Source: a virus. Taken from it: a DNA stretch of 64,000 bases. Under the pieces are notes generated by a model. That model was given only the letters and a program-made list of their open reading frames with translations. It was not told the DNA's origin and ran no database searches. Both the position numbers and the translations under genes were made by a program. Location of the stretch: the IMG/VR virus record IMGVR_UViG_3300015370_000013, positions 1-64,000 of that record; one strand, written 5' to 3'. This document shows, one piece after another, positions 1-64,000 of the stretch (positions are counted from its first letter, which is position 1; the number at the start of each line of letters is the position of its first letter).

Positions 1-454
1 ACTCGTTAACTCCAATGACACACATGTATTGGGTTGTTACTTTGATAACACCAACACTGCTGTTAACGCAGAGACGGGAGCCGTTCTAGTAGTGCTAACT
101 ACTTCCACGATGAGTGTACACGGTGTCAAAGTTAACGACAATACATTCGTTTGTTACAAGCAAAGGGATACTATATCCCATATGATTAGCTTCAAGGCTG
201 ATCCGCTCAAAGCGATCTATCACTGTCAATTCAATAACAATCTGTTAGATATGTTAGCTGCTCCAGCGTCGGACCATACGTTGATTTTGTTCGATTACAC
301 TACAAGTATGACCGTCATAGGCAATACGGTACGTCCTTCCAGGGTGACAGACACACCCATCGCGTACACTAATTCAATCGTAGCGGCTAATATGGTACCT
401 ATTAGTGCAAATATCGGGACGCTGAACGTGATAACTTATCAAGCAGCCATCTAA
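1..454 (+). CDS. C-terminal part of a beta-rich (beta-helix/tail-spike-like) protein, truncated by the window start
   Basis: Frame is open from position 2; Asn/Val-rich repeats (VNDNTF, FNNNLL, VIGNTV, VAANMV) resemble parallel beta-helix. Confidence 0.45.
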   Translation, partial: LVNSNDTHVLGCYFDNTNTAVNAETGAVLVVLTTSTMSVHGVKVNDNTFVCYKQRDTISHMISFKADPLKAIYHCQFNNNLLDMLAAPASDHTLILFDYTTSMTVIGNTVRPSRVTDTPIAYTNSIVAANMVPISANIGTLNVITYQAAI

Positions 455-455
455 A

Positions 456-896
456 ATGCCTGTCGAACCTAAAAAAGAAACTGACCTCGCTGCGTTTATT
501 GACGAAGCCATCAAAACGTTAGTCACCCGCAACGAAAAGACGCAGGAGAGTAAGACCTCCGGCTCGTGGTGGAAGTGGCTTCTTGCAGTGGGGGGTGCGC
601 TCATCGCGCTCATTGGTATTGGAATCCTGTGGTACTACTTTAACCGTCGGTCACAGGAACTCGCTGAGGCACGTACCGAACTGGAACATCAAAAGATAGA
701 CGCGGAGCAGCAACGACACGTCGCACTACAAGAACAGCAACAACAAAAGCGCGCAGCGATTATCGCCAGTGTGGTCATCAAAGAGTCACAGCTAAAAAAA
801 GACGAAGTAGAGCTGGCGCAACTTGAACAAGAACACGCGCAGCGCAAAATAAAACTGGAGAGTCTGAAATCATGGGGCGACATAAACAAACAATAG
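456..896 (+). CDS. Single-TM, coiled-coil membrane protein (possible i-spanin-like lysis protein)
   Basis: TM segment WWKWLLAVGGALIALIGIGILWYYF followed by Q/E-rich coiled coil; overlaps next ORF. Confidence 0.45.
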   Translation: MPVEPKKETDLAAFIDEAIKTLVTRNEKTQESKTSGSWWKWLLAVGGALIALIGIGILWYYFNRRSQELAEARTELEHQKIDAEQQRHVALQEQQQQKRAAIIASVVIKESQLKKDEVELAQLEQEHAQRKIKLESLKSWGDINKQ

Positions 897-1381
897 CCGT
901 AGTTATGGCGTTAGCGTTAGTGTTGGCCCCACTCCCCCTCCTGGCTGAGGATACTCAACCAGGAGAGGTTGCAGAGAACCTACAAATCCTACCGCCCTGG
1001 ACCATGCGCTTGTGCACCGTTGGTGCGAAGCTACACGTGCTCCAGGCTGTTTACGACAAAGAGGGGGCACTCACCCTCAAGAAGCGGGATTCGGACTGTT
1101 ACACGTGGCGTGAAACAGCCGCGAATCTGGAACGTCAAGTAGCGCTGCACAAAGATATCGCGGCGAAGTATACTGTCGTGCTCGCTTCGATGACGACTCA
1201 GTTACGAAACGAAGCGGCACGCACCGCTCAACTCGTCGATGACCTCAAAAAGGAAATCGCTGAGAAGAACAAGTATAAGTACAAACCTACGTACGGTTGG
1301 CTGGGCTGGGTTGTTGGTGGGGGTGTAGCGCTCGTCGCACTCGGTGTGTTAACTGGCGTCCTCATCGCTGACAGGTCGTAG
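872..1381 (+). CDS. Signal peptide + coiled coil + C-terminal TM protein (possible spanin partner)
   Basis: N-terminal signal (..LAPLPLLA/ED), two Cys, coiled coil, C-terminal hydrophobic helix. Confidence 0.4.
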   Translation: MGRHKQTIAVVMALALVLAPLPLLAEDTQPGEVAENLQILPPWTMRLCTVGAKLHVLQAVYDKEGALTLKKRDSDCYTWRETAANLERQVALHKDIAAKYTVVLASMTTQLRNEAARTAQLVDDLKKEIAEKNKYKYKPTYGWLGWVVGGGVALVALGVLTGVLIADRS

Positions 1382-1660
1382 CACAGGAAAACCGCTCCAA
1401 CCTACAACCTGACATCGGAAGTCCAGGGAGCGTGTCTTCCTTCCCTCCTTGTAGAACTCCACTACTACACCGCCCGCATGTTCCTCGATGACGTCGGGTC
1501 GGTCAGGGTGCCCTCCAAACTCGTAGAGTGGTTTGACAACGACCTTGTCGTACGAGCTGGACTCAGGTGTGTACGTACCAAAACCCAAACACAGGTAGTA
1601 ATACGCGGTACGAAGGAACGCCGGTGTAAGGCCGATGCGCCGTACACTATTGCCTGACAC
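1349..1660 (-). CDS. Hypothetical protein
   Basis: 103-aa ORF overlapping the stop of the upstream gene. Confidence 0.5.
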   Translation of the reverse strand: MSGNSVRRIGLTPAFLRTAYYYLCLGFGTYTPESSSYDKVVVKPLYEFGGHPDRPDVIEEHAGGVVVEFYKEGRKTRSLDFRCQVVGWSGFPVLRPVSDEDAS

Positions 1661-2420
1661 TACGCAACACCTTGACCAAAGGGTGGTCCTTTACGGGGTG
1701 TGTTCCTTCTACGATAGCGTCTGCGATGGCGGTTAGTTTATTCTTCATCCACGCTTTACGCGGCTCCATCATGTAGTAGGTCATGTCCGTGAAGTTCTGG
1801 AGCCTTCGTTCAATGTACGCATCGTCGATCTTATGCCATTGAAGCCAGTAGCAGTAGAGGCTCAGGGTATACGCCTGGAGCTCCCAGTACGTCCGCCATG
1901 GGTCAGGGAGCTGTGGGATGAAGCAGAGACCACCCAGGATAGCCCAGGCGGGGATCCAGAGCGCCAGGTGCCACCCTGATGCCCAGAACACCGGAAGCCA
2001 ACAGGTGAGCAGCAGGAGACCCCCCAGGGACAGGGGGAAGAGGTACAGGAAGGCGAACAAGGGGGTTGTCCACCGGCTCGCTTGACGTACGTGCTCTAGT
2101 TCGTGCAGGATGGTATCCCACTGATTCAGTGACCACCCCGCGTCACTAACGTAGAGGGCTGTGCGGCGGAGCGCTACATCTTGAGGTATCACACCTATCA
2201 CGGCTGACACCGGCGCAGCGATGCTGCTACCAATCGTGGTCCAGAAGTCCCTCAGGAACATATCCTTGTTCTTTTTGGAGTACACCAGGTTAAGGAACCA
2301 GTTGAGGATTCCGTAATACCAGAAATCCTCCTTGGTGCCGATAAGGAGAGCGGAAGTCACCACTTGGGCTGCGACTGCTTCGCTTATAAGCTCGTGCGTG
2401 ATTTTTGTGCTTGACGCCAC
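1647..2420 (-). CDS. Membrane-embedded HExxH zinc metallopeptidase-like protein
   Basis: ILHELEHVRQ, two TM helices, then WELQAY (third ligand); GTG start at 2420 with GGAGGT RBS. Confidence 0.6.
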   Translation of the reverse strand: MASSTKITHELISEAVAAQVVTSALLIGTKEDFWYYGILNWFLNLVYSKKNKDMFLRDFWTTIGSSIAAPVSAVIGVIPQDVALRRTALYVSDAGWSLNQWDTILHELEHVRQASRWTTPLFAFLYLFPLSLGGLLLLTCWLPVFWASGWHLALWIPAWAILGGLCFIPQLPDPWRTYWELQAYTLSLYCYWLQWHKIDDAYIERRLQNFTDMTYYMMEPRKAWMKNKLTAIADAIVEGTHPVKDHPLVKVLRSVRQ

Positions 2421-2421
2421 A

Positions 2422-2607
2422 TTAAACCTCCACAGGTCGGTACTGCTCAAAGAACCACGCATCGTTTACTTTGGCGAGCACGATTGAGATTTTGCGTGCC
2501 TTCTGACACTCATCACATATCACTGCGACGCGGTTGTTTCTGTGGTAAATGAAAACGGGGTAACCTTCCTCGGTAAGTTCGATTCCACAGTTAGAACATT
2601 TCAGCAT
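2422..2607 (-). CDS. Small zinc-ribbon protein
   Basis: MLKCSNCG...ICDEC; ATG overlaps the RNR stop (TAATG). Confidence 0.6.
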   Translation of the reverse strand: MLKCSNCGIELTEEGYPVFIYHRNNRVAVICDECQKARKISIVLAKVNDAWFFEQYRPVEV

Positions 2608-5210
2608 TAGCCACATCCATTGTAAGTGCCGCAGTTGGGACAACTGAAGCAGTTGTTGGCGTGACGCTGTAGTAGTGCGCCACAGAAGGGACACGGGGGT
2701 GTGTCGTGAGTATCTGAACTAGTAGATACAGGTGCGGGCGGAAGTGTGCCCTTTAGAAACACCGCATCCAGTTTACGCATGATTGCGTCAGGTAGACTCG
2801 TAGCGAAACGAACATCCGGGTCACTACAAAGTCCTGCGGGTTCGAAACGGGTGTGGCTGAATTTCTCCACAAAGAAAGCCAACGGGACACCCGCTTGCAA
2901 ACCGAAGGAGACTGCTTGTGCCCACGCCTCGATGTAGCCCTTTACGGTTGATCCCTCTTTCGAGGTCGCCACAAAGAACTCACCTGGTAACCCAGTGTCC
3001 TCGTATGGTGTGACCCAAAGGTACACTTTATAATCTCCGAGTTTGAGACGTATACGGTGTCCGTTGGTCTGATGATTACGTAAACGATGGCGTGTATACG
3101 TGGGGTAGACACGGACTTCGTGTTCCCGGGATGTCACAGGTTCTTCTACAAGCGCCGCAGTCACCAGGGGTTGACTCAGTTTGGATGCGTCTCTGTAAAC
3201 AGCCACGCTTTTCAACCCCAGTTCGAACGCTTTCAGATACACTTCGGAGAAGTCTTCAACGGTAGCGTTGGCTGGTAGATTGACGGTCTTACTCATACCT
3301 CCCGAGATATATGGTTGAATAGCCGCCATCATCTTGAGATGCGCGTCGATGGAAAGCATGCGTGTACCTGCGGAGGGGATGGCGCAGTCAAATACGGGTA
3401 GGTGTTCTTTACGGAGTTCAGAGCCCTCGAAGTGGCCGTGCTTGGCGAGATACGCTAATAACTGCACACGTGAAGCGTCTTTGTAGTGTAGGCTTTTTAA
3501 CGCCGTATCAATGATGCGGTTAGGGATTTTCATGCTCCCCCCACCCACCAGGTATTTGGTTTTGATAAGACTGGACTCAGGTTCAATACCTGTGGTGTCG
3601 CAGTCCATCATAAAAGCGATGGTGCCGGTGGGTGCCATCAGGGTAACTTGTGCGTTACGACAGCCGTGTTGCTCAATCTCCGCAATCGCTGTTCGCCAAC
3701 CAGCAGCGGTAAACTCATCTTTGCAATAATCCTTGTGCTGGTGCAACACACGAAGCAGCGACGTCTTGTTTTCTTCGTAGCGCGGGAAGGGACCCAACGC
3801 CCGAGATAACTCTGCGGACATTACATACGCCGTGGAGGTGAGGACCGACGTGATTCGGGATATGCGTGTACGGGCTTGGTCGCTGTCGTAGGGCATACCT
3901 TCACTCATTAGAAAAGCGCCCATATTTGTGAAGCCCAATCCGAGGGGGCGATAGTCGAGTGTTTTGTCTTTGATTTGTTGGGTAGGATAATCCGCTTTAC
4001 TTACCAGGATGTCCTGGGCGATTATCATGGTGCGGACAGCGGACTGGAACAGTTCGTACTTAAAGCCGTCCTTGGACTTGAAGGACATCAGGTTGAGGCT
4101 AGCGAGGTTGCAGGCGGTATTGTCGAGGAACACACTTTCCGCGCAGGGATTTGTTGCGTTAATGCGCTCGTCATTAGCTACGGTGTTCCAGTAATTAATC
4201 ATGTCATCGAACTGCAGCGCCGGATCACCGCAGCGATGCGCTGCTGCACAAATCGCTGACCACAAATCCCGCACCAATACCCCTGGGATAATTCCCGTTA
4301 CAATAGGTATCAGTGCATGCACCAACTCGGAGTCCCCACCCACCATCGCTTGTACTGCACGCATAAATTTACGTGTCACTCGGACAGTGTGGTTAGCGTT
4401 TTGAAACGCGACGGATGCGTACGCACCGTTGGGGTCGTTAAAGTCTGGGGAATACCCCTGCGCTACTAGCGCCTGCGCACGGTCCTCCTCTCTAGATTTA
4501 CATGTAATAAACTCCATGATGTCCGGGTGGTTAATGTTCAGGATACGCATCGTCGCTGCGCGTCGGGTTTTTCCTCCCGATTTGATGACCCCGGCCCAGG
4601 CATCCAGCGCACGCATGAAGCTTAGAGGACCGGACGCGGTACCTCCGCCGCTAAGGAGTTCGTTCTGGGAACGAATCTTGGACAAGTTAACACCCGCACC
4701 GGAGCCCAACTTGTAAATGGCTGTTTCTGTGGTTTGGAGTGCCGAGATAGAAGACATATCGTCTTCAACAGAGAGTATGAAACACGCCGAGCACTGCTGC
4801 AGTTCGTCGGGGACCCCCAAGTTAAACCAAACCGGGCTGTTGAACGACACGGCTTGATGTAGGATAAGCCATGTCAGGTCGTTGAGGAAGGCGCGTTGAG
4901 AAGAAGCTTCGTTGAAGTAGTTCTGCGCTGTTGCCCACAGACCAATGGTCTCCACTACCCGCGATACAATCTGTCGGACACTGTTTTCACGTTCCGGGGT
5001 GCCCAGCCGACCCCTGAAGTATTCCTGTGCGACGACACGTACTGCACGTGTTGACCAGAAGTCCGGTGCTTCTACGTTGAGTTGTTTGAAAATAACCTCG
5101 CCGGTTGTTTGGTTAGTTATGACTGCGTCCCGTCGTGTCCAGATAACACTTTCGTAGGGGTCTTCCCCTTGAAAAAACACGGGTATATAAGTCAGCTTGT
5201 CACTGCTCAT
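2607..5210 (-). CDS. nrdJ: Class II (adenosylcobalamin-dependent) ribonucleotide reductase with TSCPD domain and C-terminal Zn ribbon
   Basis: FNSPVWFN, CSACFI, KSGGKTRRAA, TNPCAE, ACNLAS, APTGTI, SKTVN, VYRD; C-terminal CPFCG..CPNCG. Confidence 0.95.
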   Translation of the reverse strand: MSSDKLTYIPVFFQGEDPYESVIWTRRDAVITNQTTGEVIFKQLNVEAPDFWSTRAVRVVAQEYFRGRLGTPERENSVRQIVSRVVETIGLWATAQNYFNEASSQRAFLNDLTWLILHQAVSFNSPVWFNLGVPDELQQCSACFILSVEDDMSSISALQTTETAIYKLGSGAGVNLSKIRSQNELLSGGGTASGPLSFMRALDAWAGVIKSGGKTRRAATMRILNINHPDIMEFITCKSREEDRAQALVAQGYSPDFNDPNGAYASVAFQNANHTVRVTRKFMRAVQAMVGGDSELVHALIPIVTGIIPGVLVRDLWSAICAAAHRCGDPALQFDDMINYWNTVANDERINATNPCAESVFLDNTACNLASLNLMSFKSKDGFKYELFQSAVRTMIIAQDILVSKADYPTQQIKDKTLDYRPLGLGFTNMGAFLMSEGMPYDSDQARTRISRITSVLTSTAYVMSAELSRALGPFPRYEENKTSLLRVLHQHKDYCKDEFTAAGWRTAIAEIEQHGCRNAQVTLMAPTGTIAFMMDCDTTGIEPESSLIKTKYLVGGGSMKIPNRIIDTALKSLHYKDASRVQLLAYLAKHGHFEGSELRKEHLPVFDCAIPSAGTRMLSIDAHLKMMAAIQPYISGGMSKTVNLPANATVEDFSEVYLKAFELGLKSVAVYRDASKLSQPLVTAALVEEPVTSREHEVRVYPTYTRHRLRNHQTNGHRIRLKLGDYKVYLWVTPYEDTGLPGEFFVATSKEGSTVKGYIEAWAQAVSFGLQAGVPLAFFVEKFSHTRFEPAGLCSDPDVRFATSLPDAIMRKLDAVFLKGTLPPAPVSTSSDTHDTPPCPFCGALLQRHANNCFSCPNCGTYNGCG

Positions 5211-5223
5211 CTGAACTCCTCAG

Positions 5224-5787
5224 CTAAAGGGCTTTGGGAAGTACCTTCCGAACAGGAGGCTTCCGTTTCTTTTGGTGGTACACACTGTATACGGCTTGGA
5301 TTTGATGCCGCAGGGTGGAGCGTTTCAGAATATATTCTTGAGCCATACGCGCCAAACCATGTGCGTCACAAAGGTCGTCCTGGTCGATGTCGATGCCCCA
5401 GGTTTTTTGTGTTAACAAACGCATTCGGGGCTTGGACGCAGCGCCGCTACCCGTGACGAAGAGCTTGAGCGTTGCCGGTGGCACAATCATCGGTTCATCA
5501 ACACCCAGGTCCGCAAGGACCAGCTGCACTATCCCATTAATTTGGCCGAGCTGGTCCAGGTCCCCTTGAGACCCGTAGGATTGTCCCTCCAACGCGGCGT
5601 GTGCCACGCTACTCTTGAAGGGAGAAAGCACCTCAGTCATTTGATCCCTGAGGTATAAGAGACGCGGCGTCCCTCGAAGTTTGGGGCTGGGACGGATGAG
5701 GGTTAAAAGAGGGGGTTCCTCCTGATCAGAGAGGACACAGAGCCCTATTTTTTGGAGTGCTTGATCGATCCCGATGAAATAACGCAT
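5224..5787 (-). CDS. ruvC: RuvC-like Holliday junction resolvase
   Basis: FIGID, ALEG, PATLKLFVTGSGAASK, DDLCDA. Confidence 0.85.
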   Translation of the reverse strand: MRYFIGIDQALQKIGLCVLSDQEEPPLLTLIRPSPKLRGTPRLLYLRDQMTEVLSPFKSSVAHAALEGQSYGSQGDLDQLGQINGIVQLVLADLGVDEPMIVPPATLKLFVTGSGAASKPRMRLLTQKTWGIDIDQDDLCDAHGLARMAQEYILKRSTLRHQIQAVYSVYHQKKRKPPVRKVLPKAL

Positions 5788-5808
5788 CTATTGTACCTGC
5801 TCTCCGAA

Positions 5809-5970
5809 TCGCTTATTATATCACCATCCCGTTCCGAGACTTGAACCGCATTAAGTTTAGTTAACACGGATGCTCGGTTCCCCACCAAAGGGCAGTTTCA
5901 CTCCGTCAACTTTGACGAAGCCAGCGCTGCCCAGGCGCGGGGCTGTAACCGTGTAGGCCACGGCCATATT
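5809..5970 (-). ncRNA. Putative omegaRNA overlapping the tnpB 3' end, with guide ~5828-5809
   Basis: Position expected for TnpB; hairpin GAACCG..GCAT/ATGCGGTTC on the minus strand; boundaries inferred. Confidence 0.5.
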
Positions 5971-7059
5971 TCTCAAATTAATCGCTGCGTTTATGTCCCG
6001 ATCATGAACAACACCACAAAAGGGACAAACCCACGATCGAATTTCCAAAGGCAGACTTTTAACTGTGTGCCCACAGTCGGAGCATGTCTTGGAAGATGGA
6101 TACCAACGATCTGCAACGACAATACTCGAACCAGCAAGCGGGGCCTTATAGAGAAGTTGACGAGAAACTTCACCCATCGAAGCATCGGCAACGGATTTGG
6201 ACAGGCGACTATTGGACATCATCCCCTTGATGTTTAAATTTTCGATCCCAATGTAGGCGTAGTCACACACGAGTCGCGCAGTGAGTTTATGTATCACATC
6301 GCGCCGAATGTTAGCAATGCGCGCATGGAGTCGGGCGAGGCGTTGTTGTGTCTTGAATCTATTTTTACCTCCTTTGGTTCGTCGGTGAAGCTGTTTGTTG
6401 AGCATCCTGAGATTACCCTCAAGCCTTCGCAGAATGCGAGGTGCCGGGACTTTGGTGCCGTCAGACAAAACTGCGAGATCAACGACTCCGAGGTCTACTC
6501 CAACTGCAGCTTGGGTTTCGCAGCGATGGGAGTAGGACCAGCGGGATTCATCGATCTCGACCTGCGCCGAGGCGTACCAGTGACCCGCTTGTTTGGTAAA
6601 GCGGACAGAGAGAACTTTGCCGGGAAACCGCAGAGCTTCGCGAGTGCGGACCCATCCGAGTTTGGGGAGTTTTACTTTGCGTTCATCGAAAGTAACAACA
6701 CGCCCTTCAATACAGAAAGATTCCCGACAACGACCACGCTTTTTAAATTTTGGATATCCCGGTTTTTGTCCTGCCTTTACCCGACGAAAAAAATTGGAGA
6801 AGGCTTGACCGAGATCAGAGAGCGCGGTGTTTGGAATTTTCCATGGCAACTCTCGCAACCATGGAAACTCGACAGTTTTACGGGCGTTCAACTCAGCGTT
6901 GATGTTTTGCCAAGACGTTTTCTCCCCGGCCTTGTAGAGTTCTTGCCACCTAGCAAGACCGAAGTTGTAGACGAACCTCGCCGCACCGGCACAGCGGTTG
7001 AACCACGATGCCTGAACATTGTTCAAATCCAGTCGGATGCGGTGAGACAAAACAGTCAT
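5857..7059 (-). CDS. tnpB: TnpB RNA-guided endonuclease
   Basis: N-terminal HRIRLD..ARFVYN, GYPKFKK, RuvC-I GVDLG, RuvC-II IENL, Zn finger CSDCG/CPFCG, RuvC-III DRDINAAINL; catalytic D-E-D intact. Confidence 0.95.
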   Translation of the reverse strand: MTVLSHRIRLDLNNVQASWFNRCAGAARFVYNFGLARWQELYKAGEKTSWQNINAELNARKTVEFPWLRELPWKIPNTALSDLGQAFSNFFRRVKAGQKPGYPKFKKRGRCRESFCIEGRVVTFDERKVKLPKLGWVRTREALRFPGKVLSVRFTKQAGHWYASAQVEIDESRWSYSHRCETQAAVGVDLGVVDLAVLSDGTKVPAPRILRRLEGNLRMLNKQLHRRTKGGKNRFKTQQRLARLHARIANIRRDVIHKLTARLVCDYAYIGIENLNIKGMMSNSRLSKSVADASMGEVSRQLLYKAPLAGSSIVVADRWYPSSKTCSDCGHTVKSLPLEIRSWVCPFCGVVHDRDINAAINLRNMAVAYTVTAPRLGSAGFVKVDGVKLPFGGEPSIRVN

Positions 7060-7214
7060 TTAGGGTGCTCCATCAACGCACGTAGCGTTTGTCGAATGAC
7101 TTCTCCCATAGGAATATCCCGTTGTTGTGCCTCTAATCGGAGCCAAACCAACAGCGCCGGGGGGAGGTGTATTTCCAGGCGCTGTAATTTCTCACGTTTT
7201 TTTGGTGGTGCCAT
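7056..7214 (-). CDS. Ribbon-helix-helix (CopG-like) protein
   Basis: QRLEIHLPPALLVWLRLEAQQRDIPMGEVIRQTL RHH pattern; overlaps tnpB start. Confidence 0.7.
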   Translation of the reverse strand: MAPPKKREKLQRLEIHLPPALLVWLRLEAQQRDIPMGEVIRQTLRALMEHPK

Positions 7215-7221
7215 AGATAGA

Positions 7222-7250
7222 AGTATACCAACCGGTAAGTTAGCCGTCAA
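7222..7250 (-). promoter_or_regulatory. Sigma70-type promoter, probably giving a leaderless RHH-tnpB mRNA
   Basis: TTGACG-17nt-TATACT; ATG 7 nt downstream of the -10. Confidence 0.7.
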
Positions 7251-7328
7251 GATACAATTTGAAGATTTCTGGTTAGATAATTAACAGCGTGATACCATCA
7301 AAACAGTTCGCTCAGAGGTGTTTTAGAT

Positions 7329-7967
7329 ATGGCCATTTCAGTAACACTACGACAAGAAAAAACGGATCTTCCCGCACTCGTAAACCCCTACCGTGTGGTG
7401 TCGGATATCATCCTAGCCGATCCGGTGGGGATGTACCCGCTGTTTGTGGTGTCTATTGGGGTGGGGGGTGACACAGACGAACAATACGAAGGGGTTGTGA
7501 CGCTAGAAGACCTGGACAAATACGTCGAGGTCCAGGCGACGGTGTTGGAGGCTGCGGTTGTAGGCCAGTTCACTGGAGCATCTGGGACACTCACCATCAC
7601 CAACGCAACGACACAAGTCCCTGAGTGGTTCGATACGTACTTCACTGCGGCTACTTTTGTAGTGGAGTCTGTTGACGGCACTGGTACGTTTTTAACCGTC
7701 AGTTCTGCGAAAGAATTTCCCACTGCCGCTGGAAGTTTAGCGTGGAGTGTAAGCGGGGGTGCATTGTCAGGCACCGGAGCCAAGAGTCGACGAGCAGACA
7801 CCTCCAAAACCACATTCCTTCGTCGTCGTTGGACATCACTGTTGGCCACCGTTGCTGCAGCTGAGAGTCGCTTCGCTTCAATTCAAGCCAGCGTCGAATC
7901 CGTCGTCAACGCAGCTGATGTTCACGGCGTAACATTTACCGGGGTCGTCACGGACGTATATACATGA
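7329..7967 (+). CDS. Putative virion structural protein (paralogous to the next two)
   Basis: T/V/A/G-rich; overlaps next ORF; shared motif. Confidence 0.55.
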   Translation: MAISVTLRQEKTDLPALVNPYRVVSDIILADPVGMYPLFVVSIGVGGDTDEQYEGVVTLEDLDKYVEVQATVLEAAVVGQFTGASGTLTITNATTQVPEWFDTYFTAATFVVESVDGTGTFLTVSSAKEFPTAAGSLAWSVSGGALSGTGAKSRRADTSKTTFLRRRWTSLLATVAAAESRFASIQASVESVVNAADVHGVTFTGVVTDVYT

Positions 7968-8374
7968 GCACAACACTGCAAGTAACCCTGACACAGACAA
8001 ACACGGTAGAGCCGGGTGTGACAGTCGAGGCCCCAATTTACCGCGTAAAGAGTGTCATCGAAACCTCCGAAAACATCACGCTTAGTCTGTTTGTCTTCAA
8101 ACTGGGTGCTACCCTTGCCCTGGACACGTTTAGCCACATCGCCATGCCAAATGATTTACAGGTGTACCTGGAAGACCGCGCACAAGCAGTATCCGCAGGA
8201 CACGCCTTTTACCGTCAAAGGAGTATAACTCTTGATTTTACCACGGCTGCGGCGGCAGCTGACTATGCGCTGGTTGTGCGCCAACGCGTTAGCTCCTTGT
8301 TAACTGCACAACCGATCGTAGCGGCATCCTTTACGGGTGCTACGACGTATACACTAACCGAGGCGACGACGTAA
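7964..8374 (+). CDS. Putative virion structural protein
   Basis: Shares DL..EDRAQ.V.A...Y/FR motif with 8376 ORF. Confidence 0.55.
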   Translation: MSTTLQVTLTQTNTVEPGVTVEAPIYRVKSVIETSENITLSLFVFKLGATLALDTFSHIAMPNDLQVYLEDRAQAVSAGHAFYRQRSITLDFTTAAAAADYALVVRQRVSSLLTAQPIVAASFTGATTYTLTEATT

Positions 8375-8375
8375 C

Positions 8376-9554
8376 ATGGCCACCACGGACACCCAACAAA
8401 CACGTTCCGCTGTTACAATAAGCGGTGTAAATAAATATATGATTGGATTTCTCGTTACTGCAGCGGGAGACCTTCCCACGAAATACCTTTTGGTGATGAA
8501 AATCAATGACCCGCTGGACCCAAAAGCGGACACGCTTGCACGTGTCGCGACCATCGCGGATCTCACAGAGCTAAAAGAAGATCGAGCGCAAACCGTTGCA
8601 GCTAGCACAATGTACTTCCGGGCGCTAAGCTACACCGCGTACTACACAAACCTGGAAACAGCCGTAGCTGCACAAGACACGTTAAAAGCACGTGTTGACG
8701 AGTTGGTACTGGACTGGGCGACATACGCCCAGGAGTTTGCAGCTCCTGTAGGTTCCGAAGAAGATACGGAGCACCCTCGTCCAGGTGATGATCTATATAC
8801 CGCTGCAGTTACCACGTACTCTACAGCCAAGACAGCGGAAACCGCCGCCAAGACGGTGCGGGATACGGCTAAAACAGCCTACGACACAGCAGTTGTCACA
8901 GCGGTTACCGCTGCTGCTACCGTTGCGAGTGCGAAAATCATTTCGGATGATGCTGCTACTGCGAAGGGTTATTTTGATGCGGCATACGCTGCATTGGACG
9001 AGTTATACGGTGTAGCAAATACGTTTGGTGCAGCGGGTACCGGTGTAGGTCTCTTCGATACTCAATGCACAACGTTCAAGGCTGCGGCGGATAGTTTTTA
9101 TACACAATCGGGAACGTTCTATAATGCGGGAGAAACCTTTCGTATTGCGGTAGCGACGGTCCCACCACCTGCGGCTGAAACAACGTTCGCTGCTGCACAA
9201 TTAGTTTTCGTCGTAGACAGGAGTACATTCAACGCAGCCAAGGGTGCCTGGGACGCTAACCTGGGGTCACTAGAAACTACCCTCGGCACGTTCCGTGGTA
9301 ACGTATTAATCTCAGCAGCGAAGAAGATTACAGCCGCAGCAAATCTAATACGCATGACCGGGTTCGCTAGCAACCGCGCTGCTGAACTAGCAGCAGCAGT
9401 AACTGCAGAAACCACAGCAAACACAACTGTTGCTACAAAACGCACTGATTATGCGGACAAGCAAGCGGCGTACGCCGTTGCACAAGCTACTACCCAAACC
9501 GCGCTCGCTTCTGTTCGGGCGCTGAAGCCTAGCTTCGACCCTGCGACAGTTTAG
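8376..9554 (+). CDS. Putative virion protein with Ala/Thr-rich coiled-coil C-terminus
   Basis: N-terminal shared domain plus long A/T-rich helical region. Confidence 0.55.
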   Translation: MATTDTQQTRSAVTISGVNKYMIGFLVTAAGDLPTKYLLVMKINDPLDPKADTLARVATIADLTELKEDRAQTVAASTMYFRALSYTAYYTNLETAVAAQDTLKARVDELVLDWATYAQEFAAPVGSEEDTEHPRPGDDLYTAAVTTYSTAKTAETAAKTVRDTAKTAYDTAVVTAVTAAATVASAKIISDDAATAKGYFDAAYAALDELYGVANTFGAAGTGVGLFDTQCTTFKAAADSFYTQSGTFYNAGETFRIAVATVPPPAAETTFAAAQLVFVVDRSTFNAAKGAWDANLGSLETTLGTFRGNVLISAAKKITAAANLIRMTGFASNRAAELAAAVTAETTANTTVATKRTDYADKQAAYAVAQATTQTALASVRALKPSFDPATV

Positions 9555-10991
9555 TTAATGATACCAACTCCTGTAGAGTTCAGGCTCTTTCCCTTGTGTA
9601 TGGAATAAAAGGTCTTCGTAGCGATCAGCTATTTCTCCGTAATCTCGCAGAGTCGTGGTTCGGTCAAAGGTTTTACCCCAAACGCCGATGGTTAAGTGGT
9701 TGTAGTGTGTGTTTAACGCGACGTAGCCTATTGCTGGTTCGCATGAACAGACGCAACTGGCGGCACGGACGTAGAAGTTATAGCTTACGTCACAGGACCG
9801 GTAAAGGAACTGCAACCACATACACAAGAGGTGGTTATACCGTGGAGGCGCTTCCGTTGTTAACTGCAACATCTCTTCGGGTAGCCACTCCAATAACTGT
9901 TGGTACGTGAAGAACCGATCGGTATGTCGCGCTTTCTTGGCTACACGTGTTACACGAAATTGGATGTTATCGTCCTTCAGTGCAACACACGCGACCGTGT
10001 AGAGGCATCGTTTAACTGTGAAATACACCCCACAGATATTTGCTATACCCCACAGTTCGTCTAGCGACACCTTGGCTTTCTCCAGGAGAGGCTGTACCAG
10101 CATCAAGGTTGTATCCGTCACCTGTTCCTCTGTCCACGCCCCGTGTTCACACGCGCTAGCCCAGTTTTTATTTCCACAGCGCTGTTCCACACAACAGTGT
10201 GCACACTGTGTCCGCAACATGTTGCGTGTTTTACCTGCGGCCTTGGATCGGTCTGAGAAATTACTGTGTGCCACCTCAACTTGCGTAAAATCATGTCTAT
10301 TTGAGGCGACCCAAAAGGGTGCTTCGGGACGTAGATAGTCCATCGCGGTCTGACTGAGGCGTGGAGAAACATATGTATGCCCCGCTACTTGCGTCTTCCA
10401 CGCGACCCACTCCTCAGCTTCGAGGTCTCCCTTGGTGGTGACGTATTCAGCGTTGAATTCCTCTTTAACCACGTCACCTCCCCTGAAAAGATGTTCTATG
10501 TGGGCTACAGGGTATTCAATCAACGGGAGGCTTAGTTGCGGTACAGTGTTGCACGGTACGGTGTGCCAAGGCACCCTGGGGGAGTTAAATATGAAGCAGT
10601 CCTCCTCACAGTTCCGACACTCCAAGAACTTTCGTAGCTGCAAACAAGAGTCAAAGAGCTGACCTACAGTGATGGTGTGTATACCCGTACCTGTGTCCAT
10701 ATAAATACGTGTACGTTCAGTCCAACCTTTAGGGTCAGGAAAACCCTTAAACGAGTTGGACACATGGAGTTTATCCGCAAGTAAAATACCCCACCGGGTC
10801 CCCTGAAATAGCTGAACCACGGTGGGGTCGCGTAATATACGTACAACAGCGTCGTGTGTTTGTGGGGGAGGATAAAACAACACCCCTGCGTGATTCACAC
10901 TATGACGTGATTGATAACGCCACCAAGGCGTATCGACGTCTATGGTGGCCTCACACATCGTCATTAGTTTTTCAGGGATTGGGTGTGGCAT
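9555..10991 (-). CDS. Cys/His-rich hypothetical protein, coupled downstream of the RT
   Basis: 478-aa ORF overlapping the RT stop by 20 nt; CRNCEEDC, CAHCCVEQRC..C. Confidence 0.75.
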   Translation of the reverse strand: MPHPIPEKLMTMCEATIDVDTPWWRYQSRHSVNHAGVLFYPPPQTHDAVVRILRDPTVVQLFQGTRWGILLADKLHVSNSFKGFPDPKGWTERTRIYMDTGTGIHTITVGQLFDSCLQLRKFLECRNCEEDCFIFNSPRVPWHTVPCNTVPQLSLPLIEYPVAHIEHLFRGGDVVKEEFNAEYVTTKGDLEAEEWVAWKTQVAGHTYVSPRLSQTAMDYLRPEAPFWVASNRHDFTQVEVAHSNFSDRSKAAGKTRNMLRTQCAHCCVEQRCGNKNWASACEHGAWTEEQVTDTTLMLVQPLLEKAKVSLDELWGIANICGVYFTVKRCLYTVACVALKDDNIQFRVTRVAKKARHTDRFFTYQQLLEWLPEEMLQLTTEAPPRYNHLLCMWLQFLYRSCDVSYNFYVRAASCVCSCEPAIGYVALNTHYNHLTIGVWGKTFDRTTTLRDYGEIADRYEDLLFHTQGKEPELYRSWYH

Positions 10992-12072
10992 CGTCGGCCT
11001 CCGCTACTTTAGCTAGTTCTGTTGTTGCCTGTTCTTCCGCCGCCAAGGCCAGTTTCACCGCGCCCAACATCTTCTTGAGTTTCGCCCCCCGTACATCCGA
11101 TATTGATGCGAAGTAGCTAATCTTCCCCTCCAGGTGTGAGAGGAATGATTCAGGCGGGTCCCATTGAAATCGGATGGCGTTGATGAGCAACCCTTCGGCG
11201 ACAGAGTCCCCGTTATGGAGACAGTTATGTAGAATGGCACGGTAGCGGCGATATACGTTACGTGGGATATTAGGTTTTTCATTGATGACGATTCCTAACA
11301 TCTTCTGTTGTCTCCAACGCCGCTGGACTTTGGTCTTCTTTGAATTCACACGGTAACCGTTGTCCTTGGCCAACTGTACTATCGTCCTGATGGTGTTGTT
11401 CACCACTTTACTCGGTAAATCGTCCTTGTGAGACAACTCAATGTCATCCGAATATCGCGTATACACCCAGCCCAATGGTCCTAAGCTTTCCAAGAGAGCG
11501 CGGTCCAGCGTCTCCTGTGCCATCAGGTTACAGAGCATGGGACTGGCGGGACTCCCCTGCGGGGTATAGTGCCGAGTCCCCTCTTGTACAGTACAGAGGT
11601 CCGCTAGGAGACTCGCAGTAGGATGGTTGTAGTTGTAGTGTGTTTTGAGAAACTGACGTACACGCGCACGACTATGCGACGGAAAGAAGTTCTTCAGGTC
11701 CATATGGATACACACCCCTGAACCTACGTGTAACAATGCACTGTCGACACAACTCTTCCCATCGACATATGCCCCTACACAGTCCAGTAGTGGGAACGAT
11801 TTTAGAAGACCTTCGTGAATTTTCTTTTGGATGTGTTTGATAACCGGCTCCGGCGCGTGAATGGGGCGACGACCGCCTGAACGTTTTGGGATAGTGAAGC
11901 GTTTATACATATATTCTTTGCGCCTCACACAGTACCAGAGGGTCTTACACCGAACACCCAGACGCAGTGCTAGAGAAAAGTCATCAAATACCCAGGGGAA
12001 GGGTTGTTGTAGGTACGCTTCATCCTCGGGGAGATCGATGTAACGAACGGTGGTTTGTTTATAGCTGCTCAT
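10972..12072 (-). CDS. Retron-like reverse transcriptase (divergent)
   Basis: IPKRSGGRRPIHAP, MDLKNFFPS, PQGSPASPMLCN, YTRYSDD, VNSKKT; retron region X SALLH (for NAxxH), region Y MLG (for VTG). Confidence 0.92.
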   Translation of the reverse strand: MSSYKQTTVRYIDLPEDEAYLQQPFPWVFDDFSLALRLGVRCKTLWYCVRRKEYMYKRFTIPKRSGGRRPIHAPEPVIKHIQKKIHEGLLKSFPLLDCVGAYVDGKSCVDSALLHVGSGVCIHMDLKNFFPSHSRARVRQFLKTHYNYNHPTASLLADLCTVQEGTRHYTPQGSPASPMLCNLMAQETLDRALLESLGPLGWVYTRYSDDIELSHKDDLPSKVVNNTIRTIVQLAKDNGYRVNSKKTKVQRRWRQQKMLGIVINEKPNIPRNVYRRYRAILHNCLHNGDSVAEGLLINAIRFQWDPPESFLSHLEGKISYFASISDVRGAKLKKMLGAVKLALAAEEQATTELAKVAEADDATPNP

Positions 12073-12688
12073 CTGCCTCTCCCGTATCGTCGTCTTGTTG
12101 GTCTCGGTGAAGCACTAATGAGGAGTAACATTCTTCATCCCCGAGGTTACATTTCCCGTTTATGTGGAGTAGATGCCGCGGACACGCCCTACAGATGGGA
12201 CGTATTGCTTTGCCCAACGCGTACAGCACCGTGTAGTCATCCAGTAACGTAGCCGTAGATACGCGACGGGCTGCAGCTGGAGATACGTGCTGGGACGCGT
12301 GTATGTACGCTGGTCCGTATTGTTTAGACTCTACCTGGTAGGTCCTGAAGATAGGGACCACGAGAAAATAGTTGTTGAGCTGCGGGACGTATGTCCGCAT
12401 CGCTCTTTGTCCCATTATTGTCCCGGAGAAGTGTTCCGGTAGCAACGGGTGGACACGCTGTTTGTTGGTCAAGTGCTCCACGCGATGTACATCGAGTTTT
12501 TCCAGGGCTTGCTGTACAGGCGTAGAGACGCTTAACACGAGACAATAATTAAACATATGAAGTATGTGCGCCTTGAGTTCGTGCGGCACCAGGTAGATGA
12601 GATCAAATGGGAAGACGCGAATCTTGGTAGCTGCGACTTTTATTTTGATGATTTGGTGTGTATGCACTGGAGGTTGTAGGGTGGTCAC
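12059..12688 (-). CDS. Hypothetical protein with C-terminal Cys cluster, coupled upstream of the RT
   Basis: Overlaps VWA stop and RT start; CRACPRH...C..C. Confidence 0.7.
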   Translation of the reverse strand: MTTLQPPVHTHQIIKIKVAATKIRVFPFDLIYLVPHELKAHILHMFNYCLVLSVSTPVQQALEKLDVHRVEHLTNKQRVHPLLPEHFSGTIMGQRAMRTYVPQLNNYFLVVPIFRTYQVESKQYGPAYIHASQHVSPAAARRVSTATLLDDYTVLYALGKAIRPICRACPRHLLHINGKCNLGDEECYSSLVLHRDQQDDDTGEADEQL

Positions 12689-14091
12689 TTTGTAAACGGC
12701 TCCATTCGGATGTGAATACCGTAATCCGGCGACGGGACAACACCGTCAGGTGTTAACAACCAAACTACGGGAATAGTGATGCGGTTTTCGGGTGCAGGTG
12801 CAGGAGCGAAACCGTCTGTAGCGTAAATGAAGATATCCGGAGCTTTGTCCGTGTGCATCAACTCCTGGATCTTGAGAAACGGCGGGTTAAAATCTGTGCC
12901 GCCCCGGCCTACGACGCCCCAGTCCACATCACCTGGAGATTTCACATCGTAAGTAATATGCAGCCAAGCATCACAGTACATGACAGTAATGCTGACATCC
13001 GAGTCAGCGCATGCGATACCAAGGAGTTCGCCCAGCGCCAGTTGAAGGTCGTCCGTGCTCATCGACCCAGAGGTGTCCAGGGCATATGCAATCGTGAATT
13101 TACGATCACGTGCACGCCCCGGGAAGGGTAGGATGCCCGGGATACCATGAGACCGGCGACTTGGCCGCGCCATACCACGTCCCACCTTGGTTTGCCGTGT
13201 ACGCTGACAGAGTGCCCGCAACACCTCAGGCCACGGGATGGTGGGGGGACGAAGCCACGATTCAATGAGGTCACGAACCTCACCCGGTACAGTGCCTCGG
13301 TCCTTAATACTGGACACTGCTTGACGGATAATGTTACGTGTTTCTTGTTTAACTTTCTCTGCGATACCTTGCAGTTCCTCAGGGGACAACCCCTCCAGTG
13401 CTTCTTCCCAGGTTTTGTGTGGGTTGCCTGTACGGTTTTCGAAGATCCGGTCCAGCGATACCATCCCGGTCTGTCCTTTGGTGATCTCTCCCTGCGGCCC
13501 CCGCCCCTGGTCTTCATGGGGTACAGCCAGGGTGTGCATCTTGCTCCCATCCGGCGCTGTGTCGATGTGGTCTTCCATCTTCGACAGGAGGGTGTACAGG
13601 TACAACTCCATGGACTCATCCACCGGCAACTGGAATTCATCCGGTAGAAGTGCTCCTCGGAAGTCGTTTTCTTGACACCCCATGAAGTAGGGGTACTCAG
13701 GCTGGTCTTTGAACTTGGGGGTTGCACGAATCAGTTCGTTGGCTGCGCAGTCCGTCGCCACATTCATCACAGACCGAAACTTGGCCCGCTCCAACGCGTC
13801 GGTGAGCCCCGAAAGGACGTTCAAGAACCGGGGAATGTGCCCCAGTAGGAGGTGTAGTACTTCGTGCTGACACACCATGACAAGCTGGTAAAACGAGCTG
13901 TTTTTAATGAACTCAGGGTCGAAGAAGAGGATAAATTTCCCCATCTTATCGATGCCCACCGCCATCGTACCGAGACCTGGTTTTTGGACGCGAACCATCG
14001 AACTGATGAGTCGAGCGTAGAAGTTTCGCTGTTGTGCACTCACCAAGTAGGTGAATGTATCCGACAGAGTCGGTTTCTGTACGTGTCCCAA
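12685..14091 (-). CDS. DUF2201-type metallopeptidase + VWA domain protein (MoxR partner)
   Basis: HEVLH..H, NVATDCAAN, ALDTSGSM (MIDAS), GRGGTDF, YATDG; likely TTG start at 14091 with AGGAGG. Confidence 0.88.
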   Translation of the reverse strand: MGHVQKPTLSDTFTYLVSAQQRNFYARLISSMVRVQKPGLGTMAVGIDKMGKFILFFDPEFIKNSSFYQLVMVCQHEVLHLLLGHIPRFLNVLSGLTDALERAKFRSVMNVATDCAANELIRATPKFKDQPEYPYFMGCQENDFRGALLPDEFQLPVDESMELYLYTLLSKMEDHIDTAPDGSKMHTLAVPHEDQGRGPQGEITKGQTGMVSLDRIFENRTGNPHKTWEEALEGLSPEELQGIAEKVKQETRNIIRQAVSSIKDRGTVPGEVRDLIESWLRPPTIPWPEVLRALCQRTRQTKVGRGMARPSRRSHGIPGILPFPGRARDRKFTIAYALDTSGSMSTDDLQLALGELLGIACADSDVSITVMYCDAWLHITYDVKSPGDVDWGVVGRGGTDFNPPFLKIQELMHTDKAPDIFIYATDGFAPAPAPENRITIPVVWLLTPDGVVPSPDYGIHIRMEPFTK

Positions 14092-14153
14092 AGAGACGCC
14101 TCCTTGATTTTTTTGGTGATTTCCCCTAGAGTTTAATTCAACAGGAGAATGCT

Positions 14154-15152
14154 GTGGCCACAATACATGACCAATACCATGACCCCGGAAGTGCAGGACT
14201 TTTTGTCTTACTAAGTACACATCCCGCGGTCGAAGAGTTCGTCAAACACGCGGCACTCGAATCAGATACAGCGGAGCAGCTGTCTGACCGGATGTTTGCG
14301 TGGCCTGCCAAGCGGCGCTTCCCTATCGACACTGCGGAAAACACTGTGCTTTCTTGCTTGTTCCGCACGAAGTGTGCCTCCAAAGTACCGACAGAGGTCG
14401 ATAACCTACTGACTCGTGCAGCTGAAGTTTACGGCGTACAACCGCTACTGGACCAAGTGAAGGAAGCAGCGGCTACGCCCCCGGCACTTGAAGGGGAATA
14501 CTTGCTCCCCCAACACAAGCGTCTGCGCGTGAACTCTGCTGCGGACGCGAAGCTGGCCGAACAACACCTCCTATGCGAGTACCGGCGCCTGGGCACTGAA
14601 GACCGTGTAATCGGCTTCACAAACCTCACAAAAGTGGCACAAGATTTTGGGGTTCAGTTGCAACCGGTGACACTACAAAAGGCGGGTATGACCCTCTGTA
14701 CCGGTAAAGTTGCTGCCGACCTGATCGAGGCCCGCCGCTGTGCTACCAAGGAACCCCTCTTCAAACACGCGTATACCCAGCTCGCCAACGCGTTTCGTGG
14801 TCGCGGTGAAATCCGGGACCGCGATGCTCTGGTAACGGCGGCGCAAGTCTTGGCCGAACTGGATCAACGCTCCGGCGTCGACAAGCTGTACGACAAGAAA
14901 GTACACGACCCCATTCAGACCATCTTTAACACGACCAAGGTGGCGGAAGAAACGCTGGACATTAACGGTCGGGCTATCTCAGTCGCTAAACTTGCAGCGT
15001 TACCGGCGTCCTTCTGGAACGACATTGTCGGTCCTGACTTCGGTCAGGCGTTGATGGACAAGACCGGCGCTATTGATGCACAACGCATCCGTGAGGTCGT
15101 CCCAACCCTTCCCCTGGACCTCAAGATTATCCTACGGCATCAGGTTCCATGA
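14154..15152 (+). CDS. Putative head/internal virion protein (K-x-A rich)
   Basis: 332-aa ORF; KHAA, KCAS, KEAA, KVAQ, KVAE, KLAA. Confidence 0.65.
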   Translation: MATIHDQYHDPGSAGLFVLLSTHPAVEEFVKHAALESDTAEQLSDRMFAWPAKRRFPIDTAENTVLSCLFRTKCASKVPTEVDNLLTRAAEVYGVQPLLDQVKEAAATPPALEGEYLLPQHKRLRVNSAADAKLAEQHLLCEYRRLGTEDRVIGFTNLTKVAQDFGVQLQPVTLQKAGMTLCTGKVAADLIEARRCATKEPLFKHAYTQLANAFRGRGEIRDRDALVTAAQVLAELDQRSGVDKLYDKKVHDPIQTIFNTTKVAEETLDINGRAISVAKLAALPASFWNDIVGPDFGQALMDKTGAIDAQRIREVVPTLPLDLKIILRHQVP

Positions 15153-15886
15153 GGGCGCTAGACGCTACTGTCCGAGACGTACTGGCGAAGCTCCCCAAGG
15201 CCCTCAAAGGTTCCAAAGGGGCGGCGATGAGTCTATTACAAGACGATGCCAGCTCCGCCTCCGGTATCTACGCAGCCCTTCGTGTTCTCTACAAACAGAA
15301 CTGGCTTCTTTGGGAGCACGAAACCGTCTGGGTTACGTTGCTAAAAGAAAGCGGCGTAAATCTTTCAAACAAAAACCGCCAGAAGGCTCTGGCCGCTAAA
15401 ACACTCCTAATGGTGCCTGCTTTCTGGTGGGACGCTGCTGTATTTGAAAACACAGCGTTAGCTTTCAACAGCGCCATCGTCGATGTAACAATCCTCCAAG
15501 AAGCTACACCCGGACAACTCAACTGGGCGGTGTTTGAAACGTCACTACTTTTTAATGCACTGGGGGATATCTCTGACACACCCGCCTTCGACTATGAACC
15601 TATGGGATACGCTGCGGCTGTGTTGCACAGAGCTGGGTTCATACAAGCACCGGAGTTCCTGTCATTTGCACAGGAGTCATTAACCAAACTAAACCGAGAC
15701 GGCACCTCCGTAACAGAAGATGCCGTTCGGTCAGCTTGGGATGATTACACAAAAGAGAAAACGAAAAGAGAACTCACGGATTCCTCACTGGACGTACAAC
15801 TTACACATCTCGCTACAGTGGACGCGTATATGGAGAAGCGCTTAAAGCGCTTGAACGCAGACCTGGAGCTGCTTACTTCGCAGTAA
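15149..15886 (+). CDS. Hypothetical protein (probable virion)
   Basis: ATGA overlap with previous ORF. Confidence 0.7.
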   Translation: MRALDATVRDVLAKLPKALKGSKGAAMSLLQDDASSASGIYAALRVLYKQNWLLWEHETVWVTLLKESGVNLSNKNRQKALAAKTLLMVPAFWWDAAVFENTALAFNSAIVDVTILQEATPGQLNWAVFETSLLFNALGDISDTPAFDYEPMGYAAAVLHRAGFIQAPEFLSFAQESLTKLNRDGTSVTEDAVRSAWDDYTKEKTKRELTDSSLDVQLTHLATVDAYMEKRLKRLNADLELLTSQ

Positions 15887-17294
15887 CTACCGGGTCCTTG
15901 GCGTCCTTGTCCAGCTCCGCCCGTACCCGCTGCATTGCCTCCCCGATACCGTCGAAGAGCTTCTGGTACGCAGGAAAGGCACACATGACCACGCTCATAT
16001 CCCCCAGATACGCGTCGCCGTTCTCCGCCTGCTCCGCTTGGTTCCCGAAGTGGTGCTCGATCATGCTCATAGCTAGTTCCGGCTTCAGGTCGGCGAGAAA
16101 GAGCACCACGTGCTCCGCGTAGGTCTGCGGATCGGCTTGCTCAGAGAACAGGGTCAGTGCGATACCCGCACACAGTTCGCCCAACGCGTCGTTCCGATTG
16201 GCCTCGATGAGCTTCCGCACGCGGGAGCGCACCTTGGACTTCTCGGTGTATTTGGTGATGACGTCCTTGGGCGCGATGACCACCTCATTGTTTGTGACGT
16301 ACGCCTGGAACATGGACGCGGTATCCATCCCGATACACCCACCGATAGCGCAGAACAGACCGTCGTTGTCGAGAGGCTGTTTGTGTGTTTCAGCAGATTT
16401 CAGGAGGTCGCTGACTTTTTCCCAGGTCGCGGGGCACGGGAACGCTTTTCCAGCGTCCCGCAACTTTCTGTCGTACAGCGCCGTGGGGTGCGCCTTGATG
16501 AACTCCACCACGTGGAAGTGGAACGCGCCCTGCCCGACATCTCCAGCGTAGCGAACCCACGCCTGCTCGTTGGGCGCGACAGCGATGAAGGATAAACGCC
16601 GACGAAAGGCGTAGTCTTTCTCCGCCTCGTTTACCGAGTAGGCGGAGTCGGACGGGTTCATCGCAGCGACGATCTGAACACCCATAGGAACCAGGTCGGT
16701 TCCGTGCACTCTGCGGTCCTCCAGGATGGTGAAGAACGCTTTTATAACGTGCTTGTCGGCCCGATTCCACTCGTCCAGGAACAGGATGCCCTCGGGCGGG
16801 AGGTCACGCAGGTTGCGCTCCACGAGAAACTCAAAAGTGTCCTCATCGAGCACATTGTTGTCGGCCAACGCTTGCTCCGCCAGCTGCAGTGCGTGCTCCC
16901 GAGCATGCTCACCGAAGCCGTTGCTACTCGCCGCGCCGATCCGCATGAAGAGGTCACACTCCTTCAGTAAGTCATTTCTGCGTGCGCGAGAGGGGTAGGG
17001 CACCCCGATGTCCTCCGCCTGCATGTGCGCCAGGTACAGGGCGATGACGGGGACGCTGGTCTCCCAGCGCTGTCCATGCCAATCAAAGGGCTCAACGGGG
17101 GTGCGGGACGCGGCGATTTGCCGCACGATGTGGGTCTTGCCGATGCCCGCGTCACCTACCAGACACGGGACGACATACGGGGTAAAGCGTGCGGCGTCGA
17201 TGCCCGCACGGGCACCGGCCAAGCCGGTTAGCCCTATACCCAATTTTGAGTAGAAAGTGTCTCCTGAAAGGGAGCTGTCAACGCCTTTGGACAT
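15873..17294 (-). CDS. MoxR-like AAA+ ATPase
   Basis: Walker A GDAGIGKT, Walker B LFLDEWNRA, IVAAMNP, AFRRR, PCPATWE; ATG 17294 with GGAGGT. Confidence 0.9.
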   Translation of the reverse strand: MSKGVDSSLSGDTFYSKLGIGLTGLAGARAGIDAARFTPYVVPCLVGDAGIGKTHIVRQIAASRTPVEPFDWHGQRWETSVPVIALYLAHMQAEDIGVPYPSRARRNDLLKECDLFMRIGAASSNGFGEHAREHALQLAEQALADNNVLDEDTFEFLVERNLRDLPPEGILFLDEWNRADKHVIKAFFTILEDRRVHGTDLVPMGVQIVAAMNPSDSAYSVNEAEKDYAFRRRLSFIAVAPNEQAWVRYAGDVGQGAFHFHVVEFIKAHPTALYDRKLRDAGKAFPCPATWEKVSDLLKSAETHKQPLDNDGLFCAIGGCIGMDTASMFQAYVTNNEVVIAPKDVITKYTEKSKVRSRVRKLIEANRNDALGELCAGIALTLFSEQADPQTYAEHVVLFLADLKPELAMSMIEHHFGNQAEQAENGDAYLGDMSVVMCAFPAYQKLFDGIGEAMQRVRAELDKDAKDPVVTAK

Positions 17295-17730
17295 GAAAAC
17301 CTCCACCACTCACACGGGAGTGGTTTACGTGATCCCCAAACAGGGGAATATTGGTTAAATAATGGTACGCACCGTCGGGATGTCCGAGGGCGTTTAGAAG
17401 TGCTGTTACATTGTTGGCGTCAGCCTCCCCACGTGTACGAAGTTTACTTGCTACGTATCCCGGGTCCAAGTAGCCCGCCAATTTCAGAGGGTAACTTCCT
17501 CCGAACTCAACCAGGCTGACATAACAGTAGCCCTTACAATCGTGTACACCACCCCCCATATGTAAAACAGTATCGTTGACCAGGAGGACCTGGTACCGGG
17601 TCCTTTGTGCCGCAAAGATGAGGAGAAGCGCACCCTTAGCCTGCAGTGCCTGCTTAGCTAATTCAATACGCGCTGGTTGCGTTAACCGGATTTCTTCTGT
17701 ATCCTCTATTTGTGTATCAGGAACTTCCAA
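17278..17730 (-). CDS. Hypothetical protein
   Basis: 150-aa ORF overlapping the MoxR start. Confidence 0.6.
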   Translation of the reverse strand: MEVPDTQIEDTEEIRLTQPARIELAKQALQAKGALLLIFAAQRTRYQVLLVNDTVLHMGGGVHDCKGYCYVSLVEFGGSYPLKLAGYLDPGYVASKLRTRGEADANNVTALLNALGHPDGAYHYLTNIPLFGDHVNHSRVSGGGFHVQRR

Positions 17731-19265
17731 GTTTGCCTCGTTCTGCGCTTGCGCAGCGTTTGTTGTATCTGGATGGTGCTCCCTTCAGATTGACGGACTA
17801 CCCCTTTTTTAAAGCTATCTATGACGGTGATTATCAGGGATTATTGTTAAAGTGCGGAAGACAGGTAGCAAAAAGTACTTCACTTTGTAACTTCATTATT
17901 ACTGAATGTATCGGTATTCCCCACTTTAAAACACTTTTCGTATCGCCGTCTCAAGAACAAACGCAGCGGTTCTCTAACACACGTTTAGGTAAGGTGGTCC
18001 ACTACTCACCACTTGTACGTCGATACTACGTGAGCAAGGATTTTACTGACAGGTCTATGCTCCGTATGTTTCAAAATGGTTCTGAGGTCGCATTGACGTA
18101 CGCGTCTGATGACCCCGACCGTGCACGGGGTCCTTCTGCTGACCGAGTGGCCTTTGATGAATGCCAGGATATTATGTATAATGAAGTTATCCCGGTTATC
18201 AACGAGTCAATGGGCAATTCAGAGTATGGCTACGAAACCTACGCAGGTACACCCAAGACGCTAGAGAACACCATCGAGTTTCTGTGGGGTATCTCCACAC
18301 AGAACGAATGGTTGATGCAGTGTGAGGGTTGTAAGAAGCACAACTTCATCACTAGCGTACGATCCATCGGGCTGCATGGTCCTATTTGTGTGAAATGCGG
18401 ACACGCACTCAACCCACGTAACGGGCGTTGGTATGCATTCAACCCCAAATCGGACCTACACGGCTTTCACATCTCTCAACCGATGCTCCCACGGAACGCT
18501 GAAGACCCTAAACGTTGGAAGCGTATCCGCAATAAACTGGACCGTTATTCCGACACTAAATTCAAAAACGAAGTGTTGGGTGTTTCAGATGCTATCGGCG
18601 CACGTTTGATCAGTAAAACTGAACTGGAGGCTTTGTGTGAAGACTATGACCTCTTCCGTCAACCTCCAGCTAACTTCCGTGACAATTACAGTCACGTCGT
18701 GGCGGGAATAGATTGGTCGGGGGGTGGTACTAAAGGCATCAGCCGTACTGTCGTGTGGGTATGGGGTATCACGAAAGACCAGCGATTACGCACCCTCTAC
18801 TTCCGTATTTACCCAGTAACTAACCCTGTACAGGTTGTTGACGATATCGTTGAGGTACTGAATAATTACACCGTTGAGTTGGTCGTAGGCGACCGCGGTG
18901 AGGGTTACTTAGCAAATACACTCCTCGCTGACCGTCTAGGTAAAAGTCGCGTTTACCAACTTAAATACGGTGCCCAAGCGAGCCCCATCGTTTGGAACGA
19001 GAAAGCCCTCTGTTACTTCGGGGACCGTACTATCTTGATGGATAACTACTTCATGGTACTGAAGCGCGGCGGCATAGTGTACCCACGCATTACGTACATG
19101 ACTGAAGCTATCAAAGACGTATTAAACATCTACGAAGAAGTAACGCGTGAGGGTAGGAAGGTTTGGCGTTGTGACCCTACCCTCAGCGATGATGCGTACC
19201 ATGCACAACTCTTTGGGTGGCTTGCAGCTAAATTCGTAATGATGGACCTGACGTTTACGGGGTGA
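17712..19265 (+). CDS. terL: Terminase large subunit (lambda GpA-like)
   Basis: GRQVAKST Walker A, RARGPSAD..FDE Walker B, GTPK, CxxC..CxxC, GFHISQ, nuclease AGIDW, DDAYHA. Confidence 0.9.
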   Translation: MYQELPSLPRSALAQRLLYLDGAPFRLTDYPFFKAIYDGDYQGLLLKCGRQVAKSTSLCNFIITECIGIPHFKTLFVSPSQEQTQRFSNTRLGKVVHYSPLVRRYYVSKDFTDRSMLRMFQNGSEVALTYASDDPDRARGPSADRVAFDECQDIMYNEVIPVINESMGNSEYGYETYAGTPKTLENTIEFLWGISTQNEWLMQCEGCKKHNFITSVRSIGLHGPICVKCGHALNPRNGRWYAFNPKSDLHGFHISQPMLPRNAEDPKRWKRIRNKLDRYSDTKFKNEVLGVSDAIGARLISKTELEALCEDYDLFRQPPANFRDNYSHVVAGIDWSGGGTKGISRTVVWVWGITKDQRLRTLYFRIYPVTNPVQVVDDIVEVLNNYTVELVVGDRGEGYLANTLLADRLGKSRVYQLKYGAQASPIVWNEKALCYFGDRTILMDNYFMVLKRGGIVYPRITYMTEAIKDVLNIYEEVTREGRKVWRCDPTLSDDAYHAQLFGWLAAKFVMMDLTFTG

Positions 19266-20238
19266 CGTAGCAAACACCTTTCTTAGATATCTTTTTACGT
19301 GCGGTTCTCGGCGATGTGCGTGTTGCAGAGTGGAGTTCCACTATTCAACGTGGCGCGGTACATCGCCGAGAACGGGCGAGTAAAAAGATTACCGTGCCTT
19401 GGGGCACAGATTTCCTGTGACGGCGTTACGCCATCCTCCCTCGCGAGGGTCTCTTTGACAAAGGTGAATGACACCACTTATCTACTGTTAGTGCAGTTTC
19501 GCAGATGGTCCAAAAGCCGTACCTTTGGCCCACGCTGCGAAGACGGAACAACAGTTAGAACCAAAAAGAAATGACGGCGTAGCACCGTCGGAAGCCTAGA
19601 ACACTAAGCCCCACGTATCTGGGATCACCCACTTGGATCTTCATGCACCACCTTGTTGGTGCACGAAGTCATTCCACTTCGATCCTCGACGCACTGCAGG
19701 TGCGGAGCATTTTGCGTAGCACTGCACGTGCAAGAGGGCTTTTCCACTTCATTTTCCGGAAGACTGCGGTCGCGCCGGTTTCTTGGCGAGACCGCAGTCT
19801 GCAGAAAATGTACTACTTCACATTCTTGCTAATTTCTTCTGAGTTCCAGATGTGGAGCTCGTGAAGACAAGGGTCCGCATAAACGTAATGTTTACGCAGT
19901 AAAGAGCGGCGTAACGCCGTTCCGCGCACTGAATTTCCAAGAATGTGTTTACGCAATTCACTGCCATTGCCCCCGGTACCCGTGGGTATCTTGGGTGTTG
20001 TTGTACCTTATCGTAGATAAAACAAACTATACGGCGTTACGCCGTACCTACCTTCTTAGACTGAATTGCGTGATTATTGCGTTGATGCGAAACTAAAAAT
20101 AGATAGGTATCGATTTACTACGATTTAGCTACGACGAGGCGCCGCGCGCGGAGGAGGAATTTCCCTGGTTTGCGAAGCAAAATAAAAAGTGTGAGCGTTG
20201 CACTCACTGTTAGCATTTATACTAAACCGATACTATCT
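19266..20238. ncRNA. ~1-kb highly structured non-coding region (candidate large ncRNA or RT template; alternatively origin/parS)
   Basis: Successive inverted repeats with perfect 10-14 bp helices, CCACTT(C) linkers, 4x CGGCG-N3-CGCCG; no credible ORF. Confidence 0.7.
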
Positions 20239-20247
20239 CTTATACCA
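20239..20247 (-). promoter_or_regulatory. Putative promoter motif TGGTATAAG pointing into the structured region
   Basis: Same 9-mer at 39861-39869 (-) and 63101-63109 (+); variant CGGTATAAG at 31410-31418 (-). Confidence 0.45.
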
Positions 20248-20258
20248 CACAACTACGC

Positions 20259-21101
20259 CTAGTTTTCGGGAGCAGCGGCGGCTTGTGTGCGTAGCATTTC
20301 TTCGGTGCGTTTGGCGCGGTCGATCATCATGGGTTCTTTTGTACTCGATGTGGGCATGAGACCCCTCTGTGTTTGACGCACCGTCTCAGGGCCGACAGTC
20401 ACCACACCGGCATCAGGGAACCCACCCTCAATGTGGTGATACGCAGCACGCATACGGAACTTGTAGTCCCCGTCGGCGTTGCGTTTGATGAACATCGGGT
20501 ATCCTGACGCCTCCGCCTCTTCCGGCACCGACTCACCGATGCTGGTGGATTTGTACAACGTAAAAATTCGACCGGCGAAAGCGATCGGGAGGTAGTGAAT
20601 GCGGTCGATTTGAATGTTGGGGTCGATCATGGCAGGGCTGAACAGGGTCACCTTGAGAGAGTCTTCTGTAAGCACCTGTCCGATAATGGGTCCTCGGAGC
20701 GTATGGAAGATACGGAGGGGGCGACCGTCGAGTTTAACGTCGAGGGTGTGGGTCACCGGTTCCCAGAAGGTCACACGCTGCAGGAGATCAGCCACAGGCG
20801 CATCCTCCGCCACGGGTAGCTCCATAGGCGGCTCTGTAGCTTCGACGCCTTCTATCGCAGCCTCAGGTTCAGGTGGAGGTACATCCGTTACGGTGATCAC
20901 ATCTGCTTCAGGAATCTGCTTTAATACACTAATGGGCATATCCGCAGTGATGGACCTCTTCCCGGTGAGCACTTCACGCAGCTCCAGGGTCATACCTTCA
21001 ATGATCACCCTGCGCACACGTGTTTCATGTGTTGTCCTCGCGGAATTCAGTTTGAACTTCTTCGTCGGAGAGGATTTCGTCCTCAGGGATTTCTGTGGCA
21101 T
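20259..21101 (-). CDS. Hypothetical protein
   Basis: Long ORF; likely ATG 21101 with AGGA RBS, overlapping the polA 3' end. Confidence 0.7.
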   Translation of the reverse strand: MPQKSLRTKSSPTKKFKLNSARTTHETRVRRVIIEGMTLELREVLTGKRSITADMPISVLKQIPEADVITVTDVPPPEPEAAIEGVEATEPPMELPVAEDAPVADLLQRVTFWEPVTHTLDVKLDGRPLRIFHTLRGPIIGQVLTEDSLKVTLFSPAMIDPNIQIDRIHYLPIAFAGRIFTLYKSTSIGESVPEEAEASGYPMFIKRNADGDYKFRMRAAYHHIEGGFPDAGVVTVGPETVRQTQRGLMPTSSTKEPMMIDRAKRTEEMLRTQAAAAPEN

Positions 21102-24069
21102 GGTGTTGTCCTTGTAGGTAGCGGTCAATGTCTGTTACTTGACCGTAGTTGGGACCAGCTTCAACGTCCCATAAAAACTTCACAGGTAACCAGGGGAACT
21201 GAACAGCTACGCGTTTAGTCCCGTATTCATACATCATAGGTTTTACTTGGGGGAGATACTCCGGCGGTACAGAAAATACAACAGAGTCGTGTACTGTCGC
21301 GTGGAGTTCTCCTCGCATGTCGTGCGTAATGATTGGGGCAATAGCGTTCATCACCCACAAAACAATATCCGAACTGGTAGCTTGTATTTTGAAGTTAACT
21401 GCTTGACGGTTGAATCTGTTCACCAAAGTACGTGCATGCGCCATCGGAAAGCGACGCTTACGCCCCGTCTTCGTGAACACATTTTTGAAAAACGTTACTT
21501 CATTTTGTGTAGAACGAATATACGCAGGGATGGACGGAAACATGTGGAACATTAAATTGATAACGTTCTGCGCTTCCGTCAAACTAATACCCGCAGTATC
21601 CGCTATCTTTGCAGCCATGGCACCGTAGAGTGTACCGAAAACAACGCGCTTACAGTTGGTCCTTTGTGCGACTAAAGCGTCAGCCCATTTGAATAGGTCC
21701 ACACCAAATGGTTTGGACGCGTCGGCTGCAACCGCGTACCACTGGTCAACCATGTCCCGCGCTTTCTGGACGTCCTCGTATGTCACCCCGAATACCTTTG
21801 AGGTAAAGAAGCTGTGCGCGTCAAGACCGTCGTTGAGCGCAGCGATGAGTTTCTCATCCATAGAATACGCGGAGAAGATGCGTACCTCGGCACCACGGGC
21901 ATCCGTATTAACTAACACCATCCCGGGTGGTGGCACAAAAATCTTTTTGATATTGTGCCCAGCTAACTTCTTCGGAATCACCTGCATATTCTCATTCGAG
22001 GATGAAAGACGCCCGGTAGACGTACCCGGTATATGAAACGACGCATGCATCCGTCCATCAATATGGGAGTTATCACGTATGTTAGCGAGGAACGCGTCCT
22101 TGGCTTTCGTCGCCTTACGGTATTTTAAGAGAACTCTCGGGAACTCATAGGCGTATGTTTTAGCGATGTACAACAGCGCCTTTTCATCCGTCTGAATTGA
22201 CCCTTTATTAGTACGCCGCGTGTCATCATTGATGGGGACTACCCCTCGTTGACCTGTGGCCTCATCGTGGAACCCACGCGAGAAGAGAACAGTAGCCACA
22301 TCTTTTGAACTGGCAATGGTAAATGTACCTGCCAAATCGTACAGTTTCTGCTGCGTAGCAGTGATCGTCTCACCAAGAAGCTGGTCCACCTCTTCCAAGT
22401 ACTCCAGGTCAATGGGAAACCCCGAATACTCCATTTGAGCCAACGTCTTACTGGTCGGTAATATGTGAAAAGGCATCAGGCTACGCACAGGTCGTACATC
22501 AGCGTAGTAAACTGGAGAACGCTTGCGTGCGGCTAAGTCCTGCTTGTACTCGATGTCAAACCGCTGGTTCTGATGTAATAGGTGCTGCCGTGTAACGTCC
22601 GGGTCAATGGCGGCGTACAATTCCAGCTCCGGGATAGGAATCTTCGTGAAGTCAAACGGCTCTTGCAGTACGGGTTCTTTTGGTTCTTTAACGGGTTTTG
22701 GTTTACGTGGTTTCGGCCCAACATTCTGCTTCACAGCCATCCGCCGTTTTTCTGCTCTTGCGTTCACTTTCTCAGCAGCACGTTTCTCCGTCCATTTATC
22801 TAACGCAGCGGTATACGCGACGTACTCTCGGTCATGGGCGTCCATCTTGGCTGAGAAGATTGTGAGTGCTTCTTGGTAGCTACGTAAATCCTTACGGTAC
22901 TTTTTCCGAGACGATGCACGCGTCACGTTGCCGTGTTTCTCCCGCGCTTCATTGACCTTATCATCGTACCCAGCGTATTTAGGAAGACGTGACTTGGTGA
23001 GGTTCTTCAAACCGTACTCACCTTTTTTATCTTCTTCCAACAGGTGTTCACCACACATAGTGTCCCAAACTACATTTCGTAAACGCCAACCATACCGGTG
23101 TGTTAAAACCTGACGGTCAAATTTATCGTTATGTAGCACTTTGGGTTTCGGACACTCCACTACTTCTCGTACACACTGAAATACGATTTTTAGTTCTTCA
23201 GGCGTCCACCACACGTCGGGATGATCCAATATGATAGTGGTAGCGAAGCCCGGTTCCCAAGAGAAAGAGATAGCGATCATCTTGGATGTAGGATCGTACA
23301 TCTCCAACATCGTCGTTTCAGTGTCAACACCTATTAGGTGGTGCTCTGGAGGTGCTCCCTCATGGTGGTAGTTAATAATCATCTCACAGACGCGACGCAC
23401 CTCTTCCACTGTGTGTGGGAATATGTAGTTTTGCGACAACGCAGTAACGTCGAGTACCTGCTTTGCCGCACGTTTACCTTCGGCGTATAGAAACGCTTTA
23501 CGCAGGTCGCGTATTAACTCCTGGTACAGTCCCGGTTGACCTAGAATGGCACGCGGCGAATACGTTACAAAGAGCTGACAGAGGTGTGGAGGGTCAGAAC
23601 TTCGCTGTACGTAATCAATGAAAGTCCCACGTATAGCGGAAAACTTCACCGGGTGTTTGAGCAACGCTTTGGTGGCCATTGCCCCAAAACTCACGATAAC
23701 TTTTGGACGTGTTTGTTGTATGGTGGTGTCCAGAAGTACCCCACAAGCAGTGACCGCAGCCTGTGGGGGCTCTTTTTCCGACGTGCACTGCGCCGCGTAT
23801 GTTTCATGTAGTGGGAGTGAGGCCCAGCGTTCGGGACCTCCCGGTGTTTTGAAGTACATCCCTCGAAGTTGTTGAATCGCCATCTGTATGGGACGACCTG
23901 CACGGTCTGTAAACGGCTTACTCAACGTGGGAGATGCGGTTTGTGGATAATCACCTACCAGTAGAACAGCAGCAGTACTAGCTCCCGCTGAGGCTATACG
24001 TAGTTGTGTATAGTTCGGACATACACAACACGTAGGTGGTTTATTGTTGGTGTTAATAGTCGAAATCAT
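21025..24069 (-). CDS. polA: Family A DNA polymerase with N-terminal uracil-DNA-glycosylase-like domain and 3'-5' exonuclease
   Basis: N-terminal CxxC..VLLVGDYP..PFTDRAG..PKVIVSFG; Exo DTETT, HNDKFD, YAAID; Pol TGRLSS, DARGAEVR, KRVVFGTLYG, NFKIQ, VHDS. Confidence 0.93.
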   Translation of the reverse strand: MISTINTNNKPPTCCVCPNYTQLRIASAGASTAAVLLVGDYPQTASPTLSKPFTDRAGRPIQMAIQQLRGMYFKTPGGPERWASLPLHETYAAQCTSEKEPPQAAVTACGVLLDTTIQQTRPKVIVSFGAMATKALLKHPVKFSAIRGTFIDYVQRSSDPPHLCQLFVTYSPRAILGQPGLYQELIRDLRKAFLYAEGKRAAKQVLDVTALSQNYIFPHTVEEVRRVCEMIINYHHEGAPPEHHLIGVDTETTMLEMYDPTSKMIAISFSWEPGFATTIILDHPDVWWTPEELKIVFQCVREVVECPKPKVLHNDKFDRQVLTHRYGWRLRNVVWDTMCGEHLLEEDKKGEYGLKNLTKSRLPKYAGYDDKVNEAREKHGNVTRASSRKKYRKDLRSYQEALTIFSAKMDAHDREYVAYTAALDKWTEKRAAEKVNARAEKRRMAVKQNVGPKPRKPKPVKEPKEPVLQEPFDFTKIPIPELELYAAIDPDVTRQHLLHQNQRFDIEYKQDLAARKRSPVYYADVRPVRSLMPFHILPTSKTLAQMEYSGFPIDLEYLEEVDQLLGETITATQQKLYDLAGTFTIASSKDVATVLFSRGFHDEATGQRGVVPINDDTRRTNKGSIQTDEKALLYIAKTYAYEFPRVLLKYRKATKAKDAFLANIRDNSHIDGRMHASFHIPGTSTGRLSSSNENMQVIPKKLAGHNIKKIFVPPPGMVLVNTDARGAEVRIFSAYSMDEKLIAALNDGLDAHSFFTSKVFGVTYEDVQKARDMVDQWYAVAADASKPFGVDLFKWADALVAQRTNCKRVVFGTLYGAMAAKIADTAGISLTEAQNVINLMFHMFPSIPAYIRSTQNEVTFFKNVFTKTGRKRRFPMAHARTLVNRFNRQAVNFKIQATSSDIVLWVMNAIAPIITHDMRGELHATVHDSVVFSVPPEYLPQVKPMMYEYGTKRVAVQFPWLPVKFLWDVEAGPNYGQVTDIDRYLQGQHHATEIPEDEILSDEEVQTEFREDNT

Positions 24070-27000
24070 CCCCGTCTACTCCTTCACCCGACTTAACAAT
24101 CTTTAAAGTGGACGTGTTACCTTGTTTATTCTTTTGTATAGAAGTAGGGGGTGTGGGAAATGTAGTACTTTTTACGTGAAACTCGTCTTCCATGTCACCG
24201 AAAGAGGCGGGAGTTTCGCGCCCTTTTGGGCGCACGTCGTAACCAGAAGCCATGGACGCTGTTAGTTCATTCATATTAAAAGCACTGATGTCTCGCCAAC
24301 TAGCGTGTGCTCCTATGAACGGTTTCAAGCGATCCAACACACCGCTGGTCCGCGCTATTTCATCAGATATGTGGTACGGACTTCTCTTGGACTGCTGTTT
24401 AAGGCGCTCCGGTGACTCTCCCCGGAAAGGTGTGGAAGTGCGTTGTAAAAGTGTAGATTGCACCGTTGTCCACCGAATAAGCAACCACTGGTTTTGCGTA
24501 TCAAAGTAGAACCCACTATTAGAGTGGTTTAACTCTCCAGGATCGTTCCCCGCCAAAATACTGCTTAACATCTTGGGCCGAGGGTCGTCGATGTCTTGTG
24601 TATCAATTGCGGGTGTGTGTAACAGGGTGTCAATGAGATCCGTGCTCAAAGAGATTTGAGAGATACGCTCTAAATCAGAACGGGTAGCGTGGAAGAAGTC
24701 TTTTGCGTGCCGTTTATAGTCGTAACCACACGCCTTCATTACCGCCCATACAGCGTAGTGATTAACACGGCTTCGTGCAATTTCACCAAACTCCAAACCC
24801 CCACCACTGCTGAACTCGTCCTGTATTTCCTGGAAGCATTTGTACACCTTATAGGCGAGGCGGAAGGCAACCAACGTCAACTGATGACGTATCTCTGTAA
24901 TCTTTTTGTCGCCGTAGCGTTCTAGTAAAATGTCTTGCGGTGTTTTACGATATTTTTGTGTAGCCATCTCAACCATGAGATACCTGGAAATATCCGCAGC
25001 ATCTCGGGGAGTACGTATACCCGCTAAACATACAGGGAACCGAGCTACAAACTCCTGAGAGTATCCCCCCGCTGTACCGTAAACCGTAGTAACAGATTCG
25101 TGCACCATACCTCGAAACTCTTGCTGTAAGTGGCGTGCTTGTACGCTCCGGCGATCGTTGGTCCCCTTGTCTTCGAACTCATCCAAACACAGCGCCATGT
25201 GGCAGTGATTCATGCTTTGGCGTACACCAGCTGCACTGTAGTTATCCATGAAAATAGCGTGCTGTACTATGTTTATACGTGGCTGCTTGGACCTACCTAT
25301 GAACCCACCCAAGATACTCGATTTACCACTTGCGTGGTCCGCGGTGAACATCAACATGGGAAGCATCGGAATACAATCTGCAATACATAGAGAGAAAGCC
25401 CACGCAGATAAGTACTCACACGTCACCTGGTGGTTTTTAAATTCCCACCCGTAGTACAGCATCTCTTGGATTATTTTTAGTATCTCCAGCGGAGAGTAGA
25501 GCGGTTCAGCGTTTAGATCCGCAGCTGTTCGAATTTGCGGACATACGATTTTTGGCACCCTGGGTGTCATCCACGCGACCATATGTTCATCTGCAGGACC
25601 GGGAAGTTCACGCCATATCGGGTGGTCATCGCGCTCGAAATCTCCACGATACATTTTGGGACCGTTTACGAAGTAAAGTCGGAAATCGCCGTCTTTTGCA
25701 GCAGGGTCAATCATGGGTGCTACACAATGTAGACCCGCACCAGCATACCGGATCTGTGACGTCCTGGGGAGCATACCAGCTAACCGAGAAACCGCTTTAT
25801 CCAGGTAGACGAGATATATCGCGGTATTCTTTTGGTACACTAATGCATCTTTGGTATCTTCGTATTTTGGAAGAAACCCCGGCTCACCTACATCGTCCAG
25901 AATGAATTTGAAAAAGTCTTTACCAACAGCGACTTCCAGGTTGGAACGGATAGCTTTAATATCTGCAACAGGTAAACGTACTATGGACTTACTCTCGGTG
26001 TCCCAACACTCTAGTACGTTTTGATAACGCTCAACTACCATGCGTAAAATATGTAATCGACTAGCCAAAACATTTTTGAGACGTTCAATAAATGCTTCTT
26101 CGTACTCATCACCTGTACGAATAGCACTAATGATTTGTCCCTGGTTTACCTCTGGGAACTGACGGATAATCTCTGAGGTGTAAGCTTGTTGCTCCGCCTG
26201 GTTACGTACGTATCTCCCCCACTCCGCTGCGATGTTCGTCAATATACGTACGTCATCCGGAGGAACACCGTGCATGTTCTTGGCTGCGTTATTTGCTGCC
26301 CATGCATGTGGTAGAAGGTAGTTATCTTCACGACACACCTCCTTCTCCACAACCAGCGACCCGAATGTTGTAATCGCCTTATCTAAATCTAACCCGTTTG
26401 CGGTGGGTGTTGAGATAGATGTTGCTAGGCGTAACGCTTGAGGCCATACAAAGATCCGTGCACCTACTTTTGCTGTGTGGCTTAGAACCGTTTTTATGAA
26501 GTTCTCCCCTCCTTCGTCACAATCCCCAATAATGTAACCCCGTTCGAAACCAAACGGGTGTAGTACGTCCAAACCTGTAGTGCTGGAACCTCCACCACTA
26601 AAAATGAAAAAGTTAATATTCCCAGTAGTGAATTGGTTACTAAAGACAGATAGTGCGTCGAATTCCCCTTCAACCAACATAAACGAACGCATCTCTTTAC
26701 TAGCGAATAATGGGTGGTAAACAGGGGTGCCGTAGAGACCAAACAACCCATTATGTGGAACCATCTCATCGGTAATAAAACGCATTTCTTTGGTCGTAGC
26801 ATACGACTTACCTACGAACTGAGGGATACGGCGTAGTTTAATCTTACAAGGGTCAGTTGGAGATAACCCTGTAAAGAACGCCAAGGAACCGATCCAGTGT
26901 GACCCTTCAAGGACATCTTCAAGGTATCTGACCGCGGCGTTCCCGTAGTCGTCCCCTCCGTGAGTAGATGCGTACAGTGATAAGAGGTGCCGAAGGCGGT

Positions 27001-27589
27001 GCTCTCCCGGCAACACACCTATTGGACAGTGGTGATATGTCTGGGGAATTTTACGGTGTGTCAGATAACGGAGGGCATTCTGTACGTAGGTGAGATCTGG
27101 GGGCGGATTCGGTTTACGTAGTAAAGTCGACGCGTCACACAGTTCCCCGTTCATTACCGCGAACAGCGCCCGCTTCATCTCTAAGTGTTCATGTTGCGCA
27201 GACAGGCCCTTTATATCAGCAACAGATACTTTAATGTTGTATCGTGTTTTGAGTTCTTTTAATGCAGCAACGTACCCAAGAGGTACGGACTGTAACTCCA
27301 TATAAAGACGGATAGGGTCAAAAAAGTATTTACCACACTGTGTGCTGTAACATTTAGCGTATTGCTTCGTTAAATGTATATGAAACGAAGGGTTCTTATC
27401 TTGGTGAAAAGGACATAAACCTTTTATGGTTTGATGTGATGAGGACCAACGGTTCGCTTGATGGGTGCTACGCAATAAATGCATCCAATCAGCAACATCA
27501 ATCTGATTCCAGATACGTTTAACCGTTTCGATGGGTATATATGTAGACGAATCTTTGCTCTTGGCCTTACGACTGCCTTGTCCAGACAT
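24053..27589 (-). CDS. DNA primase-helicase fusion (CHC2 Zn finger, TOPRIM, C-terminal P-loop)
   Basis: CPFHQDKNPSF..CYSTQC; LVEGEFD, GDCD; ASGKSS and LCLDEFE. Confidence 0.85.
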   Translation of the reverse strand: MSGQGSRKAKSKDSSTYIPIETVKRIWNQIDVADWMHLLRSTHQANRWSSSHQTIKGLCPFHQDKNPSFHIHLTKQYAKCYSTQCGKYFFDPIRLYMELQSVPLGYVAALKELKTRYNIKVSVADIKGLSAQHEHLEMKRALFAVMNGELCDASTLLRKPNPPPDLTYVQNALRYLTHRKIPQTYHHCPIGVLPGEHRLRHLLSLYASTHGGDDYGNAAVRYLEDVLEGSHWIGSLAFFTGLSPTDPCKIKLRRIPQFVGKSYATTKEMRFITDEMVPHNGLFGLYGTPVYHPLFASKEMRSFMLVEGEFDALSVFSNQFTTGNINFFIFSGGGSSTTGLDVLHPFGFERGYIIGDCDEGGENFIKTVLSHTAKVGARIFVWPQALRLATSISTPTANGLDLDKAITTFGSLVVEKEVCREDNYLLPHAWAANNAAKNMHGVPPDDVRILTNIAAEWGRYVRNQAEQQAYTSEIIRQFPEVNQGQIISAIRTGDEYEEAFIERLKNVLASRLHILRMVVERYQNVLECWDTESKSIVRLPVADIKAIRSNLEVAVGKDFFKFILDDVGEPGFLPKYEDTKDALVYQKNTAIYLVYLDKAVSRLAGMLPRTSQIRYAGAGLHCVAPMIDPAAKDGDFRLYFVNGPKMYRGDFERDDHPIWRELPGPADEHMVAWMTPRVPKIVCPQIRTAADLNAEPLYSPLEILKIIQEMLYYGWEFKNHQVTCEYLSAWAFSLCIADCIPMLPMLMFTADHASGKSSILGGFIGRSKQPRINIVQHAIFMDNYSAAGVRQSMNHCHMALCLDEFEDKGTNDRRSVQARHLQQEFRGMVHESVTTVYGTAGGYSQEFVARFPVCLAGIRTPRDAADISRYLMVEMATQKYRKTPQDILLERYGDKKITEIRHQLTLVAFRLAYKVYKCFQEIQDEFSSGGGLEFGEIARSRVNHYAVWAVMKACGYDYKRHAKDFFHATRSDLERISQISLSTDLIDTLLHTPAIDTQDIDDPRPKMLSSILAGNDPGELNHSNSGFYFDTQNQWLLIRWTTVQSTLLQRTSTPFRGESPERLKQQSKRSPYHISDEIARTSGVLDRLKPFIGAHASWRDISAFNMNELTASMASGYDVRPKGRETPASFGDMEDEFHVKSTTFPTPPTSIQKNKQGNTSTLKIVKSGEGVDGDDFDY

Positions 27590-27623
27590 GTGTGTGCACG
27601 TTCCTTACCTTTGATCCTGGTTG

Positions 27624-28433
27624 CTACCCGAAGAGGGGACATGTAGGTTTGTAATCACAAAACGCACATACCCAACCCTTACAAGGATCTCGATCTTTGA
27701 CATTCTCGGCTGCTTTTGTCAAGTAGTCGATTAGATTGGCCCGTAATGTAGTGCGGATCTCCCGCGCACTGAACGAAGGGAACCAAGTAGTACGTGTACC
27801 GCGTTCGTTCGAGTCTGCACCGACGTGATGAACAGCGACTTGAACAGCGTTGATTCTCGGGTGATGTGATTGGAGAAGTACAGCGTAGGATTCTAACTGC
27901 GCACGGTAGGTATCTGTTGACATTACCACCCCGGTCTTATGGTCAATAGCGATACCTACACGTTCAGGCGTCATAAGCATAAGGTCTATGTACCCGACGT
28001 AAAATCCTTTTTTATCCCATTTACTTTTAGTCGGCGTAAAGTCAGGTCGCATACCAAGATGTACTTCGGCCTTCACCTGAGATTTATGTACGCCATGTTT
28101 TTTCCGAAACACTTCCAGTCCACGTACGTAATCTTCGATTGCATCCCGAAAACACTGTATCTCCGTCTCTTCTTCATGTGTTAACTCAACAATCGAGACC
28201 AGGTGGGTATACGCGTGAGATACAGACATACCCCGACCACTGACCCACTCCAGAATCATATGTACCAGTTTTCCAATACGTTGCCCAAATGCTTCTGGTC
28301 CCACCCCCTTTTGTTTAACACGATACTGTAAATGGAATTTATAAGGGCAGGATAAAGCACAACTGGCTTTAGTGTGTGACCACGGAGCGTATTCCATTAC
28401 GGAATCAGGGATACGAAGTATTTGTTTGGACAT
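27624..28433 (-). CDS. PD-(D/E)XK Cas4/RecB-like exonuclease
   Basis: SCPYKF, GKLVH, GYIDL, IDHKTG, QLESY, CAFCDYKPTCP. Confidence 0.88.
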   Translation of the reverse strand: MSKQILRIPDSVMEYAPWSHTKASCALSCPYKFHLQYRVKQKGVGPEAFGQRIGKLVHMILEWVSGRGMSVSHAYTHLVSIVELTHEEETEIQCFRDAIEDYVRGLEVFRKKHGVHKSQVKAEVHLGMRPDFTPTKSKWDKKGFYVGYIDLMLMTPERVGIAIDHKTGVVMSTDTYRAQLESYAVLLQSHHPRINAVQVAVHHVGADSNERGTRTTWFPSFSAREIRTTLRANLIDYLTKAAENVKDRDPCKGWVCAFCDYKPTCPLFG

Positions 28434-28452
28434 GGGGTAGGTTCCCTTTGCT

Positions 28453-28490
28453 AAAAAAACAAGGGGTGTACGGACTACACACCCCTTGTT
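28453..28490 (-). terminator. Intrinsic terminator after the SSB-like gene
   Basis: 12-bp stem AACAAGGGGTGT/ACACCCCTTGTT followed by a U-run on the minus strand. Confidence 0.75.
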
Positions 28491-28499
28491 TAGTTTACT

Positions 28500-29411
28500 C
28501 TACATACCGTCGCCCGACAGGTCAGGATTGGTCCCCTGTACGTCGAAGCTGACCTGTTCGTCCACGTCGCCCATCCCTGCTGCTGCACGCTTCACCTGCT
28601 CGTAATGCACACGCAGGAACGCTTGCCGTTCTGCTATGATCATATCGCAAAGCGCGTCAGCGGCCTCGCGAACATGCGGAAGCGTCTCTTCGACTGTACT
28701 AGAAGCCAGGAAGACGTGATATTCACCCTTCGCATTACTGAGACCTTTGGTCTTGAGGTCGAACCATTTGGACCAGAGGCTTCCTTGACGCTGCGTTGTT
28801 GTGTCCACCTTCAGCCCAGCTTTCTTGCTGGTCTTGTAGAACTCCAGACGGTACAGCCGCATGTTCTGCGCGAGAACAACCATACAAATACCGTTATCGC
28901 ACTGCGTTCCGGCACCCGTCGTGTTCTTACCCATCGGAAGTTCAGGGCACTGGTTACAAGCCCCGAATGCGGTTCCCAGTTTGGCATCAGGAGCCGCACA
29001 GGTGGGTGCTTTGAATTCACCCTGTTGGAACATACGGTTCTGTTCGTAGATGTACAGCGGCACAAACTTGAACGGTTTATCCACCGCCAAGACCTCGCCG
29101 CTGTCAGTGTACATCTGTCCAACAGCGGCACCCCCCGGGCGTTCCCGTGTCATATTCTGAATGACACGAATTACTGGGATACTCCAACGGGTGTTCATCT
29201 CGGAACGCCCTTTTACATCCGGAGACATGGACTGTTGGAGTGCGATGATTTGAGTCTCCGCGGTTTCGTCATCCAACACATCGACGATACTGGTGAGTCG
29301 GTCACCCAACGTTAGTTTGGCCTGCTGCACGATCTGACTATATTCATCATCAGGGACGGCTAAAGCAGTGGTGGGCGGGTTATCGTTACTTTCTTTGTTT
29401 TTGTCGGACAT
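28500..29411 (-). CDS. Putative ssDNA-binding/annealing protein
   Basis: SIPVIRVIQ motif, acidic C-terminal tail, next to exonuclease and primase; AGGAG RBS. Confidence 0.5.
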   Translation of the reverse strand: MSDKNKESNDNPPTTALAVPDDEYSQIVQQAKLTLGDRLTSIVDVLDDETAETQIIALQQSMSPDVKGRSEMNTRWSIPVIRVIQNMTRERPGGAAVGQMYTDSGEVLAVDKPFKFVPLYIYEQNRMFQQGEFKAPTCAAPDAKLGTAFGACNQCPELPMGKNTTGAGTQCDNGICMVVLAQNMRLYRLEFYKTSKKAGLKVDTTTQRQGSLWSKWFDLKTKGLSNAKGEYHVFLASSTVEETLPHVREAADALCDMIIAERQAFLRVHYEQVKRAAAGMGDVDEQVSFDVQGTNPDLSGDGM

Positions 29412-29646
29412 CGTTAACGTAGCTCCTAAAGTGAGCTTAGATTTAACCATGAGATCATGTCCAGTGCAAATGTTTTTTAAATTAACTTTGCACTACACAC
29501 AACGACGAATACAGCGTGAGGGTCTACGTATATCACCACCACCTAGACCACGCATATTCGGGACAAAAACATAGAAGGGAATTCCCTACTTTGTTTTATA
29601 ATAAGTACAGACGTGCGGAATGGGATAACTCTTGAGGAGGGGGGGT

Positions 29647-30717
29647 CTACAGGGTTTTAAGGCCGGAAGCGATTTCCAACCCTTCAGCAACACCCTTCCA
29701 GTAGTTTTGTTTATCCGAGGATTTCGCCCGAGATTGACGCTCGTAGACCGTTGCTAACGAGTCCTTCAACGCCGTCACCTTCATGGGTGTTACTTTAGCG
29801 CTGCGCAGATTCGCTAACGCAGTGTCGAGTCCTTGCCGTGCCAAGTTGGGTTTACCTGCAGCATCCTCAGCGTTAGCGATGTTCGCAGCTTTACCGCGTG
29901 GTTTCTTTGTACTTGCAGCAGCTCGGGTCTGTTCTGCAGCCGCCTTTACATCCTTCGTTTGGATGGTGCCGCCCTTCATCAGTTGACGAAAAACTGACAG
30001 CTGTTTTGCGGTACCTTCAATCTCCAACAGCGTCCGTGCTTGGGTGAACGTGAATCCACCTTTCCGCATCTCCGTTTGCACTTCAGACGGCAACTCCAGC
30101 AACTTCAACCGCTGACTGATGTGTCCCTGCGTTTTACCAAACTTCTCGGACAACATTTTAGCGGTGAAAGGGACTTCTTTATCCGGCGCTTTACCAACAC
30201 CTTTGATGGTGGTCTTTTGCCCCAACAGAGATTTAAATGCTTCTCCCTCTTCCAGCTCATTGAGGTCCGCGCGCTGCATGTTCTCTTGCACGCGGGCAAC
30301 CATCGCTTCGGTCGCTGTGCCGCAGAACCAGCACACACGTGCGGTCTTCGCTTTGAGCAGCTTCAATGCACGGAGCCGCCGCTCACCTGCCACGAGGTAG
30401 ATGTACCCATCCTCAGGGTCTTTCCGCACAATCAGAGGCTGTAGAAGCCCATCTGTTTGGACGGAATTCATTAGATTTTTCAGCTCCTCCCGGTCGAAGT
30501 CTTTCCGCGGGTTGTCACCCACGATGACATTAATCTCCGAAAGGGGGATTTCCGCATCAGCTTCTTTCCTTTCCGGAGGAGGAGGCGATTCCTTGGGAGC
30601 CGCTTTCTTGGGCGTCTTGGAAGCTACCTTCTTGGGAGCAGCTTCTTCGGAAGCAGCTTCTTCGGGCGCAGCTTCTTTGGTGATTTCAAGCACGCTCGCT
30701 TCTACAGCATCAGACAT
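29647..30717 (-). CDS. parB: ParB/Spo0J-family protein
   Basis: NPRKDFD, GLLQPLIVR, LVAGERRLRA, ENMQRADLN, HTH LSEKFGKTQGHISQRLKL. Confidence 0.9.
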   Translation of the reverse strand: MSDAVEASVLEITKEAAPEEAASEEAAPKKVASKTPKKAAPKESPPPPERKEADAEIPLSEINVIVGDNPRKDFDREELKNLMNSVQTDGLLQPLIVRKDPEDGYIYLVAGERRLRALKLLKAKTARVCWFCGTATEAMVARVQENMQRADLNELEEGEAFKSLLGQKTTIKGVGKAPDKEVPFTAKMLSEKFGKTQGHISQRLKLLELPSEVQTEMRKGGFTFTQARTLLEIEGTAKQLSVFRQLMKGGTIQTKDVKAAAEQTRAAASTKKPRGKAANIANAEDAAGKPNLARQGLDTALANLRSAKVTPMKVTALKDSLATVYERQSRAKSSDKQNYWKGVAEGLEIASGLKTL

Positions 30718-31117
30718 CTTTTTCTCCAATGTGTTGTGTTGGTTGTGTGTCAAGTAAGCGAAACAACAGTTTTCGTTGTCCACGTAATTCGGCTAGTTCT
30801 TCGGGTGTTGTCGCTTTTTGCATGCGGAACTCAAGGGTCTGTAGTTCTATCCACAGGCGTCGTTGCTCCGGTGTGTTGCCGCCAAATTGCGGAGACGATG
30901 CATTTGGGATCAGGTTCAGTGCACTACTTATTATCACACCGATGGGCCTTGCTGCAGGGTGGATCGCCCCTGCAATGTTGGCCACGATTGAACCCAACTT
31001 TACGGCGGTTACCACGTCGTCTCGTTTCCAACGACGACGTGGTTTTGTCAGCCGTGCAGTATCTTTGCAAAAATTATGTACCGCAGTCAGAAAAATGGTT
31101 AATGGAGCTCTTCTCAT
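30710..31117 (-). CDS. Hypothetical protein
   Basis: Coupled to the parB start. Confidence 0.5.
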   Translation of the reverse strand: MRRAPLTIFLTAVHNFCKDTARLTKPRRRWKRDDVVTAVKLGSIVANIAGAIHPAARPIGVIISSALNLIPNASSPQFGGNTPEQRRLWIELQTLEFRMQKATTPEELAELRGQRKLLFRLLDTQPTQHIGEKDV

Positions 31118-31210
31118 CGGATCTCCTTCAAGAACGCACGAGCGCGTTTAGACCGTAATTGTTTCCCTTTTAAAAGATACTCATCGCGTAAGAGCGTCAA
31201 TTAGGAGATG

Positions 31211-31372
31211 TTATTTGTCTTTCTCAAAAGGCTTCGTGCCATGGATAGGACACTTGGGGACGTTGGACCGAGAGTCTAAAAGACTCCCACATACAGGACA
31301 ACGTTTATCGAGCTCCGCTTGTTTATCGTTGTTTACGTCGTCTGTCACAACAGCGAACTTATCCATAGACAT
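31211..31372 (-). CDS. 53-aa zinc-ribbon protein (below the ORF track cutoff)
   Basis: MSMDKFAVV...RCPVCGS...KCPIHGTKPFEKDK; GAGGTG RBS. Confidence 0.65.
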   Translation of the reverse strand: MSMDKFAVVTDDVNNDKQAELDKRCPVCGSLLDSRSNVPKCPIHGTKPFEKDK

Positions 31373-31410
31373 GTTTCACCTCGTACGAAATCTACACGCG
31401 TGCCGGTAAC

Positions 31411-31794
31411 TTATACCGCAAGACTTTGTTGTTTTTTCTTTCCCTTCTTCTTGGGCTCCTCATCGCTAGGCTCAGCACCCTCAACAGAGTTAACCCCCTC
31501 TGCCGTCTTGCGCTGGTGCGGGCGCTCCTCACGGTAAATCGTGGCGAGCGCATTCTCGACGGGCTTGATGCAGTGTGCGTCGCACACGTTGAACATCATG
31601 CGCACGTTGCCGTTGCACATGGTCAACGCGCTGGGGAGGGGGCCGTCGAGCGCGCTGAAGAAGTCACGGATTTGTTCCTCGACGCTCTGCTGTAGTACTT
31701 CCGCCGCCTCCAGGTCAGCGATATCCCTGCTATCCACTTGCTTCGGAGCTTCACGTTTACAGCGGTCACACTGTTCAGTCACTGTTACCAACAT
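31411..31794 (-). CDS. Hypothetical Cys-containing protein with basic tail
   Basis: CDRC..CDAHC; AGGAG RBS. Confidence 0.65.
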   Translation of the reverse strand: MLVTVTEQCDRCKREAPKQVDSRDIADLEAAEVLQQSVEEQIRDFFSALDGPLPSALTMCNGNVRMMFNVCDAHCIKPVENALATIYREERPHQRKTAEGVNSVEGAEPSDEEPKKKGKKKQQSLAV

Positions 31795-31822
31795 TCTCGA
31801 CTCCTGACTTATCTGGTGCGGG

Positions 31823-33040
31823 TTATTCCCCCGCAGTAGCGCGCTCCAAGCGAGCGCAAGTTTCCACACCGGGAATGCCATCCACGGTTAGGACATCGTC
31901 TTTGTGTCGTACGTTCCAGTCTTGCTGGAAGATACGTACTGCTTCGGTAGTCTCTGGCCCCAAGTCCCCGTCTGCTCCGTATTTCGGTAGGGGGTCTTTG
32001 TACAGGGTCAGTAGTGTTTGTTGAACGTCCGTCACGGACGTAATCGTGTCGTCTTCGTCATATAGGTCGTGTGTGGTGTTTGGGTCCTCCGCATAAAGAA
32101 TTGACTGCTCCAACTCGTGTAGGTCCACGACAGGGTCCATACCGGGAGCACGCACAAACCACTGTATGAAAGAGTACTCTTCGACTGGATACGTTTCGAA
32201 CGCGGCCTTGTTGCACAACGCGTACGGCCACAACGGACCCATATCGTATTTACTTGTACGCCAGTCGGTGTGTTGACTCATCCGTGAGGAGTCCATACGT
32301 CCAGTCGCGGCGATACAGAGGCGTTTGAGCTTGATATTCGTGACCACCTGTTCCCAGGTGTAGGGCAACATGTACTGCGCACCACGAAACGGGGCGTCAA
32401 GCTTCACCGGTTTCTGTACATCAAGAATCCTCGAAGGGAGAGGTCCCGCCCAGCTACACCACTTCCCGTTTCGACGCGTGATAAGTAGTGCGTTTACTGT
32501 CTCAATCTGAATGCTGTCGCCATTACGTTTCGGTTCTCCCCACGCCGCATCCTCCAACGGAAGGATCATAAAGGGAGTTCCATCCGTAAAGGCCACGAAA
32601 TGGGTGCAGGCGCCTGCGTAGCCTTTCCATGTCACCGTCCGAGCTTCCACCGTCGCCCCTTTGCGGCGTTTCGCGTAGGTTGCCGCCTCTACTGCTGTGT
32701 CAAAGCGACGTGTGTGCTTACGAGGTGCAGAAGAGAACCACCCCATAGTACCCCAGCCGTTAACACCGGCGGTCGCGTGATCAAGCCACCCCAACGATTT
32801 AACGTTCTGTAGCCGCTTGCGATAACCCTGCTTCGTGGGGAAATGCTTTTTCAAACTTGGCATCAGTAACGCGATATCCAGGTGTGACCGCTGCCACAGG
32901 AGGTCGAGGGTATATTTTGCTTCTGCTTGGGTCAATGCTCCAGCACCTGCTTGTGCCCACGCAACACTCCAATCTTTGTAAATCTGTTCTTGGTTTTGTA
33001 GCAGCGCTTCAAACACGGTTACATCTTCCTTCCGCGGCAT
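31823..33040 (-). CDS. Endolysin: N-acetylmuramoyl-L-alanine amidase + C-terminal peptidoglycan-binding domain
   Basis: DHATAG, THFV, AWG..N.DSIQIE, SQHTDW..K.DMG; PG-binding DGDLGPETTEAVRIFQ..VDGIPG. Confidence 0.8.
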   Translation of the reverse strand: MPRKEDVTVFEALLQNQEQIYKDWSVAWAQAGAGALTQAEAKYTLDLLWQRSHLDIALLMPSLKKHFPTKQGYRKRLQNVKSLGWLDHATAGVNGWGTMGWFSSAPRKHTRRFDTAVEAATYAKRRKGATVEARTVTWKGYAGACTHFVAFTDGTPFMILPLEDAAWGEPKRNGDSIQIETVNALLITRRNGKWCSWAGPLPSRILDVQKPVKLDAPFRGAQYMLPYTWEQVVTNIKLKRLCIAATGRMDSSRMSQHTDWRTSKYDMGPLWPYALCNKAAFETYPVEEYSFIQWFVRAPGMDPVVDLHELEQSILYAEDPNTTHDLYDEDDTITSVTDVQQTLLTLYKDPLPKYGADGDLGPETTEAVRIFQQDWNVRHKDDVLTVDGIPGVETCARLERATAGE

Positions 33041-33951
33041 TGAGAGTAATACCCGCACCACTTCTCACTGCAGATCCACTCAACTGGATTACAGGGTGGG
33101 AATACACCAGCGGAAATAGACATCGCCACACTTCGTACGATCTCCTGCATCCAGAGGTGATCCGCTGGAGAGCGGTAGTCCGTGATGCGCTGAACCTTGG
33201 GTTGTTTTGTTTTTATCATCTGGTCAAAACGTACTGCGAGAATCCCCGTTACAAAGGAATACACTGTTAGCTGTAGAGAGTCACGAATTTCTCCAGCAGA
33301 TGCTGCTTTTCCTTTGGTTTTAAGGTCCGTGACACAAGTACGCATATCTTCCGGCACAGTAACACCGCGAGATTGTAACATGTGATACTCTGTTTCAGAG
33401 ATGCCCACAGGAACATTCACGTCGATAAGGTCGATGTATCCCAACATCGGAACACCTGCGATATCTTGCTCGAACTTCAGCTCAATACCTCGGGTACCGT
33501 CAGGTGACACACGGGGCTGAACTGTGGGCGCGTGGTGTTTATTATACAGCTTCACCAATTCGACACCTACGTCTTTGACTTTAAATGCCTCCGCATCTTC
33601 TTTCGCTTTGGTTGGCACATCTACTAACCCTAGCTCGTAGCAGTCCGAATACGCTGCGAGCACTTCTTCTTCGGACGCAGGGACCTTATGATCCACGATA
33701 TGGTGGTGAGTATGCTCCGCTGCTTTATGGGCGCTAGACCCAAGGATCATCGCAACACCCGGAGGACGTATCTCATCCCGAACATACCGGAGCATATACT
33801 GTCGAGCGCAGCGCAGATACATCTCTATCTGAGACACACTGAGTCGTCCTTTGGGGAGTTTTAAAAAAGGATGCTCACTCAGTCGTGCTGTAATATCCGC
33901 CAGTTCTTCAGGGGAGATAAGGGATTGACCTTCATCTTCGCGACCTTTCAT
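33019..33951 (-). CDS. Second PD-(D/E)XK Cas4/RecB-like nuclease
   Basis: LSVSQI..CARQY, GSSAH, GYIDL, DLKT, QLTVY, C..WCGY..QC. Confidence 0.85.
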   Translation of the reverse strand: MKGREDEGQSLISPEELADITARLSEHPFLKLPKGRLSVSQIEMYLRCARQYMLRYVRDEIRPPGVAMILGSSAHKAAEHTHHHIVDHKVPASEEEVLAAYSDCYELGLVDVPTKAKEDAEAFKVKDVGVELVKLYNKHHAPTVQPRVSPDGTRGIELKFEQDIAGVPMLGYIDLIDVNVPVGISETEYHMLQSRGVTVPEDMRTCVTDLKTKGKAASAGEIRDSLQLTVYSFVTGILAVRFDQMIKTKQPKVQRITDYRSPADHLWMQEIVRSVAMSISAGVFPPCNPVEWICSEKWCGYYSQCRGRKM

Positions 33952-34401
33952 TTACCGCCTGCCTTTAGGTGTCGGTGGTTCAAACGATTCACCGTCCATC
34001 AAACTTTGTCGAGTGTAGTCCACAGGAGGACCCTTTCGCTGCAGTGATTTACTCTGTCCCGTGAGCGCTGAAATAGAGAGGATTTCCGCTTCGTCGTCCA
34101 CTTCTTCTTCTTCTTCTTCTTCATGCACCAATGGTTCGTTGGACACAGGTATTCGTGCAGGCGGTGTAGGTGCAATTCGTTGTAGCGGGTCACCCCAGGG
34201 CTTCTTACATTGAGGGCAATTATCGGGATACGTACCTTCGGTGCACTCAACCTCAATCTCGAACTGGTCGGGTTCCACCTTACGTAGCGTCATACACTCT
34301 TGACCGTCGGGGAATGTCGTCGGTTGTAGGCCACGTAGGGATAAGAGCTGTCTAACGAACTGACGGATATCCTCTTCCTCAAACGTAATTTTTGTTTTCA
34401 T
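33952..34401 (-). CDS. Hypothetical protein
   Basis: Coupled ORF; CPQC, acidic tract. Confidence 0.65.
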   Translation of the reverse strand: MKTKITFEEEDIRQFVRQLLSLRGLQPTTFPDGQECMTLRKVEPDQFEIEVECTEGTYPDNCPQCKKPWGDPLQRIAPTPPARIPVSNEPLVHEEEEEEEVDDEAEILSISALTGQSKSLQRKGPPVDYTRQSLMDGESFEPPTPKGRR

Positions 34402-36269
34402 ATTGACTCTTCTGGTCTTATGGGGTGTTTCGTGACGCGTCTAGCGTAACGACACTTAACGTCAAATAGCACCACGTTATTTTGTAAACACGTCTGTCGT
34501 TGGAGACAACCTGCGCACGCTAACACCGTTGCAATCGTCTCAGCTACGTTTTTACGGAGAGATAACGCGCACGCCACGTTCTCGTCCACCGTGCCCTTAC
34601 CGAGTAAGCGATACACCGTCACTGGCTCCATTTGACCTACGCGGTAGTTTCGGTCCAGGGCCTGTAGATACGATTCCAGCTTTAAGGGTAAACTAAAATA
34701 GACCATGTAGGTCGCGGCGTTGAGTGTGATACCTACCCCCATAGATACCTGTCCGAGGTACACACGACACGCACTGTCGCTGTTGAACTGGGCGACCCTG
34801 GCACCCATGTTCGACGTGGTGCCATCGACCCTGACGTACCCCCAACCCTCCGCCTGAAGCGCCTCCTCGATGATCGTCATCTCTTCGTGAAACTGCGCCC
34901 ACACGATGCATTTATGTGTCGGCTCCACTAAAATTTCGGAGAGTTTACCGCGTAAAACGTCAAGTTTGGCATTAGAACTAAACCTATCAGCGACTGCTTG
35001 TACCCGAATATCTTCATCTTTTTGACAAGAGGAGGTGTACGGTTGAATCTGCTCCTCGACACAATCACGCACAAACTCGCATCCATCACAAATATCTGGG
35101 AGGTCAGGGCGCTTGAGGACGAACCCGGATGTCACCTGCTGAAGTTTAAAGACAAGGATCCCTGGGTTAGGAATTTCCAGCGTACCGAAAGCGGATAGCA
35201 GCCCCTCATCCTGTAATATGGCTGCAGCTTCCACGTACTCCTTCGCCATGACCAACCCGTTATATATCTGACGCTGCGACCCTGTGATGGGTACGAGGAT
35301 ATCCAGGATAGTCTGTTTCGGGAGGTCCAGACATTCCTCCTTACTGCGGCTAAGCGCTACTGTCGCCACCCTCTGACGTAGGATATGTAGGTTCTTAAAA
35401 CCCAACACAATACGTTTATTGAGGGGTGCGGTTACACAGAACTTCTGTTTAAACGCCCACTCTGACTCAGGCGCGAAGTAGGGTGCCAGGAAACGAAGCT
35501 GCGGATACATATCCCGGGGGTCACCCAAAGAAGGTGTACCCGACATGATGATTCGTCGCCCTGCTTTCTTGCTGAGTTCACGTGCCACTTTCGACCGTGT
35601 ACTAGTAATCCCTTTAATCTGTTGAGATTCATCAGCAACGATAGCGTCGTACGGCACCAACGCTGCGACTTCTTTATAGTAACGCGACGCAGTTCCGTAC
35701 GTCATCACCGTACCAGCGTACCCCGCAGTGTCCTCGATCTGTTGGAATTTCTTCTTCTTCGTAACGCCGTCCACCACCCGAAATTCTTGGTTTATCCCAT
35801 GTATAGCCGGTTCCTGTCCCCATACGCTGAGGACGACCTTGGGACACAATATGAGGGGGAAACAACCCAGGGCACGCTGCCAGTCGATGATTATTTTGCT
35901 TTTTCCTAAGCCGCATGCGTAAAAGAGTGCAGCGCGGAAAAAGTACAGCGCATGTACAAGTCCCAACAACTGATGCGCGTAGGGTTGTGTACGAAACACG
36001 AAACCCGGAGGTAGCCTCTGTGTTTTGACATGCCCCTCGAATTTATCCGCCTCCAGCACCAACCGTTTCGCACTTTCAGAAAGGGCAACCTCCAGCTTGA
36101 GTGCCGCGAAATCCTTCAGGACGATGCGGTGAAACGGGTGGTACGCCGGATAGTACCACAACCCGTTGTCCAACCGCGTGGCACCGTAGACACGAGACAA
36201 GCGCATGTCCGTTCCAGCGGTGACGAAAGCGGGAGTTCCTGCTACTTTTGTGACTTTGAGTTGTATCAT
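34398..36269 (-). CDS. SNF2-family helicase/ATPase
   Basis: CGLGKS, ADESQ, SGTP, VGITLNAA, QALDRNYRVGQ. Confidence 0.9.
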   Translation of the reverse strand: MIQLKVTKVAGTPAFVTAGTDMRLSRVYGATRLDNGLWYYPAYHPFHRIVLKDFAALKLEVALSESAKRLVLEADKFEGHVKTQRLPPGFVFRTQPYAHQLLGLVHALYFFRAALFYACGLGKSKIIIDWQRALGCFPLILCPKVVLSVWGQEPAIHGINQEFRVVDGVTKKKKFQQIEDTAGYAGTVMTYGTASRYYKEVAALVPYDAIVADESQQIKGITSTRSKVARELSKKAGRRIIMSGTPSLGDPRDMYPQLRFLAPYFAPESEWAFKQKFCVTAPLNKRIVLGFKNLHILRQRVATVALSRSKEECLDLPKQTILDILVPITGSQRQIYNGLVMAKEYVEAAAILQDEGLLSAFGTLEIPNPGILVFKLQQVTSGFVLKRPDLPDICDGCEFVRDCVEEQIQPYTSSCQKDEDIRVQAVADRFSSNAKLDVLRGKLSEILVEPTHKCIVWAQFHEEMTIIEEALQAEGWGYVRVDGTTSNMGARVAQFNSDSACRVYLGQVSMGVGITLNAATYMVYFSLPLKLESYLQALDRNYRVGQMEPVTVYRLLGKGTVDENVACALSLRKNVAETIATVLACAGCLQRQTCLQNNVVLFDVKCRYARRVTKHPIRPEESI

Positions 36270-36288
36270 GATGTTTATCTGGTTGACT

Positions 36289-36723
36289 CTACTTTATGGT
36301 CAGCGTAACGTCAACTGAACAATTGGTGCAGCGAAAAATGTAATCCGTTGCCCGAGGTCGTCTGGGGTGGGAACGCTCCGAAGGTAGAAGGAATCGATGA
36401 TTTACACGCAAAGCACCCTCTACTACTTCACACCGTGGACACAGTGGTGTGTGTTTCGTACCGAAAGCGCCCTCCAGTTCAGCGCGTTCACGGAGTAACC
36501 GTGTGATGACCAAACAATCAGCACCTACACCTACCCACTTCCCCTTGATGTACCGACACGTCATCTGCGCGTCGGTGTATTGTAACAAGCCCCCCTTGCT
36601 CGCGCACATTAGTGCGTGTTGACACTGCCCACAAGGAACCCCCATCTTAATCGACAAACAGTCGAGTCTGACAGGGCACATGGCGCAGAGACTCTTCTTG
36701 TATTTTGGTTTGGCTTCAGCCAT
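36289..36723 (-). CDS. Cys-rich hypothetical protein
   Basis: CAMCPVRLDC, CGQCQHALMC, CPRC, CTNC. Confidence 0.6.
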   Translation of the reverse strand: MAEAKPKYKKSLCAMCPVRLDCLSIKMGVPCGQCQHALMCASKGGLLQYTDAQMTCRYIKGKWVGVGADCLVITRLLRERAELEGAFGTKHTPLCPRCEVVEGALRVNHRFLLPSERSHPRRPRATDYIFRCTNCSVDVTLTIK

Positions 36724-36755
36724 GTTATCCTTCCCTTTGTGACCAAGGTGACGCA

Positions 36756-38468
36756 ATGAGTGGATTATCTACATCAGACCTAGAATCGCTTTTCCGCCAA
36801 AATTCGGCCCATCCGAATCCAATGTTCGATTTCCTCACAGGATTCGTACCTCGACGTCTTCGAGACTTGTTCCTGTGGATGGAGTACCTGTACTACAACT
36901 CCGCACAGATTTTCGCTGCGTTGAAGAAATTCAGTGAATACCCGATTACCGAGATCCGGTACGACACACAAAACAGTGCGCAGGAGAAGAGAATAAAACA
37001 CCTTCTAGAGAAGGTAATCAAGATCAAGAACATCCTCATCACATGTGGCCGCGACCGTTGGATTTATGGCAACGCATTCGTCTCCGTGTACCAACCATTT
37101 GCGCGTTTCCTTCAGTGCCCCGACTGTAAAAAACTCATCAACATTGAACACGTAAATTACCGGTTTAGATACTGGCAAAAAACACTACAGTTCAAATACA
37201 AATGCACGAAGTGTAAAAAAGAAGTGGCAGGAAAAGTAATCGATCGCAAAGTTACCGACCCCAAAAAGATACACATTATCCGCTGGGACCCTAAACAGAT
37301 GGACATTAACTACAACCCGTTCACTGGGGAGTCTGTGTACTATTACTCCATCCCTGGAGATTTACGTCAGAAGATACAGAAGGGGGATAAACACATCCTG
37401 AACAGTATGCCCCTGAACTTCATCCGTGCAGCGCACGACGACAAGATGTTTCAGTTCAACAAAGACCAAATCTACCACATGAAAGTAGAGGCTCCCGCAG
37501 GCATTGACCAACAGTGGGGGTTTCCACCTTTGACCGCAGCACTAAAACTTTTCTTCTACGCGGCTGTACTCCGTAAAGCGAATGAGGCAGTTGCACTCGA
37601 CCACCTCGTACCGTTTCGTATTATCTTCCCTCAACCGTCGTCTAATAACGCGGACCCTCTGCAGACCATCGCACTGGCGAATATGTTTAGTAACGTTAAA
37701 GATGGTCTTCGACTTTGGCGACGCGACCCTTTAACAATCATGCATTCACCTGTACCTATTGGGACCGCCCAATTAGGTGGTGATGGTCGTGCCCTTCTGA
37801 CGTTGGGAGAGGTGAAAGAAGCCGAAGACAGTATTATCATGGCCATGGGTATACCTCGTGAATTCCTCACTGGCGGATTGTCTTTCACCGGTTCCGCCAT
37901 CACCTTACGTATGCTCGAAAACCAGCTCCTCACCTATACCTCCGAACTCAATGATTTGATGCAGTGGATCACCGACAAAAGCACCAAGATGCTTGGATGG
38001 GCACGCACCGACGTAGCGCTGACCGAGTTCAAACTCATCGACGATATTCAACAGAAACAAGCGCTGGTAGCGTTAAACCAAACCAATCAGTCCATCTCGA
38101 ATACAACCATAGCAGAACTGCATGATTTCAATCTCACGAAGGAACGTGAACGGAGGATGCAGGAATCTCTGGATGAGGTTCGTTTCCAGCAAGAGCTGCA
38201 ACAGAAGGTCACCAAGATGCAAGACTCCTTGGCACAACAGGCGCAGCGTCAAGCGATGATGGGTCGGTCGGATACACAATACGACCAGCAGCAAGTGATT
38301 GCTCAAGCGGATCAGATTGTTCAACAGCTCATGCAGCTGGACACCGGAATGCGGAAGAGTCAGCTCCACTCACTGCAAACGGAAGATGCAGTTATGTACG
38401 CCGTTGTTGTACAGCGCCTCGAACAAGCACAATTATCACAAGCACAAGAAGCGAAACAAGGCGGTTAA
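36756..38468 (+). CDS. Portal protein (with Zn-ribbon insertion)
   Basis: D.WIYGNAFV, IYHMK..WGFPP, MGIPREFL..GLSF pattern of HK97/T4-like portals; Q-rich tail. Confidence 0.75.
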   Translation: MSGLSTSDLESLFRQNSAHPNPMFDFLTGFVPRRLRDLFLWMEYLYYNSAQIFAALKKFSEYPITEIRYDTQNSAQEKRIKHLLEKVIKIKNILITCGRDRWIYGNAFVSVYQPFARFLQCPDCKKLINIEHVNYRFRYWQKTLQFKYKCTKCKKEVAGKVIDRKVTDPKKIHIIRWDPKQMDINYNPFTGESVYYYSIPGDLRQKIQKGDKHILNSMPLNFIRAAHDDKMFQFNKDQIYHMKVEAPAGIDQQWGFPPLTAALKLFFYAAVLRKANEAVALDHLVPFRIIFPQPSSNNADPLQTIALANMFSNVKDGLRLWRRDPLTIMHSPVPIGTAQLGGDGRALLTLGEVKEAEDSIIMAMGIPREFLTGGLSFTGSAITLRMLENQLLTYTSELNDLMQWITDKSTKMLGWARTDVALTEFKLIDDIQQKQALVALNQTNQSISNTTIAELHDFNLTKERERRMQESLDEVRFQQELQQKVTKMQDSLAQQAQRQAMMGRSDTQYDQQQVIAQADQIVQQLMQLDTGMRKSQLHSLQTEDAVMYAVVVQRLEQAQLSQAQEAKQGG

Positions 38469-38470
38469 GC

Positions 38471-38917
38471 GTGGCCAAAGAAAATGAAACATTCGCCGAA
38501 CTGGTAAACCGCGCACGACAGTTCCCCGAAGATACAGGAAAAGGTGCCAACTCCGAACTTCCTCCAGGGCTTTTGGGATCGTTAGTGCCTCCAGGAGAAC
38601 CACTGGTTAACGGCGATGATTTACGTCATGGCCCGAAAAGAGGCGACCCTAACCACGCCCAGGGTGTACCTAATTACAACTTGGCTGCACACGTTAAACG
38701 TTTCGTCATCGGTGTTCTACCCGCTGAAAAGTTTGGAGACGAGGGGGACGACTGTGACGACTCTATAGCGTATGAAAGCCTCATGAACGACATGCTCCAG
38801 GGACGAGCCATTCCTCGTTGGGAGGAGAAGAATATCCTTCGTAATGGCACACTTGTTATCATCGTTAGTTGGATGACACCTCTCCCTAAAAAAGAAAAAA
38901 AAGAAACCGAGCACTAA
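38471..38917 (+). CDS. Hypothetical protein
   Basis: Follows the portal by 2 nt. Confidence 0.7.
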   Translation: MAKENETFAELVNRARQFPEDTGKGANSELPPGLLGSLVPPGEPLVNGDDLRHGPKRGDPNHAQGVPNYNLAAHVKRFVIGVLPAEKFGDEGDDCDDSIAYESLMNDMLQGRAIPRWEEKNILRNGTLVIIVSWMTPLPKKEKKETEH

Positions 38918-38930
38918 GGCCCGGTTTCTT
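38902..38930. terminator. Possible bidirectional terminator between convergent genes
   Basis: AAGAAACCG/CGGTTTCTT stem. Confidence 0.4.
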
Positions 38931-38985
38931 GTCTACGTAAGCACTCCTAGAGGAGGAGCAAGAGAAACGGTGCAATCCACATAGT

Positions 38986-39753
38986 CTACACCTCCGGGGT
39001 GACGGGGTTGGGGGGAACAGTTTCGGTGAGCTTCTTCTTCTTCTTCTTCTTGGCCGCTTTCAACACATCGGCCATGGCGGCTTGAGTGGTCTTCCATTCA
39101 GACATCTCACTGACGCTCACGCCCATCTTGTGCCCTTGGGCGCGGCTCTCCGCGAGGGCCTCGTTGCGCTTCTTACTGCACGCCTGACACAGGCGTGGGG
39201 GATCATACACGTCCCCTTTCTCCAGCAACCGGTGCTTCCTGATAGCCCTCACAGCCATCCCCACCGTGACCACCACGTCGTTGTTGTGGGGACACCCGAC
39301 GTTCTGCTCGTTGACATCCCTCTTGTATCCCTTGCAGGAACGGCAGAGGACAAATTGCCGGCGCTGCGCTTCGAGCATCTCGCCCCAGCGATGGAGACCT
39401 AACTCCTCCTTGTTTAGGTTCTCCCCGTCGTAGAGTGCGATGAGGAGCTGCATATTGTGGTAGTCCAGGTAGACCGCTTCGCGTGTGCTCAACACGCACT
39501 GCGGCATGCGGGGGAGGTCCAGGGCGTTGGGCTTGCGGTGACCATCCAGCACGAACACACCCAGCTCTTTGGACGCCGCCTCGATCTCATCACACAACTG
39601 AAATAATTCGTCGGACGTCATCTCGACGCCCTCGTTTTGCAGTTCCGCCTGGACCTCGATCAGGCGGTGGTTGTGTCGTGCGTAGAATATCTTACGCAAC
39701 ATGAACAAACTCAGCCCTTTGGGCCACTTAATTAGTGCCATCCACTCCTCCAT
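38986..39753 (-). CDS. Hypothetical Zn-binding protein with Lys-rich tail
   Basis: CRSC..C, PRLCQAC; GC-rich codons; upstream TGGTATAAG. Confidence 0.7.
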   Translation of the reverse strand: MEEWMALIKWPKGLSLFMLRKIFYARHNHRLIEVQAELQNEGVEMTSDELFQLCDEIEAASKELGVFVLDGHRKPNALDLPRMPQCVLSTREAVYLDYHNMQLLIALYDGENLNKEELGLHRWGEMLEAQRRQFVLCRSCKGYKRDVNEQNVGCPHNNDVVVTVGMAVRAIRKHRLLEKGDVYDPPRLCQACSKKRNEALAESRAQGHKMGVSVSEMSEWKTTQAAMADVLKAAKKKKKKKLTETVPPNPVTPEV

Positions 39754-39936
39754 GGTTCGTAGGTTTGTAAGAAAAAAACAACAAAGGGATTGAAAAGATT
39801 GTCAAACCCCCACCGTCAGGTAGGGGGGAAAGAGCACCGTAAGTAGGGGCTTGACACTTACTTATACCAAAAAAAGGGCACCTTTTTGTTTTTTACGGTA
39901 TGCCGTATACTTAGCGCACATACAGGATGTGACCCC

Positions 39937-42900
39937 ATGCCCCGATTGACCTCCACACTCACCGACGCAGTCACTAAACGCGAGGACATCCACCGCAAAG
40001 CAGTGGAAGGTCTACAGGACGTATTTCCTATTCAAGCCGGGGAATTGTCTGTAGAAATCGAAAACCCCTACGTCCAAGCCAAAGACTTTTCCTCTCGTGC
40101 GCAAAAGGACGCCATCCTTCACGGGCACACACTACAGGAGCCCCTGCGGGCAGATGTCTTAATCAAACGGGATGGTAAAGTTATTGACCGAAAAAAAGCG
40201 ATGACCTTGGGTCAAATCCCCTACTTTAATCAGCGACACACCTTCGTAGTGGACGGTAACGAATACAGTGTGTCCAATCAAAAACGCGTACGCCCTGGAG
40301 TATACACGCGGGTGCGTGGAAATGAGCAGCTGGAAGCGGCGTTTAACCTGGGTAAAGGTGAGAACTTTCGAATCAACATGGACCCAGCGAAAGGTCACAT
40401 GTTCCTGCAGTACGGTTCAACTAATATCCCCCTTTACCCTATCCTAAAACAGATGGGAGTGAATGACACGGAGCTGAAGAAACACTGGGGCGCAGGGATG
40501 GTTGACCTCAATCGTGATGCGTTCAAAACGAAACAAGACGCCTCAGTTACTAAGCTATACGAGCGGCTGGTTCCGGCGTATCAACGCACGGCTACTGTCT
40601 CTGACAGTATGGGGCGGGAAATACAGAAGAGGTATCAAGATACACAGCTCGACCCTGAAGTTACGGAAAAGACGCTAGGTAAGGGTTTCAAACACGTCAC
40701 ACCCGAGACCATGATGCTCGCGTCCAAGAAGCTCCTGGACGTACACCGTAAGGGAGAAGATACCGACGACCGTGACAGTCTTGCGTTCCAAACACTGCAC
40801 GGCGTCGAAGACTTCTTGAAAGAACGTATCCAGTTGGAGGGACGACGGTTACAGCGTAAGGTACGCATCAAAGCGAGCAGTCAGCAACAGAACCCCACAG
40901 TCGAAAAGATTATGCCTGCAGCACCATTCACTCGGTCACTTCGCAACTTCCTAACCACTGCGACGCTCTCAGCGATCCCTGCGCAGATTAACCCCATCGA
41001 GATTCTCGACAGTGCGGTGCGTGTCACGTCGCTGGGAGAAGGCGGCATCGGGTCGGAGCGCGCAGTCCCCAGTGAGGCGCGAAGGCTGCACCATACGCAC
41101 TTTGGGGTGCTGGATCCCGGACGTACGCCAGAGTGCCACAGCAGTGACACCGAGGTATACACGAAACAAGGGTGGAAGTACTGGAGTGAGGTCACGGAAC
41201 AAGACCTCCTCGCTTGTAAAATCAACGGACAACCACGCTTTCACCGACCCAAACACTTGGTCGCCATGCACTACTGTGGCCCCATGCTGGGATTAGAAAC
41301 CGAAGAAACGGGGTATCTCGTAACACCCAACCACCGTATGCGGTGTCAGCACCCAAACAAAGCGTCCTGGTGCATCGAATACGCTGAAGATATACACCAC
41401 AAACCGCGTGTTTTTGATATCGGGTACAAAATACCCCATGTAACCGACGAAACCGTACACGGCTATTTCGAACAAGCCTACGACGACCTTGTGTACTGTG
41501 CCGAAGTGCCTGGGGGTTTACTGTATACACGCCGTAAAGGTAAACCGCCCCTTTGGTTAGGCAACTCATTCCGCGCGGGCATCGATCTACGTACATCCAT
41601 CTGGACGAAGAAGGATAACCAAGGACATATGTATACCCTGATGCGTAATGCGCGCACAGGGAAACTCGAAGACGTACCACTCCGTACACTGGAACATTCG
41701 ACCATCGCTTTTTCAGGGGAAGCAGATAAGCAACGTAACGTTAGTGCGATGCGTATGGGTGAAATACGTTCCGTATCGCGTAAAGACGTGGACTATGATT
41801 TACCACACCCGTCGTTCCAGTTCAGTCCCGCGACAAACCTGGTTCCTATGCCTGAAAGCCTACAAGGTAACCGCATCATTTTGGGAAGTAAGATGGCTAC
41901 CCAGGCGTTACCTTTGGTTGGACGGGAGGCCCCTCTCGTACAGGTACAATCCTTCAACCCTGGACGTACTTTTGAACAGGAGTTGGCAGACCGTATTGTG
42001 CCGAGCGCACCGGTCAGCGGCAAAATTAAAAAGATTGATGAGGACTATATCTACTTACGGCCTGACGGGCGTAAAAGCGCTGCTGTGTCGGACTATCCAC
42101 CTTGGTGGGAGACCCAGAGTGTTTTAACGGAGAAGAACGCTGAAGTGGGAGGAGTACCTCTTATCAAAATCCCGTACGATACGAACTTCCCTCTCGCATC
42201 CAAAACGAGATTACACAACACGATCATCGTTAAAGAGGGCGACCACGTTGACGCGAAGCAGCATCTCGCAGGGTCTAATTTCACAAAGGACGGGGTATTA
42301 GCGTTGGGTAAGAACCTCCAGGTCGGCTATATGGCCTACTACGGTGCGAACTCTAACGATGCAGTGGTTATCTCAGCAGGAGGTGCTATCAAACTGACAT
42401 CGGAACACATGTATAAAGAGTCCATAGCGCTTGACGACGATGTGGTGATGGATAAAAACAAACACCGCGCTCGCTTCGGTATGAAATGGACTGCGAAGCA
42501 GTATGACAACCTGGATGAAAAAGGCGTAGCTAAGTCCGGTGTCACGGTGCAGCCGGGAGACCCCATCATTATTGTATTGCGTAAAACACAACCCACCGCC
42601 GAACAAAAGATGTTAGGTAAGTTGCACAGGTCCCTAACGATGCCTTTTCGAGAGGACGTGGTGACGTGGGAGCACAAGTCACCGGGTACAGTTATGGACG
42701 TTGTAGTGACGCCGCGCCGTGTTCTTGTTACGGTTGCTACTGAAGAAGCTGCGGGAGTAGGCGACAAATTAAGTGGACGTTACGGCAACAAAGGAGTTAT
42801 CTCTCAAATCATACCCGATGATCAGATGGTCCAAACACCCGACGGTAAACCTATAGATATCTTAATGACCTCGGCGGGTATCGTTTCACGTATTAATCCC

Positions 42901-45900
42901 GCGCAGATCATTGAAACAGCCGTCAGCAAGGTAGCGGAGAAGACCGGAAAACCTATCGTTGTTCCGTCGATGTCTGGACGCGATAACGTTAAATGGGCAC
43001 GAGGGCTCCTAAAAGAACACGGGCTCTCGGATAAAGAAATCCTGTACAACCCAGTCACTGGAAAGAACATCGTAGGTCCCGACGGTAAGGGGGTAATGAC
43101 CGGGAAACAGTACATCTATAAGTTGTTCAAATCGACGGATACAAACTACGCGGCTCGGGGTATTCAAGACTACGATATCAACTTGCAACCGTCCAAAGGA
43201 GGCACAACCGGTGCTAAATCACTAGGACGCATGGAGATCGACGCGCTCATCGCCCATAACGCACGCGACGTGCTGCGTGAGGCATCTACGATAAAGAGCT
43301 CCAGAAACGATGAGTTCTGGACGCGTTACCAGCTAGGGCAGGCACCGCCCAAGATGCAGACGTCTTTTGCCTACAACAAGTTTACAGACATGTTGCAAGG
43401 TGCCGGGATCAAGATCGACAAGAGTAATGAGAAGCTAACCTTGGGGCCTATGACTGACGCAGACATTACAAAAGTCTCAGCCGGAGCGCTAACCAAGGCC
43501 ACCATGATCCGCGAGAAGGATTTCACACCGGAGAGAGGTGGGCTCTTCGACCCTGTAATCACAGGAGGCACACAGGGCAACAGGTGGAGCCATATCGCTC
43601 TCACCGAACCCCTTATTAACCCCACGTTCGAGGACCCTGTGCGTCGGTTGCTGGGAATGACCAAACAGCAATTCCGTGACACTTTACGCAGTAAAGGGGG
43701 AGGCCATATCCAGCAGCAGCTCAAGGACATTGACGTCACGCAACGAGAGAAGGAGCTTCGTGCAGTCAACCAGACGGCTACCGGTGCGACCCTGGACCAG
43801 TCTGTGAAGCAACTCAAGGCGTTACGGGCGTTGCGCAAGATCGGACTCAGCCCTGACCAAGCGTACGTCGTGAATAAACTTGCGGTTGTTCCCCCTGTAG
43901 TGCGTCCCATCCTCCCTTCCCAAGGTAGACGGGACCTTCTCATCGCCGATGCTAATTACCTGTATCGAGACGCGATGCTTGCCAACGACGCGCTGGCCAT
44001 GGCCAAAAAAGACCTACCCGATGAAGTAGTGGGTGACGCACGCATGGGGTTATACGACTCTACACGTGCGCTATTTGGGCTGGCAGCGCCGGTAAGCCCC
44101 CAGCTACAAGCACGCGATGCGAAGGGCTTCATCACGACCATCGCCGGACAGGGGTCTCCCAAACGAGGCTTCTTCCACGGAAAGGTCATCAAGCGGCCCC
44201 AGAACTTGTCGGGACGCGGCACGGCAGCTCCCGATATGACCCTCGACATGGATCAGGTGGGCCTACCTGAAGAGATGCTGTGGGCCACCTACGAACCGCA
44301 TATTGTGCGGCGCATGGTGCAGAACGGCTACAAGGCGATGCTTGCCAAAGAGATGGTGGAAGCCCGCCACTCCGTCGCCCGAGACGCACTCATGGTAGAG
44401 ACGAAGCTGCGCCCGGTGATCATCAACAGGGCACCTACGCTGCATCGTTTTGGGATGGTCGGTGCGCACCCTGTACCTGTCCCTGGGATGACAATCAGGG
44501 TTAATCCGTTTATTGAGAAAGGGCTCAACCTCGATTTTGACGGGGATTCGGTCGATTGTGACCTTGACACATACCAAAAAAGTGAGTATATTCGACTCCA
44601 CATTAGTAATTTCCCCCGACAGGAGTCGAGTATGGAACGTAAAGACAACAAAGAAACATACACCGTGCCTCCCGGAATCCAAGTCTTCAGCTACGACGAA
44701 GGCACTAGACGCGCCGTACTACGCGACGTGACCCACTTCTCCGTACACCACGACCTGGAGATGTTAGACGTCGCACTCTCGTCGAAGCGGCACGTCAAGG
44801 TATCTCGCGACGCCAGTATGTACGCCGTAAATCCAGATACTTGGGTTCTTGAACGTGTTAACGCAGAAGACGCCATTGGTTGGGCCACACCGCGTCCTCG
44901 TTACCTACACCAGGAGCGTACGCCGCTTGAAACAGTGGCACTCCCTAAACACACATGGACGTTGGACGCCGCGTTAGGTCAGTTTTTGGGCACCTTCGTG
45001 GGCGATGGTTGGGTGTCCGGTGAAATGTCAAAACACCGTGAGAACCCGTACTGGTATTGGAAAACGGTGGGCCTCGCCAACACCGAAGTTGAGATTAAAG
45101 ATGCGTACGTTCAGTACGCTCAAACGCTCATGTCCGAACCGTTGAACGCTTTGCGCTACGACACCAAAGCCACGGACAAGGGGAGTTATGGTGACTCTAC
45201 TAAATATCACTTAAATTCAATGGAGCTAGCGAGTAAAGTAGCCGAACTGATGGACGATGTACGTGGTGCACACAATAAACACCTCCCCCGCTGTTTCGTC
45301 AACGCACCCCGTCCGTTTCTTCTCGGCCTACTGGGTGGGCTCATCGATACCGACGGGAGTATCTCTAAAGTCCAGGCCAAAGCCAAACCGAAGCCCCAGT
45401 GGATGTGTAATTACACGAGCGTGTCCAAACGTTTAGTCGATGAGATTGCGGTACTCCTGACTATGCTCGGGGTTAAGAGCGGTATCAACCACAACAAACT
45501 ACGAGAGGGGAAACGCCAAGCGTATACGTTGACAATCTCACTGCCAGACCTAGCACGTATCGGACACGAAATACCTCTCGCTAGCACACACAAACGTGAA
45601 CTCCTACAACAGATGGTCACCGAATTTGACCAAGAGAGCGTGTACAACATGCGTTGGGATAATGTACCTATATCTACTGAGACGGCACTAGCGCTGGCAT
45701 GTGCTGTAGGTAGCCCCAAACACGGCGACACCCCTGAAAAACGAGCACGTATAACACTATATATGCAACTCCACAAAAGTAAGAAAAACCAGCGACTCTC
45801 TCGCCTCGCCCTTCAACGTACCGTTGATTGCCTCGGAGCGGAGCACGTCATCGCTGAGGGAGGGGAGAACTGGTTCAACCTCGTCACAAACGAAAACATC

Positions 45901-46269
45901 TTTTTTGATTTCATTGAAGAAGCAAACCAACTCCCCGGGCGCCACACCGCGTGGGATTTAACGGTGCCTGGTAGCAACACTTTCATGACGTCCAACCAGG
46001 TCGTTGTGTACGACACCCTCCAAATCCACGTACCCGTCTCAGACGGTGCGATCAAGGACACCAAGAGCATCACCCTCTCCAACCAGCTATTTGGGGACAA
46101 AACCAAGTCAGATCTGCTAGTATTCCCACAGCACGAAGCGATCATTGGGATCCACGAGGCGAGCCGTGCTACTGGTGGTAAACTGCAGAAGTTCAAGACG
46201 ACAGCCGACGCGCTCGCTGCGTACAAGCGTGGTGAGATCAAGATCGAAGATAAAGTGGAAATAGGATGA
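39937..46269 (+). CDS. Phage multisubunit RNA polymerase: beta fused to the N-terminal half of beta', with two inteins
   Basis: beta: FVVDGNEY, GRTPE/S..G, GSKMATQA, GDKLSGRYGNKG, LGRME; beta': GGLFD, VVPP..RP, SGR, NRAPTLH, NLDFDGD. Confidence 0.93.
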   Translation: MPRLTSTLTDAVTKREDIHRKAVEGLQDVFPIQAGELSVEIENPYVQAKDFSSRAQKDAILHGHTLQEPLRADVLIKRDGKVIDRKKAMTLGQIPYFNQRHTFVVDGNEYSVSNQKRVRPGVYTRVRGNEQLEAAFNLGKGENFRINMDPAKGHMFLQYGSTNIPLYPILKQMGVNDTELKKHWGAGMVDLNRDAFKTKQDASVTKLYERLVPAYQRTATVSDSMGREIQKRYQDTQLDPEVTEKTLGKGFKHVTPETMMLASKKLLDVHRKGEDTDDRDSLAFQTLHGVEDFLKERIQLEGRRLQRKVRIKASSQQQNPTVEKIMPAAPFTRSLRNFLTTATLSAIPAQINPIEILDSAVRVTSLGEGGIGSERAVPSEARRLHHTHFGVLDPGRTPECHSSDTEVYTKQGWKYWSEVTEQDLLACKINGQPRFHRPKHLVAMHYCGPMLGLETEETGYLVTPNHRMRCQHPNKASWCIEYAEDIHHKPRVFDIGYKIPHVTDETVHGYFEQAYDDLVYCAEVPGGLLYTRRKGKPPLWLGNSFRAGIDLRTSIWTKKDNQGHMYTLMRNARTGKLEDVPLRTLEHSTIAFSGEADKQRNVSAMRMGEIRSVSRKDVDYDLPHPSFQFSPATNLVPMPESLQGNRIILGSKMATQALPLVGREAPLVQVQSFNPGRTFEQELADRIVPSAPVSGKIKKIDEDYIYLRPDGRKSAAVSDYPPWWETQSVLTEKNAEVGGVPLIKIPYDTNFPLASKTRLHNTIIVKEGDHVDAKQHLAGSNFTKDGVLALGKNLQVGYMAYYGANSNDAVVISAGGAIKLTSEHMYKESIALDDDVVMDKNKHRARFGMKWTAKQYDNLDEKGVAKSGVTVQPGDPIIIVLRKTQPTAEQKMLGKLHRSLTMPFREDVVTWEHKSPGTVMDVVVTPRRVLVTVATEEAAGVGDKLSGRYGNKGVISQIIPDDQMVQTPDGKPIDILMTSAGIVSRINPAQIIETAVSKVAEKTGKPIVVPSMSGRDNVKWARGLLKEHGLSDKEILYNPVTGKNIVGPDGKGVMTGKQYIYKLFKSTDTNYAARGIQDYDINLQPSKGGTTGAKSLGRMEIDALIAHNARDVLREASTIKSSRNDEFWTRYQLGQAPPKMQTSFAYNKFTDMLQGAGIKIDKSNEKLTLGPMTDADITKVSAGALTKATMIREKDFTPERGGLFDPVITGGTQGNRWSHIALTEPLINPTFEDPVRRLLGMTKQQFRDTLRSKGGGHIQQQLKDIDVTQREKELRAVNQTATGATLDQSVKQLKALRALRKIGLSPDQAYVVNKLAVVPPVVRPILPSQGRRDLLIADANYLYRDAMLANDALAMAKKDLPDEVVGDARMGLYDSTRALFGLAAPVSPQLQARDAKGFITTIAGQGSPKRGFFHGKVIKRPQNLSGRGTAAPDMTLDMDQVGLPEEMLWATYEPHIVRRMVQNGYKAMLAKEMVEARHSVARDALMVETKLRPVIINRAPTLHRFGMVGAHPVPVPGMTIRVNPFIEKGLNLDFDGDSVDCDLDTYQKSEYIRLHISNFPRQESSMERKDNKETYTVPPGIQVFSYDEGTRRAVLRDVTHFSVHHDLEMLDVALSSKRHVKVSRDASMYAVNPDTWVLERVNAEDAIGWATPRPRYLHQERTPLETVALPKHTWTLDAALGQFLGTFVGDGWVSGEMSKHRENPYWYWKTVGLANTEVEIKDAYVQYAQTLMSEPLNALRYDTKATDKGSYGDSTKYHLNSMELASKVAELMDDVRGAHNKHLPRCFVNAPRPFLLGLLGGLIDTDGSISKVQAKAKPKPQWMCNYTSVSKRLVDEIAVLLTMLGVKSGINHNKLREGKRQAYTLTISLPDLARIGHEIPLASTHKRELLQQMVTEFDQESVYNMRWDNVPISTETALALACAVGSPKHGDTPEKRARITLYMQLHKSKKNQRLSRLALQRTVDCLGAEHVIAEGGENWFNLVTNENIFFDFIEEANQLPGRHTAWDLTVPGSNTFMTSNQVVVYDTLQIHVPVSDGAIKDTKSITLSNQLFGDKTKSDLLVFPQHEAIIGIHEASRATGGKLQKFKTTADALAAYKRGEIKIEDKVEIG
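41134..41565 (+). mobile_element. Mini-intein (144 aa) in the RNAP beta part
   Basis: TPE|CHSSDTEVYT..VTPNHRM..VYCAEVP..WLGN|S; removal restores TPES..G. Confidence 0.9.
44548..46014 (+). mobile_element. LAGLIDADG-containing intein (489 aa) inserted right after the catalytic DFDGD
   Basis: DFDGD|SVDCD...LGTFVGDG...LGGLIDTDG...AWDLTVPGSNTF..VVVYD|TLQIH. Confidence 0.88.
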
Positions 46270-47168
46270 GCCTCGCACCCGAAGTACTACAAGACGTCGC
46301 ACGCAACACGCTCGTTACTACTTTAGGCTTGGGTCGGCGTGATGCGCCCACCGCTTTACTGCGTAAAACACTCACCAAAGCCAAGGAAGACGGTCAAATC
46401 GCAGCGCTGGAGGACGTTGGGTTGGAGCAGCAAGCAAAGCAAGCCGAGAATAGAGAAAGTACACTAGAGAAGTGTGGCTTCAGTATTCCAAGTGCAGTAC
46501 GTCTAGGGCTTATCGGTAGTGCACTGGGTGCCGGTACAGGTGCGCTGATCGGGTCACAGGTGGGTGGGGGTAACGCACTGACAGGTGGACTTATCGGTGG
46601 AGGCACAGGTGCGCTACTCGGAGCAGCCCCTGGACTCACAACGGCGTTTCGGCAACACAGGGCTTCGGTCCGTCGGGCATATCTAGAGAAGTGGACCCAG
46701 AAAGCGACGAAGGACTACGCACAGCAGCTCGATGATGAACTGTTACAGTGGGAGGCCCAAAGAGCGGTCCGCGCCCAACAAAATGCCAAGGAACTACAAC
46801 GATTACAGAAAATACACGATGCACTACCACCCCTGGTAAAGTTTAGCTTTAACCGCAGTGGTGGTTTTGGTAGCCCCTTCAGCGCAGGGGCGGGGAGTGC
46901 TATTCAAGACATCATCGGTCCTCCCAAAATACCAAAACCCATGGGACCCCAGGTAGCCAAGCCGCCGCAACCCGGTGCGATGGCAAAAGCACCCACAACC
47001 ATGGCACCTACAACCGCGACCGCACCGAAGATTCCCAAGGTGCCGGAGCTACCCAAACCTCTAAAAGCGCTACCTCCTCCTACAGCACCTAACGTTGCAG
47101 CGGGCGCAACACCTAACGGTGGGATTACAATGAGTGCCAAGGTGGCGTGGGCGGTGTTGGGGTTATGA
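46266..47168 (+). CDS. Glycine-zipper / Pro-rich putative virion (ejection) protein
   Basis: GSALGAGTGALIG...GGLIGGGTGALLG; Pro-rich C-terminus. Confidence 0.6.
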   Translation: MSLAPEVLQDVARNTLVTTLGLGRRDAPTALLRKTLTKAKEDGQIAALEDVGLEQQAKQAENRESTLEKCGFSIPSAVRLGLIGSALGAGTGALIGSQVGGGNALTGGLIGGGTGALLGAAPGLTTAFRQHRASVRRAYLEKWTQKATKDYAQQLDDELLQWEAQRAVRAQQNAKELQRLQKIHDALPPLVKFSFNRSGGFGSPFSAGAGSAIQDIIGPPKIPKPMGPQVAKPPQPGAMAKAPTTMAPTTATAPKIPKVPELPKPLKALPPPTAPNVAAGATPNGGITMSAKVAWAVLGL

Positions 47169-48439
47169 GCTTCGAAGACGGGGAATATGCGGCGCTAGAG
47201 GTGTTGGGGTTCGCCCCCGGCATCCCCAATCGCACCACCTCCAAGCTACCCACCATCACCCGTAAGACACAGAACCAGTGGGTGATGGCGGTGCAGTCGC
47301 ATAAGGCCCGGCAGCATCACTTCGACCTACGCCTCGTCGACCCTGATGCAGGAAAGGCACACTCCTGGGCTATCCCCAAGGCACGTTTGCCTGAACCGGG
47401 ACAGAAACTCCTTGCAGTGCAGACCTTCACGCACACACCGGAATACGCACTTCATTTCGGAGAGGGAAAACCAGCGACCATCGGTAAGGGATACGGTGCG
47501 GGGACGGTTCATCTCAAAATGAAGAACCCGATTGAGCTTATTGAGTCCACACAGAATAAGGTTCGTTTCGGCCTCAAGCAAGAAGAGTTTCTCTTGCGAC
47601 GAACTAATAAAGATAAGTGGCTGTTGATGAACGTGACGCAGCAACAGGAGAAGGAAGCGACGATGACATACTACACCAAAGGCCGCGACGCAGCATTGCA
47701 GAAACTGGGAGGCGTAGGCGGTGCACTGCGTACGCTATTCACAGGACGTGTGCCACTCTATCACGGCACGTCCACAGCACGCGCTGCGAAGATATTAGAA
47801 GAAGGTCTAATACCGCAAGCAGCGGAGGGTGCCACTGCAAACGTACTTAAAAACGTATCTGCAGGTATGGCAGAAGCCATGCAACCGTGGCAAATGGCTG
47901 AACGCAATTTAGCCTTTACTACACGCAACCCCACTTTAGCTAAAACGTACGGTATGCAACAAGCAGGGCGTGATCGTTACGATCGTCTAGGTACAGCTCT
48001 ACAACGTGTATTAGGTGAACAAGGGTCTCCCCTACAGATGAACGCAATCAATCTCCTCGGTATCCTCCCTGGTGGAAAACGAGCTCTTCGGGCTAACGTC
48101 CCCCGAAGCTACATACACAACGCTGAACATCTTTCACTAGAAGCGCGGTTGAACCCAGGTTTTATAGACTACCGTGCCCGTGTGCAGCATGCAAACCCTA
48201 CAGTGAAGCGTCTTTTACAGGAAACAACCGCGATGCCCTACGCGACAGACGTCGTCTTAAAGGGCGGTGTTCCTGCAAAATATTTTCGGGGATCCCCACA
48301 GTATCAGGGCGTAACACCTTCGGAACTAACACAGCATTTTCGCGAAGCTGTGTCTAATCCGAGGCAGTTAGGTGGAGACGTTTTACGATCTTTGACGGGT
48401 TACTCTCACCGCCCTGGTACCTTAATTAAAGGCCCGTAA
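47165..48439 (+). CDS. Fusion of LigD-type 3'-phosphoesterase and ADP-ribosyltransferase-like domains
   Basis: VQSHKARQHHFDLRL..SWAIPK..LAVQT..H..EY..GYGAG; LYHGTS..ILEEGLIP..AFTT. Confidence 0.7.
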   Translation: MSFEDGEYAALEVLGFAPGIPNRTTSKLPTITRKTQNQWVMAVQSHKARQHHFDLRLVDPDAGKAHSWAIPKARLPEPGQKLLAVQTFTHTPEYALHFGEGKPATIGKGYGAGTVHLKMKNPIELIESTQNKVRFGLKQEEFLLRRTNKDKWLLMNVTQQQEKEATMTYYTKGRDAALQKLGGVGGALRTLFTGRVPLYHGTSTARAAKILEEGLIPQAAEGATANVLKNVSAGMAEAMQPWQMAERNLAFTTRNPTLAKTYGMQQAGRDRYDRLGTALQRVLGEQGSPLQMNAINLLGILPGGKRALRANVPRSYIHNAEHLSLEARLNPGFIDYRARVQHANPTVKRLLQETTAMPYATDVVLKGGVPAKYFRGSPQYQGVTPSELTQHFREAVSNPRQLGGDVLRSLTGYSHRPGTLIKGP

Positions 48440-48504
48440 TAAACATTGCCCTTTACTCCGTAAACCCTTACGCTTCCCCTTAACAACACCAAGGAGATCT
48501 ACCT

Positions 48505-49146
48505 ATGAAACGCACAATGTTCTACGCCGCAGTCTTCGTCCTTTGCCTTGCTGTGTCCCCCCTGGTTTTTGCACAGGACGCCGCACCCAAGAAGGACGCT
48601 GTGGTTCAGGTCGCCCCCGTCAAGGACGCGGCGGCACCCGCACCTACGCCGATTCCTGCACCCGTAGCCACGATCACCCCCGTCGTTGCTCCCGTTGCTG
48701 AGACAACCCAAACCTGGTGGCAAGCACTGCTGCTCCCCGTTCTCAGTGCGCTGGGCCTCGCGCTCGCCGCGTTCCTGACTGTCGGTCTACGCAAACTGGT
48801 ACAGCTCATCGAGCGGAAATGGAGTATCGATATCCCCAACGCAGTGGAGAACCAAATCTCTATACAGGCGCAGCTGCTACTCGCTTGGGCAGAAGAGAAA
48901 GCAGAGAACCGGCTCTTGAACGGTGATGGTAAACCCACACCGGGTGCGGAGAAGATCACGTCTGTAGTTAACGCTTTGGAAGCCTTCGTCGCAGCACGTG
49001 GTTGGAGTAAAGAATGGCAACGTGATAAGCTGGAGATGTTAGCTGAAGGCATCCTACACATGGAACGTAGCGATAACGCAGGCATCGGGACTACCAGCGG
49101 TGACCGAAAAGTACGTTTGGACGCCGTGGTGAAAAGCGAAAAATGA
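48505..49146 (+). CDS. Secreted/membrane protein, LL-H holin-like C-terminus
   Basis: Signal peptide, Pro linker, TM helix, WAEEKA..GAEK. Confidence 0.45.
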   Translation: MKRTMFYAAVFVLCLAVSPLVFAQDAAPKKDAVVQVAPVKDAAAPAPTPIPAPVATITPVVAPVAETTQTWWQALLLPVLSALGLALAAFLTVGLRKLVQLIERKWSIDIPNAVENQISIQAQLLLAWAEEKAENRLLNGDGKPTPGAEKITSVVNALEAFVAARGWSKEWQRDKLEMLAEGILHMERSDNAGIGTTSGDRKVRLDAVVKSEK

Positions 49147-49451
49147 TCCACACAGCTTCGTACAAACAAGGTGCTCTTCGAGCGCTGGACGACCTCGGGA
49201 TGAATCTGGAGGAGCTACGTGCTCCGTATCCCAGTAAAAATCCGGAGTTACCTGCGGAACGGTTAAGCCGCATGTTACAGAAGTCTGAAGAAACGGACAT
49301 ACCCAGGCACATTGCACCCGATAATAAGGGTAGTTACCGTGAGGACCGACTTGACCGACCGGTTACCTGGAGTGCACCTACGAATATCTCCAACATGTAC
49401 AACGGTCAGCGCGTTCCTGGTCTCATGCTACCGGGGAGTCCTCGAAGCTGA
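49143..49451 (+). CDS. Hypothetical protein
   Basis: Coupled on both sides; YKQGALRALDDLG motif. Confidence 0.65.
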   Translation: MIHTASYKQGALRALDDLGMNLEELRAPYPSKNPELPAERLSRMLQKSEETDIPRHIAPDNKGSYREDRLDRPVTWSAPTNISNMYNGQRVPGLMLPGSPRS

Positions 49452-51217
49452 TGCCCCCCACAACCCTCGGTCTGCTACTACTAAACGACGTCCTACCTGC
49501 AGAATACCAAATCAAAGGATCCATCTCCAAGAAGCAACTTCAGGGGATGATGACCGAACTGGCGCGAACCGATCCTCAGCAGTACGTCAAAACGATCAGC
49601 ACACTCAAACGCGTTGGCGACGCAGTTGCAACAGACGTCGGCATAACTGTAGGGCTGGACGACATCGAACCCGATCGGAAAGTACGTGATGCGATTTTGG
49701 AACCGGCTCTAGCGCGGATAAAGAAAACAACAAATGTAGCTGAGCGAATCAAAATTGTCGAAGCAACACAAAAACTTCTGTTGGAGAGCACCAAGAAACA
49801 TCCGGGACAAATGACCCCCATGGCGTTGAGCGGCGCACGCGGCAACATTGCCGCACTCATGCGCACTGTAACATCACCCGCCGCAGCTCAAGACGAAGCA
49901 GGGCGCACGATACCGTGGCTCATCAGTAAAAGCTACGCCGAGGGGTTGAAACCCGCAGACGCCTGGACGGCACTTACTGAGTCCCGGCGTAACGCGATTG
50001 CCAGTTTCACCTCTGTCGCTGCCCCTGGAGAAATTAACAAGATCATTGTCAACAACATGTCCGACCAAATGATCACCATCCCCGACTGTGGTACCAAGAA
50101 CGGCATCGTTGTAGACGCAGCACATGCAATAGACCGCTACACAGCGGAAACCGGGCAACTGGTCACCCCACAGGACACGCAGAAGAAAACACAGTTTAAA
50201 GTACGCTCCCCTATGACCTGTGAAGCACCGGACGGTATCTGTCAAAAGTGTTACGGACTTAACACCAAAGGTAACAACCCTGCGTTGGGCACAAACGTAG
50301 GTATAATCGCAGCACACGCTATGGGTGAACCCGTAACACAGATGGCTCTGAGTGCTAAACACGGCGGAAGCGTCGCATACGGTGCTAAACCGACGTTGTC
50401 GGGGTTATCTGGTCTCAAACAAATCACTGAAATCCCCCAAGCATTCTTAAACGAGGCGACGTTATCACCTGCACGTGGCACGGTCTCTGCGATTAAAAAA
50501 GCGCCACAGGGTGGTTACTACGTCCATGTTCAAGATCACCAAGAGTATGTCCCACCGAACTTGCGTGTGACTGTTCACCTCGGAGATAAAGTACAGGCTG
50601 GAGATGTTTTGTCTGAAGGGATTCCGAAGCCTGATAAAATCATCAAGTACAAAGGGTTGGGTGCCGGACGTAAATACTTGACCGAGCAGTTGCACGGGAT
50701 TTACCAACGAGAGGGGGTTGACCTGGACCGTCGCCACATCGAGCTTCTCGCCAAGACGGACCTGAATTACATCCGTATAATGGATCGTGACAGTTCCGCT
50801 TTGGGCGTCCTACGTGGAGACATTGTGGACTACAATCAGTTCCGTAAACATCTGGCCAGTACAGCAAAAACAGTTCCGATAGCCGAGGCCCGAGGAAAGA
50901 CGTTGGGGAACAACGTGCTACATCACGTTGCAGGGACCCGAGTTACGGGAGATATGTTGCGTGAATTCACACGGAACAATATTCAAACGGTACCAATCGC
51001 AGCTCGTGCTATACTCCACGAACCTGTGATGAAACCCATCAGCCGCACACCTCTACTGCACCCTGACTTCTTGGCCCGTTTGGCCCACCGCAATCTGAAA
51101 ACCACCCTTTTGGAGGGTGCAGCTTTTGGCGACCAGTCCAATTTACATGGAACCCACCCCATCCCGGCCTTCATCTTTGGTGAGGAGTTTGGCGAGGGGC
51201 CGAACAATCGCTATTAA
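49451..51217 (+). CDS. RNA polymerase beta' C-terminal half
   Basis: SGARGN, SYAEGL, DCGT, VRSPMTC..GICQKCYG, AAHAMGEPVTQMALSAKH (trigger loop), DRRHIE. Confidence 0.9.
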   Translation: MPPTTLGLLLLNDVLPAEYQIKGSISKKQLQGMMTELARTDPQQYVKTISTLKRVGDAVATDVGITVGLDDIEPDRKVRDAILEPALARIKKTTNVAERIKIVEATQKLLLESTKKHPGQMTPMALSGARGNIAALMRTVTSPAAAQDEAGRTIPWLISKSYAEGLKPADAWTALTESRRNAIASFTSVAAPGEINKIIVNNMSDQMITIPDCGTKNGIVVDAAHAIDRYTAETGQLVTPQDTQKKTQFKVRSPMTCEAPDGICQKCYGLNTKGNNPALGTNVGIIAAHAMGEPVTQMALSAKHGGSVAYGAKPTLSGLSGLKQITEIPQAFLNEATLSPARGTVSAIKKAPQGGYYVHVQDHQEYVPPNLRVTVHLGDKVQAGDVLSEGIPKPDKIIKYKGLGAGRKYLTEQLHGIYQREGVDLDRRHIELLAKTDLNYIRIMDRDSSALGVLRGDIVDYNQFRKHLASTAKTVPIAEARGKTLGNNVLHHVAGTRVTGDMLREFTRNNIQTVPIAARAILHEPVMKPISRTPLLHPDFLARLAHRNLKTTLLEGAAFGDQSNLHGTHPIPAFIFGEEFGEGPNNRY

Positions 51218-51239
51218 AAGACTTGGAAATTGAGAATAC

Positions 51240-51268
51240 TTGACATCTAGGTTGATCCCCTGTACTTT
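51240..51268 (+). promoter_or_regulatory. Sigma70-type promoter
   Basis: TTGACA-17nt-TACTTT. Confidence 0.55.
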
Positions 51269-51274
51269 TTAAAA

Positions 51275-51615
51275 GATCGCAGCCTATGCGATAACAGCCC
51301 AGTGCCAAGGAAGCTCTGGTTTTGACCTTAAAAATCAAAACGAAACTGCCTTTTGATTGGGAATTGAGCATTTGTGTTAACTAAGGTTGACATGGTTTCA
51401 GTCTCGAATGGGATATATTTAGAGGGCCTAATCTCCAAGGAGTGCGGTTTGTTCATCGATACGATAAACCTTTCAAGACTAGGGGCAGGTAGCTCCGATG
51501 TTAAGCCGGTGAAGATAGAAGCTCTGACTGATCGAAATTTGGTCAGTGAAACTGATGTCTACGAAGCCGGAACAGTGCTTGGGTAAATTTGTCCAAGTGT
51601 CTGAAACCAGGACAG
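51275..51615 (+). ncRNA. Candidate structured leader/ncRNA upstream of the head cluster
   Basis: Several hairpins plus long-range helix TGGTTTCAG (51393) / CTGAAACCA (51601). Confidence 0.45.
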
Positions 51616-51620
51616 TCGTC

Positions 51621-52937
51621 ATGGCACAAACTAACCTTTTCAAACGCGCCTACGTTCGGGGCATCAATGATGAACTGGTACGCCTCGGAGCCCTCCGTTA
51701 CCCATCGAAGACAGCGGCTGATGAAGTGGCTGATGGTGTTGCCGAAATGATGCCCGTCGATCCGGCAGTGGAACTAGCGCCTGAGGAAGCACCGGCAGGT
51801 ATTGAGGGTGCACCAGGTGCAGGTGTTTCTCCCGACACCGCTGCGGAGGTCGCCGCCACACTGGTCGAGTCGGCACAGCAGCTGATGGCCGAAGCGGGAC
51901 CCCCTGCCATGCCCGGAGGCGAAGTTCCCGTTCAAGCCCCCGAAGAGGCACTGAAAACCTCTGCTGCTGCGGATCTGAATACTCGTGCGAGTATGCAAGC
52001 CGAAGCTGTCATGGTGAAAGCCGCGTCCGAGGTGAAGCGAGCAATGGGATCTACCATCGAGGGCGGAGACAAGGGGAACACCTTGGCCGACGCTATCGCA
52101 GGTGAATCTGTGATGGAAGCTCGGAACAGACCCGCAGGCATGTACAACCTGGGTGTAGGCAATACACAGTACCCGGTAGGTGAGGGCGCAGTGGGTACCG
52201 AACAAGTTCCCGCACCAAACGCCCCCGCTGAGGATGGTACTGGCGCGTCCAGCAACTCCATCATCGAGCAGGCAAAGGCCGGTAGCTGGTTGAATGGCAT
52301 CATCCACAAGCTCGCCATGGGCGCGACCATCGAGGGCGGCGATAAGGGAAACACCCTGACCCAAGCTGCGGGTGTGACCGGCGAAGCCAAGATCGAAGCT
52401 GATCGGCGTCCCGATGGCTACGCCACAAATAGCCTCGGTCAAACCGCGCTACCTGTCACACTCGCCGCTGTGGTGGGTACGGAGCAGGACCACCCAGATA
52501 TGCCCGGTGAAAGGGGCACTGGTGCTTCAAGCAACTCCGTCACCGAGCACACTGACAAAGCGGCGTTCGTCCGATTGTTCAAAAAAACCGCTTCATCCGT
52601 CGCGCACTTCCTACCGGAAGGCATGTCCGACGCACAGAAAATCGCACATGTCCGTCAAATGATGGGTCAGACCACCGCTGAGCGGAACATCTACCTGGGT
52701 TCGCTACACAAGAACGCAGGTACCGGCATCAAGCAAGCCATGGCTCTCATCCAGGCACACAGCAAAGCTGCTGAGGATATGCCCGAAGCCCTGGCCGCTG
52801 CCATGGTGGGCAAGGAAGAGGAGTGTGATAAGGATAAGAAAGACAAGAAGGACGAGAAGGACGAGAAGGAGAAAGAAGCCGGTCTCGACATCCTCGCACG
52901 AATTCGTGAGTTCAACACCACACTAGCACGACGCTAG
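51621..52937 (+). CDS. Putative internal head/scaffold protein with internal duplication
   Basis: Two copies of AMG.TIEGGDKGNTL...VGTEQ...GTGASSNS; many K-x-A. Confidence 0.7.
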   Translation: MAQTNLFKRAYVRGINDELVRLGALRYPSKTAADEVADGVAEMMPVDPAVELAPEEAPAGIEGAPGAGVSPDTAAEVAATLVESAQQLMAEAGPPAMPGGEVPVQAPEEALKTSAAADLNTRASMQAEAVMVKAASEVKRAMGSTIEGGDKGNTLADAIAGESVMEARNRPAGMYNLGVGNTQYPVGEGAVGTEQVPAPNAPAEDGTGASSNSIIEQAKAGSWLNGIIHKLAMGATIEGGDKGNTLTQAAGVTGEAKIEADRRPDGYATNSLGQTALPVTLAAVVGTEQDHPDMPGERGTGASSNSVTEHTDKAAFVRLFKKTASSVAHFLPEGMSDAQKIAHVRQMMGQTTAERNIYLGSLHKNAGTGIKQAMALIQAHSKAAEDMPEALAAAMVGKEEECDKDKKDKKDEKDEKEKEAGLDILARIREFNTTLARR

Positions 52938-53009
52938 CTTCCGCGTTCGGCATCGCAGCCCGCCCCGGTGTCTGGCGGCAACTCGCGCCTACCCGGTAGG
53001 AGATGGCGC

Positions 53010-53240
53010 ATGAGATTGTCTACAGAGATCTTTAAAATCGCAGCCCAAATGATCGAAGACCAACGTCTTCCTCAAACCATGGACGCCACCACGTCTCCCG
53101 ACGAACAGGCCGGTGTTAATCTGGGGAATCCGGGAAGATCCGCGCTTTCTTTACTCGGTAAAGTCCCACGCTTTACCGCCCGAGAACCAGACCCGAAGGT
53201 TGTCCTGCCTTCTGGGGGTGGAGAGGCCGCGGGACAATGA
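53010..53240 (+). CDS. Small hypothetical protein
   Basis: AGGAG RBS; coupled to next ORF. Confidence 0.55.
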   Translation: MRLSTEIFKIAAQMIEDQRLPQTMDATTSPDEQAGVNLGNPGRSALSLLGKVPRFTAREPDPKVVLPSGGGEAAGQ

Positions 53241-53836
53241 ATCTCCAACAGCTAAATACCCCCGCGGGGATGCAGCAACTAGTCGCTGTTACAGGAGGGG
53301 CACGTAGCCCTTACGCCGCGCCGGAGATGCAGAGCGCTACACACTCCGTGCTTAGCAATGCCCTACGTGAAAATCCAGCACTAGCCACCACCACCGTGGT
53401 CATTCGCCCCGGTTTCCCTAACGCGTACTATAACGTGAACAAAAATGAAATCGTGTTGGGGATTGTAGATCCTAACGTACTCGCACATGAACTGGAACAT
53501 GCGGACAGCATGCAGCAGCACGGGTTGTACCGTAAGGTGTTGCAAATCGCACACGGCGTGTCCCAGCTCAACCACCTCGCTGCGCTACCCACTGTGCTTG
53601 CCCTACGCACATTTTTAAAGGATAAAGGACAGCGAGATGATATCCTTAAAACACTAGCCGCGGTCTCGGCAGCAGCTGCAGCCCCCGGACTAATGGAAGA
53701 AGCGAGTGCAAATATAGGTGCAGTACGGAACAGTCCCAATAAACTTGAAGCAATACGTACACTGGGTCCTGGATTTATGGCACATATTGCAAGCGGTATG
53801 TCCCCCAGTTTGATTTACCAGCTCGGGAGAATGTAG
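53237..53836 (+). CDS. HExxH metallopeptidase-like protein
   Basis: NAYY..LAHELEHA...EEASA. Confidence 0.6.
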   Translation: MNLQQLNTPAGMQQLVAVTGGARSPYAAPEMQSATHSVLSNALRENPALATTTVVIRPGFPNAYYNVNKNEIVLGIVDPNVLAHELEHADSMQQHGLYRKVLQIAHGVSQLNHLAALPTVLALRTFLKDKGQRDDILKTLAAVSAAAAAPGLMEEASANIGAVRNSPNKLEAIRTLGPGFMAHIASGMSPSLIYQLGRM

Positions 53837-56320
53837 ATGAGAAAACTAGCCGCACCACTGTCGCCGCGTACCCAGGGCTTCATGCAAGGGCTCCCTACGA
53901 GAGACGAAGAAAAGCAGCTGTTCGAGCAGGGATTATCGCAGATGGCGTATAACGTCCTGACGTCTCGTTTTCCAGACCTACTCCCTGAAGTAATAACCTT
54001 CCGCATTCTGGATACCGACGTGGATAAGGGCGTCGGTGTTGGTGCCTTCGTGGTACAGCACGGAACGGACACGTTGTATATTCCGGTTATCATGTCCGAC
54101 AACCAAATTAAACCACTAGACATGTTTTATCATAAAGCTCTAAACGTGTTCCTGCCCCTCAACAACGACTGGTTAGATGAAGTACAGCAGCTTACCCTCG
54201 ACGAGATGGGCAACGACGTCGATACGCCTAAATCACTACAACGTGATGTAGACACACGCCATGTAATGGTGCCGCCTACAGCGGGGCGTTTTGCATACGC
54301 TGCAGCACGAGGGACAGGCGCACCAGACATCAAAGCTGATCTTCTACAGATGTTAACGCACCTGCAAACCAAAACTGCTGCGTCCGTGGCGCATCTTCCA
54401 ACTTTTCTTCAACGAGCACCTGAAGAGATGCGTACAGCTTTCGCAGATATTCTCCTCAAAAATACAAAACTAGCGTCCAGTGTCAGCCGGATGTACGGAC
54501 TGGATGAACTCTGCGCCGCGTTGCAGAAGACCGCTAGTGCCACATCTTCCACAGGTGGTGGTTTGTGGGTCGCCGACGACACCACTACACCCAAGCGCTT
54601 AAATGAAATCTTCGGAGACCAAGCGCCGGAAGCTTTCCAGGGTGTGCGTCGAGATGGTTTTGCCGCCAAGGATACTCGCAAAACCAACAATGTCGCTGTA
54701 CAGATTCAAACCCCGACGAGCCTGCAAGAACCTGCGGACTCAGGGTTCTACGCGGTATTTACAGACAAGGGACAAATGAAACCCGCGTTCGTGATTTGTG
54801 ACCCTACATCCGTTGATCACCACCAATGCTTTAACTTTACTCTTCGTGGCAAACGCCACACTACAACCCCACGACTTGTCATTTTGAATGACGGCAAATA
54901 CATCCGATGCAGCCGTCTAATAGGAGAAAGACTCGAAGGAAGTGATGCCAAAAAATCAGACCTTTGGGGTAAACTCCTTGAAGGTTCGCGTGGTGATACG
55001 CCCAAGGTCGGTGACCACGGAATCTTCGTGTATAAAGCGGGACAAAGTTTCAAAGGTACGAAACCCTTCACGATTCAAACAGCCAACACGGACAGCGTTG
55101 GAGTGAAGCGGTTTACCTGTGACGTTTACGACCAGACTACCCTCATTCAAGATCCGAAGGGGGTGTTCAAGTCGTTTCACCAACCGTCGCAGACACGGAT
55201 CATGTACATCCCCCAAACGGCACGGTTTATTCGACTGGTTAACCCCAGAGATCAGGAACGCCAAAGTGAGGATGTCCTGCTAAGTGACCCGAAAGCGGTT
55301 GCTGAGCTGTTCCAGGGAGAGATGGTGCGGCGTGCAAAGCCTCTCACCATCAAAAACGCCAGTGGGGGAGAGTTCGTCATCAACAAAACGGAACACCACT
55401 ACGGTGTCGCTAAAACAGCGGAGGCTGTCGCGCGTAGATGGGATATCCCATTCGGTGATGCATTGACCTTAGTAAAACAGGCGGCTATGTACCCGCGCGC
55501 CCACGCCAAAGCGTTTATCCTGGGTGCTCAAGAACGGGACTTCCTGGTTCGAAACTTCAACGCTCGTATGAAATACGCTCAAGGCCCCGCGATGGACCCC
55601 TCGTCCATGATGAATGGTCAGGGTGCTCCGCCACCACCTCCGCCGCCTCCTGGAGGTATGCCGCCCGAGGGTATGCCTCCTGAAATGATGCCACCGCCGC
55701 CGCCGCCACCGCCGTCTCCGCTGGATATGGCTGTAGGTGAGGCGAATACACAGCTGCAGCAGCAAATGGCGGATCTCCAACAGCAACAAATGGCGTTGGA
55801 GAGTCAGGTTCAGACACTACAGATGGTGCAACAGCGGGCGCAGGAACTCGCCATGGGCGGGGGAGAAGCAGCGGCAATGGGCGCACCTCCGATGCCTATG
55901 CCCGGTGCTGGGGGTGGAGGTATGGCTGGCGGTGAGGAAATGATGGGTGGCACTGCAACTATGGCCACGGAGACACCCTCCGCTGCAGAAATTCAAAACC
56001 AGGTGAACCCTCAGTTCCTGGAGCAAGCGGCGGAGCTGAACGACACCGGCGTGTTTGATGCTGCTGCCATCTCCAGCATGTCTCAAGCACCCGCGTTCAA
56101 AGCGATGGTGTTAGATTACGTTCCTGTGCTGGAGCGCAGTCTGGATAACCTGGGGCGCGTCTTACTCACCATGTGGATACAAGAAAGTGAGTTGAAACAA
56201 GCGCTAGGCGAAGAAGAGTATACTGGCCTTGAGGACAGTACACGTAACGTCTTCGAGGGACTCGGTAAACTCATTCTCCAATTAAATCGAAATACCATAG
56301 TCCTGGGGGACCTCAAATGA
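53837..56320 (+). CDS. Large putative head protein with Pro/Met/Gln-rich region
   Basis: 827-aa ORF; many K-x-A. Confidence 0.7.
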   Translation: MRKLAAPLSPRTQGFMQGLPTRDEEKQLFEQGLSQMAYNVLTSRFPDLLPEVITFRILDTDVDKGVGVGAFVVQHGTDTLYIPVIMSDNQIKPLDMFYHKALNVFLPLNNDWLDEVQQLTLDEMGNDVDTPKSLQRDVDTRHVMVPPTAGRFAYAAARGTGAPDIKADLLQMLTHLQTKTAASVAHLPTFLQRAPEEMRTAFADILLKNTKLASSVSRMYGLDELCAALQKTASATSSTGGGLWVADDTTTPKRLNEIFGDQAPEAFQGVRRDGFAAKDTRKTNNVAVQIQTPTSLQEPADSGFYAVFTDKGQMKPAFVICDPTSVDHHQCFNFTLRGKRHTTTPRLVILNDGKYIRCSRLIGERLEGSDAKKSDLWGKLLEGSRGDTPKVGDHGIFVYKAGQSFKGTKPFTIQTANTDSVGVKRFTCDVYDQTTLIQDPKGVFKSFHQPSQTRIMYIPQTARFIRLVNPRDQERQSEDVLLSDPKAVAELFQGEMVRRAKPLTIKNASGGEFVINKTEHHYGVAKTAEAVARRWDIPFGDALTLVKQAAMYPRAHAKAFILGAQERDFLVRNFNARMKYAQGPAMDPSSMMNGQGAPPPPPPPPGGMPPEGMPPEMMPPPPPPPPSPLDMAVGEANTQLQQQMADLQQQQMALESQVQTLQMVQQRAQELAMGGGEAAAMGAPPMPMPGAGGGGMAGGEEMMGGTATMATETPSAAEIQNQVNPQFLEQAAELNDTGVFDAAAISSMSQAPAFKAMVLDYVPVLERSLDNLGRVLLTMWIQESELKQALGEEEYTGLEDSTRNVFEGLGKLILQLNRNTIVLGDLK

Positions 56321-57012
56321 CCCGCGACCCGTATCACCTCATTTACTCGGCGCAGGCGTGCGTTGAGTCCAGTACTGCGCCGCCCGTTGGGTCTCGGATG
56401 GAGGTCCTTGTTCAACACCTATACGGGGCTACAGTAGACCCACACCTACGCTACGCCATCGAGAAATACGAAGATAGTGTGTCTCGTAGCGTGCTTGGTA
56501 GTCTTCTATTAGCCGGTGCCCCATCTGATCTTATCCGGCGCGTCACGGATATCGCTACTGAAATAGTTGAAGCGTACAGAACGTACATCTTTGACACTAC
56601 GGTGTTTCGTGACCAACTGGAAAAGGTTAGCTACGTAAAAGCTATCCGTCAGTATCTCCCCGACGATGAGAGCAGCTTGTTTGAAGCATCTGTAAGTGCG
56701 GGCATGGAGTACCTTACTTGGATGCTTGGACACCAACCGGAAATAACGACCAAAGAAGTATTGCGTGCGCAAATGTTAAGCGCGCATTACCGAAGCGAAA
56801 GCGGTAAAAATGCACCCATCACTTCGGAGGTCTCCAAACAAGCGCGTGTCTGGTCTAAACAAGCGAGTGAAAACGCTATTGCATTGGAGCGTATCGACCC
56901 GTCCAAGAGCACCGACGCCTTCAACCAACTACGTATCGCCCTGACATACCAGGACGAAGTGTGGGATAGTGACGCTATCGATGCTCCAGACCCTAACGAT
57001 TTAGTCAATTGA
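56317..57012 (+). CDS. Hypothetical protein
   Basis: Coupled ORF. Confidence 0.7.
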   Translation: MTRDPYHLIYSAQACVESSTAPPVGSRMEVLVQHLYGATVDPHLRYAIEKYEDSVSRSVLGSLLLAGAPSDLIRRVTDIATEIVEAYRTYIFDTTVFRDQLEKVSYVKAIRQYLPDDESSLFEASVSAGMEYLTWMLGHQPEITTKEVLRAQMLSAHYRSESGKNAPITSEVSKQARVWSKQASENAIALERIDPSKSTDAFNQLRIALTYQDEVWDSDAIDAPDPNDLVN

Positions 57013-57022
57013 GAGGAACACG

Positions 57023-57823
57023 ATGATGTTAACTGATCCTCAACTCCGTAGCTTCACCAACGAAGTAGTGGCGTCACACTTCAAAGACAACACGCCGCTG
57101 ACCGACGGTGTCGTAAAGATTGCGGAGCGTGCAGACCTCAACCCGGAACAGGTGCGGCGGCTCACAGAGTCTGTGAATAACGAGACGTTTCTACGCCGGT
57201 TTCAGAACGCCGAAAAACAAGGTGAAGCAGACCGTGTAGTGACCTTTGAGACCGCGGATGCTGACGCGGCGCTCTCTCGTCTAGTCGACACCGCAAAGAC
57301 GGCGATGTACCAGGGACGTGTTGCACCCAAGGACAGTAACGACTCGGGACCACTCCCACGAACCCACGCTAATACCCCAGCGCCTCTTCCCCCTCCCCGT
57401 AAGGAAGAAGTGAAAGAAGCGCAGCTCGACGGACACATCATCGTTCGCCGTCTGAGGAAGACAGCGGCGAATTTGGCAGCAGCAATGATGGAGCAGCGAG
57501 AAGCGTATACCTCTGGTCTCGTCCAGATGACACACCATCTCGTCCATCACCCGGACCAGTTCGACACTTTCGAAAAAGACGCCTTCTATCACTGGGGCGG
57601 CGACGCATGTCCGCACCTACAACTCTTACGTTCAGCCCTACGGAAACCGCAAGCGACGTACAACCACGCACAGTTCACCAAGGTTGCTCGCGTCGTTGAT
57701 TTGAATACTGTCCCTATGCAGCAACTCCAAGAGCTACACAGGAACACATCCGAAATACGCAGACTTAACGCGGGACAGGAGAAGGTAAAACAGTGGCTGG
57801 ACCAACTGAAAGACTTCCGATAG
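57023..57823 (+). CDS. Putative head protein
   Basis: GAGG RBS; KIA, KTA, KEA, KTA, KVA. Confidence 0.7.
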   Translation: MMLTDPQLRSFTNEVVASHFKDNTPLTDGVVKIAERADLNPEQVRRLTESVNNETFLRRFQNAEKQGEADRVVTFETADADAALSRLVDTAKTAMYQGRVAPKDSNDSGPLPRTHANTPAPLPPPRKEEVKEAQLDGHIIVRRLRKTAANLAAAMMEQREAYTSGLVQMTHHLVHHPDQFDTFEKDAFYHWGGDACPHLQLLRSALRKPQATYNHAQFTKVARVVDLNTVPMQQLQELHRNTSEIRRLNAGQEKVKQWLDQLKDFR

Positions 57824-58560
57824 TATCAAACATAGAGGACGCGGCTACTCGTACTTCAGAACGGTACGATCGTTTTCTCAACGCGTTGTTGTCCGCCAAC
57901 AAGAAGCAACCAGGAGAGCGTGTCGTGACTGCCTCTACAAATTTCACTCGGCTACGAAAAGCTTTACAGGATAAAAACACCGTTAAAACTGCAGCTGTAC
58001 CTACTGCTCCTGTCAAGAGTCTCATGGAGCGTCTACTCGGCAGTAAAGGACTTCTGTTAGGCGGCGCAACGCTCCTGGGTGTTGGTGCCTTAACCGCTCC
58101 GACACTCAACTCCATGGGTGAACGCGTCCGCAAACACTTCTACCCAACCCTTGGTGAACGGATGGGTCTTCCTGGCACAACCGATGACCCATTTATCAAG
58201 AAACTACAGGAGGAGGCGGGTAAAGAACTTGCGACAGGTGGGGGTGAGGCGATCAGGAGTCTAATCAATCGCGGCCTAAAAGTACCGGGTCAACTTACCA
58301 AAGGGTATCAGGGTAGAGGTGTTTTCCAGCAACTCCAACAAGACGACGACGTGCTGTCCCAAGCGGATCCTAGGATGGTGATGGACGCGTACCAAACGAT
58401 GGCTCGGTTCGCCCCCACACTCGCGACAGACCCCAACGCTGTTCGTACATTCCTACGTGAGAGCGCGCTGTACGGCTCCGGTCCCAACGTTATGTCGGTT
58501 CAACAAATTGCAAACGCTGAACGTGCTATCGCAGACGCACAAGAGGGTCCCAGGAGATAA
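57793..58560 (+). CDS. Putative head/ejection protein with hydrophobic Gly-rich helix
   Basis: VKTAA then GLLLGGATLLGVGAL. Confidence 0.65.
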   Translation: MAGPTERLPIVSNIEDAATRTSERYDRFLNALLSANKKQPGERVVTASTNFTRLRKALQDKNTVKTAAVPTAPVKSLMERLLGSKGLLLGGATLLGVGALTAPTLNSMGERVRKHFYPTLGERMGLPGTTDDPFIKKLQEEAGKELATGGGEAIRSLINRGLKVPGQLTKGYQGRGVFQQLQQDDDVLSQADPRMVMDAYQTMARFAPTLATDPNAVRTFLRESALYGSGPNVMSVQQIANAERAIADAQEGPRR

Positions 58561-58562
58561 CC

Positions 58563-58793
58563 ATGTTTCTCATTACAAAAGCGTCGCCACACACACGGCA
58601 AGTCCTCAGCGGCGCGCTCCACAAGGTCGCCGCAGTCATGGCGAACCGAGGACCCTTCCCTATCAACCGGAACGAGGTGACCCTGAAGGAGGCGGCGTAC
58701 CTTATCGGCACCCAGGCGCATTACAACTGGTTGACGAAACGTGCTACCCTGGAGGGTATCATCAACACGGTGCGGCTGAACCAAGGTGTATAG
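58563..58793 (+). CDS. Small putative head protein
   Basis: AGGAG RBS; KVA, KEA, KRA. Confidence 0.6.
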   Translation: MFLITKASPHTRQVLSGALHKVAAVMANRGPFPINRNEVTLKEAAYLIGTQAHYNWLTKRATLEGIINTVRLNQGV

Positions 58794-58796
58794 ACC

Positions 58797-59462
58797 ATGA
58801 ACCCCCAACTCTACGGTGACATTTTACGCGCACTCCACCTCTCCGCTGCTTTGGAGAAAACAGCTTCGCTGCGTCCTGACACCCTGGAGGCCAAGACCGC
58901 GCATGACTGGGTGCTCTTCCAGACGATTAAAGAAGCGGGCCTGTTAAGCGCCGCCAGACAGGGGCTTTCGACTGCTGCTGAATCTTCGGTAGGTAAAGGG
59001 CTCTTAACCGCAGCTAAATCACCCATGGGTAAGGGACTCTTGGCTGCTACGGGTGCTGCCATCCCCGCTGCTGCGGTGGTTTCTCACGCAGGCAACGTAG
59101 CTGCGGACAACAACGAAGACATGCGGAACAAGGCCCTCCAGGTTGCCCTGGGTATAGGCGGTGTTGGGGCTGGGTTATTGGGTATGCACCGCTTAACCCA
59201 ACCGACGGAGTCACAAAGTGTTAGCTATGGCCGTGACCCCTCCACGGGTAAGATGGTTATGCAGCACGCATCTGGTGTTAAAAAAAGCTCCGCCGAAGCT
59301 GAGCCTCTACTCCAAAAGCTCGCCACAGTGGGCTACCTCGATGTCGTGCTTGAGACACAAGCAGCGTATGGAAAGACCGCTGAGACACGCGAGAACGCAC
59401 AGCAGTGCCGCTTCCTCAACGCTGAACACGGTGTCTCCATCCTGAGAGAACTGCTCCTCTGA
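58797..59462 (+). CDS. Putative head/ejection protein
   Basis: Gly/Ala hydrophobic helices; K-x-A. Confidence 0.65.
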   Translation: MNPQLYGDILRALHLSAALEKTASLRPDTLEAKTAHDWVLFQTIKEAGLLSAARQGLSTAAESSVGKGLLTAAKSPMGKGLLAATGAAIPAAAVVSHAGNVAADNNEDMRNKALQVALGIGGVGAGLLGMHRLTQPTESQSVSYGRDPSTGKMVMQHASGVKKSSAEAEPLLQKLATVGYLDVVLETQAAYGKTAETRENAQQCRFLNAEHGVSILRELLL

Positions 59463-61360
59463 TGCGCACCAAAATCATCGTACTGGACGACCATTTCTCC
59501 ACCGGCGAACCTACAGTTCAGCCTGTGCTTCTTTGGGGTTTACGCGGTAAACCGTTCTACGGCGAGCACTCCAAGGTCGCGACACATAGTCCTGCGATGG
59601 AGTACATCAAGACAGTTACGCCTGTGCCTGGACGCACCATCGTTTTAATTATTGGCCTGGGCAGCTTCGAGTACTACGGACTCAACCGCAACGGTGACGG
59701 TTTTAATGAGCGACCCTACAAGCCGAACGTAAAACCTACATGTGGGTGCTGCGGTACGAGTCGGGACGCTTGGGTGCTCGAAGACGAGTGCGTTCAGCAC
59801 CACTATAAGACGTACGAGCAGGGTGCCGTCTATCGCCACCACTGTAACAAAGATCCAAAAAAAGCCATCGGTCAGGTCCTAAAAGCCTTCTGGAATCCCT
59901 ACATGCACCGCGTAGAGGTCCTGCAGGATATCGAGAATACGAAGGCCCCAGACCTGGTAGAACAGATAAACGGTGGGCAATACCCGGCTGCGTCGATGGG
60001 TTGTAGGATCAAGTATGACGTATGCACAAAATGCGGACATAACGCTCCCACTCGTGCTCAATACTGCGATCACCTCAAATGGCAAATGGGACACCTCGAC
60101 CCTGGTTCAGGTATCCGATACGGTGCGTTGAACCCCTCCCCCCGCTTCTTCGACAGCTCCTGGGTTATTCGCCCCGCCGACCGCACAGGCTACATGCTCA
60201 AGAAGGTGGCCAACACCCACGCCTACGAGCTGCAAGACAGCAGCGTGATGGGTGAGCTTGTCGACGCGCTAGACGCCAAATCAGCAGCGGTGCGTAAGAT
60301 CGGAGCCATCGACAAGGTCCTCCGTGGGTATCCCGCCGCCATGGTTTCGTCTGACCTCCCCGAGGGCAAACTCGTTGAACAGTACCGCGACACCTCCCTC
60401 TCGAAGGTTACGAAAAGCACAGAACTACTACCAGAGAAAGTACTGCAAGCGCTTTCCATGTACAGTTTACCGAAAACACTAAAGGCATTGTCTCGTGCAG
60501 GTATCACCCTGACCACGCCGGAGTTTGTTAAGCTATTCATGAAGCAACTAGCGCCACAGGCGAAGATACCTGTAGAGGTGCTCCACCACTTGACCGCGCT
60601 TCAGACCGAGATTCTCGCGCTACTAGCTGAGCACCCTACGCTGCTAGAGGCTCTAAGCCCTGCGCTACAGACGGAGGATGAACCCGGCGACGCGTTACAA
60701 AAGAAGACCGACACGTTGCGGGAAAAACGGTCCACTGCAATGGGCTACCTTCAGCGTCGCATGACGCCCGAGGCGTACAAACATAGTGACCCACCGAGGA
60801 CCGAACTGCTCCACGTACAAGACCCCACTACGGGACAGATATATCAAACGAACCGGGACGCCGTTAGGAACACGGAGGACTCCCTGGACGAAGCCCAGCT
60901 TAAAAAACTCTTGGGTAGCGCGGGTCTGATGGCGGGAGCGTACAAAGCGCTTACCAGCCTCCCCGGCGCTTCCAAACTGGTGAGTCTACCCTTGGCAGGC
61001 GCGAGCTACGCCTTGGGTCGTTCAGGTCTACAGGAGCCGGATACATACGAGACGACCACCGGGGAGCGTATTCCTCAGCTAACGGAGCTTCAAGAGAAAC
61101 AGAGTCACGTCCTTAACCAAATACACACAACTGGGCTTGAACATTCGTTCCTGACGAAGCACGCTTGTCGTACGCACGGCACCCTACACGCTCTACTATC
61201 TAAAATTGCACATTTTGGTATAGAGTCCGGGGGTCCTTCGCTGCTAGACTTACTACCGAAAACGGCGGGACAGTACAGCGTTGTTGCGACACCGCCAAAC
61301 ATTGAAAAAATCGCCATGTTAGTCGGGAATTTAATATACTCGACAATTGATAGAAACTAA
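59462..61360 (+). CDS. Putative prohead (capsid maturation) protease with C-terminal extension
   Basis: NRNGDGF, VYRHH.N.DP..AIG.V, VEVL, ASMGC..D.C..CG; His/Ser layout as in HK97/assemblin-type proteases; head-cluster position. Confidence 0.6.
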   Translation: MRTKIIVLDDHFSTGEPTVQPVLLWGLRGKPFYGEHSKVATHSPAMEYIKTVTPVPGRTIVLIIGLGSFEYYGLNRNGDGFNERPYKPNVKPTCGCCGTSRDAWVLEDECVQHHYKTYEQGAVYRHHCNKDPKKAIGQVLKAFWNPYMHRVEVLQDIENTKAPDLVEQINGGQYPAASMGCRIKYDVCTKCGHNAPTRAQYCDHLKWQMGHLDPGSGIRYGALNPSPRFFDSSWVIRPADRTGYMLKKVANTHAYELQDSSVMGELVDALDAKSAAVRKIGAIDKVLRGYPAAMVSSDLPEGKLVEQYRDTSLSKVTKSTELLPEKVLQALSMYSLPKTLKALSRAGITLTTPEFVKLFMKQLAPQAKIPVEVLHHLTALQTEILALLAEHPTLLEALSPALQTEDEPGDALQKKTDTLREKRSTAMGYLQRRMTPEAYKHSDPPRTELLHVQDPTTGQIYQTNRDAVRNTEDSLDEAQLKKLLGSAGLMAGAYKALTSLPGASKLVSLPLAGASYALGRSGLQEPDTYETTTGERIPQLTELQEKQSHVLNQIHTTGLEHSFLTKHACRTHGTLHALLSKIAHFGIESGGPSLLDLLPKTAGQYSVVATPPNIEKIAMLVGNLIYSTIDRN

Positions 61361-61428
61361 CTTGTCTTTCCGGGAGTTTCACTCTAACATTAGGATTGAA
61401 AATTCAGCCGGAAATATGCGAGGGTACA

Positions 61429-62052
61429 ATGGACATTGAAACAGTCATGCAGCGAGTGAAGGCCAGTCAGACCGCAAACGACGGGATCAAAACTGCCGCC
61501 GCGACACAGCCAGCCTCCGCTGAGCTACACCGGGCGCTAGCTGACGCGCTCGCCGGGACTGACACAACCAAAACAGCGTCCGCCGCTGACGCCGCAAACG
61601 TGGGTGACGGGCTACTCAAGATCGCCAAAGAACTCGGCGACGCTGAAGATGCCCTGATGCAGAAGCAAGCGCAGATGTACGGTGCTGCTGTTGCCGACGG
61701 TTTCATGTCGCGGTACGCACAGTACGAGGCTGCTGCACAGGATATCCCCGCGCCAAAGACCGCGGGATACGGGTATGCTGGAGACCCTACCGTGGACCAG
61801 ATCAAGACCGCTGCTGCGTCCCCCGCGTTCACCAAGTTCGCCAACGAGAACCCTGAACTCACCAAGGAAGCCTTCGAGCTGGGGTACCAACGCACCTGGG
61901 GTGCCCTGGAGAAACAAGCGGCGGATGAGTACTATCAAGGCTACGACGAGACCATGCAGCAGATCCACAAGGTCGCTTCTACTTGCTACAAACACGGTGC
62001 CGTCACCATCAACAACGTGATGTACGCGCTGCAGCAGCGAGCCAACGCATAA
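61429..62052 (+). CDS. Putative scaffold/internal head protein
   Basis: Ala-rich helical; 10 of 13 Lys in K-x-A. Confidence 0.65.
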   Translation: MDIETVMQRVKASQTANDGIKTAAATQPASAELHRALADALAGTDTTKTASAADAANVGDGLLKIAKELGDAEDALMQKQAQMYGAAVADGFMSRYAQYEAAAQDIPAPKTAGYGYAGDPTVDQIKTAAASPAFTKFANENPELTKEAFELGYQRTWGALEKQAADEYYQGYDETMQQIHKVASTCYKHGAVTINNVMYALQQRANA

Positions 62053-62054
62053 AC

Positions 62055-62729
62055 ATGGTCTACACCGACGACACATACGCTCTGTACGACGAACTCTTCC
62101 ATGATGCCCATCAGGGGCTCATGAAGACCGCGGGGGTTGCACGCTGGTTGGGGGAAAAAGCACAGAACGTGTATCGGCGTGGGCATAGTATGTTCACAAA
62201 CCCGAAGCGGATAGAGGGACTTCGGGCCAGCGAAGAGCAAGCTAGAGTAGCCGCTCAAAACGCTGCCTTTGAAGCACAAAACGCTCAACTCGGACAAACG
62301 CTCGCTGAAGGTGCCGCTAAACGTCAGGCAAAACAACATGCTGTAGAAAAAGCACAACAAGAAGCCGCACGGGCCGCACAAGCGACCAAACACACGAACG
62401 AACTCGCCCAACTCAACGCCACACCGGGTGCCCTCACCGACGCTCAACGCTCCGCTCAAAACTGGCGAAGGTTCGGCACAGGTGCGGCGGTTGCTGGTGG
62501 TGTTGGTGTCCCTGCAGCGTACGCCATGGGAAACGCCTCAGGTAGTGAGGATGCGATCCGGACCCGCAACCTTGCGTTCGGTGCAGGTGCGGCAACAGGA
62601 CTCGCAGCACCGCAACTGGTGCGGGGTTTAGGCCACATAGCTCGGGGCGTAAGTAACATGAACCAGGGACTCTACCCCGAGTCGGGTTACTCCGACGCGT
62701 ACGACCCGTACGCCGGGGGAGGTTACTAA
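62055..62729 (+). CDS. Putative internal/ejection protein
   Basis: MKTAG, coiled coil, Gly/Ala hydrophobic helices. Confidence 0.6.
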   Translation: MVYTDDTYALYDELFHDAHQGLMKTAGVARWLGEKAQNVYRRGHSMFTNPKRIEGLRASEEQARVAAQNAAFEAQNAQLGQTLAEGAAKRQAKQHAVEKAQQEAARAAQATKHTNELAQLNATPGALTDAQRSAQNWRRFGTGAAVAGGVGVPAAYAMGNASGSEDAIRTRNLAFGAGAATGLAAPQLVRGLGHIARGVSNMNQGLYPESGYSDAYDPYAGGGY

Positions 62730-62959
62730 TGGCACGACACCCCTCTATCCAAGAGCTTTCCGAAGAAGTACTTCGTCACGTTGATGAAGAACAGCGGCAA
62801 CAGAAAACAGCAAACGCTGCACCGGAAAGTGGAATGCGTACCAAAGTAGGCCGAGAGCTTCAGAAGCTTGCAGCTCACTGTCGCCAAGAAGCAGAACGAC
62901 CCGTTGTTGTCACACTCGGTGACCTCAAAGGATTTATCGACAAATGCCAACGCCTATAA
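62729..62959 (+). CDS. Small head-cluster protein
   Basis: TAATG coupling, GGAGG RBS; KTA, KLA. Confidence 0.6.
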   Translation: MARHPSIQELSEEVLRHVDEEQRQQKTANAAPESGMRTKVGRELQKLAAHCRQEAERPVVVTLGDLKGFIDKCQRL

Positions 62960-63108
62960 ATGGTGATCAGCTACGTAAACTTGCCACGATGTTGAGGCAA
63001 GCAGCGGATGACCGTGACAGCCAGCACATTAGAAAATGCGCACAAGCTATCCGTGCTTCAGCGGGGCTAGATACTTTACGGCGTAAACTCACGCTTCTTT
63101 TGGTATAA
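62944..63108 (+). CDS. 54-aa head-cluster protein (below the ORF track cutoff)
   Basis: MPTPINGDQLRKLATMLRQAADD...RKCAQ...LLLV*. Confidence 0.55.
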   Translation: MPTPINGDQLRKLATMLRQAADDRDSQHIRKCAQAIRASAGLDTLRRKLTLLLV

Positions 63109-63137
63109 GCAAGGGTCAACAACCCAAGAGGTGTAAG

Positions 63138-63521
63138 ATGTCTGATTTACTACGAAAAGTCGCCACCGTGCTGGACCATATGGCTTTGCGTCTCGACGCC
63201 GAAGACGATACTGCTACACAGCAGAAAACCGCCGCACAACACGCTGTCGCTAAAGATTGGCAAGACCGTCTCGCACAGCTGACCGGCAACGATATCCCCG
63301 AAAATGCTGTACAAAAACTCGCCGCACTTGACGACGGGGACATAAATGCGCTACTTAAACAGTTAACCGAGAAGGTGGCGGGATTGAATGAAGCACCTGA
63401 CGATTTGGGACATATAGATGACACACAGGGTGTCACAACCCCACTCGAAGGGCGCACACGTGTGAAACAAGCCGCTGCTGAAGCAGATAGTGCTTTTCTT
63501 CAGTGGATTATGAATTCCTAA
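63138..63521 (+). CDS. Putative scaffold protein
   Basis: GAGG RBS; 5 of 7 Lys in K-x-A. Confidence 0.6.
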   Translation: MSDLLRKVATVLDHMALRLDAEDDTATQQKTAAQHAVAKDWQDRLAQLTGNDIPENAVQKLAALDDGDINALLKQLTEKVAGLNEAPDDLGHIDDTQGVTTPLEGRTRVKQAAAEADSAFLQWIMNS

Positions 63522-63555
63522 AGGACTATCCTGATAGTGAACAAGGAGACAGCGC

Positions 63556-64000
63556 ATGGCACTATTAAATTCCAAATTTGACGTTAAACGTGGATACCCC
63601 AACGGTTCGGCAGTTCACTGGGATTTCACTGTCAAATCGACAGGCGGCACATACGAAGCGATTGCCGGTGGCAAGATCGTAACGGTCCAAGCAGCCAGTG
63701 GTCTACCCGTAGTGACCCTGGCTACAACGCCCAACACTTCAATCGCCGACGAGATCGACGTCTACCTGGTCATCGAGGGGAACGACGACTTCTCCGGTAC
63801 GTTCGTACAGAAGGTGTCTGTGCTGCGTTTCGGTAGCGGTTTCATCTTCACCACCGCTGACTACGCCGCTGGGTCCTACGCCATCGGTACCAAGGTGTCC
63901 TTCTCTGCGGGCCAAATCAAAGTGAAAGCAGCCAACGAGCAGATCATCGGTTCCGTCATTGAAGTTGACGCGACGAACAGCACCATCACCATCGCTTGTT
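63556..64000 (+). CDS. Putative capsid decoration/cement-type protein (runs off the window)
   Basis: AAGGAG RBS; MALLNSKFDVKRGYP...; small beta-rich protein after scaffold-like genes. Confidence 0.5.
   Translation, partial: MALLNSKFDVKRGYPNGSAVHWDFTVKSTGGTYEAIAGGKIVTVQAASGLPVVTLATTPNTSIADEIDVYLVIEGNDDFSGTFVQKVSVLRFGSGFIFTTADYAAGSYAIGTKVSFSAGQIKVKAANEQIIGSVIEVDATNSTITIAC

Follow-up and report, generated by a model that had tools for sequence, protein, structure and literature searches.

A modular structured element between convergent terminase and DNA polymerase A genes of large uncultivated phages, a candidate minus-strand non-coding RNA gene

Large structured non-coding RNAs (ncRNAs) of phages are, to our knowledge, few, and their roles are unknown. 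GOLLD and ROOL are large 'ornate' RNAs that are often found in phages or prophages beside tRNA genes. The ncRNAs of known retrons, on the other hand, directly adjoin the gene of their reverse transcriptase (RT) and measure 150-250 nt. Here we describe a kilobase-scale structured element located between the terminase and DNA polymerase genes of an uncultivated phage, of whose kind no description was found in the literature. The reading that we favour, at somewhat less than an even chance, is that it constitutes a separate minus-strand ncRNA gene with its own promoter, whose product is a modular accessory stable RNA that acts through linker-hairpin repeats.

The source contig (95.7 kb, IMG/VR) is about 53% complete according to CheckV, and the window, that is, the whole stretch of DNA analysed, comprises its first 64 kb (64,000 nt). 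The phage is present in groundwater metagenomes; it is uncultivated, with an estimated genome of ~180 kb, and belongs to a clade whose complete members measure 180-198 kb. Between positions 19266 and 20258, a gap of 993 nt separates two convergent transcription units. To its left lies the gene of the terminase large subunit (TerL; 17712-19265, plus strand; Pfam GpA_ATPase and Terminase_6N), with its stop at 19265, and to its right the UDG-PolA/primase operon, whose last gene (20259-21128, minus strand, stop at 20259) encodes a 289-aa protein without family. The sequence-only reading had singled out this ~1-kb region as the largest non-coding gap of the window, and the gap is indeed the largest ORF-free stretch not only of the window but of the entire 95.7-kb contig. 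A protein-coding gene was rejected, as the longest ORF measures 91 aa and none of the 31 open frames of at least 25 aa is conserved in the gaps of the relatives (best E 0.006 over 10-40 aa). A tRNA or tmRNA gene was rejected as well, since ARAGORN detects no cloverleaf in the window. In the surroundings of the gap, searches of Pfam, NCBIfam, PADLOC and PHROG gave no family for the neighbouring proteins (289, 150, 209 and 478 aa, among others). The DNA polymerase A (PolA; 21025-24069, minus strand) begins with a domain of the uracil-DNA-glycosylase superfamily and also has a 3'-5' exonuclease domain, and a ParB-like protein (ParB_N and HTH_ParB; 29647-30783, minus strand) is encoded 6 kb beyond it. 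A TnpB/IS605 OrfB-family gene (OrfB_IS605, Cas12f1-like TNB and HTH) occupies positions 5857-7059 of the minus strand.

The same reading had proposed that the region is folded from end to end, and this proposal withstood comparison with dinucleotide shuffles on both strands. The plus strand folds at -370 kcal/mol (shuffles -295 +/- 5.7; z -13.2) and the minus strand at -398 kcal/mol (z -10.0). Across the window and its relatives, neither folding energies nor z-scores favour one strand consistently, and the density of perfect hairpins of at least 6 bp per 800 nt does not single out the gap. Every helix that had been read by eye was recovered by an inverted-repeat search, the pairing of 20101-20117 with 20223-20238 being seen in the minimum free energy (MFE) folds. 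As for known families, Rfam gives no match in the gap at gathering score in the 64-kb window, in agreement with the earlier failure to recognise one. At E<=10, positions 19100-20400 give four chance-level matches (miRNA, lncRNA and snoRNA models, E 0.7-9), and seven relatives searched at E<=1 give nothing. This lack of a covariance-model match rules out GOLLD, ROOL and any other curated family.

The relatives of the locus are 80 IMG/VR loci, recovered through TerL searches, from a large clade of uncultivated phages. TerL faces PolA in all of them, and the spacer between the two varies from a 4-nt overlap to lengths above 1.5 kb. A minus-strand ORF of 160-200 aa takes up part of this spacer in many relatives. 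Spacers free of any ORF are found in no fewer than eight sub-clades, among relatives with as little as 46% TerL identity, and all of them are strongly structured (z -3.5 to -15). The length of the element varies from ~90 nt to ~1.5 kb and its sequence also evolves fast. Some lineages lack the element, which is thus dispensable. In three genomes without the gap (G006, G007 and G008) the other ORF-free stretches of ~1 kb are unstructured (z about -1), and no relocated copy was found in the gap-lacking relatives, whose contigs are 49-80% complete. Outside the clade, a blastn search of the gap against 50,697 GenBank phages returned no match; the nearest cultured TerL proteins, those of Salmonella phage Arash and Vibrio phage D69, share 31-32% identity with it and are followed by ordinary genes. 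Two relatives, L004 and L005, have an unusually long TerL frame (L004:3453-6113 and L005:3390-6071; 886-893 aa vs 517-531 aa elsewhere), to which the TerL of the window aligns only from residue 148-162 on, so that the N-terminal part holds a large insertion, possibly an intein.

Alignment of the whole gap across sub-clades is unreliable, and the interior is unalignable even inside sub-clades. The closest relative, L010 (81% TerL identity), gives a single blastn match of 68 nt, its modules being nevertheless recognisable by eye. In individual comparisons of relatives, compensatory changes maintain the pairing. Between L012 and L013 they affect 18 of 197 pairs, the linkers being conserved and the apical parts variable, and L006 and L007 differ by 19-23 such pairs. 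Close relatives diverge in patches and by insertion or deletion of whole modules, the linkers and stem bases remaining unchanged, and modules are gained and lost singly. In the short versions of 90-200 nt, the start of the RNA pairs with the end that adjoins the TerL stop in a 12-bp closing helix, 5 of whose 12 pairs are compensatory around a hypervariable interior; the promoter-proximal 138 nt of the window form a closed domain of this same 5'/3' type. The clearest single case is the hairpin at 19573-19589, homologous in six genomes, in which 3-4 of the 7 pairs show double changes and the covariation score reaches 0.52 (0.26 in shuffles, with none of 500 as high). Targeted hypermutation was considered for a divergent 200-nt patch between L003 and L004 and rejected, because a similar patch lies inside a neighbouring gene, which looks like ordinary mosaic recombination. 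The contig of L003 (G001, 197,792 nt) repeats its last 100 nt at position 40 of its start, so this assembly is circular or terminally redundant, though classed 'linear'. The assembly graph of the DNA run X2 branches at 20159-20188, with a minor variant (depth ~10 vs 108) that has a different sequence left of 20159, indicating that strains with differing versions of the structured region co-exist.

The place of the element may also be taken by other genes. After the TerL stop, three relatives carry minus-strand genes for tRNA-Ala(TGC) and tRNA-Gln(TTG) (L053:5598-5745, L056:5598-5669 and L082:1324-1470). In these three the promoter-like motif TGGTATAAG precedes a small ORF, behind which the tRNA-Gln and tRNA-Ala genes abut the TerL stop. 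In L017, a conserved ORF of ~163 aa (5835-6326, minus strand) that matches no known family separates PolA from the promoter of the short hairpin RNA; it and its homologues in L020, L024, L026, L023 and L078 were recognised by the 3-nt periodicity of conserved columns.

In the window, TGGTATAAG, a motif of the extended -10 type, lies on the minus strand at 20239-20247, 12 nt past the stop of the 289-aa gene. It occurs three times in the window, where 0.31 copies are expected, and five times in the contig. Four of these five copies occupy intergenic positions a short way in front of genes and are themselves preceded, at a distance of 11-18 nt, by AAAAAAC, so that the motif has the appearance of a promoter class used by this phage. 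In ~25 of ~50 non-redundant relatives it recurs where the non-coding stretch borders the PolA side, always on the minus and never on the plus strand. The other copies are found at 39861-39869 (minus) and 63101-63109 (plus) in the window and at 80639 and 94635 (both minus) in the contig; the motif often comes directly after a terminator hairpin, and the complete relative G003 has eight copies, all on one strand. Transcription from 20239-20247 would start near 20232 and read towards TerL.

Evidence on the strand also comes from the pairing itself. Read on the minus strand, the homologues of hairpin 19573-19589 are paired in 42 of 42 cells, one pair appearing as C-G, U.G or U-A; on the plus strand, 92.9% are paired and C.A mismatches arise. 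In local hairpins with a single mismatch, read on the plus strand, A.C exceeds G.T in the gaps (30 vs 17), whereas the coding flanks show 21 vs 35. A global strand test on 1x1 mismatches in folds without G.U pairs (A.C 55 vs G.T 50) was uninformative. Taken together, five lines (enrichment of the motif, its position, the strand of the tRNAs, hairpin pairing and mismatch bias) point weakly to the minus strand. Against a simple RNA made from one strand, local hairpins show no clear preference for G.U over other mismatches, single-sided changes between L006 and L007 divide just 55:45 for the minus strand, and the bias in loop composition favours the plus strand. A G.U preference as weak as this, together with the 55:45 division, is not usual in an RNA that is under selection on a single strand.

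A hint of transcription comes from the groundwater metatranscriptome run X5, in which contigs cover 19621-19831 and 19999-20255. These contigs have an indel in common with the DNA from that study, whose run X2 contains the phage at ~108x. They give no information on strand or ends, and DNA carry-over into the library is possible. Over the flanking genes (14000-26000), the one match in X5 is partial, 32 nt long, and comes from a contig of foreign origin, the absence of contigs being uninformative on expression; runs X3 and X4 yield no more than scattered pieces of low depth.

Read along the minus strand, the gap resolves into a succession of modules. The first is the promoter-proximal closed domain (20101-20238), in which MFE folds pair 20223-20238 with 20101-20117 around three small hairpins. 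Within it, at 20181-20207, the terminator scan detected the hairpin GTGAGTG-CAA-CGCTCAC followed by a U-run, conserved in L010, which looks like the terminator of the PolA operon. A terminator-like hairpin only ~25 nt past the inferred start counts against the reading that we favour. Two multibranch domains follow. That at 19951-20071 is closed by a perfect 10-bp helix (I16; 19951-19960/20062-20071, 100% paired) and contains a triloop hairpin at 20029-20047, to which the palindrome CGGCG-N3-CGCCG attests; hairpins of this CGGCG-N3-CGCCG type number four in the window, all within the gap. The domain at 19819-19947 has a closing helix of 10-16 bp (I6; 19819-19834/19932-19947), which still pairs in L010 via changes on both sides, as read from the sequences. 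Its twin triloop hairpins (19890-19921) form the most conserved segment of the gap, are the sole blastn match to L010, and are also common to L003-L005.

The domains are followed by a long hairpin at 19750-19810 (helix I2; 19753-19776/19785-19808), spanned by the RNA-library contig 19621-19831, and by hairpin modules at 19684-19737 (seen in folds, with D5 arms) and 19639-19668 (I12; 19639-19650/19657-19668). After these come the 7-bp triloop hairpin 19573-19589, which is followed by a U-run on the RNA, a hairpin or multibranch module at 19481-19559 (I4, around 19484-19504/19535-19555, and folds), and two small hairpins at 19392-19435, of which one spans 19392-19409 and the other is a triloop palindrome at 19418-19435. 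The series ends in a 100-nt near-perfect hairpin adjoining the TerL stop (19289-19389), composed of helices I14 (19289-19298/19380-19389; 10 bp) and I5 (19304-19317/19360-19373; 14 bp), both 100% paired. This hairpin is likely to mark where the RNA ends on its 3' side, to terminate the TerL mRNA, or to do both.

Modules are joined by a short recurring linker, present in five copies on the minus strand between 19474 and 19822 (starts at 19474, 19629, 19674, 19744 and 19813), each between two modules. On the plus strand it reads YYACTTNNNN or YYACTTCGTT (CCACTTC in the window), corresponding to approximately AACGAAGURG on the RNA, and it directly precedes five or six modules in that orientation. 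Other sub-clades have different recurring motifs in its place. In a complete 198-kb relative, four copies lie in the gap and four elsewhere, the latter being about the number expected by chance; since the motif is confined to this locus, a role as a genome-wide promoter was ruled out. Across the relatives, 192 of ~500 perfect hairpins have 3-nt loops, and GNRA or UNCG tetraloops are not enriched. Such a choice of loops is atypical for large natural RNAs and counts against the favoured reading. On the plus strand, the loops G-TAA-C, G-TAG-C and C-GNA-G are far commoner than their complements.

It could be argued that all this belongs to one 'ornate' RNA comparable to GOLLD or ROOL, which would fold or assemble as a whole and in which the modules would be peripheral parts of one architecture. 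Its size, long-range closing helices and multibranch domains would agree with such an RNA, as would the phage origin and the tRNA genes in the slot of relatives; in addition, a weak, G.U-rich helix is predicted to close the whole of the inferred 967-nt molecule through its 5' and 3' ends. We nevertheless regard this explanation as quite improbable. A conserved core is absent, lengths run from ~90 nt to 1.5 kb with interiors that cannot be aligned inside sub-clades, and modules come and go one by one. Moreover, Rfam offers no match, and in the ensemble of the inferred RNA just 29% of the bases have a partner at p>0.9.

The position of the gap between convergent genes raises another alternative, namely that it has no separate function and is an insulating zone of bidirectional terminators and 3'-end stabilisers. 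The minus strand contains seven terminator-like sites (a GC-rich hairpin plus a U-run) where 1.9 are expected, and both transcripts could finish at the hairpin that adjoins the TerL stop. Since hairpins would be required on both transcripts, such a zone would also account for pairing of the Watson-Crick type only, and the near-symmetric mismatch spectrum is in line with it. However, the terminator-like sites explain few of the hairpins, and their minus-strand bias is found in the window and in L010 but not clade-wide, T-runs being absent in most relatives. Other convergent pairs of this phage abut or overlap without any spacer (9554/9555, 15886/15873 and 1381/1349), and TerL and PolA themselves overlap by 4 nt in some relatives. 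A terminator zone is contradicted both by such spacer-free junctions elsewhere in the phage and by the conserved promoter-like motif directed into the region, and termination has no need of locus-specific conserved linkers or multibranch domains. For these reasons we give it a low probability, on a par with that of the single ornate RNA.

Lower still do we place the possibility that the element works at the level of DNA, as a replication origin or pac region in which the 10-nt motif would supply iterons for protein binding and the inverted repeats would form DNA hairpins by extrusion. This would suit the position between terminase and replication genes, the triloops and Watson-Crick-only stems, and the linker itself, a direct repeat in one orientation that differs by sub-clade as the sites of a co-evolving protein would. 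Against it, in neither of two complete relatives does the cumulative GC skew reach an extremum at the gap, and no AT-rich unwinding region exists (GC 0.49 vs ~0.52 for the genome). Nested long-range multibranch helices with compensatory changes fit a folded single strand, and the promoter motif and RNA-library contigs also argue against a DNA element, as do its dispensability in some lineages and the tRNA genes and ORF that fill the slot elsewhere.

A different type of explanation involves the RT of the phage. A retron-type RT is encoded at 10972-12072 on the minus strand (PADLOC RT_XIII, 6.7e-73; NCBIfam retron models, 1e-57). Its operon, whose genes overlap, is formed by a DUF2201/VWA gene (12685-14220), a 209-aa gene (12059-12688), the RT and a 478-aa gene (9555-10991). 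The RT was detected in each of the 10 relatives examined, lying 5-6 kb from TerL in every case. It is conceivable that the minus-strand RNA is the template of this RT in trans and is copied, as a whole or one module at a time, into plus-sense single-stranded DNA hairpins, as a giant or multi-unit msDNA-like product. Beyond the conservation of the RT in the clade, its operon leaves no room for an adjoining msr-msd, and pairing of the 5' and 3' ends, comparable to a1/a2, closes the RNA or its first domain. Pairing at the Watson-Crick level with no clear privilege for G.U is what would be expected if both RNA and cDNA fold, and on the plus (cDNA) strand the loops belong to the C-GNA-G and G-TNR-C types. 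Triloops of the d(cGNAg) type are very stable in DNA. The attraction of the idea lies in that it would reconcile the opposing strand signals: if true, it would account jointly for the Watson-Crick-only stems, the DNA-type triloops of the plus strand and the G.U wobbles of the minus strand. It would also imply a phage-borne msDNA system of kilobase scale or multiple units whose RT partner lies 7 kb away, and it makes the locus a concrete candidate for the first trans-acting template of a phage-encoded RT.

The idea is weakened by the persistence of the RT in relatives where TerL and PolA abut without a gap (L066, L080 and L051), together with the failure to find a relocated copy, or an equivalent structured region elsewhere, in the contigs of gap-lacking relatives that were searched. 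In addition, the adjacency to the RT and the modest size typical of retron ncRNAs are missing, neither a branching-G context nor an msr-like conserved part was recognised, and the slot carries an ORF and tRNAs in other relatives. We consider a trans template unlikely, if less so than the explanations discussed above.

The minus-strand ncRNA gene remains our preferred reading. As to the ends of the transcript, its processing, its partner and its biological role, we infer the following sequence of events. The phage promoter TGGTATAAG would give rise to an RNA of ~0.95 kb running towards the TerL stop, which would fold into roughly a dozen hairpin and multibranch modules with single-stranded linkers between them. 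The locus would be an accessory cargo slot with a common promoter across the relatives, whose content may be a closed hairpin RNA of 90-200 nt, a string of modules of 0.5-1.5 kb, or a small ORF plus tRNAs, the slot being empty in some lineages. The RNA would be stable and abundant and would work via its repeats. Since a repeated linker accompanies each hairpin, a phage or host factor may recognise the linker-plus-hairpin units and bind or cut every one of them. By binding them, this factor would turn the RNA into a multivalent decoy, sponge or scaffold; by cutting them, it would release small hairpin RNAs, in a manner similar to the processing of the tRNAs of the slot. A role in the interaction with the host is suggested, moreover, by how variable the locus is and by its tRNA cargo in relatives. 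In sum, the locus is real, conserved, structured and non-coding, probably transcribed, and outside the described RNA families. It would represent a new, uncurated class of structured RNA in a widespread clade of uncultivated phages of ~180-200 kb, with an unusual anatomy that combines exchangeable modules, a locus-specific linker, 3-nt loops, a conserved promoter of its own and a slot of the tRNA type. Anatomy and slot would point to an RNA-based function in host takeover or counter-defence.

Several known systems offer terms of comparison. A CRISPR array, with near-identical direct repeats of at least 23 nt and unique spacers of regular size, was rejected, as the gap has only a degenerate motif of ~10 nt at irregular spacings of 45-155 nt. 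REP/BIME elements share with the gap the clustering of imperfect palindromes, the short conserved linkers and the location between convergent genes; however, REPs form one sequence family dispersed over the genome, whereas each hairpin of the gap is unique and its motifs are restricted to the locus.

The sequence-only reading had also been reminded of an extended msd, and the likeness to retron msr-msd RNAs comprises an RT in the same genome block, closure by paired ends, long Watson-Crick hairpins and a fast-varying interior. Here, by contrast, the RT (10972-12072) lies 7 kb from the gap (19266-20258), with opposite-strand genes that include TerL in between, no branching-G context was identified, and the gap RNA is 4-6 times longer than any retron ncRNA of which we know. 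Co-occurrence fails as well, for the RT is kept in 10 of the 10 relatives searched, three of them without any gap. An a1/a2-like closing helix is found in the short versions, where it covaries, and in the first domain of the window, a feature that is not specific to retrons.

The sequence-only reading had been reminded of the GOLLD/ROOL class by size and complexity. That resemblance stands in that the element is hundreds to a thousand nucleotides long, structured, non-coding, phage-borne and of unknown function, and the setting recalls these RNAs because tRNA genes share the transcription unit in relatives (none in the window; in the slot of L053, L056 and L082). Membership of either family is not supported, and the gap RNA differs from GOLLD and ROOL in lacking a conserved core and in its exchangeable modules, repeated linker, 3-nt loops and 15-fold range of length.

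Finally, multi-site regulatory sponges of the CsrB/RsmZ type and multi-unit precursors such as the tRNA/stable-RNA cluster of T4 and the type III toxI repeats differ from the element in that its motif, AACGAAGURG, is not GGA and its units are not identical repeats. In layout alone the resemblance holds: a repeated single-stranded motif beside hairpins within one transcript, a promoter of its own, and a slot that bears tRNAs.
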